Positions 1 through 64,000 of a DNA stretch of 64,000 nucleotides are shown here, piece by piece. Below the pieces are notes generated by a model. That model was given only the letters and a program-made list of their open reading frames with translations, searched no databases and had not been told where the DNA came from. Within the stretch, counting starts at the first letter, position 1. Every line of letters begins with the position of its first letter. The stretch lies in the NCBI GenBank assembly GCA_965287045.1, contig OZ336887.1:34472001-34536000 (forward strand), in the 5' to 3' direction. Both the position numbers and the translations under genes were made by a program. The DNA is from Carcharhinus amblyrhynchos (lineage: Eukaryota).

Positions 1-2039
1 TAAACCAGCTTAGGAGGAAATCAGAGAATCTGTTGGAGGCTGAGATCTCATTAACCTTCTTTTCTGTCACTCTAAAACCTGTGGAATTAGTCATTATACA
101 ATCCCTCTGCAAAAACTAATTTGAAAAAGAAACTGAATATAAATAACATTGGAAACAAGGTTACTATTGAGTCTGTGGTATTTGCTGGGATGTGTGTATG
201 TGCAATGAGAACCTGAAGACAATAAAATGAAAGTTGGAATCCCATCCTCCCTTTTCCAGCAGTGTGTGCCATTGTTTCTCCTGTGATGTCTGATCAGGTA
301 AAGCTACAAGGTGGCTGATGGCGTGTTTGGTTGAGACTTTGGCTTCATGTTCATTTCAGCCTTAAGCCTGGTTCATCATTCATTTAGATCTTCGCTCATC
401 TGTACTTCAACTCTATGTACCTGCTTTTGCTATATATCCCTCAATACCCTTGCCCAAAGATACATTAATATAAAGGCAGAATACCGCAGATGCTGGAATC
501 CGAAACAAAAGCAGAAAATGCTGGAAAATCTCAGCACGTCTGATAGTGTCTGAGGAGACAGAGTAGAGCCAACATTGAGTCAGGATGACCCTTCATTTAC
601 AACTATTAATCTCAGCCTTCAAAGTTCCAACTGACCCTCAGTCTTTGGGGAGAAAGTTCCAGAATTCCAATAGCCTGTACATCATGGACAATAAACATCC
701 CTGGTGGTCTGTACTGAGTCAGCTGATCCAGGTAGAATGTGGCAATTGGCCTCACTGCCCTTGGATTAAGCTCATGCATTTGGGACAAAAACAGGAAAAT
801 GGGATTAGCGCACTTTTATCGTAGTTATCATTAGTGCAGACTCGATGGGCCAAAGGGCCTTTTCTGCACTGTTTGACTCTATGGTGGATGACCAGTTTGA
901 GAGAGGAGAAAGGGCAGTCAAGAGGTACACATTGTTAACTGTAGAAAAATATGATACACTTTAAGCAGCAAATGTCCCAAATAATAATCTCTAAATTTCT
1001 TTTGTTTTGTATGGCCTAGTTATTTCAATGCTCTGTATCTCTGGTTGGTATTTTAATGGATACAGTTTATGAGCAACCTGCATGGCATTGCCATAATTAC
1101 TGCAATAATTACATAAACATACACAGCTTAAAGGGAATATTGAGCCCAAGGCAGTCAGAGGTTAATCCACATTGGGAATACTGTGGCTATCGTAGGCTCT
1201 TGACTCTAGGCTGGAAATCCTCTGCACCTAGAGAAAATGATACAAATTTTTCATGAATGTAGCAGAGGTGAGGAAACGATTGGACCAGCAGGCAAGAGGG
1301 CAGTGTTCGGAACCGTGCAGGAAGGGTCCAGCACCAGCGAGAGCTACACTCTCTCAGAGAAGGTTGACAGATCAAATCATTCTCCCATTGTGAACACAAG
1401 TTCAGCATAGTTAGGTTAAATCCAATACAAGACACCACGGAAACTAAAGCGCAAAATCTACTTCAAAAAGAAAAACTGAACTGCTCAAAAGCTGGCATCT
1501 CAGGATAGCCAGGGCAGGGAGTTGAAGGGAAGTGGGAGTTGGGTACAGATTGATTTGTTCCACTGTTCCACACTTGCAGCAGCTCATGACTGAGCACATT
1601 GCAATTGGAAAGAAATTACTTTGCAACAATTTGTTTCAGTAGCTTTCACTGAGCTGAGCTTCAATTGCTTTGATCTTTACAGATTACTCATTACCTCAGA
1701 AAGGCTCTTACACTCTGATTTTAAAGACCTTAGCTTTCTCTGATGGCATGATGTGAGATAGTATTCAAGTGTTTATCTTGTCTTTGTTGCTTAGGCATTA
1801 AGGGTGATTATGTGAGGTAATTGACAGTAAAGTTCTATCTACATTAGATAAAGCAGAGATTTAAAGGTAAAAGCTTAGAAACAGATGCAGAATCATCACC
1901 GTGTCTGTGAGGGAATTTACTGGAGAAGTGCTTGTGACATTAGAAATGACACTGGGATTCCCTAACCCACCAACGTGGCAGGGATATATAAATCAGGACC
2001 TGTAACTGAGTTTAGCACTGGATATGAAGTTTGAAGTCC

Positions 2040-2176
2040 CCACTCACCTGACAAAGGAGCAAAGCTCTGAAAGTTAGTGGCGTTTGCTACCAAATAAACC
2101 TGTTGGACTTTAACCTGGTGTTGTGAGACTGCTCACTGTGTTTACCCCAGTTCAACGCCAGCATCTCCACACGATG
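2040..2176 (+). mobile_element. Penelope-type pLTR fragment with degenerate hammerhead motif
   Basis: CTCACCTGACAAAGGAGCAAAGCTCTGAAAGTTAGTG..AAATAAACCTGTTGGACTTTAACCTGGTGTTGTGAGAC, homologous to 28867-28998. Confidence 0.7.
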
Positions 2177-2476
2177 AATTTTGAATCATGGCTTTGGGAT
2201 TTGCCATTCACTCCATCCTTACTGATCTCTCCAGGGATTGTATCACACGATGTGTTCAGCAAACAGATGATTCAGCAGAGAAACAAACCTGCTGTTTATC
2301 CCCCTGTCTAACAGCTCCCAGTAACCTGGCATGAGGTGTCCTATCCCCACCTGCTCCAGGAGTGACCACATTCACATCGTCACCTGAGTCTTGGAAGTCT
2401 GTCTTTCAAAGGCCTGGTCCCTCTGCCTAAAGCTCTCATGGTCACACAGACACATAGGTGGCTGCTATAACCTTAC

Positions 2477-5400
2477 CTGCATCTGTGCCATAGTCCAGTG
2501 TTCCTTTTGCCTGTTCAATTCCCAAGAGCTGAGCAGGACGGAGTGAAGCAGCTTCCAGTGCTGCCTCCACTGAGCAGCCTGAAGAGGGGGAGAGAGAGAG
2601 AGAGGTTTCAGCCTCAGCTTTGAAAAATGAGAGACAGTGAACAGGGGTTTTCTGCTGAATGCTTCCCTCACTTGCCAGGAAACCCATGGCAGGGGTGCAC
2701 CATTAGCAGGACAGTAAGATCTCGCCAGCAAAGTTTTGGCATTTATTTCAGAACTAGGATTTTGATAACCAAACACATTACATTTTAAAAACAGAACCGG
2801 TCCCTCACTCACTGGTGATTTCTTGGAATCATTGTAATTTCTAACCTCCAGCGTCAGAAATGTATAGTTCCTCATGAGCTTTGTCCCAGTTCTTTCTCTT
2901 CTCACCTGATCAGCATATCCTTGTAATTTTTTTCTCCCTCACATGTTAAACTAGCTTCCCTTTCAGGTGGCACAGTAGTTAGCACTGCTGCCTCACAGCA
3001 CCAGGGACCCAAGTTCAATTCCCAGCTTTGGCCACCATGTATGGAATTTGCACGTTCTCCCTACGTCTGCACAGATTTCCTCTGAGTGGTCTGGTCAGTC
3101 AGAAAGATATGCTGGTTAAGTGCATTGGTCATGATAAATTCTCCCTCAGTGTACCCGAACAGGTGCCAGAATTTTCACAGTAACTTCATTGCAGTGTTAA
3201 TGTAAGCCTACTTGTGATACTAATAAATAAACAAACCTTCATATTGGTGAATACTGTTCACCTCAATTGATGCCTGTGGTAGTGAGTTCAACATTCTAAG
3301 TATTCTCTGGCTGACGAGAATCCTACTCCCAGCTGACTGTTTATGACACTTCAAACTGCCATTTACACATTTAATTCAGTGAGTATAGTGAAACAGCCCA
3401 GTTAAACTGCAGCACCTGTCACAAACCTCCCACTCAATGACCCAAACATCAGGGAGAACCCCCCGCTCTTCCTCAAATAATGGCTGTGGGATTTATGTCT
3501 ACCTGGGTGGGTTGACGAGGCCAGAGTTTAATATCTAATTCAAAAGAGGGCACCTCCAATAGTGTGGCACTCCAACAACGCAGTACTCCCTCAGTGCTAA
3601 TCCTCTGATAGCACAGCACTCCCTCGTACTGCTCCTCTGACAGTGCAGTGTTCGCTTTGTAATAGGAGTGTGAGCTTGAATGATGGGTCCCATTCTGAGA
3701 TGAGGATAGCTGAGAGTTGGAGATGCAGGATCAACATCTTGCTCCTTCACCAGCCTGAGTAAATCATGAGGTCATGGCCCCCTCCACTGGTTCAAGATTG
3801 CTATTACAGGCATCTTTCACTTCTATAGCAACCCTACTCGTCCCCCCAGTGAGCTGGGATCATTGCCCGCAGATTATTGCCCTCTCCACCCATCGACCTG
3901 ATGCTCTGATTTCCCGTTACAAATCAGTTGATGCTCCAGAGATTCCCTGGCAATTTTCTAAGGCTCCTCACCGGCCACCTGCCAGAGGTGTCGCACACAC
4001 ATGTCCATTGTGGCAATGCTCCCACTCAGCGTCTTGGTCCCTGTGCAGAGGTCAGAGAAAGTTCAGAGGTTATCCTGAGCTGTTCATATCAACACTCTCA
4101 ATACAGTGCTGGCCCAACAAGACATAAAGCCCCCCCACTTCCTGCTCACACCCAATATCTGTGACAATGTCAGGATTCATACAAACATTCCATCCTCTCT
4201 CATATGCCCCTTAATCCCACAATCAATCTCAATCAATGCCCACCATTCCACACACTCAGGATGTCAGTCTTTAACAGTGAAACCCTGTACTAGTAACTGC
4301 CACCCAGAGGAAACACTGGGATAAAACTGGCATCAAAATAATTGTTTCTTTTTATTCTCTGAGCTCACTCCTCTTAATTCGGTAACTACATTGCTTAAAC
4401 AACTCCAGGAGTGGAATCATGTAACCAGAAACTTAAAAACTGATATCTGTGGATCTCAACCATCCGTTCACTAATAGGAGATCCTCCTGAACAATTTAAC
4501 ACCTCATCCAAAAGATGGCGCTTCTGACAGCACAGCACCTCTTTAGTACTGACCCTCCCACAGTGCAGCACTCCCTCTGTAGTGACCTTTCAACAGGCTC
4601 GTTCCTTCAGGTGTATAATGGGGATATTGTGTCCCAGTCTGTGGAGAACAATTTAAATACACAATCTTTGGCATCTGAGATGAGAGACATCTTTTGAACC
4701 CCAGAGAGTGTGAGTAACCTACGTCCCACAATGCAACATCACCTCGATTTGCCCTGCAGAGCAAGATGCACCAGGCTCGTTACTACCACTCACCTGCGAC
4801 GTAGGCATGTAGCCCATCTATCTCGATTACCTGCTGCCCCAGAGTGTGCTGTCCTGAAGGAAGTCCCATGGCCATGATTGCATCTGTCACCAGCACCAAA
4901 CCTGCAGCCACAGAGAAACCGGAGAGAGATTGGCAGAAAGCAGGGTCACCCACAGGTCACTCTCAGGGAGGGACGGGGGCTGGGCGGAAGGGTAGGGATA
5001 TTTGCAAGTAGGTCACAGGGTAAGGATTATCCCAAATCCAAAATAAATCAGTGGCAGCATAGGCAGACAGTATCACACACTCCAAGTCCCAGACATTTTC
5101 AGCATTTTCCAGACTGACACCCCACTGAATCGTCCAGACACAGTCCCACAGATTCACTGCCCCCCCCCCCCCCCCCCCCCCCGCCCTGCTGAATTGTCCA
5201 GACACAGTCTCCCAGACTGACTCACCCCCTGCTGAATTGTCCAGACACAGTACCCTCCGCTGAATTGTCCACAGTCCCATAGACTGCCCTGGGTATTTCA
5301 GGAATTGAAGATCAATCTCCAAGACTCTACTGTGAGTAAAATCTGAGAGACATTACCAAAACGTTGAAAGCAGTGTGTTTTGTTAAATTTCTTTTGCACA

Positions 5401-8400
5401 TTTTTAGTGGTCTGAAAATTATTGGCAGTGTGAGAATGTTTGTGTTTGACCGACAGCCAAAAATCACCCAATTGGATAACAAGTTGTTCAAGTTTCAATT
5501 GGCTGTGGGAGTGGAGTTTCTATGAGGATGTTGACCAATAGAAGAAGCTTGAGAGGATAGATGTTAAATGAACAATGGCAGCAGAATGAGCTTTTAGAGT
5601 GGGTCATGTCCCGAATGCTCCAGAGGGCACGTAATCAGTTGGATGAATGGAGTCAATAATGTACTTTTGTCTGTACTGTCCCTCCAACAGCGCAGCACTC
5701 TCTCTGTACTGTCCCTCCAACAGCGCAGCACTCTCTCTGTACTGTCCCTCCAACAGCGCAGCACTCTCTCTGTACTGTCCCTCCAACAGCGCAGCACTCT
5801 CTCTGTACTGTCCCTCCAACAGCGCAGCACTCTCTCTGTACTGTCCCTCCAACAGCGCAGCACTCTCTCTGTACTGTCCCTCCAACAGCGAGTTGGTCAG
5901 TTAGTGACCCTGTTGGGTGCAGCCAAAGCCAGCGCACAAGGACACAATGAGAATTCACTGCCCCATTCCACTAACTGACAGTGATATGAAGAATGAGTAA
6001 CTGCAGTTCCCATTACTGAATTGGGGGGTCGTGGGGGATGGGGGAGGAGGTCAGGAATCACTACCTGACCTTTTACCTTTGGGATGTGCTCTGCAAGCAA
6101 TCCTCAGCGCTGCAGGATTGGTATGGATCCCGTCAGCAATCATTCCATAGAAGACAGACTGTCCAACAGGAATCTCACTACTGGTCAGCAGGCCCACGAT
6201 TCCCGGATCCCGGTGGTGAAACTGAGAGAATGGGAAGGAAAATGAGTTACATCGCAGATAAAACTACAAATCACTGCCAACGAAAAATGAACAAACCACT
6301 TAAACCAGGAGTGAATTTAGATTCTGTGACATGGAGAGTTGCAGTGGCTGTTGTATTGTGCAGAGTCTGGGCTGTATAAACTTCCCGATCATCAGAAAAT
6401 GTCCTGATCCTTTGGAATGCTACTCCAGCTATACAAACATCCCAGGCACAACTCCAAGATAATTCTCCCAGTATTGGGGATGCTGTTCAAAACACTGCTG
6501 TCCATGGGAGTTTTGTGTGCATAAATTGGCTTTTGATTCCCACATTAGAACAATGACTACATCTCGAAAGTACCTTATTGGCTCTAACATAGTTTGGGAA
6601 TGTCTTGATGTAAAAGATGCATGTCCTTCTTTTACTTTGAAAGCAAAACGTTTAATTCCACGTGATTACCAGTCTTTGTTCATCAGCAAAATAAAACCTG
6701 ACTCCATTAATCAAATGGCAGAAATATTTCATCCAAGTTTCCATTTTTGTAACATCTTTCATGATCCCAGGATGTTCTGAAGTGGCGATGGGATTTTTAT
6801 GTTCCCCTGAAAGCAAACAAAAGGTGGCCCCTCCAACAGTGCAGCGCACCCTTAGCGCTGCCACGCACCCTCAGTACTGTGTGGGAACGTCAGTTTAGGG
6901 TTTCTGTGTTCAAGTCCCTGAAGTGGGAATTGAACCCATAACTTTTGAGGTGAGGGTCCAGTGTGATACCCACTGAGCCACAGTTGACGCTGAGGAATCT
7001 GACATTACAAACAGCAATTAGCACTACTCCTAGAGTTTCTATGAATATGGGGGTCTGGACTTACAGGCAACATGGCGTTGAAGAGGTGGGTGATGAAGGT
7101 AGCTCCATGTTTGACTGCAACTTCAGCCTGTGACAGATTAGCGATAGAATGTCCTGTGAAGGACAAGAAATAAAACAACATTGACACTAAACGCACAAAA
7201 TCGAACAACCTACATACTCTGCTGAGAGAGAGAGAGAGAATACAGACTATGTGAGAAGAAAAACAGGGAGGAAACGGAGGGCAGAGCGAACCAGGTGGGT
7301 GGGTGGTTGGGGGGACAGAGAGGAGAAACAGAGGGGAAAGTCAGAGGAGGGCAGGGGGCAAGAATTGGAGACCATGATAAAAGGAGGGCAGAGCGAGAGA
7401 AGCTGCCTCCACTTATTGAACAGTCTGGGATTGCTGGCTTGTCTTTCCCTGATCAGATCAGTCATCATGACAGACAAGAACAAAAGAGGAACGTTAAGTG
7501 TGACAACCGACTACAACGTCTCCTTCCTTACCCAGTGAAACCCGGATCCCACGGCTGACCAGTTCCCTGATAACCTCTCCGCTTCTGTCCAGCTCAGGAG
7601 CCAATGTGATGATTCGAACATTGTCCAGAGAGCCATATGTATCCAACAGGTCATGAAAGCCACGTTTCTCAAATGTTCGCAGGAATTCCTCAGGGTGAGC
7701 CCCCTTCTTATCTTTGCTAATGAATGGACCTTCCAGGTGTAGACCTGGGACAACGTAGAAAAAAAAATCTTATACGAACAGTTCCACGTAACCTCAATCA
7801 CCCATGTTCATCCTTCCCGCCGAGACCCTCAGAGGGTCAGTAGTGAATGTGAACTGCATCGTCGGGAGTCAATGCAGAGAGAATGCTGCACTATCAAAGG
7901 GACAGTACTTGATGGAGGGTACGCCCACGCTACTGGGCTCGCGCACACAGTGCGTTCACACTGCCGGCTGACCCAGCACAAGGAAGGAAATGAGATAAGA
8001 TGGGTCTACAAGGTGCCTTGAATTAAAGGAGTCTGTTTAAAGGTAAAAGGAGATTATCTTTAGAGAAAGGGAGATAAAACCGTCCATGGGTTCTACCTGG
8101 TGATGAATCCACGTGACCACCCCCGGAGACAAGTCCAGATGACCAGGCTACCATGAGGGGGGTGCAGGTCAAAAGCTTTTGAGAATAAAGGTGTAAGCTT
8201 TAATACCTGGACACAGAGGAGAAGGCTGCTAGCTTTACGGCTGACAGAGAGGGGCAGTCAAACCAAGAGATTTCAAAACTGCTTGCAAGTTAACCATAAA
8301 GCAGAGAACTGGTGAAGATGGAACCATGTTCGAGGAAATAAGGCTCTTGAAGAATTAATGACCTCAACTTCATTAGCTGATACCTTGCAACAGGAAGTCT

Positions 8401-10818
8401 ATTTGAATACGTTCAGAAGATTGAGCGAAGGAAACTGAAAGATTCATCCTGGTGAAGCAGGGAGAAGAAATCCTGTGAAAGGCAGGAGGAGTAAGACCAA
8501 ATCTCTGTGTAGAGCACCATGTAACATGTAATTGTGGCATGTGGTTTTTGGTTCTGTTAAGAAGTTAATAATGAATATTCTCCTGTAGTTTAGTCTATTT
8601 GTTGCCTGCTGAGTAAAGTTTAGTTGATACTGACATTTGTTTGTTGTTACAGTGCAAGCCTTACAAGGTGAAATTTTATCCTATAAGTTGATCACTGGAA
8701 ATTCTGATGCCTTTTTAAAAGTTATCAGGATTGTGACATATATTCTTACATAGGGACTGGCTTCTGCAAACAAAACGAATATGTTTAGGCCTTACCTTGT
8801 GCCTTTTTAATTACCCAGAAGCTTATAGCTCCTTGTTGTTTTCTCCATCGCAATATCTTGGCCAACCGAAGTTGACTTGTGAACCAATCATCACCCTTTG
8901 CTCCTATAAATTGGTGTGATCATTTGAAACTTGGCATTCTTGCATTTGTCCCAATGAATGCAAGATGAAAAGCTTCTCTCTTTTCATCAATACTCAAATT
9001 CTATACTGCCAAGTGACTCATTTTAACAATACTCACCCAATATCCCTGCTCCCCGAGGCCCACCATCCTGCACCTCAATTTGAGGAATAACCTGAGAAGG
9101 GAGACAGCTTTTAAAAAGAAATTCTAATTATTTGGAAACAAACATTCTGCAAGCTTGTCAGTTTGAGTACTTATGCAGGTAGTTTAGAAAACTTGCAAAT
9201 AACTCTCACTTTGTGCATTGTTACACTTAAGACATTTTCTCTGTCACACATTAGGAGTTGTTCGAAGAGAGATTCCTCCTTCCTGTCACCTCTTGCCCCC
9301 CTCCCTCCCAACTCAGCCCCTTGTCCCAAACCCCTCAGCTCACTTTCATTCAGAAGCTCAGCCCATCTCTCCACTTGGACAGGCAAGCTTTGTCCTTCTG
9401 CTGGGAAGAGCTCCCCATGACCTACCTGGTGGTATATGGGGACTGGAGAGGTCACAATCGTTGGGCAGAAGGAGGTCACTCCAGTGGAAAGCAGCTTGTG
9501 AGCGACCATGGAGATGCCACATTTCACGTTATCTGTGGACGATGAGAAGTCAATTCCATATCCTCCTAGAAAACATTAACATCGCAGACATCAATTTTAA
9601 AGTACAATAAACAGCTCCCAGAATAAACCTTCTGGAATATTTTGGTTAAGCTGACCATCACAGAAAGTGTTTAGAATTTTCATGGATAAACGAGAGGTGG
9701 CAATGCTGTTAACGATTGGTTGAAAGAAGTGGGTGATGTGCAATTGGCCAGGATTAGAAGATAAGGAGATGTCAGTGAGTTGTGGAGTTGGAAGAGATTA
9801 CAGAGATAAGGAGGGCAATGCAGTGGGGGGATTTGAAAACCACTTGAGGCATTGAGGGGGCAGTGAAAGATAAAGGCTGGGGTGCAGGGCACAAAGGGGA
9901 GATCCAACTGAATCCTTCACTCACCGTTGATTTGTGTGTCAATGAACCCTGGAGCGATGATGCTGCCCTTGCAATCGATCTGAACATCTGCATAACCTCT
10001 CTCATCAAAGAACAGCTTCTCTGGATTAAGGATCTTCCCCTCACGGACCCAAAGGTCCTCCCTTCAAAACAGACAGAGTCGGAGCAGAAATCGAGACCTG
10101 TTCAAACAGGTGAAGTGGCTCAAGCTTCAATCTCAATTCATCCTTACTTAAGTTGTCAGTTGTGGCACAGCGGCACTCTCATGTCAGAGTCAGAACATTG
10201 TTGTTTCATGTTCCACTCCAGAGACTGGAGAACAAAATCTAGACTACACTGTAAGAAGTGTCATTAAATCAAATCCTCATCTGCCCTTTCAGATCCCATG
10301 GCATTATTTTGAAGATCAGCAAGGGAATTCTCCTCAGTGTTAAGGGGCCAATATTTATCCTTCAGCTAACATCACTATAAATTCACTCAGGGTTTTTTGT
10401 GGGAACTTGCTGTGCACAAATTAGCAGCCGTTCATTGTAACAATGACTACACTTGAGAAGTGTACGGGACATCCTGAAGCTGTGAATGTTTTTCTTAACT
10501 ACAAATAATATTCTTTCTATCGCTATCTGTAAAACAACTGAGCTTATTATCTACTACCCATGTAATTCTGAAGGTTTAAGATAGTCAGCAATTTGCTGCA
10601 TCTGCTTCTCAACTATAGCTGGATTCATAGCTGAGGCCAAACATTTTATAATCTCATAACTATACAAAACAAGTTATAAAATATGTATAAATATACAACT
10701 TTTTCAAGCACATTGGGTGAGGGGACATCTCTTACCTCTGTAACTTGTGATCTTTCAGAATATGACAGTTCTGGAACTGTGTAATGGGAGCATCAGAGAC
10801 TGATTTATTGGATGGCAT
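2477..10818 (-). CDS. AMDHD2: N-acetylglucosamine-6-phosphate deacetylase (spliced; final coding exon not located)
   Basis: Coding exons on the minus strand in transcript order: 10736-10818 ([28 protein letters not shown]), 9925-10061 ([31 protein letters not shown]), 9426-9565 ([20 protein letters not shown]), 9037-9091, 7532-7744 ([22 protein letters not shown]), 7065-7153 ([17 protein letters not shown]), 6077-6221 ([30 protein letters not shown]), 4794-4901 (LVLVTDAI), 3972-4040 ([17 protein letters not shown]), 2477-2578 ([26 protein letters not shown]). All introns are GT-AG with consistent phases, and the motifs match NagA/AMDHD2. Confidence 0.96.
2966..3236 (+). mobile_element. tRNA-derived V-SINE (HE1-like), GTGAC-AATAAA tail type
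   Basis: tRNA-like head GGTGGCACAGT..TTAGCACTGCTGCCTCACAGC..GTTCAATTCC, V-domain GGAATTTGCACGTTCTCCC, and tail TTCACAGTAACTTCATTGCAGTGTTAATGTAAGCCTACTTGTGA..AATAAA. Confidence 0.8.
5105..5290. repeat. Degenerate tandem repeat with a poly-C tract
   Basis: Recurrent CTGAATTGTCCAGACACAGTC units, with a C-run at 5160-5182. Confidence 0.7.
5670..5890. repeat. 33-bp minisatellite, about 6.7 perfect copies
   Basis: Unit CTGTACTGTCCCTCCAACAGCGCAGCACTCTCT. It explains the repetitive ORFs at 5594-5978. Confidence 0.95.
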
Positions 10819-11229
10819 TTTAAATGGAGAAGCCAATTCTCTGCAAGAGATAATTAAAACTGTTACGACACCACAGTGCACTGCCACAGATATGACGAGC
10901 TGCATATTTTACTGATGCAAACAGCAGGATGATTTACTGAACTGATGCACAGGATTGTGAACTGTTAGAATTCTCAATGCCACAGCACTACGGATGTTCA
11001 GTTGTTGAGTACATTCGACAACAAACTTCTTGGATACTAAGGAAATACAAGGATAATGCATGAAGTTATAGCTGACAGAAATCAGTTATGATCTTATCGA
11101 GTGACAGAGCAGGTTCCAGGGGCCAAATAACCTGCTTCCTACGTTCTTACATGCACGTTAACCAAATTCAAACCTTTCTCCAGTCTGAAGCAGCACCACC
11201 CCCCAACCCATCATCTCTACCATCTAGAA

Positions 11230-11865
11230 CAGGTTTGCCCAACTTCTCAGGTGAGGGGCCATATTTCAAGTATTTTCTCACACAAGGTGCCAATGAGCAA
11301 ATTTCAGAGATAATGTTTGGCAAACATTTAAACGAGAATTCTTTAAAACTGAAGTATAAAAACAAACAGCTTGCTGAGCAAAAAAAAGTCAAAGCAATGA
11401 ACAGACAATTTAAAAAATGAGTAATAAATAATGACCATTAGAGGGTGTGTGTGTCTAGCTCACTCAGTCTCACCAACTATAAGACTGCATCAGAGTGCGA
11501 GTTTGCTGAGGTCAGGGTAAAACGAGGGTGATTGGGAACCCTGAGACTGGAGGTGAGCCAGACTTAGTCACACATCCTGCCCTCACACCCCTCCCTTCTC
11601 ATACACCCTCCACACACACACAGTCACACACACTGTCCCTCTCGAGTACTCAGGGCTCTGTTCTCGCCCCATCCCCATCTCTGGGCCCTGAATCTGAACC
11701 ACACTTTGTTGCTTGTCCAATCACAGGCTGGTTTTAGCAATGATGCAGAGAGGAACCAGCCTATGACTGGATGAACAGATTTACAGCTTATCTTTCATAT
11801 ACAAGTCAGCTAAATGTCAAACAGGTTTGTGTGGCTTGGGGTGGGCCACGAGTTGAACAAGCCTG
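11230..11865. mobile_element. Non-autonomous hAT (Charlie-like) DNA transposon
   Basis: Terminal inverted repeats CAGGTTTGCCCAACT and AGTTGAACAAGCCTG, with an 8-bp target-site duplication ATCTAGAA (11222-11229) / ATCTGGAA (11866-11873). Confidence 0.7.
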
Positions 11866-12203
11866 ATCTGGAAGAACGAAAGCAGCAGACCTATGGGAAC
11901 ACTGTCATCTTCAAGCTTTCCTCCACATTACTCACTATCCTGTCATAATCGTGGTAGACACCAGTAACTATTTAAAACAAAATCTGGAATCCTACTTATC
12001 TTCAGAAGAGGGAAAGCCATAAGATTCCATAGTTTAAAGCAGAAGAATTTTAATCATGCAATAGTTAAACAGAGCAAAATCTAAATACTACCTTAGCTAA
12101 TTACTCATACACTAAAATGCAGAATCAACGCAAGTTAAACAGGAATTCACATGCAAATTTCAATCTATTATAAACTATAAGTTCCTAATTAAATGGTAGA
12201 AAT

Positions 12204-12365
12204 GGTGGCTCAGTAGTTAGCACTGCTGCCACACAGCACCAGAGTCCTGTGTTCCTGTCTGTGTGGAGTTTGCACATTCTACCCCTGTCTGTGTGGGTTT
12301 CCTCTGGGTGCTCCAGTTTCTGCACACAGTCCAAAGATGTGCAGGTTAGGTGGACTGGCTATGGA
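12204..12365 (+). mobile_element. V-SINE 5' part immediately upstream of a CR1
   Basis: tRNA-like head plus V-domain (TGTGTGGAGTTTGCACATTCT..GGGTTTCCTCTGGGTGCTCCAGTTT). Confidence 0.75.
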
Positions 12366-12394
12366 CTGTAGCAGTTCAAAGTGGCAGCTCACCA

Positions 12395-14761
12395 TGGAGC
12401 CGACGAGGGAGCGAGCTATCTTGGATCTGGTGCTATGTAATGAGGCAGGTAGAATTAGGGAACTTGCGGTGAAGGATCCTCTTGGGGAGAGTGATCATTG
12501 TATGGTGGAGTTTCTGGTGCAGATGGAGGAGGAGAAAGTGGGTTCCCGGACGCGCGTCCTTTGTTTGAACAGAGGGGAGTACGGAAGGATGAGAGAAGAA
12601 TTGGCGAATGTGGACTGGGGGAGCGCGTTGGAAGGTAGGTCTGCTGAGGAGCAGTGGAGGATCTTTAAGGAGATCTTTCTTGGTGCTCAGCAGAAATGTA
12701 TTCCGATGGTCAAAAAGGACCGTAGGAGGAGAGGTAATAAGCCGTGGATAACGAAGGAGGTGAAGGAAAGTGTTAAATTAAAAGCAGAGGCGTTTAGAGT
12801 AGCTAAGAGTAGTGGGCGAGAAGAGGATTGGGAGAGGTTTAAATGTCAACAAAGATTGATAAAGAAGGGTAGGAGAAACTATGAAGCTGGGCTAGCGCTT
12901 AATATAAAAAAGGATAGCAAGAGTTTTTATAAATATATAAAAAGGAAGAGGCTGGCTAGGGTGAACGTTGGTCCCTTAGAGGATGAGAAGGGGGACTTAG
13001 TGGTAGGGGATGGGGAAATGGCTGAGGTCTTGAATAACTTTTTTGTTTCGGTCTTCACGGAGGAGGACGTGAATAATTTGCCGGATGTTAGAGATGGAAA
13101 GGTGGTAGGACTGGACGGTCTCGATGACATTACTGTTACTAGAGAGGTGGTGCTAGACAGACTGGAGGGGCTGATTGTGGACAAGTCCCCAGGACCGGAT
13201 GGAATGCATCCGAGGGTCCTGAAAGAAATGGCAGAGGTGATAGTGGATGCCTTGGTGGTTATTTTCCAGACGTCACTAGATTCCGGGGAAGTGCCGGAAG
13301 ATTGGAAAATGGCTAATGTTACGCCATTGTTTAAGAAGGGTGCCAGGCAAAAGGTGGGGAATTGTAGGCCTGTTAGTTTAACGTCTGTTGTAGGTAAAAT
13401 GTTAGAATCCGTCATCAAGGAGGAAATAGCGAGGCATCTTGAGGGGAACTGCTTGATAGAGCAGACGCAGCACGGTTTCGTTAAAGGGAAGTCGTGTCTG
13501 ACAAATTTACTGGAGTTCTATGAGGATGTGTCTAGGGCGGTGGGTAGAGGAGAGCCGGTGGATGTGGTCTTTCTTGATTTTCAGAAGGCGTTTGACAAGG
13601 TACCTCACAAGAGGTTATTGCAGAAGGTCAGGGGGCATGGAGTTGGGGGTAGGGTGTTAGCGTGGATAGAGGACTGGTTGTCAAATAGGAGGCAGAGAGT
13701 GGGGGTCAATGGGTGCTATTCGGATTGGCGGATGGTGACTAGTGGAGTGCCCCAGGGGTCGGTGCTGGGGCCTCTGCTATTTACCATTTACATAGGTGAT
13801 CTGGAGGAGGGAACCGAGTGTAGGGTGTCGAAATTTGCTGATGACACCAAAATTGGTGGAAAGGTAAATTGTGCGGAGGGTGGTGAGAGTCTACAGAAGG
13901 ATCTAGATAGGCTGGGCGAATGGGCCAGGAAATGGCAAATGGAATTTAATGTTGGCGAGTGCGAGGTGGTCCACTTTGGTAGGAATAATGGTAGGAAGGA
14001 TTATTACTTACGTGGAGAAAAACTGCAGCAGGCGACAGTGCAGAGGGACCTCGGGGTCCTTGTGCATGAGTCGCAAAAACCCAGCTTGCAGGTGCAGCAG
14101 GTGGTCAGGAAGGCGAATGGGATGCTGGCCTTCATCGCGAAGGGGATTGAATATAAAAGTAGGGAGGTCTTGCTGCGGCTGTATAGGGCATTGGTGAGGC
14201 TGCAGCTGGAGTACTGTGTGCAGTTTTGGGCGCCGTACTTACGCAAGGATATTTTGGCCTTGGAGGGAGTGCAGAGGAGGTTTACTAGGCTGATGCTGGA
14301 GTTGAGAGGGTTGAGCTATGAGGAGAGGCTGAATAAATTAGGCTTGTACTCGTTAGAGTTTAGAAGAATGAGGGGAGATCTCATTGAGACGTATGATGAA
14401 TGGGATGGATAGGATAGAGGTGGAGAGACTCTTCCCGCTCAGAAAGGGCAGTAGGACTAGGGGGCACAGCCTCAAGATAAAGGGGGGGCGGTTTAGAACG
14501 GAGTTGAGGAGGAACTTCTTCACTCAAAGAGTGGTGAATCTCTGGAATTCTCTGCCCGTTGAAGTGGTGGAGGCTACCTCGCTAAATATTTTTAAGACGC
14601 GGGTTGATGGGTTTTTGAGAAGAGAGGGGATTAAGGGTTATGGGGAGAGGGCAGGAATGTGGAACTGAGCCACGACAGATCAGCCATGATCTTATTGAAT
14701 GGCGAGGTAAGCTCGAAGGGCTAGTTGGCCTACTCCTGCTCCTATTTCTTATGTTCTTATG
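12395..14761 (+). mobile_element. 5'-truncated CR1 LINE (family with TTCTTATG tail), antisense in AMDHD2 intron 1
   Basis: ORF 12337-14412 carries the end of APE (SDHC) and a full RT (FADD). A frameshift near 14395 continues into ORF 14384-14668. The element ends in a (TTCTTATG)n tail and abuts a SINE at its 5' end. Confidence 0.93.
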
Positions 14762-16550
14762 ACCTACTTAGGTGCGACTAGGGATGACGACTAAACGCTG
14801 GTCTTATTAGCAATGCTCACATTCCATGAATGACTGAAAAAAATCTAACTTCTTATAAATATGGACAAGCTGAGGCCTGAATTTGATATGAGAGATCAGC
14901 ATAGTGAATTCACTCTATATTGGGGGGTATCACAGTGATCACAGGTTTGGCAACAATGGAACATTAGTATATTATCTTCTGCCCTTTAGACACCTTACTC
15001 TAATATCAGGAAAGGTCTTCAGACTGAAAAAAGCATATGTGCTCTTTGTTCCATAGCTGTTAGACCTATCCTGAGCATACATAGGGGCTGAATTAGCAGT
15101 GACAGAACCACCATGTAGAAATTATACCATAATAAAAATGAGGCATTAAGTGCAGGAATCAGCAAAGGAGGCAAGAATCAGACAATCACCAAGTAATCAC
15201 CACTGAAAAGATCTATTTCATAAAATAAAAATAACAGACGTTTACTGTGTTGTTCAAGACAACAAGAGGATCTGCTTACCCCAGATTCCTGCGAATCATC
15301 AAAATCCACTCAATCAGGTAAATGGGACTCAAGTCCTGTAAACAGCACCTCAGCCCTTCAGAGTCCTTCCCTCAATTGCTGCACTGAAATGTCAAACAAC
15401 CTGTCCTAATCCAAAATGGAACTTGAACCCATGACTTTTGGACTTAAAGAAAGTGCTATCAAGTGAGCTACAGCTGATACCCTGAATTATTGCTTTCTCA
15501 ACTTTTTTTTTGCCATAAAATTTCATTCAACAATTTGCAGATGGTAGGGGTAATGTATATGCATTCTGCTCTGATATCACTCAGCTGTACATAAAACATG
15601 GCCCCAAGCAATGAAAGCACCACATGAGGAACATCAGAATTTTGTTTCAGTCAGGTTAAAGTTTCAATTTTGAAATGCATCTTTCACAGCACAGCATCTA
15701 GATTCATAGAATTAGAAGCAGTAGTAATAGTACTACATAGTACTAATTGGATAAGAGTAAAATACTCCAGATGCTGAAATCTGAACCCCTGGAAGAGAAG
15801 TGACAGTGAGTGGCAACTGACGAAGCTCTGATTCAAAAAGTTGGCTTTATTTTCTCTCCACAGATGCTGTCAGACTGTTCGGATCTTCCAGCATTTTCTG
15901 TTTTTGTAGTACCAATTCGATAACTCTTCCAAAGAATTGGAACAGACACAGGGGGCCAAATGGCCTCCTGCGGTCAAGATTTTATGCTTCCTCAGCAACA
16001 GATTATGTTGTTCTGTTTTCTCTTTACACGGAACTACAACCTTCACATTTTGCAAGGACATCTCGTGCATTACCTCAGCTGCTGAAGTGGACCGGAATGT
16101 GAAAAACCGAAGTCCAGTATTCACCTTGCTCCTTATCACAGTCAGTCTCTCCTGTCCTCACTGTGAAGGAGCAGCCACAGTGTAACTAAGCCCCCTCTCA
16201 ACTGGAAGCAAAGCTTTCTGATCATTCCTTCTCCCGTTCCCTCCTTAACCCAGTGAGATGGTGGGTTCAACTCTCACTCCAGAGACTGGAGCACACACTC
16301 GGGAGGTGCTGCCTTTCGGATGAGACGTTAAATGGACAACCTTTCAAACAGAAGTTTAAAAGACCCCAGAAATTATTACGAAGTGCTGCCCTAGACCATT
16401 ATTCATCCCTTAATTCCCATCACAAACACAGTTCCTTTGCTCATCTGCTGTTTTGCCACAGGTTGTTGCCTGTAAACCGCTGTTTACACAGTGCCTGATG
16501 GCCGGCCGGGAAAGGTGAGCTGACACCGGCTCCCTCAGCAGTCCCTTTAC

Positions 16551-16590
16551 CTGCCGCTTCGCTCGCATCACGTGACTGCCGCCAACACCG
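16551..16590 (-). other. AMDHD2: Probable non-coding first exon of AMDHD2
   Basis: Minus-strand donor CAG|GTAAAG (plus strand tttac at 16546-16550) inside the CpG island. The first coding exon has an acceptor at 10840, upstream of its ATG. The TSS is not determinable from sequence. Confidence 0.6.
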
Positions 16591-16619
16591 CGCACGCGCC
16601 CTACCATTATTGACGACGC

Positions 16620-16782
16620 AAAATGGCGGCCGTGGCATTTCCGGTGCGGGAGCTGTTCACTCTGAACCACATCCGGGAGGTGTGGGCCGCCATGTCGGGT
16701 AGCGGGAAACGGGGGCAGGGAGGGGACCGAAGTTGCCCTGTGCCGATACTTAACTCTGTCAGTCCCTGGCTCCGCCACTGGA
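16620..16782 (+). other. SLX4: Probable non-coding first exon of SLX4
   Basis: Donor GA|GTGAGT at 16783. The next exon has an acceptor ttcgcag| at 18316, upstream of the ATG at 18403. The start coordinate is approximate. Confidence 0.55.
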
Positions 16783-18402
16783 GTGAGTATCAGCCCGAGA
16801 CAGACAACTGCAGCGGCGGATCGGGCTGTTTTGTTGATAGTTTTGAGCAAACTGGATAAAAGGCTGATCTGTCTTGGGGTGGAGAAGTGTCCCAGAGAGG
16901 GGATGAAAGGGTTAAAGGCCTGGTTCAGACTGAATGCAGAAGTTTCAAGGGTGATTAATGGAATAATTTTAAATGACTGAAGCTTATGATAAGGATAGAG
17001 ACAAACCTCTAATGAGAGGAGGTCTTCAGAACAAGGAACAGAAACTTGAACATTAGAATCAGGCTGTTAATTAAATTAGAAAATGCTGGAAAGACTGTGG
17101 ACAGGGAAATTGAGTTAATGTTTTGAGTCTGTATGACTCAATTTTGTTGGATTGGAGTATGAAGGGTTATGAGACCAGGGTCTTAACTTGAGTCAAGATA
17201 GAGGTCAGTAATAATCTAATTGAATAACAAGAGACTAGAGGGGCTGCCTGGACTCCTACACAAATAGAATACCATTTGGTACTTTTAGGTCATCTGCACT
17301 ATTCAATAAGGTCATGGCTGATCCATCAACCTCAATCCTTTCTGCATTATCTTGATTCTCTTAGTAAACAAAACAATCTTTGTTTTGAATATATTCAATG
17401 AATGAGCATTGTCAACTCTCGAAGATGGAGAATTCCAAAGATTTGCAAAAAAAACTCCTTATCTCAATCCTAAATGACCAACCCCTGATTCTGACACTGC
17501 GATCCCTTGTTCTAATTTTCCCAGCCAGGGCAAATATTCTCCCAGCATCTACCCTTGTCAAGCCCCTCAAGAATTCTACATTTTGATGAAATCACTGCTC
17601 ATTCCAGATTTTAGGAAAAAGGTCTAATTTCCTTCTCAGGCAAATGCATCTTTTCTTACATAAGGGCACAAAACTGTACGTGGTACTCACAGGTGTGGTT
17701 TCACCAAAGCGCAATGTAATTTGAGTAAGGCTTGATGACTCTTATACTCCAATGCCTTTGTAATAGAGACTGATATGCCTTGTTTTCCTGTTCACTTGCT
17801 TTGTCTGCATGAATACTTTCTGTGATTCACATACAAGGACATCGCCTGTTCCTTTGTTTAACACACATTGTGATATGTAATGCTTCAGTTGGAATTTGAG
17901 TTGTTATGGCAGCATGCACTTTTGCATGCATGTTGTAGTCTTGATCTATGGAGAGTGATGGTTGAGGCTTCAACTTTCTTTCCATTACGTGGCTGACCAG
18001 GAATCTGTACTACTCTTACCACCTGCCAGTGGTATGTGTTGAAAGGATTTGCAGGTGTCACTGTGTTATGAATGTACCTTCCATCCTTCACCATTAAGTT
18101 CTAGAGTGGGATTTGAACTTGGAGCTTCTGGCACACAGACTGTGCCTCTCATCAACATACATTAAGTGATGCCAAAAATTGATTTGAGATGCCAGTAAAT
18201 TACAGGAAGGAGAACTGTGTGAGGCTGGTGGGTGAAAGATTTCCACAGGGCTGAGGTATAAGGGAAGGATTTGTTTTCGGTGTAATTAAGCTTTCTTTTT
18301 GGTGTTTTGTTCGCAGGCAATTGGAAAACAAAAAGATGGTTTCAAATTGTGGCCATGTCTGACTTCTAATGTTCGCTTTATAACAAAATTCACTTTGAAC
18401 TG

Positions 18403-21400
18403 ATGGATGAATCAGATGATGATTTTGTTGAACACTGCAAGACAGCATCCAGGTACCCAGTTGAAGGTGGAGGGAAGAAATGCAAATCCGCAGGTTGGAA
18501 CCGCACAAATTCCTTTGAAGCAAAGATAAAGTTAAAAGGAAAACAAACATCAATCAGTGAGGTAAACTACAGTAACAAGAGCAAAGCCCACAGTGATGGG
18601 GCAACAAAGAGCCATCAGACTGGGACAACTGAATATCAGGCACATGATCCTCCTGCTCCTCCATGCAGCAGACAAGTGTGTGTAAGAATTGAGGATGTCA
18701 CAGTGCTTCGGCCTTCAGAACCTAAGGCTTCATCACAGTACTCTGGGACTGTTGCGATTAACAATGGTTTAACAGGTGAGATATCGATTAATTTTTTAAA
18801 AGTTTGGAAAATAAACTCTATCGAACTAGATTTTTTTGTAAATGCAAAATGTCAAGCAATTCTTGGGGCAATGAAGAGTTATATATAGAACATCAGTGCT
18901 CAGGGAGTGCTGCACAGTCAGAGGGGCAGTGCTGAGGGAGCGCTGTGCAGTTGGTGGGGGGGCAATGCCGAGGGAATGCCGCGCAGCAGGAGGAACAGTG
19001 TTGGGGGAGTGCTATGCAATTGGGGGAGCAGTGCTGAGGGAGTGCTGCACAGTTGGGGAGACCGTGCTGCACGCGCAAAGGAGCAGCAGTGTGGGCGTGC
19101 CATGTGCTCAGAGGGGCAATGGTCTGGATATGCCATGCACTTCAAAGGGCAGCTATGCACAAAGGGCAGCGCTGGGGCTGACCATACTGTCAGAGGGTCA
19201 GTGGCATATGCTTTCATGTTGTGCAGAATAGAAATCTAGAAAATTTAAGGGGAGAAAGCAGTAATCTTTTTAAAATGCGAGGATGACACTGACAAACAAA
19301 AACTTTCAAACTGAATTTGAGCACTTTTCATGTTCAGGTTATATATTGCACCAAATCTTGTGACATTCAAACATTGATTCTGCTAGAGTGGAGCATTTAG
19401 AAAGGTGATTAATTTTGAAGAATTATGACAAGAATTTGGTTTGTGCCAGTGGTACTCACTTGGATGTTACACGTGGTCCTTCTTATTTGCAGATACTATA
19501 TGGACTAGCAACCGTGGCCATTCAACAATTAAGAAGAAAACTGTCAGCAAAGGTCTAGGTGTAAAAGAACGAGTTCTGGGAAATATGCAGAAGTTTCGAA
19601 GGAAGGAACCTGAGCGTTTGAGACACAGCAATGATGAGAAAATACTGCCAGCTTGTACCATCCAAGAGGATGAGAAGAATAAGGAATTCTGTCCCTTGGA
19701 CACAAACAGGGAGAATGATGGAAGAGACAGTCAGTCAGCCGCAGCATCTCTTCCTGGACCATCTGTTCCAAAGGAAGACGGTTAGTTTATCAAATGTTCA
19801 ATTCTCTGTTCCAAGATTAACCATTAATCAGATACACAGGCCAGTTGCCTATGACAAGTCTAAATTGAAATATGTCAACCATTAGAGCTTAATGAGAGTA
19901 GGAACAACACAGGGTTCATCCTGTGTTCAATTCCCCAGGCAGTACAATGGTTTGCTTGATCAAACGCTATGCTCCCCATTTCTGTGGGGATACATGTTAC
20001 TATTGCACTAGGCTGTACTGCCTTATTTACTATTTTTAATATATGGCTATTTACATTCTAGTGATACCTGACCTGAATTAACTGCATTTTCACCACGATC
20101 ATTTACGCTATACTGATACAGCAAACCTAATCTGTATTTCAATAGGACATTATTCCCTTATTAAATGAGGAAGACCTTTTTTTAATCTCTTCCTGTCACG
20201 TGATGTAGTTACTAGCAAAACTTAGCAGCCATTATACCAATGATGAGGACAAATTGGCTAGAGTGGAGAATAGGAAAGCTGAACAGAAAAGCTGAGATGG
20301 GGAAGCAGAAAGTCCCATGGAAAATGTCTTAAGTAGCTTAGTAGACTATTATCGGATGCTGAAGCTTCGATGTGGAATTTATCATGCCATCTTAACTCTG
20401 GGTGCATCAGAGCTTTGAAGCACTTCTGGTTATCTAATAATTCCCTGCTTTCTGCTTGGAAACTCTTGACAAAATAACGTTTAGAGGTAAATATATCTGT
20501 CTGCAACAGGTGACTGTCCAGGGACCACAGACAGTGATTTGGCTTTGGCATGGACAATACAACAGGAGGTCGGAGCAGCTGATGCCTACACCCTTGAAGA
20601 CAATGGGCTCTTTTTTTGTGTAATCTGTCAGAAGGATCTTTCTAACATGAACTCCACTCGACGCACACAACACACCAACAGGTGAGAAGCAGTTGAACAC
20701 AAAAACTAACTTTTCTGAACATTATGTGGTTGACATTGTTAATGTATCAAACCTGTTCTTTACAGACCAACCTTCCAGATGCTTTTTTATATTTGGTCTT
20801 AACTGACTGGAGCTCATACACTAATTATTTTATCATGTGATTCCAAATAAACCTGTTGGACTTTAACTTCTTACTGTACTATTTCATTTGACTTTTAGCT
20901 TAATTCTAGTTATGTTCTTGTAGTGAAGGAATGGAAGAAACCAGTATTTTTTTTTAAGAAAAGCCATCTGAACAGCTGTCCACTCTAGTGTGAAGCATAA
21001 CCAACCAGCACAGACAGACTAGACCAGATTTCCAGGCAAAAAGCATCAGATGACCAGAAGCACTTCAAATCTTTAATACACCAAGGGTTAAGATGACACT
21101 ATAAACTCCACAGCCAAATTTAAACATACTAAAAATAGTCAATATCAATCAAGCTATTTAAGACAACTTGCAGATATTCTGGCGCTTTCCACTCTCTGTC
21201 TCAGCTTGTAAATTGTATTAAGTTCTTTCTATTTGTTCTCACAGATGCTTGGATGAAGGAGAGCAGAGAACAGCGACAATAGCCTCTTTAAACGTACCTT
21301 CAGTTCCTGAATGTCCAATTTGTGGGAAACGTTTTAAAAGCTTCAAGAGCCGAGCAATTCACCTCAAACGCTGTGCCATTGAATTGGAGGTCCCACCACA

Positions 21401-24400
21401 ATTATTGCTGCAGGCAGTTCAGAGACAGAACTCTCAGTGTCCTGAAAGCTCAGCTTGCTCAACAAGGTAAATGACATAAAAAGCTAGAGTTGATCCTGGT
21501 CCCAGTTCTTACGCACGAGGAGATTCTGCCACTATATCCATATTGGGCTCACTCCTGCCTTTCAGACTTGCCTTCATGTTTGATTGTCTTTATCCTTTGA
21601 GGCAACTCTGGTGTCCTGCACACCCAATGCTGCTATCTCCCAATGCAATTCATTTGAATGGTCAGTGTGTCTGATGTATGCTGTATATCCACAATGAAAG
21701 TGACAAGTTTGAGTGTGTTGCACATGTTTGACATGATCACCTGAGTTCATTCTGTTCTATTCCCACAACCTTCAGTATAAATAAGGTGAGGGTGATTAGG
21801 TGTCACGATGGGTTCACATGTTCTTGCCAGATTGCTCCAGATGTGATTCCATTGCAGGATGATGGATCAAAGGTCATGGGTGGAGGGGGGCACTGGTGGT
21901 GTTAAGATGGGGGCGTGGGCTTGTTGGGCCGAAGGGCCTGTTTCCCGGGCTGTTTTTGTTCTTTGTTCTAAATCTTCCCCCCGCTCTCCAGTTCAGACAT
22001 TAAACTGGGATTCTACCTGCCCAGTTTTAAGCTCACCATCTAAGGCCTTCACTCCAGTGCACAACTGAGGAATGTTTCACTGTTGGAGGTGCTGATTTTT
22101 GGGATGATAAAGTACATTGAAGTAAGGTCAACCTATTCAAGTGTGTGTAAAATTGCATGGCATCTCTCAGATACCAGTCCCTCCATTTAAAAATATTTCA
22201 TTGGATGTGAAATACATTGACACATTTCTGAGAAGCAAAGTCAGGTACATACAAACAAACAAATTAGAAACAGGAGTAAGTAATTCAACCTGTCCAGTTT
22301 GCTCTGCCATTCAGTAAGATCATTGTTGATCTGATTGTGGCTTCAACTCCACTTACCTTCTTACATCTTTATACTCTTTTTGACTCCCTTGTCAATCAAG
22401 AATCTATCTAATTCAGCCTTAAAAATATTCAGTGACCCAGCCTTCACCGCTGTCTGGGGAAGAGATTTCCAGTCTTACGATCTGCTTACGAGAGTAAAGG
22501 TTTCTCTTCACCTCCGTCTTGAATGAGAGATTCATTCTAAACTGTGTCCCATATTCCAATCTCTCCCATAAGCACAAACATCCTTTCAGCATCCATTCTG
22601 TCAAGCCCTCTCAGGTTCTTATTGTTTCAATAAGATCACATCTCACTGTTCTAAAATATAGGCCCCATCTGTCCAAACTTTCCTCCAAACACCTTCTGCC
22701 CAGGAACCAGTTGAGTGCACCTTCTCTATGAAAGTGCAAACCTTCCTTTATGATTCCTCATAGCCTTGGGCTGTGGTTGTTACATTATCATTGCACTACA
22801 ATCAACGTCAGGTTAAAGGACTAAACAAAGCTTTTCTTGATATGACCCAGCAAAGGTTCACAGAGAGGATCTCTTGTAAGATCAGCGTCATTGACTAGCT
22901 CAGATGTATTGTAAATTAGTTATGATTTTTTCAGTGATGTTTACAAGGATATCTCCTGTGAAATACCTTGCATTGTACTTTGTCTTTTGTGTGTAAATCT
23001 CTGGATGCATGTCTGTTATGTATATAAACTTTTAAAATCTTCTTTCTTTTCTCATTTCAATTCTAAATGTCAGCCTTCAACCAGGTCGATTAAAAAGAAA
23101 AGGTTCAACAAAAGAAAATGGACTGCCAAAGAAGTGCAAGACCACCAGGGAGCAACCGGTGGATGAAGATACAATGGTCGCCATGGCACTATCTGCATCT
23201 TTGTTGGAACAGCAGAAACGGGAGCAGGAGAAACGAAACATGTCCCTGCACACTAATAACTTCAGCCTCACCAAAATAGTGACAGCAGCAGGTAGGAGCT
23301 AAACTGTGGGCGCTTGCACTTGTTAAAATGCAGTTTTACTCTTGTCTTGAATCCTTCTCCATGGAGTGTAACTTGAAAATCAGTCTGAAAATATGTTGTT
23401 ACTTATTATTCCATCAAGGCAAATAACTACACCACACAAGTTCTTTTTTTGAAATGCAAGTTCCTTTGAGCTAGTGATTACTTTCAGGGCATATTCTGAG
23501 AAACACGTCACAGTTAGGAAGAGCAAAAAGAAAAGGAGTCGTGGCACTAGGACCGCCCCAGAGGAATTACCCCGGAATATCAAGGGTGGGGCGACAGCTG
23601 GGGTAGAGAAGGCAAGGGAGGGAGATCAGAATACCTCGGAGGAAGGGAAGAGTGCAGGGTGTGAGATAGTGGTGGGGGATGGGAGAGTCAAAGGGATTGA
23701 CAGGCGGTTCTGTGGGCAAAAGCGGGAATCCAGGATGGTAGTCTGCCTCCCTGGGGCAGGGGTACAGGATGTTTCAGAAAGGGTAGAGGGAATTTTGAAG
23801 GGTGGAGGGACCAAGTCTGATGTGATAGTGCACATAGGAGAGAAGGATGTAGGAACAAAGTGCAGGGGGGACATACGTAGGCAGTTCAGGGAGTTGGGGG
23901 CTAGGCTGAAATGTAGGGCCTCCAGGGTGGCGTTCTCTGGGCTGCTGCCGGTGCCTGGGGCTAGCAGGGCTAGAAATAATGAGATACTCCAACTCAATGC
24001 GTGGTTGAAGGATTGGTGTAGGGCAGAGGGTTTTAGATTCGTAGACCATTGGGAAGTCTTTATGAAAGAGGGGCAAATATATAAGAGGGATGGGGTACAG
24101 TTAACTGGGAAGGGTGTGAATATCTTAGCTGGAAGGTTAGCTGGAGTGTTTCGGCAGTGTTTAAACTAATATGGAGGGGGGGTGGGGATGTGGACGGAAC
24201 TGGGATTGGGGATAGGGTAAGCCCGGAGGGTAGGAAGAAGGATCGGATTGTTTCTGAGTGTCTTCGGTGCATGTGTTTCAATGCTAGGAGTGTGACTGGC
24301 AAAACAGATGAACTGAAGGCAATAATGTTCGAAAGGAAGTTGGAAGTGGTGGCGGTGACAGAGACTTGGTTAAAGGAAGGGCAGGACTGGCAGTTGAATG

Positions 24401-27400
24401 TTCCCGGGTATAAGTGCTTCAGGCGTGATAGGGGAGGGTCGCAGAGAGGTGGGGGAGTGGCGTTGTTAGTTAAGGATTGCATCATAGCAGTGCAGAGGGA
24501 GGGAGGAATAGAGGATATAGGAATCGAGTCGCTATGGGTGGAGTTGAGGAATAGGAAGGGAGATGTTACTATGTTGGGTGTGTACTACAGACCGCCCAAC
24601 AGCCCGAGGGCTGTGGAAGAAGGGATAAGCAGGGACATTCTAGATAAGTGCAGGAAGAATAGGGTGGTGGTAGTGGGAGATTTTAATCTCCCCGGGGTAG
24701 ACTGGAAGGTGCCGAGATCAGAGGGTGCTGACGGGGAGGAATTTGTACAGTGTGTAATGGAAGGATCCCTGGAGCAGTATGTGGATAGCCCGACCAGGGA
24801 GGGGGCTATACTGGACTTGGTTCTGGGGAATGAGCCTGGGCAGGTGGTTGACGTTGAAGTAGGAGAGCAGGTGGCTAACAGTGACCACAACTCTGTCTGG
24901 TTTAAGATATTAATGGATAAAGATGAAGCCTGTCCTAAGGGGAGGGTGTTAAACTGGGGGAGGGCTAGATACAACCGGATTAGGCAGGATCTTAAAGATA
25001 CGGACTGGGGTAAGCTGCTTGATGGCAGGTCGACGCTGGGTATGTGGGAGTCTCTCAAGGGAAAACTAAAATCTTTGCAGGAAAGGCACGTGCCGGTCAA
25101 GAGGAAGGATGGGAAGGGTAGGATTAGAGAGCCGTGGGTAACTAGGGATATTGAGGACCTGGTCAGGAGGAAGAGGGAGGCGTACATTAGATCTAGGCAT
25201 TTGAGGACAGAGATAGCGTTAGAAGAATACAGAGAATGTAGGAGAGAACTTAAAAGGGGCATCAGAAAGGCAAAAAGGGGCCATGAAATGGCTTTGGCGG
25301 GTAGGATTAAAGAAAATCCTAAGGCATTTTACTCCTATGTTAGAAATAAAAGGATGGTTAGAGGGAAGATTGGTCCTCTCAGGGACAGAGGAGGGGAACT
25401 ATGCTTGGAGCCTGGGGGAATGGGGGAGATCCTGAATGAATACTTTGCGTCGGTATTCACGCAGGAGAGGGGCCTGATGTCTGGTGCTGTGCTTGAGGAG
25501 TTTGAGGATCCGTTGAGGGATATAGTCATCACGAGGGAAGAGGTGTTGGGACTTTTAGACAGTATAAAGACGGATAAATCTCCAGGGCCTGATGGCATCT
25601 ATCCCAGGCTGTTAAGGGAGGTGAGGGATGAAATTGCTGGGCCTCTGACGCAAATCTTTGTCTCTTCTTTGGACACAGGTGAGGTCCCAGAGGATTGGCG
25701 CATTGCAAATGTAGTACCGTTGTTTAAGAAGGGTCAGAGGGATAACCCAGGGAATTATAGGCCAGTGAGCTTGACTTCAGTTATAGGCAAGCTAATGGAG
25801 AGGATCCTCAAGGATAGGATGTATGAACATCTGGAGCGCTGCAATCTGATCAGGGATACGCAGCATGGCTTCGTTACAGGGAGGTCATGCCTTACGAATC
25901 TAGTGGAATTTTTTGAAGAGGTGACAAAAACGGTTGACGAAGGACAAGCCGTTGATGTCGTCTATATGGATTTCAGTAAGGCGTTTGACAAGGTCCCTCA
26001 TGGTAGGCTGATAGAAAAGGTGAAGGCTCATGGGATACAAGGCCAGGTATGTAGATGGGTGGAGAACTGGCTTGGGAGGAGGAGACAGCGAGTAGTAGTG
26101 GAAGGCTCCTTTTCCAATTGGAGGCCTGTCACCAGTGGTGTGCCGCAGGGCTCGGTACTTGGACCTCTTCTATTTGTGGTATATATTAATGACTTGGAAG
26201 AGGGGGTAGGTGGTGTGATCAGCAAATTTGCTGATGACACCAAGATGGTTGGATTGGCGGGTACTGAGGAGCAGTGCCTGGCAATGCAACAGGACATAGA
26301 CAGGCTGGTAGATTGGGCAGATAGATGGCAAATGGAATTTAATCCGGAGAAATGCGAGGTGATGCACTTTGGCCGGAATAATGTGGAGGGGAGTTATACG
26401 ATAAAAGGTAGAACTATCCGGAGTATAGATACGCAGAGAGACCTGGGGGTGCAAGTGCATAAGTCCCTGAAGGTGTCGGTACAGGTGCAGAATGTGATGA
26501 GGAAAGCGTATGGTATGTTAGCCTTCATAGGAAGAGGTATAGAATATAAGAGTAGGAGTCTGATGTTGCAGTTGTATAGAACGTTGGTTAGGCCTCACTT
26601 GGAGTACTGCGTCCAGTTCTGGTCGCCGTACTACCGGAAGGATGTAGAGATCCTGGAGAGAGTGCAGAGGAGATTTACCAGGATGTTGCCTGGTATGGAA
26701 GGGCTGTCTTACGAGGAAAGATTGGATGAACTTGGGCTGTTTTCCCTTGAGAGACGTCGGCTGAGGGGGGATCTAATAGAGGTTTATAAGATTATGAAGG
26801 GGATAGATAGAGTAAATGGTGGTAAGCTTTTTCCGCTACAAGAAATGGATAGAACGAGGGGTCACGGGCTTAGGGTGAGGGGGGCTAGGTATAAGACAAA
26901 TATTAGAGGGCAGTTTTTCACGCAAAGGGTAGTGGGGGTGTGGAATGCACTGCCGAGTAAGGTGGTGGAAGCAGGCACGCTAGGGTTGTTTAAGAGTCAC
27001 TTAGACAGCCATATGAGCGGGCTACATATAGGGGGATATAGTAGGCCTTACTGAACATTGTAGGCTTGGGAATACGTTTTGCCTCAGGAATGTTAGTCTT
27101 TGCCTGTTTAATAATGAATTTTTTTGTCTCCACAGGCATTTAAGTCCAGCATGGGGCATGCAGGCGGCAGGTTGTAGTGGGCTGCTCTTGGATGTTGCTT
27201 CGGGAGTTGCCTATTGCTTCATGTCGTTAGTGTGCTTAAACTGGACCATCTCGAGGGCAACATGACAGCTCAGAGACTATCTCTGTTGCTGTGCGGACAC
27301 ATGGATTTGGGCCTGTGTCTGTGGGAGTTTGCACGTTCTCCCCGTGGTTGCGTGGGTTTCCTCCGGGTGCTCCGGTTTCCTCCCACATCCCCCAAAGATG

Positions 27401-30400
27401 TGCTTTTAGGCTGATTGATTGGGTACTAAAATTGTCCCTAAATTGGACCTCCCTGATCCTCGCACGTTAGGCGTAGACTAAAATCATGAATAGGTCACTG
27501 AGATAGTAGGACGGCGGCGCGGGCTCGTTGGGCCGAAGGGCCTGTTTCCCGTGCTGTGTTGTTCTTTGTTCTTTGTTCAGTCCAGAGGGATGTTAATGCA
27601 TTTTAACGCAAAATAATCACGAGAACAAGCCATTGTGGGTGAAGTACAAATAATGTTGTTTTTTCCATCAGTTCTATGTTATCAGGTGACATTCCTTGGA
27701 ACTTTAGACCTTTTATAGTTTGTAAATTCTATTGTCATTTTCCTGTTGTAGTGTTAAGCTGATTTTATTATTAATGTAATCTATAAATACTTCATTTCAA
27801 TGTTGGATTTTTTTTGTTTTTAGACAAGAAGGGTCGGAAGAAGAGGAAGGATGGCCTCCCCCCCTTGTTATTGGTGCAGGATCCTGAAACAGCGCTGAAA
27901 CGGATCCAAAACAGTTTGGCAACACTGCTGTCTGAGGAAATGGAAATATGTAGCACCCCTCCGCTGCCTGCAAGCACTTTCCACGTGGGTGGAGTTGTGA
28001 GGCACGTCTGCCATGTACACTCAGGGATAACAGAACAAGATAGCCTGTGGTATCGCAGTGCCTTGTTTGGAGCCAGTGATTGGGACGTAGCACTCTTTTA
28101 TACAAATAGCCTGGTTCCTCCTATAATACCATGGAAACCACAAGAGGTGAGGTGGTTTGTGAAGCATTAAATATTCAAGAGGTTTAATCAGGAGAAGATG
28201 ATTGAAGATTTTATTAATTATGCAAAAAGATCAACGTCCCTATATGCGCACATCTGCTGCCTCCTACTCTTTTATTATCTGTTCCAATTTAAAGAATTTT
28301 ATGAAACCTAAACAATTTTACAGCAGTTTCTGGGAATTGAGTCTGGTCCCTCATGACCTGGAGTTTGCAGTTTCAGATAATTCCCCCTTTGATAGTTACA
28401 TGATTTCACACATGAACAGTAACTCTAGTAAAAGAAATCTGTTTATCAGATTAACTAGAAGTAGCTTTTCTATAGTAACTTTTGTAGAGTAAAACCTTGC
28501 ATTTGGTATGATTTGCACAGGAGCACAGGTTTTCATGCATTTAATTTGTTTATCTGCAGTTAAATGAAAATATGCAGCATATTAAATGACGTACTATTGA
28601 GTGCAATTTTAAATAATATCATTAGTAAATGTTCATGATCTTAATTTTGAAAACTATTAATGAAAATAAAGACTCTGGATTGGCAGTTCAATCTCCTGTC
28701 ACTTTTGATAATACAGTAAAAAGTCTGACAACACCAGGTTTTAGTCCAACCTATTTATTTGATAATATACTCACAAGCTTTCGGGGTTAGTCCCTTCGTC
28801 AGGTGAATGGAGAGTTCTGGCCTCAGACAGAGCATATAAAGCTCTGTCTGAGGCCAGAACTCTCCATTCACCTGACGAAGGGACTAACCCCGAAAGCTTG
28901 TGAGTATATTATCAAATAAATAGGTTGGACTAAAACCTGGTGTTGTCAGACTTTTTACTGTGTTTACGCCAGTCCAACGCCGGCATACCCACATCATGAC
29001 TTTTGATAATACCATCTACTAAAGTTAGTGTGATTTACAGTCATTCTTTCACGCTTCTGTGAGAATCAGTCCAAATAAACCAGGTTACCAATAACCTAAT
29101 TGGTTCCATGTTGATTTGAATTACAATATAAAGCAAGTCATTTTGCATTTGTGTAGTATATTTTGTGAACTAGCATCCTGAAGAGACACTAACCATTGAA
29201 TATATAACATTAAACTTATTAAGCATGCAATAGCTTTTTCGTGGAGCTATCTAATTATTCCTGCTTCCTTGCTTTTTCCCCAAAGCCCCGTTAAAAGAAA
29301 AATAATCATAACGTGTGTTTTGTTGAAGGGGCATGATCATGAGTTTTCTACTTACAAGGAAAAGGTGTTATCTTCTACAATGGATGCCAAAGCCCTTCTA
29401 AAACCCACTTCAGAGCTGATCCATCAACACTCTGCACCAGTTGGCAGTGGATGTGAGATTGGGACTAAGGACATGCCCATGACTAGAAGTCAGCAAGATC
29501 AGACATTCTTTGACTTGATGGATTTAGCTGGTGAGGGAATGACATTGACACAATGGAATTACAGGGTGAAGAGTGAGCAAGACAATGGAGTTACAGGAAG
29601 AAACGGTAAGTAGAAACTTTGCACGACTGATTAAAGATCTGGAACATTGTGATCCTTGGATGGTTACAGAATTTTCTTTCAAAAATTGGATTGGGTTTAA
29701 GAATACAGAAATTATATGAATGCTAATTATGGGAATAAATAATTTTGCAGGGAATAGTATTCCTGTTTGGATATTAGTAGAGGTTTTAGAATTGAATTGT
29801 TCTTGTCATTATGAATTAGTACTTAATAAAAGCAGTAATTAATGTGGACTCTGATCCAAAATCTGTTAAATCATGTTTCTCTGAATTGGATAGTAATAGT
29901 TTTCTGATAGATGCTTTTTAATTTCTTGGTATAACTTTTTTTCAGAATAAATGGTACTCAACAGAATTTAATGTTTTGTGTGGTTAGAATGTCTTGTGGA
30001 TAGTGTTGCTTTGTGTTGAATATTGTAATAATGGTTATGGGTTTATCATTCTATTTAGTGAAACTCTCATTTATTCTTATAAATCAAAGCATGTATTCCA
30101 GGTTCAACTGTATCCATTCATTTTAACTGACAGGAAGGGACACTTTATCAGATGACATTATGCCAAGTGGATTTGTCCCAGCTCAGAGCAAGAGAATTTG
30201 TGACAATAATATTCATCATGGAGTAAGCAAACCAGTTTAATTTTATTAAAGTGAGATTCAAATCTGTCCTGTTTCAGCAATTTTGACCATTTTTGTGACT
30301 AGCTCGCTGGTGTGCCCCATCAAAGTTTTAAAGCTTGGACGAGAAGTCCGACACAACATGGAGAGATTATTTTGTAATGTTAAGTGCTGGTAATTGTTTT

Positions 30401-33400
30401 AATGCTTGCATTTTGATTTCAGAAACAACTGAAGAAACTGAGTGAAGACCTTGGAGGGATGGTGAACAATCCCCACCTGAGTGATGTGCAATTTCAGGTG
30501 GACAATGGCGAGATTGTGTATGCTCACCAGTTTGTTCTCTACGCTCGCTCTCCACAGCTTGTGCAAATTGTAAGTGATAGGAATGCTTTCTGTAAAGGGG
30601 GTGTAAAAATTATTTTTTCAGACCTTTCCCTTTTCAGTCTTCTCTCCCTTCTGGTTAAGAGTCACACAAGAAGCTGTTGTCTCCTTAGAAGCATGCCTTA
30701 CATGAGACTCTTCCATCAGTTGGTACTCCTGATGTATAACATTGTTACATTAACATTGGCGAGAGATTGCAGAATAATAAAGCTGCTTTGTTTGCAACTG
30801 GGGAATGTGTATCAAACCTGGCTCTACAATTTAACCATCTCCAATGATGTGCATAATGTTTTGTTCTACCTTGTGCTGCCACGTACTTTTTTAGACATAA
30901 GCTTGTACTAATTTGAATCATTCAGAATGGAATTACTTAACCCGAGTTAAATCCAGTGAGTGATCAGTTAAATCTGACTGCCTTTAAATAGTAAGTGAGT
31001 TATGTGGCTCTCCTGAAGGATTAACCCATGGCAGCTTACCACAATTCTTCACCCATTCTCTTTTGCCAACTCTTCTGCCACCATATCACCCATTTACTTG
31101 TGGCTGACATGGTGGCACAGTGGTTAGCACTGCTACCCACAATGCCAGGGACCCGGGTTCGATTCCCAGCTGGTTCACTGTCCACGTGGAGTTTGCATGT
31201 TCTCCCCCTTTCTGCATGGGTTTCCTCTGGGTGCTCCGGTTTCCTCCCACAGTCGGAAAGACGTGCTGGTTAGATGCATTGGCCATGCTAAATTTTCCGT
31301 CAGTGTACCCGAACAGGTGCCAGAGTCTGGCGATTAGGGGAATTTCACAGTAACTTCATTGCAGTGTTAATGTAAGCCTTACTTGTGACCAATAAATGAA
31401 CTTTACTTTAAACCTTGAGTTTGTTGACTTATTTGTTTTGTAGGTGCACGATGAAGGATTCTTGGTGGAAGAGGATGGTGCTGCTGTGATCCGCAGACTC
31501 TTAATGCCTGAAGTAACGATAGAGGCTGTCTGTACATTCCTTCGATATCTGTATACTGCTAGTATTGCGGTATCTCCTACTGTACTTCCAGAGGTGCATG
31601 CTCTTGCTAAGAGGTCAGTATAGTTATACCATACTAAGATCAGTTGACTATCGAATTGGTGCCATTAATCTGTAGTACATCACTGATTCACTTTTTAGAA
31701 ATTTGATTCTGAAGCATGAAATAAAATAACCGACTTAAAAGATAGAAAGGAGCTTGCCAAAGGAATTTTTTTTGTCTTGAATAGATTTCTGACATCTGCA
31801 GAATATGATCTTAAGATATCTTATTGCCTGCTGACTTACCTTTTCAGATTGACAATGATTCTGTGTTGATCAGGTTTACTATGAACGAGTTGATACAGAT
31901 TTGCGAGGCCTGGCCAGATGAAGCTGAGCCCGATGGAAGTAGTTCGGAAAATGATCCTTTCACTATCACAGAAGACAATAACTATGGAAACAGAGAAGAC
32001 AACCTCCAGGACCTTTTGAGATCTATGTGGGCAGGTGAATCAGAAGATCCTGCCTTGGATATCAAATCTGCAGATTACGAGGATGAAGAAAAGGTCAGTG
32101 AGAAAGTTGATGATGAGGAATTAGAAGAACTTTATGAGTTTGCTGCAACTCAGCGAAAAATCATGAGAACCTCCCTTAAGGCTCAAGAAAGTGAGAGACC
32201 TGATCAGAACAGTGTGGAAACTGGAGAGGAAACTGAGGTGCATGAAGAAAATGAGCAAAGTGTGGAGGGACTAAGAACTGAAAGTGAAACTGTAGGAAAT
32301 TGTGAGTCCTCCATGACTGAAGGAGAAAGCGGACCTGACTCTCGATGTTTTTTGAAGACACTGGAAGGATCCAAGATGCAAGAACCCTCTCAGAAAGTCA
32401 AAGCATTTCAACTGGAGGGATTATATAAGCAGAGCTCCAGACCTGATTTAAATACCAGCAATGACTGCCTTTTTTCAGAAACTGATCTATCGGTAGAATC
32501 TGAGCAGGATATGGAACTTGGAGAAAAGTATGATTTTGATGCCTCTGAAGGAGACAAGGCTTTGCCTACAACAGGCAATCATTTGTTTATCTCCTCTGCC
32601 AACTGCAGCATTAACCGCATTTCACCCATCTGTGAGATTGAAAGTCCGTCTGCTTGCCCAAGTTTACCCGATCTGCCTCTGGTTGGCCTGTCACCATTGG
32701 AAACTTGTACAAATGTGAAATCTCCACAAGAACGTCCACCTTTGACCTCGGCCGTAACCCCATCCCTTGGGGCTGTGCACCATGTGAATCCAACTGAAGC
32801 CTTGTCTTGTGACTCACTGGTTTCAACTGGGCAACAAAATTTGGCAAGTGAAAAGTGTGATAATTCTAGCATTCTTCAGGAACTAAATGCTCACAAATCT
32901 CCAAAATATTTTGGAGATTGTCCATCAAAGGCAAAATCCCTTTCAACAAGTGCTCTTTGCTTGAAGATGCCATTGCCATCCCAAAATACCTGTGAGGTAC
33001 ACCACTGCAATCTGTCACCACCTATTAGCATTGACTCCAGTCAGTCTCCATCAAAGAATAAATCCCTGCTGGTCATAGACTCCGATGAGGAAATGGAAAT
33101 AACTGAAAACAAAATGTCAGCACCTTGTTCTGAAAACGTACAGTTAATGTCATTGTACAATATTAAACGGTCTAATGATGAATTAGACCCACATTCATGT
33201 GGTAAACGATTTAGTACTACATGCAATAAGGTGTTGAGTTCTGAGATGCACACTGAACAGAGAAACTTCAGAGTTTCTGGAATTCCATCCAAGTGCCTGG
33301 ATGAGGTATATGACAAGAGCAGTTCAGTGTTATCCACATCTGGTGTTGCTAAACAAGTGGCTAACCACGAAAATCATGTTCAAGATAGTGAAAGTAAGCT

Positions 33401-36400
33401 GACTCTACAGCTTAGCAGTGACGGTGAACAGAGTAATGAAGACCATGCTGTGGAGGGGTCCTGGCTGATTCCAGCCACTCCACTTTCAACCAGAACTAGA
33501 CACTGTTCCACACTGGCTACAAATTCCCGCATTCTGCAGAATCAAAATATTGAAGAGAGCACGTTGTTTGAGAAGCCAATGGAACAGCAGATTACGGTGT
33601 TAAAATCTGATGGTGTGGAGCAGGAAAAAGCACAGGCAATTAACCCATTGAAGAATGGGTTCAGAGGTGCTAAAGAAATAAACCTAGTTAGAGAGTCAGA
33701 TTGTCCTGTAGAGAGGAATTCCATCAGTCAGTCATTGAGTGATTCACTGCCTTCATCCCTGATTCCTCCCACACAGACCTCAGACTGTAGTGTTGAATTA
33801 GAAAGTGAGGACGCTTCAGTCGCTCATTCTCCTTCAGTGAAGCTAACAGGAGCACTGTCAGTGTCACTCTCTTCTGAAGAGAAGGAGGCAACAGACAAGT
33901 CTGTGCTGGAGATCGAAGACACTGAGGAGGAGATGCCAACAGCTGAAGCTAGTTTTCAGTTTGAAGATGGGCCACCGATACCGTATGATGAGTGTTGGAT
34001 GTCTGAAGGTAGTCCTCAACTTGAAGAGGATTCTAATGGTGAGGATGCATTTCTTCAGAAGACAATCAATCAAATGAAGAATAAAGATGAACTAGATCAT
34101 ACCACAAATTCCGAGAACAAAAATAGCACACCTCTCTCAGAAAAATCAAAGCCCAGTGGGCCCTTTTCATCTATTCAAGAACATCAGGACAGCAAAGCTG
34201 ATGAAAAGAACCTTTCAAGAAGACAACGTCTCAGTTTTTTTGAATCCAATATCTGGGATGATTGGGATGAAGATGAGGAAGTTCCTGAATTCATCCCTGG
34301 ATTGTCTCAAAAGTTACCTGTGCTTCAGAAGGACACCACTAATTCCAGAAAACGTGTTGCTGAGCACAAGACTCCAGGTAAGCAATTACCATGGATTAAG
34401 GAAGATTTTTAGCCCCAGGCTTTTTGAAGATTTGCAGTCAGTCTTAAAACTGGAGATGTGATATATGTGTGTTTTGAAGTTTAACCGTATAAACAACAAA
34501 GCTTTGAACATTTTTCAGACAATATTGCTTTAAGCATTTTGATTAAGTTTACATATCTCTGACAAATCCTGTCGAGATCTCTAAACCAAAATAACCAAAT
34601 TTATTGAATGACATCCCCCCCCCCCCCCCCAATCAAGAAATTACCAAAAAGATTCCAATTTTTGTAATTTTTACTTTGATATGAATCAGAACCAGTGAAA
34701 ACCGCACATGAATTACCAGGCAATAATACTTCAAATATAAAGGTAAATCTCACTTTAAATAGTGAATGCAACAAAGAGGCATCTTACCTCATTCACACCA
34801 ATGTCCCCACACGTAAATGCAGCACTCCATAGCTACTCAGCTCTGCAATATCCAGTTCTTTATTCATGCAAGGTAGGTCAGGAGTCTTAGAACAATTTGT
34901 TGATAACTTTCACCTTCAAGTTTCACAGATATGATTATCATCAACAAGGCACACTTCTACACATCTTCACTCCATCTGGTCACAACAGTCCAAGCTATTC
35001 ACATGGATTTCTAGTTTTAGACCTTTTTAGCCAGCTCGCATGTCCAAAAACTCTTATCATTTTTTTCTACCAAACAGACTTATTCTTGAGGTTTGCCTCC
35101 TTTTCCTGCAAGGAGCCCGTGTTCTTTCTGTCTCTATCTTCTTTCTCTTGGTAGCTGCGTCAGTGTGCTGATCGCTTTCACCCTCCAGCTCCTCTGTATG
35201 TAGCTCTCCACCAACCACATGGCTTATTTCTTCCTTCCTGTTGCTACTGCTTCTAGGCCAAGGGTAGACAGATCACATGGACTACTATTTCTTATCCAAT
35301 GAAGTTTATTCCTTTATAATTGATGCAAACTTTTTTCAAACTTTCGTAAAAGCAGTTTGATTCTACAGATCTTGAAGGAAATTGCAAATTTTCCTTACTG
35401 TACTGCTTCTGGGTCAAAGGTCATCACAATACCAGATATATAAATGTCTTTGGTCTCAATATGTGTAGTGGCTCAGAGTGATTTTCTTCCCCCATTATCT
35501 GTTTGTGCGAATTATGCTAAACCTTGAATGGTATAATTTTTACTTTTTACAGCCAACATGAAACCTGGCTGTATACAATATAAACTGCAAACACAGGGAA
35601 AACTGAAAGTTAAACTGTAGATGTGAAGCCAGGGCTATGGAGTAAATAAAGTTTTTGTAATTTTAAAGCCAGTGCACGTCACAGCAATGTTGATTGAATG
35701 TAGCAGTATTCTTTCATTCAGTTTTGTGGCCTTTTTAGGCTTATTTTCATCCACTGTATGATTTTGTATCTTCCTTCAGCACCTGTCAACCGAAGGAAGG
35801 CTCAATATCCATTGGCTCCCATCACCCCAGAACCTCCTTACTCAACAATGGCCACCCCACACCTAAAGAAGGAACTGGGCAAGTAAGATGATGGTTGCGG
35901 TTGAGTTTTTAATGAAGGCAGAGATTTCCTTCATTTTTTTGAATAAAGGAATAAATTCACTAATAAACGGGAACTTTACAGGCTGGAGAACAACAATGTG
36001 GCATCTTTACCCAGAAAGTGGTGAGAATGTGGAACTCCTAACACAGGGAGTAGTTGAGGCGAGTGCCAGAGATACCTTTTATAGAGGAGCTAGATCAGCA
36101 GATAGGAGAAAGGAACTGAGCACTGGCTGATAGAGTTAGATGAAAATACAAGATTCTTACAGGGATTGACAGGATAAATGTGGGAAGGAAGTCTATAACC
36201 AGCGTGCACAGTCTCAGGTTCCATTTAGGGCTGAGATGAAGAGGAATTTCTTCACTCAGAGGGTGGTGAATATCTGAAGTTTTCTAGCTCAGAGGGCTTT
36301 GAAGGCTCAGACATTGAGTATGTTCAAGACAAAGATCAATAGATTTCTAGTTATTTAAGTTATCAAGAGATATGGGGACAGTTTGAAAAAATAGTGATGA

Positions 36401-39400
36401 GATGGAAGATCAACCATAATTTAGTTAGAGAGTAGACTAGAGGGGCCGAATAGCCTACTCCTATTTCCTGTGTAGGAGGGTGACATCTGAAATGGAGCAT
36501 AAACATCAGCATAGATTTGGTTGGGCCAAACAGCTTCTTTATTTGGTATAGATACTACATAAGCATCAGAGTTTCATTTTTGGCAAAGATATCTTCCCCT
36601 TACTGAAGGTACCACTTCACTAAAATTGGGACATTAAAGCCATGACTTCTAAATCAGAATTCATCACTGGGGCATTGTTCTAATGGTGCCATTCTTCCAT
36701 TAGTATTTATGTGGTTCTGGTTGATTTCTTGTATATTATTTAGAGGCTACACTTGTGGAGTTAGTGAATGGGGCTACGGTATAGCGTGTGCTCAGTATTA
36801 TAATCTGAAAATGTTTGTGTCTGGACTAGTTTTCTTTTGTTCCAGGTTTGGTGTTCGACCTCTGCCAAAGAAGAAAATGATTCTGAAATTGAAAGAGATT
36901 TATCAATATACTCATCGGGTTATTCAGCCTAATCCTGACTCCCAGTCCAAGCCAGAAGTATCATCTTCACAGCCTTGCACCTGGAAAACGAGCAAACCAA
37001 AGGCGGCCACCATAAACCAATCCCAGCCTGCTTCATTGGAGACAGGCTGGCTAAAACTCCATTCCAAAAAACAATCAAAGTCTGTTTCGGCAGAATCCAG
37101 GAAAACAGCCTCGACAGGTCATTTGAAGGCCACTTCTAAAAGAAAAGGGAGAAACTGTGCTCTGGAGTCTCACGGGCCCGAAGCCAAGTCACCATTGAAA
37201 GCTGTTGCTTCTGATGCAGCCAACCAACTCTCCTCATCTCAAAGCTCCTCTTCAGCGGGGAGTGAGAGCTCCTTTGAATCACAAAGGTGGGTGTCTTAAA
37301 TCTGAATACAGTGAAAGGAATAGTGACTGATTGAAATGAAAATCTTAACTACCTCAAATCAATTCAATCAAAGTGATAAAGAGTAAAGAAATTGGTGAGT
37401 TAAATTAACTGCCATCTTTGGGTTAGCTCAAAAAGGTTGATTTGCACAGTGTCTGACATATCATAGTCAGAGACAAACCAATCCTTATACATTACTAAAT
37501 AATGTTAGACCTTTTTTACTGAATGCTTGTACCCCTAGAAATAGGTTACCTGAAACACACATCCTCCCCCTCTAAGGGCACAAATTCAGACTGTTTTGTA
37601 TTGTGCAAAATTTGATTTATTATTGTCACATGTATTAGTATACAGTGAAAAGTATTTTTCTTGAGCGCTATACAAAGCATATCGTACATAAGGAAGAAAA
37701 GGATAGAGTACAGAATGTAATATTACAGTCATAGCTAGGGTATAGAGAAAGATCAACTTAATACAAAGTTTAAGTCCATGCAAAATTCTGACGGCAGCAC
37801 GGAAGAAGCTGTTCTTGAGTTGGTTGGAATGTCTCCTCATATTTTTGTATCTTTTTCCCTGATGGAAAAAGATAGTATATCCAGGGTATGCGGGGTCCTG
37901 GATTATGCTGGCTGCTTTGCTGAGGCAGCAGCAAGTGTAGACAGAATCAATGGGTGGGAGGCTGGTTATTGAGATGGACTGGGCTTTGTTCACAACCCTT
38001 TGTAGTCCTTTTGCAGTCTTGGACAGAGCAGGAGCCATACCAAGCTGTGACACAACCAGAAACATAAGAACATAAGAAATAGGAGCAGGAGTAGGCCATC
38101 TAGCCCTTCGAGCCTGCACCGCCATTCAATAAGATCATGGCTGATCTGAAGCGGCTCAGTTCCACTTTCCCGCTTTCTCCCCATAACCCTTAATCCCCTT
38201 GCCTACCAAAAACCTATCTACCCGCGTCTTAAATATATTTAGCGAGGTTGCCTCCACCACTTCAATGGGCAGAGAATTCCAGAGATTCACCACCCTTTGA
38301 GTGAAGAAGTTCCTCCTCAACTCTGTTCTAAACTGCCCCCCCCCCCCCCCATCTTGAGGCTGTGCCCTCTAGTCCTGCTGTCCTTTCTGAGCGGGAAGAA
38401 CCTCTCCACCTCTACCCTATCCATCCCTTTCATCATCTTATACGTCTCAATAAGATCCCCCCCTCATCCTTCTAAACTCTAACGAGTACAAGCCCAGTCT
38501 ATTCAGCCTCTCCTCATAGCTCAACCCCCTCAACTCCAGTATCAGCCTAATGAACCTCCTCTGCACTCCCTCCAAGGCCAAAATATCCTTGCGCAAGTGC
38601 GGTGACCAAAACGGCACACAGTACTCCAGCTGCGGCCTCACCAGTGCCCTGTACAGTTGCAGCAAGACCTCCCTACTTTTATATTCAATCCCCCTCGTTA
38701 TGAAGGCCAGCATCCCATTTGCCTTCCTGACCACCTGCTGCACCTGTAGGCTGGGTTTTTGCGACTCATGCACAAGGACCCCCAGGTCCCTCTGCACCAT
38801 CGCATGCTGCAGCTTTTCGCCCTGTAAGTAGTAGTCCTTCCTACTATTATTCCTGCCAAAGTGGATAACCTCACACTTGCCAACATTGTATTCCATCTGC
38901 CAGGTCCTCGCCCACTCACTCAGCCTATCTAGATCCCTCTGCAGACTTTCTACACCCTCCGCACAATTTGCTGTTCCACTGATCTTTGTGTCATCAGCAA
39001 ATTTCGACACCTTACACTCGGCTCCCTCCTCCAGATCATCTATATAAATGGTAAATAGCTGAGGCCCCAGCACCGATCCCTGGGGCACTCCACTAGTCAC
39101 CAACCACCAATCCGAATAGCACCCATTGACACCCACTCTCTGCCTCCTATTTGACAGCCAATCCCCTATCCACGCTAACACCTTACCCCCAACTCCATAC
39201 CCCCTAACCTTCTGTAACAACCTTTTGTGCGGCACCTTATCAAACGCCTTCTGAAAATCGAGAAACACCACATCCACCGGTTCCCCTCTATCCACCGCAC
39301 TAGACACATCCTCATAGAATTCCAATAAATTTGTCAGACACGACTTCCCCTTAGTGCTGCGTCTGTTCTATTAAACAATTCTCCTCAAGATGCCTCGCTA

Positions 39401-41879
39401 TTTCCTCTTTGATTACAGATTCAAGCATTTTTCCTACAACAGATGTTAAACTAACCAGCCTATAATTCCCTGCCTTTTGCCTGCTACCCTTTTTAAACAG
39501 CGGCGTAACATTAGCCGTTTTCCAATCTTCCGGCACTTCCCCGGAATCCAGCGAGGTTTGGAAAATAATCACCAAGGCATCTACTATCACCTCTGCCATT
39601 TCCTTCAGAACCCTTGGATGCATTCCATCCGGTCCTGGGGACTTGTCCACCATCAGTCCCTCTAGTCTGTCGAGCACTGCCTCTCTAGTAACAATGATCT
39701 CATTCAGGCCCTCCACTCCTACCATCTTTCCATCGTTAACACCCGGCAAACTATTCGCGTCCTCCTCCGTGAAGACCGAAGCAAAAAAGTTATTCAAGGC
39801 CTCAGCCATTTCCTCATCCCCCACCACTAAATCCCTCCTCTCATCCTCTAAGGGTCCAACATTCACCCTAGCCAGCCTCCTTTTTATATATTTATAAAAA
39901 CTCTTACTATCCTTTTTTATATTTAGCGCTAGCCTAGATTCATAGTCTATCCTTCCTTTCTTTATCAACTTCTTCGTCATTCTTTGATATTTAAACCTCT
40001 CCCAATCCTCTTCTCACCCACTACTTTTAGCCACTCTGAACGCATCAGCTTTTAATTTAATACTCTCCTTTATCTCCTTTGTTATCCACGGCTGATTATC
40101 TCTTCTCCTACGATCCTGCTTTACCATCGGAATAAATTTCTGCTGAGCACCAAGAAAGATCTTAAAGATCCTCCACTGTTCCTCAGCAGACCTACCGACC
40201 AATCCGTGCCCCCAATCTACATTCGCCAATTCCTCTCTCATCCTATTGTACTCCCCTCTGTTCAAACAAAGGACACAGGTCCGGGATCCTACTTTCTCCT
40301 CCTCCATCTGCATCAGAAACTCCACCATACAATGATCACTCTTCCCAAGAGGATCCCTCACAACAAGGTCCCTAATTCTACCTGCCTCATTACGTAACAC
40401 CAGATCTAAGGTAGCTCGCCCCCTCGTCGGCTCCAACACACACTGTTCAAGGAAACTATCCTGGCAGCATTCCAAGAACTCTTCCTCAAGCCCACCGTGT
40501 CCAACATGGGTCGACCAATCAATATGTAGATTGAAATCCCCCATAATTATCGCCGTTCCATTCCTGTATATGGTGCATCTTTAAAAGTTGGTGAGAGTCT
40601 TGGCAGACATGCCAAATTTCCTTAGTCTTTTGAGAAAGTAGAGGCATTATTGGGCTTTCTTGACTATAGCATTGGTGGGAGGGACCAAGACAGTTTGGGG
40701 ATCTAGACACCTAGAAACTTGAAGCTGAACTTAGAAGTGAGTTGAGCTACTTCAGGTTTAGCTACTTTGTAGAGTTCAGGAGATGAGAGGCAGATTTCAA
40801 TAACCTTCCTAATCTGACACCTGAAAATGGGGCACCTCCACTGTCCCTCTCATCCTTTGAAATAACCAAAGGGTAGATTTAGGTGACTAAGAGGAAAGGT
40901 CATGACCAATGATAACTATATCACAAAGGAACATTGCCTTTGTGATTCTTCCCATTGATTACCAGCCCAAAGATGTGCGGGTTAGGTGGATTGCCCCTTA
41001 GTGTCAGTAGGGTAAATATAAGGAGTTTCGGGGTAGGACCTGGATGGGATTGTTGTCACTGCAGGCTCGATGGACTGAATGGCCTCTTTCTGTACTTTAG
41101 GGTTTCTATAATCTTATGACTTTTGCTAATCTGAGGAAAATTTGTGTCTCTGAAGATCTAAAGGTCCACAAGAATACCTGCCCTAACTGTCTCTCTGAAC
41201 ATCATAACTGCCTCTCTGAACATCATAACTGCAACTTTAAAACAAGACATGATAAATTTGCTTTCAAAATGTGGAAATCCTGCCCTTGGTTGAATTTGCC
41301 ATCATTACCAAAACTGCTTAACATCAACAAACCACATGTTGTTACTTTCCCTTGAATTCATATCAGTCAACACTGGCTCTAGGAATTCACTGCAGATCAG
41401 TGTCAATGAGTTTATCATGAGAAAGCTACCAACCTTCCTTACCAGCGCCACTTTAAATAAAAATATGATGAAGGTCTCTTTATATGGGTTGTCTGAAGAA
41501 ACATGTTCATCCTTCTCGCTCTTTCAGGATGTTCGCCGATGAGTTTGACAATGTCTTTAGCACAGATTCGGATGAAGAGGGCGATGGAATCACTCCATCA
41601 CAGGCAGTACTCCGCGAAGCAGATACAGCAGAGGCCATACGACAGTATATTCGGTCAAACCCATCTCTATACAGTAACATCTTGCAATACAAGCCTTTTG
41701 AACTGTCAGATTTCAACCAGCAGCTTAAGGAAAATGGGATAATGGTTTCCAAAGGGAAATTGCTGGATTTTCTCAATGCTCACTGTATTACCTTTTCCAC
41801 AGCTAGACAGAGGAAGGAGATCTTAAAGCGGAGAAAGCAGGGCAAGGGGAAACCCAGTCAGAGCCACAGGAAGAAGTAA
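18403..41879 (+). CDS. SLX4: Structure-specific endonuclease scaffold SLX4 (FANCP/BTBD12), about 1892 aa, 14 coding exons
   Basis: Exons: 18403-18775, 19493-19780, 20510-20681 (UBZ1 FFCVICQKDLSNMNSTRRTQHTNRC), 21245-21466 (UBZ2 CPICGKRF..HLKRC), 23074-23291 (DEDTMVAMALSASLLE), 27824-28146 (MLR, PPLLLVQD), 29329-29605, 30134-30222, 30423-30569 and 31444-31613 (BTB, MVNNPHLSDVQFQVD..YAHQFVLYAR), 31874-34377 (large exon with SIM-like LLVIDSDEE and WLIPATP), 35780-35882 and 36846-37286 (SAP, PITP..Y..LKKEL.KFGVRPLPK), 41528-41879 (SLX1-binding domain, LYSNILQYKPFEL..LLDFLNAHCITFST). The phases add up to 5679 nt with no internal stop seen. Confidence 0.96.
18890..19205 (-). repeat. Degenerate tandem units derived from a Deu-type SINE segment
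   Basis: Repeated CAGTGCTGAGGGAGTGCTGCACAGT..GGGG units. The same motif is dispersed at about 3545-3650, 4515-4580, 6825-6880 and 59440-59480, and underlies the 5670 minisatellite. Confidence 0.55.
23474..24169 (+). CDS. CR1 ORF1 C-terminal SGNH/esterase-like domain (5'-truncated)
   Basis: IVVGDG..VVCLPGAGVQDV..VIVHIGEKDV..FSGLLP..LNAWLKDWC..GFRFVDHW..DGVQLT matches the layout of CR1 ORF1 esterase domains. The ORF start given is not a true ATG. Confidence 0.8.
   Translation: MITFRAYSEKHVTVRKSKKKRSRGTRTAPEELPRNIKGGATAGVEKAREGDQNTSEEGKSAGCEIVVGDGRVKGIDRRFCGQKRESRMVVCLPGAGVQDVSERVEGILKGGGTKSDVIVHIGEKDVGTKCRGDIRRQFRELGARLKCRASRVAFSGLLPVPGASRARNNEILQLNAWLKDWCRAEGFRFVDHWEVFMKEGQIYKRDGVQLTGKGVNILAGRLAGVFRQCLN
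23490..27578 (+). mobile_element. CR1-clade LINE with partial ORF1 (esterase-like) and intact ORF2, in an SLX4 intron
   Basis: ORF1 remnant to 24169, ORF2 at 24157-27054, a 3' UTR and a (TTCTTTG)n tail ending at 27578. The 5' boundary is approximate. Confidence 0.92.
24157..27054 (+). CDS. CR1 ORF2: APE endonuclease plus reverse transcriptase (965-aa open frame; first ATG at 24271)
   Basis: APE motifs CFNARS, VTETWL, YYRPP, GDFN and SDHN. RT motifs KSPGPDGI, YRPVSLTS, DFSKAFDKVPH, GVPQGSVLGP and FADD. CR1-type C-terminus LVRPHLEYCVQFWSP. Confidence 0.93.
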   Translation: MFKLIWRGGGDVDGTGIGDRVSPEGRKKDRIVSECLRCMCFNARSVTGKTDELKAIMFERKLEVVAVTETWLKEGQDWQLNVPGYKCFRRDRGGSQRGGGVALLVKDCIIAVQREGGIEDIGIESLWVELRNRKGDVTMLGVYYRPPNSPRAVEEGISRDILDKCRKNRVVVVGDFNLPGVDWKVPRSEGADGEEFVQCVMEGSLEQYVDSPTREGAILDLVLGNEPGQVVDVEVGEQVANSDHNSVWFKILMDKDEACPKGRVLNWGRARYNRIRQDLKDTDWGKLLDGRSTLGMWESLKGKLKSLQERHVPVKRKDGKGRIREPWVTRDIEDLVRRKREAYIRSRHLRTEIALEEYRECRRELKRGIRKAKRGHEMALAGRIKENPKAFYSYVRNKRMVRGKIGPLRDRGGELCLEPGGMGEILNEYFASVFTQERGLMSGAVLEEFEDPLRDIVITREEVLGLLDSIKTDKSPGPDGIYPRLLREVRDEIAGPLTQIFVSSLDTGEVPEDWRIANVVPLFKKGQRDNPGNYRPVSLTSVIGKLMERILKDRMYEHLERCNLIRDTQHGFVTGRSCLTNLVEFFEEVTKTVDEGQAVDVVYMDFSKAFDKVPHGRLIEKVKAHGIQGQVCRWVENWLGRRRQRVVVEGSFSNWRPVTSGVPQGSVLGPLLFVVYINDLEEGVGGVISKFADDTKMVGLAGTEEQCLAMQQDIDRLVDWADRWQMEFNPEKCEVMHFGRNNVEGSYTIKGRTIRSIDTQRDLGVQVHKSLKVSVQVQNVMRKAYGMLAFIGRGIEYKSRSLMLQLYRTLVRPHLEYCVQFWSPYYRKDVEILERVQRRFTRMLPGMEGLSYEERLDELGLFSLERRRLRGDLIEVYKIMKGIDRVNGGKLFPLQEMDRTRGHGLRVRGARYKTNIRGQFFTQRVVGVWNALPSKVVEAGTLGLFKSHLDSHMSGLHIGGYSRPY
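28713..28998. mobile_element. Penelope-like element pLTR remnant forming a perfect inverted repeat, with target-site duplication
   Basis: Arms 28713-28833 and 28841-28961 are exact reverse complements. ACTTTTGATAAT occurs at 28701-28712 and again at 28999-29010. Confidence 0.8.
28867..28904 (+). ncRNA. Minimal (dimer-type) type I hammerhead ribozyme motif
   Basis: TTCAC-CTGACGA-AGGG.ACTAA.CCCC-GAA-AGCT-T^GTGAG: stem I TTCAC/GTGAG, conserved CUGANGA and GAAA cores, palindromic AGCT stem III. A mirror copy lies at 28770-28807 on the minus strand. Confidence 0.7.
31110..31411 (+). mobile_element. tRNA-derived V-SINE, well preserved
   Basis: A-box TGGCACAGTGG, B-box GGTTCGATTCC, V-domain, and the same tail as the 2966 copy. 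Confidence 0.85.
31874..34377 (+). CDS. SLX4: SLX4 large central exon (2504 nt, low-complexity region with SUMO-interacting motifs)
   Basis: Lies within ORF 31824-34412, with acceptor gatcag| at 31873 and donor CAG|GTAAG at 34377. Motifs include EELEELYEFAATQRK, LLVIDSDEE, WLIPATP and VLEIEDTEEE. Confidence 0.93.
37606..38060 (-). mobile_element. Rex1/Babar-like LINE 3' remnant (left part), interrupted by CR1
   Basis: Translation LQRVVNKAQSI..SLPPIDSVY..CLSKAASIIQDPAYPG..KNSFFRAAVRIL resembles the Rex1-type RT C-terminus. The 3' end reads ..catgtgacaataataaatcaaa on the minus strand. Confidence 0.7.
38061..40566 (-). mobile_element. 5'-truncated, frameshifted CR1 LINE (same TTCTTATG family), antisense in the last SLX4 intron
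   Basis: ORF fragments 40014-40544 (GDFN, SDHC), 39351-39980 and 38447-39325 (FADD). The tail repeat cataagaa lies at 38063-38078. Confidence 0.93.
40567..40730 (-). mobile_element. Rex1/Babar-like LINE remnant (right part)
   Basis: Minus-strand degenerate SFKFLGV..VKKAQ.CLYFLKRLRKFGMSAKTLTNF.RCTI is contiguous in protein logic with LSGCVTAWYG at about 38060. Confidence 0.65.
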
Positions 41880-42798
41880 GTGCAGCTACTGCAACTTAAA
41901 CCTTCCTCTTCTTTAGTAACAGAATTGCTATTCTAATATCCATGCGGTTTGGAAATAATCTTATTATGTGAGTGTGATTATATGCCCAGCTGAAAGCATT
42001 TACCACACTGTATTTTAATTCAGGAGCTTTGATGTATCTACTATGCAGCAAGGAAATGCGGTAGCTCCTGTAGAATTTTTCAGTAACTGTAGCCCTGCTT
42101 CAGGAGCATCATGAAAGCCAGCACTGTTGTAACAAGATTGTCATCATATCACAGGAAGGTGTGACGTTAGATAAAAATTGAATGACTTCCTTTCAGCCAA
42201 ACTCTAATCAACAGTTTGTACTTTTAAGGTTTAAATTATATTGAAAGAATAAATTGTAAAATAAGGAGACTTTCCTGTAGCGGTGACACTTTTTGGTTCA
42301 TACTACAAACTGGCAGTTACTTTATCAGTGTGGCGCTGGCTTCAATTCTGCTGGCTGGTCATCTTTCTGGCTCAGGTAGGAACATTGTGTGGAATTGTAA
42401 GCAACTTGATCTCAAATGAATTTGAGAAGAAATCAAACAATTTAATCAAACATATATTCTCTTGTATTTAGTTCCCTTTAAGTACTTCCAATCCAGGAAT
42501 ATTGGTCTAATTCAAAAGAACGTATGCTTGTATATAATTGGACAAGAAATTCCTAATTTGTATATGTATAATTGAAAAATAAACTAGAATAGGTTTTGTA
42601 TGCAGTATCAGTTAACACCGTCTTCCTCTTAAAAAAGGAAGATAAACAACCTCAGTGCTGAATCAGACATACTCTTCTCTAGAATGTTAATACGTTTTGT
42701 ATGTTGTGTGTGTAATTATTGGTAAATGCCAGTGTCATATCTCTGTGGTTAAGCGGACCAAGAGCTGCACTTAAATGTTACTGCTTTCTTTAAAAAAA

Positions 42799-42804
42799 AA
42801 TAAA
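42799..42804 (+). terminator. Candidate SLX4 polyadenylation signal
   Basis: AATAAA followed by a GT/T-rich downstream element (ttgttgtgattttttt). Alternative AATAAA sites lie near 42248 and 42578. Confidence 0.4.
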
Positions 42805-43135
42805 CACACTTTCAATTGTTGTGATTTTTTTTATCTGTCATGAAATCTATACCCCTGGAGTAGAAATAATTGCCATAAGGATAAAGCAGCCCCTTAAAAT
42901 TAATAAAGTATCCCTTCACAATCTATCATGAAAGTTGGTAGAGGGTAAGGTAACAGAGTTGCTGGATCTAAAGTCCAATGTGAAGGTTCTCTCATTTATT
43001 GAGGTAATTCACACACGTGACATCTGAAATAAAAAATGGTTTCCAATCTCAAGGCATAATGACATGACTGGATTTTGGTAATCTTAATTTTAACCATTTC
43101 AAAATGAGAACTTAACTATGAGATGAATAAATCCA

Positions 43136-43207
43136 GTGACCTAAGCCAGAACTCAAACCCGCAGCGCTAGCGCTGTGAGGCAGCAGTGCTAACCACCGTG
43201 CCACCCC
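43136..43207 (-). mobile_element. V-SINE tRNA-like head only
   Basis: Reverse complement reads GGGGTGGCACGGTGGTTAGCACTGCTGCCTCACAGCGC..GGGTTTGAGTTCTGGCTTAGGTCAC. Confidence 0.7.
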
Positions 43208-43724
43208 ATCACTGGAGGAATGAAGAACATTGAAGTGGATTATGTTTCTGTAACATTCACAGATGTTATTTGTGTAACAGTTAGCTTCTTGAGCTTTGAC
43301 AATGGAGGGGGCCATTGGCTGGCTGGGTACAGCTCATTCTTTCTGTCTTATTCCAATGATTCCATTGTTCAGATTAGAGCAAACAAGACTTGAACAAGAA
43401 CAAACTTTTATTTCATGAATAAAATAAGAAACAACTGATTTTCAGGTTAGATTAGAGTCTTTCCATTGCAGAATTTCCATTTATTAGGATGAAATAGCCT
43501 GCTCTTAGTGTTTTTTTTAGCTCTATCCTGCTGTGGAATACAAAAATCGTAAACAAGTGCTGTTGAACCTTGTGATCTAATGACACATTGGAATCAGTTC
43601 CCACTGTGGCTAACTCCATCTGTTACCACTTCACCATTCAGAAATTGACAGGTTATTGGCTCAGACTCCATGTTCTTCACTGGTTCTTGGCCTTTAGGCT
43701 AAGAAATGTCAGATCAAGCCCAAG

Positions 43725-43843
43725 ATGCTTACCTGGCAAGTAAGTAAACCATGGTCAACAGGTGGTTCACCCAGGCTAGGGTAGAGTCAACAATTGGGTT
43801 AGCCGATGAGGTTCAACTGAAGCATCGACTGATGCAATTTTTC
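43725..43843 (+). pseudogene. Diverged U1 snRNA-like sequence
   Basis: ATGCTTACCTGGCAAG..ACCATGGTCAACAGGTGGTTCACCCAGG..TCGACTGATGCAATTTTT compared with U1 ATACTTACCTGGCAGG..ACCATGATCACGAAGGTGGTTTTCCCAGG..TCGACTGCATAATTTGT. Confidence 0.7.
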
Positions 43844-43993
43844 AAAGCCACCTCAGCCTTTGGACCAGAATGAAATATCAGATCAAGTCCAAGATGAGGT
43901 GCAATGCCTCATCTTGGACCTTGCCCCTCTTGTGGGGACTATGAATTGGATTCAATTTGACTTGGCTTTTTGGATAGAATAAATGTTTTAAAA

Positions 43994-44170
43994 ACTGTTT
44001 CTTGGCCTTTTGGCTAAGATCAAGTATCAAACCAAGCATCACCTTATCCTGTCAGCTTGGATCTTGTTTGTCTCTCTTGTGGGGACCATAATTCAGTTGG
44101 ATTTTGAATTTCGTTTTTGGAGCAAGCAAGGAATGGATTGGGTTTGCCTGATCCGTTGAGCGTTGGCTTT
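43994..44170 (+). pseudogene. Diverged U2 snRNA-like sequence
   Basis: TTCTTGGCCTTTTGGCTAAGATCAAGT is one mismatch from the U2 5' sequence TTCTCGGCCTTTTGGCTAAGATCAAGT. Downstream GTCTCTCTTGTGGGGAC resembles stem IIb and TTTTTGGAGCA matches the Sm-site region. The branch-point recognition sequence GTAGTA is lost. Confidence 0.75.
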
Positions 44171-45811
44171 GTAAATTTAAGGATTGAATATAAAAAAAAT
44201 TAAAACTGCATCAGATTAATTTGCCAAATTTATCAAACCTAAACTTCCTTTTAAAAGAAATACTCAGACAATTCCCAATGGAAAAAAAAGCTTTAATAGT
44301 TTGTGACAGGGAAAATTTCTTCCTTTTGTTGCAGACTTAATAGAAAGGAATCATTAACATTCAGTGAGCAGAAGAGTTAAGACATTGCTTTAGGAAGGGA
44401 TTTGTTTGAGAAGCAGTGGCTTGGTAGTATTGTCATTATTAATGCAGAAACCCAGAGAAATGCTCTGGGGACTTGGGTTCAAATCCCACCATGACAGATG
44501 GTGATATTTGAATTGGATAAAAATCTTGAATTAAAAGTCTTAAATGACCATGAAACCATTGTTCATAGTTTTTTTTTAAAACAACAATCTCGTTCACTAA
44601 TGTCCTTTGGAGAAGGAAATCTGGTCTGGCCTACATATGACTCCAGTCCAAAAGCAATGTGGTTGATTCCTCAAGGATGAGCAATTGATGCTGGCTCACC
44701 TAGAGACACCCACATCCCATGAGCAAATTTTTAAAAAGTTCAAGAATATCACAGTTGGCAGTGCTTCCAATTTTGAAATCATGCTCCAAACACCAGATCA
44801 TTTATATCAGAAGAGCAGTGGTCCTGCTTGAGTTAGAGCTTTCCCTACAACACTAGCAGTGCAATCCCAAATCAGGCTGTCGTTGAAGCAATTTTTTCTC
44901 TGTATCTTACCAATCTCATAAGTATTGTTCAACTATCAACCAACATCTTACCCTGGTTTCTTGTGTTGAGTACCCCATTCCTATATGACAATTACTCCAT
45001 TACTTACCCACTCCTATAGGAGATGTCATTTTCATTTGACTTGCCAAGACACTAATGTATCTCCAGCTTTCGATATTGAGACAGATAAAATGATCCACAA
45101 TTGGTGACCATACCTTCACTTACCTTGGTCTTAAGTTCCACAATTCCTGGCAAAACCCCTCTATCTTCCTTTCTTTGTTTTAAGGCATTCCTTAAATAAA
45201 GTTTTTGATTATCTGTCTTAATGTGGCCTGGTGTCAGAATTGTTTTATAATGCTCCTGTGAAGCAGCTTGATATATATTACCATATTGAATACATTTTTA
45301 CATGAATTTTTTTGTTGCCATTAGATATTTTTATCTCGTGACTCATTAAATATTCCTGTACAGCACAGATATATTAAGGATTTGCTCCCTGTTTGATATA
45401 TTTTACTCAACCCAACATTTGTATCTGTATAAGGTATAGATGTGGCGCTCTAACTGGCTCAGTTGCTAAAGCTCACATGTAATTGGACACAATGAGTTGA
45501 AATGGCCTCTTTCTTTGCCGTGAGTTAAACGCTTCTTTTCTATGGACCCCTCAACCAGAAGACCTCACACTTGTGGGTTGGGCTGGAGGAGGCGGAACAA
45601 GAGGTAGAACCACCAAAATGGCAGGGCTGGTACAACAACTCCTGTTCCTCAAGATTTCAGTAATCTCAGCCAGGGGCTCAGGAGAGGCTTCACAATTGGT
45701 CCAGTGACTCACTGATCTGGATGGGTTTGTCAGCCACCTTCCTGCTTGGAAGGTGTGTGTGTGAGGATATTGGATAATGACAGTGCACACACTATTCCAG
45801 TAAACTTCACA

Positions 45812-46463
45812 GAATGCTGGCCTTCATAGCGAGGGGGATTGAATATAAAAGTAGGGAGGTCTTGCTGCAGCTGTATAGGGCATTGGTGAGGCCACAGCTG
45901 GAGTACTGTGTGCAGTTTTGGGCGCCGCACCTGCGCAAGGATATTTTGGCCCTGGAGGGAGTGCAGAGGAGGTTTACTAGGCTGATACCGGAGTTGAGGG
46001 GATTGAGCTATGAGGAGAGGCTGAATAAACTAGGCTTGTACTCGTTAGAGTTTAGAAGAATGAGGGGAGATCTCATTGAGACGTATAAGATGATGAATGG
46101 GATGGATAGGATAGAGGTGGAGAGACTCTTCCCGCTCAAAAAAGACAGTAGGACTAGGGGGCACAGCCTCAAGATAAAGGGGAGGCGGTTTAGAACGGAG
46201 TTGAGGAGGAACTTCTTCACTCAAAGGGTGGTGAATCTCTGGAATTCTCTGCCCGTTGAAGTGGTGGAGGCTGCCTCGCTAAATATTTTTAAGAAGCGGG
46301 TTGATGGGTTCTTGATAAGAGAGGGGATTAAGGGTTATGGGGAGAGGGCGGGAAAGTGGAACTGAGCCACAACAGATCAGCCATGATCTTATTGAATGGC
46401 GGGGCAGGCTCGAAGGGCTAGATGGCCTACTCCTGCTCCTATTTCTTATGTTCTTATGTTCTT
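45812..46463 (+). mobile_element. 3' fragment of CR1 LINE (same TTCTTATG family)
   Basis: ORF 45814-46365 (LVRPQLEYCVQFW..RNFFTQRVVNLWNSLP) followed by the 3' UTR and TTCTTATG tail. Confidence 0.92.
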
Positions 46464-49186
46464 AACTTAGAGTACAGTATCAGGCCATTCAGCCCAACTG
46501 ATCTATGCTAATTCTACACAAGCTTTCTACCACCCTACTACATCTCCTCAATCTTTCTATCTCTTTCTTCTTCTTATATGTATCTAGTGCCCCTCAATGA
46601 AATACTGGGGAAGTGTGTTAAACTCAAGTTTATTTGGGATTCTGTGTCACAGGCTGTACTCCAATAAATAAAGTAAGCAAATGGACCACCTATTATTGAC
46701 AGTGCCTGTCTTGATTAGGCTTACAATCATTCAGCAGTTTAATGTTTAACCTACATGGGAGGGAGAAATCAAGACATACAATTGTCTTGCAGTTTTGGGA
46801 ACAAAGGTCAGAACGATTGTCCCTTCCACTTTCTACTGTTCACTCATCATTGGCACCTAGCACCAAAAACATCTTTAATCCCTTCACACTAGCTCTTCAT
46901 TTTGGTTCTCCAATTAAGGTACAAGGCTCACGCAATGCAGGTAAACATATTTTCCACATGTAGATTCACTGAAAATCTACCATCAATCAGTGGCTAAGGG
47001 AAGTAAACCAGCCATAGTAATCAATAAAAACACTCCCATCCTGATTTTCATTTTACAACTTTAACCGGTGGATTTGTTGGTAAAATTCACACAACCTTTG
47101 GACATGAATGAAGATTGAGATTACAGGCCACATATCGTGCCTCAGTTGCTCAATCATTATTCACTGATCAGAAATGCAAGTGACCACATCTGGATTCCCA
47201 GTTAGCCCATACTAGTTCACAACTTGGACAACACTATATCAAACCAGTCAGAGGAGCTTGCAAATCATTTGCATTCTTCAAAATAATTATGTAGAAACAT
47301 AGTCCAACACACAGTCAAAATGTAAAATCAGAAAATATATTTCTCTTTTCATTGAAGGACTGGTACAGAAAGACTTTCTCATTTAAAAATCACAATAACA
47401 GTTTCTGTTCACTTATCAGAATTTTACTACATGACAAGTTTTAAACAAACGGGAGCAACATAAATTCCAGTTCCACTTCCCAAGATGTGATTAATGGTTT
47501 AACTCTGTCCGTGGCCTTTTCAAATTAGGACCTATTCTGCCCTCTTTTTGTTCTTCATAAATTGAGAACTGCAGCACAATGTAAGCAATGGCTGGCTGCA
47601 ACCACACTTTAGAAAACCTGTGAATCCTGATAACTTGATGAGTTGGTAGAACAGAGACTGGGGAAGGTGTCAGGTTCAAACTCTGGCCCCTGCTAAGGTA
47701 ACTGATGTTAGCTAGAGACTAGCAATTTTTAAAGAAGTTTATTTATTAGTGTCTCAAGTAGGCCCACATTAACACTGCAATGAAGTTACTGTGAAAATCC
47801 TCCAGCACCAATTGGCCTGTGAGCTCAAACAATGAGCAGAGCAGGGAAAGGGACTCCAGCGATACTGGATCAGGACACCTCCCTTACCTGTGGCTTTCCC
47901 ACTGGAATCAAATAGTCTGCTACCCTCTTGTGTCTAAAGATCACTTGGCCAAGCTACCAGAAGATAACTGGTACCAGTTGGGTTCCTGCCATCAAAAGAG
48001 AAAGGGAGAACTCGAAAGGGAAGCAAAAGGTAGCTGTAAGTGAAAGGAGCAGCCGCAAAATCTCCTTAGTTGCTGATCTTGGTTCAGACCCATTCAATGA
48101 TGTGTCATACAAAGACCAAAGAGGAGCACAATGCAATGTGTACATCAACATACCAGGCTGACAAGCAAACATACACTTCACAAGGAGTGAACAGTTCATT
48201 CATTTGGAAGCAGTATAGTTGTATTGGGTCAAATGATTAAGAGTGGTTGCTAGGGAGTTGGGAAGGCTCGGCAGCTCCTTGACTTAGACATTCACTCTTG
48301 GTGATTCTACTGTTGTTATGCCTACAACTTTATTTTGGGGAATGGGGAAAAACACCAGCTGACACTACAATCAAGGCACAGTTTTGTTTTAACTGCACAG
48401 CATTTATAGTCCATACCTCCCCTTGTGAGCAGTAAATCAGACATACAAACGCAGAATCCAAAGAAATGGGGCATGCAGGGCTCAATGGCCTATGGTTCCT
48501 CACATTGTGTTGCTGATTGTAGGTGCAGTGATGTGGTGTGCTAGTGACGGAGGAATCACTAAAAAGTAACTCTCAGCAATGCCAGCCAAGTCGGAACAGC
48601 AGTGGAGCTTGGAGGCACAGTTACCTGGTTTGAATATCCATCTGCCACATTAGTGAATATATGGATCCAAAGAAAAAGTGACAAAGGAACTAGCAGGACA
48701 ATGTAGCAGAAATAAATGTACCATTTTTAAAAAAATCAAAGCAGTAAACATACAGCACTTTTGCTGGGATACTGGAAAGCAGCAAGGAAAATGGGAGGAT
48801 AGTTCAAGGAGCTGGCACACACCTGATGGGCTGAATGCCCTGTTGTGTTGCATCACTCAATCTCACTCTGCTTTGCAGCTGGAAGAGTGCACAGGTAATG
48901 AGAGGGAGGGTATTTCAGACCATGTTCTCAAGGACACTGTTAAATTTAATCTTGTCCAACAATAACAACTATCCATTTTCAAAACTGACATCTAAAAGCC
49001 ACTGGAATAGAAATTAAGACTAGAACAGACTCAAGAGTGTTCTGCTATTCAGGAAGCTTTTGAGTGTGTTCAGTATTGGGACAAATGCAATCCCACTCAG
49101 TGTGAGAGTTCAATTGTTTTACAGTGCCTATATTTAACATCACCCAAGCAAGCATGAAAACATACCTCACTCTATTTAAACTCACT

Positions 49187-49380
49187 AAGAAGCCTCACAG
49201 CAGGTTAAAGTCCAATGGGTTTATTTGGAATCACGAGTTTTCGGAGCGCTGCTCCTTCATCAGGAGACTGAGCAACACTCCAAAAGCTCGTGATTCCAAA
49301 TAAACCAGTTGGACTTTAATCTGGTGTTGTGGGACTTGCAACTGTGCCCACCCCAGTCCAACACTGGCATGTCCACATCA
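49187..49380. mobile_element. Penelope-type pLTR inverted pair with hammerhead-like motif
   Basis: Imperfect inverted repeat centred near 49265. The minus strand at 49231-49264 reads CCTGATGAAGGAGCAGCGCTCCGAAAACTCGTGA. Confidence 0.7.
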
Positions 49381-49708
49381 TATATAAACAATGGAGTGAA
49401 CAAAGGATAGCTTCTCCTCCAGGGTCACAAGTCCTGCCTTGCATTAAAACCCTTGGACACTATTTAATTTCTTGCTGGCTAAGAAATTCAGGCTGGTAAA
49501 TATCTCTGTGATATAGAATTTACAACACTGAAACAGACCATTCATCCAAACCAGTCCACTCTAGTGTTTGATCTCCACATGGGCTATAACTGGATAATAA
49601 CATCTTGATGCTGTTCAAGTGATGCCATTCTGAAGCTACCACACTGGAATCTAACTGCAATGTCCCAAGATAGTTACAGTGCTGCAAACAAACTGCAAGA
49701 ACCTGCTA

Positions 49709-50006
49709 GGGGTGGCATGGTGGCACAGTTAGCACTGCTGCCTCATAGCACCAGGGGCCTGTGTTCAATTCCTGGCTTGGGTCACTATCTATGTAGAGTC
49801 TGCACATTCTCCCTGTGTCTGTGTGGGTTTCCTCCAGGTGCTCCAGTTTCTTCCCGCAGTCCAAGAGATGTGCAGATTAGGTGCACTGGCCATAACAAAT
49901 TCTCCCTCAGTTAAAAACAGGCGCCGGAGTGTGGCAACTAGGGAATTTTCACAGTAACTTCATTGCAATGTTAATGTAACATTGACTAATAAATAAACTT
50001 TAACTT
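49709..50006 (+). mobile_element. tRNA-derived V-SINE
   Basis: Head, V-domain and tail are colinear with the 31110 copy. Confidence 0.8.
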
Positions 50007-50491
50007 TTAGGATAATATCAAGCATTAAACAAACGTACAAGAGCTGCTCATTATTTCTCACAACACAAAGGAAACGTCACTTTTAATCAAGTGTCAGGGC
50101 TGATCTTGGCAGAGGCAGTGACTCCTGCTGCCCCAGAAAGGGGGCTGAAAGATTGCTTTTTCCAAGTTGAGGCTAAGGCACATCAGTGGTACAACATGGA
50201 ATGATGTGGAAGGTGTTAAGAGAGTCTAAAAGGAAGGATCAGTCTCAGACTAAGAGATTGGCATTTAGGTCTGGGATGATCAGAAATATCTTCACTCAAA
50301 GGGCTGTGAATCTCGGGAATTCCCTACCCCAGAGCATGTTTCAGATGAAGAGCAGACTGAGACCAGGAGAGGGTTGTGCACAAAGGGTATCAGGAGCTAT
50401 GGGACAAGGAGCAAAAGTGGAACTGAAGTACAAGATCAGCCACAATCATACTGAATGGTTCAAGAAGCTCAAGGGAGTAAATGGTCTACTC

Positions 50492-50571
50492 CAGAGGTCT
50501 CCAAACTCCAATCCAGATGCGGCCTGCTGTAGGCCGGATGTGGCCCGCGGGCCGTAGTTTGGAAACTCCTG
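50492..50571. mobile_element. 80-bp hAT MITE inserted in an old CR1 tail
   Basis: Terminal inverted repeats CAGAGGTCTCCAAACT and AGTTTGGAAACTCCTG, with a perfect 8-bp target-site duplication GTCTACTC (50484-50491 and 50572-50579). Confidence 0.8.
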
Positions 50572-52392
50572 GTCTACTCCAACTCCTATTTATTATTATC
50601 TGATAGTGAGCCCCTGAAATGAGAATGTGTCCCATTCACCAGCATTCACATTCGTCATGTTATAAGCTCAAACACTTTACAAAGTTAGGCACAAAACTTC
50701 ACAGAGCTGGTGAACAAATGGCCACTGGAAGGTTAATAGGAGGTCAGAGAGTGGATGAGGGATGGGAGTGGATTTTAAGGTCTAGAAGTTCTCGCTGTGT
50801 AACATGTTTATGTCTATTTTATATTAGTGTGCTTGTAATCAAAAATATACATCATAAGACAGTTAAACATGGAACACTACATTTAAAAAAAATACTCCTT
50901 TTTTAATAAAAGATACTCTATCACTAATTCACACTGCAAGTATGGTCCAGTGCAGTTGATCTCAAAGCTAATGAGATAGGCCTGTGACCAGTGATGTGAA
51001 GACACTGAGAGTGTCATCTCCACTAGTCACATAATGGCAAAAATACAAAACCAAGTGATTTCAGAGGTAAGGTGGGTAAATGGAGTTAGATACAGATCAG
51101 CCATTATCTGGATGAATGGTGGAACAGGCTGGAGAGGGATGAATGGCTTCTTCTGGTTCCAAACATCATGCCCAAAAACATGAATTATCATTCGGATCTC
51201 AACACAGGAAGTGAGGAACCCAGAAAAATCAACGGGTTTAGGAAATATTGATGTAAATGAGATTGAAACTTCATTAGGTTCAGGAAAGGCCACTAATAAC
51301 TATTGAAAATAAGAAATTATGAAAGAGCTGCATCCTCAGGAATTCCAGGAAGATCATATTCAAATAAATTACATTTCATTTTGGAGTACAGTTACTGTTG
51401 TTATTCAGTTAAACACTGCAGACAATTACACAGTGCATCATTTCCCTGATGGATGAGTTTGTGATATAACCTTGTACCTGTTTATCCAGAGGTTAGATTT
51501 TACACGAGATCATGAGAATCAAAATTGGAAAGAGACGGTGGGTGCGCTTTCAGAAGCTGTGGGTACATGTGTGCCCACTCTCCTTCACAGAGGCAGGGAC
51601 TAACTAGGCTGTACCAACAAGACACAGGCCTCCTGATTTCCGTTTACTCAGTCAAAACCTATGAAGATGACCCGACGTTATGGCCTTACACCAAAAATAT
51701 CAAAAAGTATGAGGAAATACCCTTGGATATTTTTTCCTTATATGATAATATACATCAATGCATTGAGTTGCAAATTCTGGTATAAAAATATTGCGAGTAA
51801 CCATTTCTCATATCTTTATGTACTCTGGCTTTTGCTTACTCGATTATTCCACAACCAAGGAACATGTTCTCAAAGCTTACACTAAAAAATGTCGCCAGAA
51901 AAATACGCCACTGCAGTTTAACTAGGGCTTTGCTGGTGGACATGATAAGCTGCCTGGGGGGGCGGGTAGAGACAATTAGCTCCTGACTGCCGGAGGTAGC
52001 AAAAGGAGAGAATATATTGACCAAATATCGAGATGAGATGGTGCAGGGCTAAACACACAACGGCGTTAGTTGTCAACTGGGTAATTGGGGAGTAAGTTAA
52101 GTTGCCTTTCCACAGCTCGAGCCGATCAAGTCTCCTGTCCAGTAGATACTTGAAACAGCTATCGGGAGAAAAGCCCAATCCTACGAGTCTTCTCAGAATA
52201 CACAGGCACAAGCTGTTTATTCTGTTCTCCCACCATTAAAGCTGATTGCTTCTCCTCCCCAACACCCCTACCCAATCTCAAATATGGCTATAAGTAAAAT
52301 CTCACAGGATGGCAAATCAATGCTCGCTCCCCCAACTGTGTTGAGCCACACCTCTGGACACCATCCTCTTCGTGCTGACCAGCTATCTCCCA

Positions 52393-64000
<11,608 letters not shown>

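What the first reader, a model, noticed from the sequence alone, without database searches (positions are those of the whole stretch)
43679..44199. Composite U2-U1-U2-U2 spliceosomal-snRNA-derived element: a SINEU-like retroposon in a shark
Seen in the sequence: three tandem U2-like heads (43679, about 43846, 43994), with a near-full-length U1-like segment (43725-43843, keeping CTTACCTG and an Sm-like AATTTTT) fused after the first. Units 1 and 2 share a non-U2 insertion (GAAAT[G/A]TCAGATCAAG[C/T]CCAAGATG). Units 2 and 3 share non-U2 changes (CTCTTGTGGGGAC, which still pairs as stem IIb). The branch-point recognition sequence is replaced and the array ends in an A-rich run. Shared derived changes argue against independent processed pseudogenes and for an amplified family. 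Established knowledge: U1/U2-headed SINEs (SINEU) are described from crocodilians, and Keno (Tx1 clade) and Utopia LINEs target U2 sequences. Inference: this may be an independent snRNA-derived SINE family in cartilaginous fish that builds arrays by inserting into its own U2-like heads. I cannot verify whether it is already catalogued.
Basis: partly seen in the sequence, partly recalled or inferred. Interest (0 to 1): 0.85.

Follow-up and report, generated by a model that had tools for sequence, protein, structure and literature searches.

The report
Shark U2/U1 snRNA-derived composite retroposon
A 530-base patchwork of altered spliceosomal U2 and U1 RNA copies sits between two shark genes and looks like a mobile element so far described only from crocodiles, but whether it is spread through the shark genome is untested.

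Summary
The array is largely real. It lies between SLX4 and Miro/RHOT in a carcharhiniform shark. Unit 3 is a near-full-length, diverged U2 (Rfam 34.4 bits, E 1e-4, below the gathering score). Unit 1 is a U2 stem-I head. The U1 piece is supported only for nt 1-61 (sole Rfam hit, E 0.079), not near-full length. Unit 2 is homologous to units 1 and 3 (0 of 2000 shuffles), but its own U2 head is marginal. The 'non-U2 insertion' is mostly rearranged U2: the branch-point-recognition sequence is deleted. Units 2 and 3 share derived features yet are only 63% identical, while two short repeats in the array are 92% identical and unit 1 is a clean mosaic of the two. This favours retroposed copies of RNAs that diverged elsewhere, joined by template switching or re-insertion at one site, as in crocodilian SINEU. 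It is not an intact snRNA gene and does not use the Keno/Utopia site. The decisive feature, dispersal as a family, could not be tested: no shark genome, Repbase or Dfam was available, and there is no other copy in 64 kb. Ten literature searches found no shark snRNA-derived SINE.

The parts
43679..43704 (+). Unit 1 head: ACTG plus U2 stem I; 24/26 identical to the start of unit 3; candidate 5' copy of a 26-nt target-site duplication
   Evidence: (D3)
43703..43727 (+). Derived post-stem segment of unit-2 type (23/25 to 43872-43896): rearranged U2 without branch-point recognition, AGATCAAG, and part of the hairpin arm; its last 3 nt overlap the U1 start
   Evidence: (D4)
43725..43784 (+). U1-derived 5' part (model 1-61): 5'-splice-site-binding sequence and inner helix of stem-loop 1
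   Evidence: 12.9 bits, E 0.079, sole hit; fold
43785..43845 (+). Continuation of the U1-like piece, identity uncertain; contains a 14/19 partial repeat of 43754-43772 and ends in AATTTTT; no stem-loop 4
   Evidence: (D8)
43846..43977 (+). Unit 2: degenerate head (43846-43869, marginal), derived segment, perfect 13-bp hairpin 43887-43919, IIb-like stem, 27-nt spacer and Sm-like T run; stem-loops III and IV absent
43978..43994 (+). AATAAA, TGTTTT and an A5 run: probable remnant 3' tail of unit 2
   Evidence: sequence
43994..44185 (+). Unit 3: near-full-length diverged U2 with stem I, deletion of the branch-point-recognition sequence, IIb-like stem, lengthened Sm region, an 11-bp stem-loop-III helix (44132-44157) and the 5' arm of stem-loop IV
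44186..44208 (+). A-rich tail (A8 at 44192-44199, then TTAAAA) followed by CTG; ACTG at 44205-44208 or AAAACTG at 44202-44208 is the candidate 3' target-site duplication
   Evidence: weak: 28 of 698 A-runs are followed by CTG
41529..41879 (+). Context, not part of the element: last coding exon of SLX4; six AATAAA signals lie between 42248 and 43126, so the element is probably beyond the main 3' UTR
52393..53782 (-). Context, not part of the element: last exons of a Miro/RHOT gene, convergent with SLX4

Best explanation
A dead, retroposed composite of at least two U2-derived source RNAs plus a U1 5' fragment, working like crocodilian SINEU but of separate origin. INFERRED: a U2 derivative lost its branch-point-recognition sequence, lengthened its Sm region and kept or rebuilt several helices. 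It diverged elsewhere in the genome into at least two forms (unit-3 type, near full length; unit-2 type, internally shortened). A poly(A)-priming LINE machine, most plausibly Tx1 clade, copied these RNAs into this intergenic site. Two orders fit. In model A, unit 3 went in first (ACTG duplicated), and a [post-stem fragment + U1 + unit 2 + A tail] RNA later went in at the same nick, duplicating 26 nt of the unit-3 head. In model B, the U2-U1-U2 composite went in first, and unit 3 then entered its A tail (AAAACTG duplicated). In both, the U1 and head pieces were added by reverse-transcriptase template switching. Transcription of source copies would need an external Pol II promoter. SHOWN: the anatomy, homologies, mosaicism and absence of promoter-like motifs. 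NOT SHOWN: dispersal, partner LINE, order of events, expression.
For: Heads abut without spacers, which excludes a gene cluster; units 2 and 3 end in A runs. Shared derived features: no GTAGTA; unit 3 reads GATCAAGTATC where the Rfam consensus reads GAUCAAGUGUAGUAUC, i.e. a 5-nt deletion between repeated AGU; 27-nt IIb-to-T-run spacer in both units 2 and 3 against about 16 in the Rfam consensus. Units 2 and 3 are 78/123 identical (12/22, 16/28, 50/73), whereas two repeats are 24/26 and 23/25. Unit 1 follows unit 3 at 8 of 10 differing columns in the head (2 match neither) and unit 2 at 10 of 11 after it (Fisher p 0.006 and 0.008). The perfect 13-bp hairpin would stay fully Watson-Crick with p 0.35 at 4% decay per site but 0.018 at 15%. 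Unit 3 folds better on the sense strand (z -2.4) than on the antisense strand (z -1.1). ACTG recurs at 43679, 43994 and 44205. SINEU shows recurrent 5' addition of U1/U2 pieces, heads from other subfamilies, poly(A) tails and tandem copies sandwiching a TSD (PMC4494074). Tx1 repeats are reported in whale shark, which lacks full LINE1 (PMC8455134).
Against: No second copy was found: blastn and a profile built from the units find only the three units in 64 kb; 0 matches in two scans of prokaryotic genomes; no candidate in a protein word search. These nulls have little power (P of no copy in 64 kb is 0.84-0.99 for 1,000-8,000 copies) but leave the family claim without direct support. TSDs are weak: a 7-nt or longer match occurs with 2213 of 19790 random 56-mers, AAAACTG follows 1 of 58 A-runs, and CTG follows 28 of 698 A-runs. 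The likeness of heads 1 and 3 is mostly ancestral U2 sequence, so the 26-nt repeat need not be a TSD. A shared 3' tail of units 2 and 3 is not significant (1089 and 912 of 2000 shuffles). The tails are short. The hairpin test was chosen after seeing the hairpin; 2 of 79 background tiles reach z -3 and 8 of 79 reach z -2. The LINEs seen in the window look CR1-like, not Tx1 (clade assignment from my knowledge of esterase-bearing ORF1).
Confidence: 0.58

Rival explanations
1. A one-off pile-up of chimeric processed pseudogenes. A few variant U2-like genes with normal upstream snRNA promoters, and U1, were retrocopied and joined by template switching at this site; the copies never propagate themselves, so there is no SINE family.
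For: Template-switch chimeras, poly(A)-extended and 3'-truncated snRNA retrocopies, and triple chimeras are documented (PMC4476161 passages). Retained helices suit a structured source RNA. It explains mosaicism and pre-existing divergence equally well.
Against: In mammals template switching is largely restricted to U6/U6atac, and poly(A)-extended U2 copies were 0%. Four snRNA pieces at one site is a lot for independent rare events. A U2 without branch-point recognition is an odd gene to keep.
Confidence: 0.25
2. One old U2 retropseudogene duplicated and decayed in place at the DNA level, with a separate U1 retrocopy landing in it; single locus.
For: Tandem arrangement; shared derived characters follow trivially from local duplication; no other copy in the window.
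Against: Identity is uneven along the units (92% beside 55-68%) and unit 1 is a two-template mosaic. The 13-bp hairpin is intact although in-place decay to 63% identity implies at least 15% change per copy (p about 0.02). Each of units 2 and 3 has its own A run.
Confidence: 0.1
3. Non-autonomous passengers of a Keno- or Utopia-type LINE that insert at the U2 target inside their own heads.
For: Tandem U2-like heads; Utopia can insert in tandem and makes 20-bp TSDs in reptiles; a 26-nt head repeat flanks a 289-nt A-tailed insert.
Against: The target around U2 nt 38/39 is deleted. The 3' flank of the insert starts at U2 nt 1, not nt 39. The Utopia paper does not mention sharks (0 occurrences).
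Confidence: 0.04
4. Functional variant snRNA genes or a functional chimeric U2-U1 RNA transcribed from this locus.
For: Stem I, a IIb-like stem, an 11-bp stem-loop-III helix and the U1 splice-site-binding sequence are retained.
Against: All hits are far below gathering scores. There is no branch-point-recognition sequence, and no octamer, PSE-like or 3'-box match with recalled consensus motifs. No spacers exist for promoters. CpG is depleted in units 1 and 2.
Confidence: 0.03

Closest known systems
SINEU-1 and SINEU-2 of crocodilians (Kojima 2015, PMC4494074; main text read, figures and supplement not seen)
   Same: U1- and U2-derived pieces stacked head to tail by recurrent 5' addition; heads and bodies from different subfamilies; partial duplication inside the U1 piece; poly(A) end; oligo-T tracts and no internal promoter.
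   Different: Host is a shark, while the paper found no SINEU outside crocodilians. There is no SINEU-1-like non-snRNA 3' body; the order is U2-U1-U2-U2. Copy number, target preference and partner LINE are unknown here. Sequence comparison with SINEU consensuses was not possible.
SINEU-3 (same paper)
   Same: A U2 monomer that keeps the first ~32 nt, loses the region after it, keeps the middle, has an altered 3' end plus A tail; tandem copies sandwich a TSD.
   Different: SINEU-3 has a ~50-nt internal deletion; unit 3 has a 5-nt deletion plus diverged sequence and keeps a trace of stem-loop IV. SINEU-3 targets Mariner-N4_AMi; the flanks here match nothing else in the window.
snRNA processed pseudogenes and template-switch chimeras (Doucet et al. 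2015, PMC4476161; passages)
   Same: 3'-truncated U1, A-tailed snRNA copy, possible short TSDs, chimeric junctions.
   Different: Those are near-exact copies of the real snRNA, mostly single and mostly U6 in chimeras; here several units share rearrangements absent from the U2 consensus.
Keno (Tx1 clade) and Utopia U2-targeting LINEs (PMC4640811; passages)
   Same: Association with U2 5' sequences; tandem insertion occurs.
   Different: They are autonomous, encode RT and endonuclease, and are followed by U2 from nt 39; none of this holds here.
Known shark SINEs: SacSINE1, CmiSINEs (PMC5499810; passages); HE1 (recalled)
   Same: Short retroposons of cartilaginous fish.
   Different: tRNA-derived heads and L2/CR1-type tails; the paper has 0 mentions of snRNA.

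Membership tests
SINEU (snRNA-headed SINEs) | 5' head derived from U1 or U2 snRNA | tested here: met
   U2 E 1e-4; U2 stem I in unit 1; U1 nt 1-61 as sole hit, E 0.079 over 4227 families, about 1.6e-4 for U1 alone over the array
SINEU (snRNA-headed SINEs) | Recurrent 5' addition of U1/U2 pieces without spacers | tested here: met
   U2 head-U1-U2-U2 abutting; unit 1 mosaic. Met as anatomy at one locus only
SINEU (snRNA-headed SINEs) | Short element with 3' poly(A) tail | tested here: met
   Units of 148-315 nt; A8 at 44192-44199 and AATAAA plus A5 at 43978-43994; tails are short
SINEU (snRNA-headed SINEs) | Structural changes shared among independently inserted copies (separates a SINE from retrocopies) | tested here: inconclusive
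   Shared among the three adjacent units; independence of the insertions is inferred, not shown
SINEU (snRNA-headed SINEs) | Dispersed multicopy family (hundreds to thousands of copies) | not testable with these tools
   No shark genome available; 0 further copies in 64 kb, which is expected even for 8,000 copies
SINEU (snRNA-headed SINEs) | Target-site duplication or truncation from LINE-mediated insertion | tested here: inconclusive
   Candidates ACTG, AAAACTG and a 26-nt head repeat; chance levels about 0.02-0.11; no empty site to compare
SINEU (snRNA-headed SINEs) | Mobilisation by Tx1-Mar and preference for a Mariner-type target | not testable with these tools
   Flanks match nothing else in the window; Tx1 reported in whale shark
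SINEU-1/-2/-3 proper (Repbase families) | Crocodilian distribution and descent from the SINEU consensus sequences | tested here: not met
   Host is a shark; the consensus sequences themselves could not be compared
Keno / Utopia | 3' flank is U2 starting at nt 39 | tested here: not met
   Site deleted; each junction is followed by U1 nt 1 or a U2-like nt 1
Keno / Utopia | Encodes reverse transcriptase and endonuclease | tested here: not met
   Only three open frames of 55-57 codons overlap the array
Functional U2 or U1 snRNA gene | Rfam gathering score, branch-point-recognition sequence, U1 stem-loop 4 | tested here: not met
   34.4 < 46 bits; 12.9 < 69.5 bits; GTAGTA absent
Functional U2 or U1 snRNA gene | Upstream PSE and octamer, downstream 3' box | tested here: not met
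   No PSE-like or 3'-box match and one 7/8 reverse octamer, using recalled consensus motifs; shark-specific motifs unknown

The most novel reading that the evidence does not exclude
An undescribed, independently evolved family of snRNA-derived retroposons in ground sharks, with at least two subfamilies descended from a U2 RNA that dropped branch-point recognition while keeping its helices, and which re-inserts at the 5' edge of its own copies to build U2/U1 arrays. It would be a second origin of SINEU-type elements in vertebrates and the first with self-targeting. The weaker version (a dispersed family, without self-targeting) has probability near 0.55.
Probability: 0.2. Interest if true: 0.72.

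Novelty: new variant of a known kind. Interest (0 to 1): 0.5.

Why it matters
In the papers I could see, snRNA-headed SINEs are described from crocodilians only, and how they are transcribed without an internal Pol III promoter is left open in the original paper. A second, independent case in sharks would show that U1/U2-to-SINE conversion is repeatable, probably wherever Tx1-clade LINEs are active, and would give a second system in which to find source copies, promoters and the partner LINE. Loss of the branch-point-recognition region in both lineages would suggest that a U2 derivative must stop interfering with splicing before it can amplify (inference). If the locus is single-copy, it is only an unusually complex snRNA pseudogene.

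Tried and rejected
Rfam (8 of 8 searches): whole window at gathering score 0 hits; no U1 in 43715-43880; no U2 in unit 2 or in 44040-44158; the miRNA and snoRNA hits there have E 0.7-8 and were treated as chance. Extra copies: none by blastn, profile search (only the 3 training units below E 0.6 among 18 rows) or pattern. Prokaryotic genome scans for two derived motifs: 0 and 0, nearly uninformative. Translated-frame searches for copies in protein sets: no candidate; 1 hit among 1.84 billion representatives, a 1,996-aa unnamed protein with E 3.3e-10 but 0 individually passing stretches, left unexamined, so it counts neither way. Shared 3' tail of units 2 and 3: rejected as not significant. Inverted repeat 43829-43841 / 44202-44214 (12/13) as a terminal inverted repeat: 83 of 2000 shuffles reach it in a region picked after the fact; rejected. 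Exact 15-mer shared between the tail and four CR1-like LINE copies: E 0.17, lies inside the coding region, not at a LINE 3' end; treated as chance. U1 3' half resembling pieces of units 2 and 3: 153 and 150 of 2000 shuffles; not significant. snRNA promoter and 3' box: none. A literature search for the IIb motif listed 25 unrelated papers. Repeat tables of two shark genomes give only total SINE content; the catshark paper has 0 mentions of SINE, Tx1 or snRNA. Viral and metagenome contigs, Repbase, Dfam, shark genomes and RNA-seq stayed unchecked.
Full report
Setting. The window is shark DNA. The long exon at 31815-34412 matches SLX4 of Mustelus asterias at 89% identity, catsharks and Cetorhinus at 72-73%, other sharks at 56-67% and batoids at 37-41%; 16 of 17 hits are chondrichthyan. 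This points to a carcharhiniform shark. The last SLX4 exon carries the Pfam Slx4 domain and stops at 41879. A Miro/RHOT gene runs towards it on the minus strand and ends at 52393. The array lies 1.8 kb after the SLX4 stop, behind six AATAAA signals at 42248-43126, so it is probably intergenic.

U2 content. Rfam U2 matches 43994-44211 at 34.4 bits, E 1e-4, against a gathering score of 46. Rescaled to the whole window this is E about 3e-3 over all families. The gathering-threshold scan of the window finds nothing, so annotation pipelines would miss it. The score comes mostly from the head: 44040-44158 alone gives no U2 hit. Unit 1 has U2 model 7-26 at 13.1 bits, E 0.26, and the stem-I pattern occurs only at 43684 and 43999, with 0.01 expected. 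Unit 2 has no U2 hit among 11 weak matches. Its homology rests on the other units: 0 of 2000 shuffles reach the score for any pair. Its head is marginal (12/22; 61-70 of 1484 random sites do as well).

U1 content. With the slice cut at the U1 start, U1 is the only hit among 4227 families: model 1-61, 12.9 bits, E 0.079. The slice was chosen after the fact, but U1 was named in advance and lies beside a U2 hit; for U1 alone over the array E is about 1.6e-4, and the exact 10-mer of the U1 5' end occurs once in the window, here. The longer slice scores lower and does not reach the Sm site or stem-loop 4, and a slice with margins gave no U1 at all. From recall, the TCGACTG and AATTT near 43826-43841 match U1 just before and at the Sm site, but no call confirms that. 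'Near-full-length' is therefore overstated.

Derived features. The Rfam consensus reads GAUCAAGUGUAGUAUC; unit 3 reads GATCAAGTATC. I read this as a 5-nt deletion between two AGU triplets that removes branch-point recognition; GTAGTA is absent at up to one mismatch. Units 2 and 3 share the 13-mer at stem IIb and a 27-nt spacer before the Sm-like T run, against about 16 nt in the consensus. Whether the IIb sequence is derived or simply shark U2 is untested. Unit 2 has a perfect 13-bp hairpin, the second longest of 6 perfect hairpins of 10 bp or more in the window. Unit 3 keeps 8/8 pairs in stem I, 6/6 in IIb and 11/11 in a stem-loop-III helix, counting G-U.

Why the units probably diverged before arriving. 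Units 2 and 3 are 78/123 identical, yet 43679-43704 and 43994-44019 are 24/26, and 43703-43727 and 43872-43896 are 23/25. Unit 1 follows unit 3 at 8 of 10 differing columns of the head (2 match neither) and unit 2 at 10 of the 11 that follow (Fisher p 0.006 and 0.008). The 13-bp hairpin survives 4% decay with p 0.35 but 15% decay with p 0.018. Uniform decay of a local duplication fits this poorly. Caveats: heads 1 and 3 are close to real U2, so much of their likeness is ancestral; the numbers are small; the hairpin test is post hoc; and folding z-scores of -3.5 and -2.4 are matched by 2 and 8 of 79 background tiles at the -3 and -2 cut-offs.

Junctions. ACTG stands at the start of unit 1, at the start of unit 3 after an A run, and after the final A run. 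In model A, unit 3 inserted first with a 4-nt duplication, and a 289-nt A-tailed composite re-inserted at the same nick with a 26-nt duplication. In model B, unit 3 inserted last into the tail of unit 2 with AAAACTG duplicated. Each signal alone is weak: 28 of 698 A-runs are followed by CTG, AAAACTG follows 1 of 58 longer A-runs, and 2213 of 19790 random 56-mers give a match of 7 nt or more. The unit 1/U1 junction overlaps by ATG, as expected of a template switch (sequence). No PSE-like or 3'-box motif was found with recalled consensus patterns, and there is no room for promoters between units.

Dispersal, the decisive point, is untested. There is no other copy in the window, but that is the expected result for up to about 8,000 copies in a 3-4.5 Gb genome (size range recalled). 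Scans of prokaryotic genomes for two derived motifs gave 0 and 0. A translated frame gave no candidate in the word-indexed protein set and one unnamed 1,996-aa hit with no passing stretch among the representatives; it was not examined, so whether it holds related sequence stays open.

Comparison with known systems. Kojima 2015 (PMC4494074; parts 1-4 of 5 read, covering the main text; figures not held, supplement unavailable) describes SINEU-1 with recurrent 5' additions of U1/U2 pieces, SINEU-2 as U1 plus U2 with heads from other subfamilies, and SINEU-3 as a U2 monomer that keeps nt 1-32 and a middle block and is often tandem around a TSD. All have poly(A) tails, are probably moved by Tx1-Mar, and were found only in crocodilians. 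The shark array works like these but is not a member of those families. Keno and Utopia are followed by U2 from nt 39 (PMC4640811 passages); that site is deleted here. Mammalian snRNA retrocopies and chimeras (PMC4476161 passages) supply the main rival. Whale shark and Callorhinchus have Tx1 repeats, and whale shark has no full LINE1 (PMC8455134 passages).

Novelty. Ten full-text searches (listings seen) found no snRNA-derived SINE in a cartilaginous fish. Passages of a vertebrate TE review (PMC5381603), the hagfish SINE paper (PMC7245038) and the Callorhinchus SINE paper (PMC5499810) mention none. Supplement tables of the grey reef shark (PMC12498223) and whale shark give only totals, and the whale shark repeat library file could not be read. 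The library lacks most subscription journals and Repbase Reports, where such a family would most likely be recorded, so novelty is provisional.

Verdict. The best reading is a SINEU-like composite retroposon of independent origin (0.58). Rivals are a one-off chimeric pseudogene pile-up (0.25), local duplication (0.10), Keno/Utopia-type targeting (0.04) and a functional gene (0.03). New variant of a known kind; interest 0.5, rising to about 0.7 if a genome search shows a dispersed, self-targeting family.

Noticed in passing
window 28713-28961: Perfect 121-bp inverted repeat with a 7-nt loop. One arm holds CTGACGA...GAAA, the core of a minimal hammerhead ribozyme, and the sequence resembles the terminal repeat of shark Penelope-like elements (both recalled; Rfam gathering scan found nothing). 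It lies within the SLX4 region.
   Followed up: partly
window 23453-27054 (+): Near-intact LINE: ORF1 with a GDSL/OSK esterase-like domain and a 989-aa frame with endonuclease and RT; CR1-like by my knowledge. Related RT-bearing copies lie at 12217-14412, 38447-40580 and 60625-62163, and a 3' fragment at 45781-46470.
   Followed up: partly
window 30417-41879 (+) and 52393-60400 (-): SLX4 and a Miro/RHOT gene are convergent neighbours here; in human SLX4 has other neighbours (recalled).
   Followed up: partly
window 43135-43207 and 44410-44730: A fragment repeated elsewhere in the window, resembling the HE1 tRNA-SINE, and a second decayed shark SINE-like repeat (names recalled) flank the array at about 470 and 200 nt.
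   Followed up: no
window 43746-43770: The U1-like stem-loop 1 reads ACCATGGTCAACAGGTGGTT, resembling the variant U1 head printed for SINEU-2B/C in PMC4494074 in its TCAA..CAG loop; may be coincidence.
   Followed up: no
window 43793-43816: The second half of the 'U1' piece has short matches to unit 3 (14/16 at 44137) and unit 2 (11/12 at 43893); each alone is reached by about 150 of 2000 shuffles. It could be a patchwork of U2-family fragments and not U1.
   Followed up: partly
window 43829-43858 vs 44156-44214: Two neighbouring inverted matches (12/13 and 13/15) link the U1/unit-2 junction with the 3' end of the array; at chance level when tested.
   Followed up: yes
window 54580-54987, 5670-5890, 18894-19069: Minisatellites of 27 nt x 15 (99% matches), 33 nt x 6.7 (100%) and 33 nt x 5.2.
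   Followed up: no
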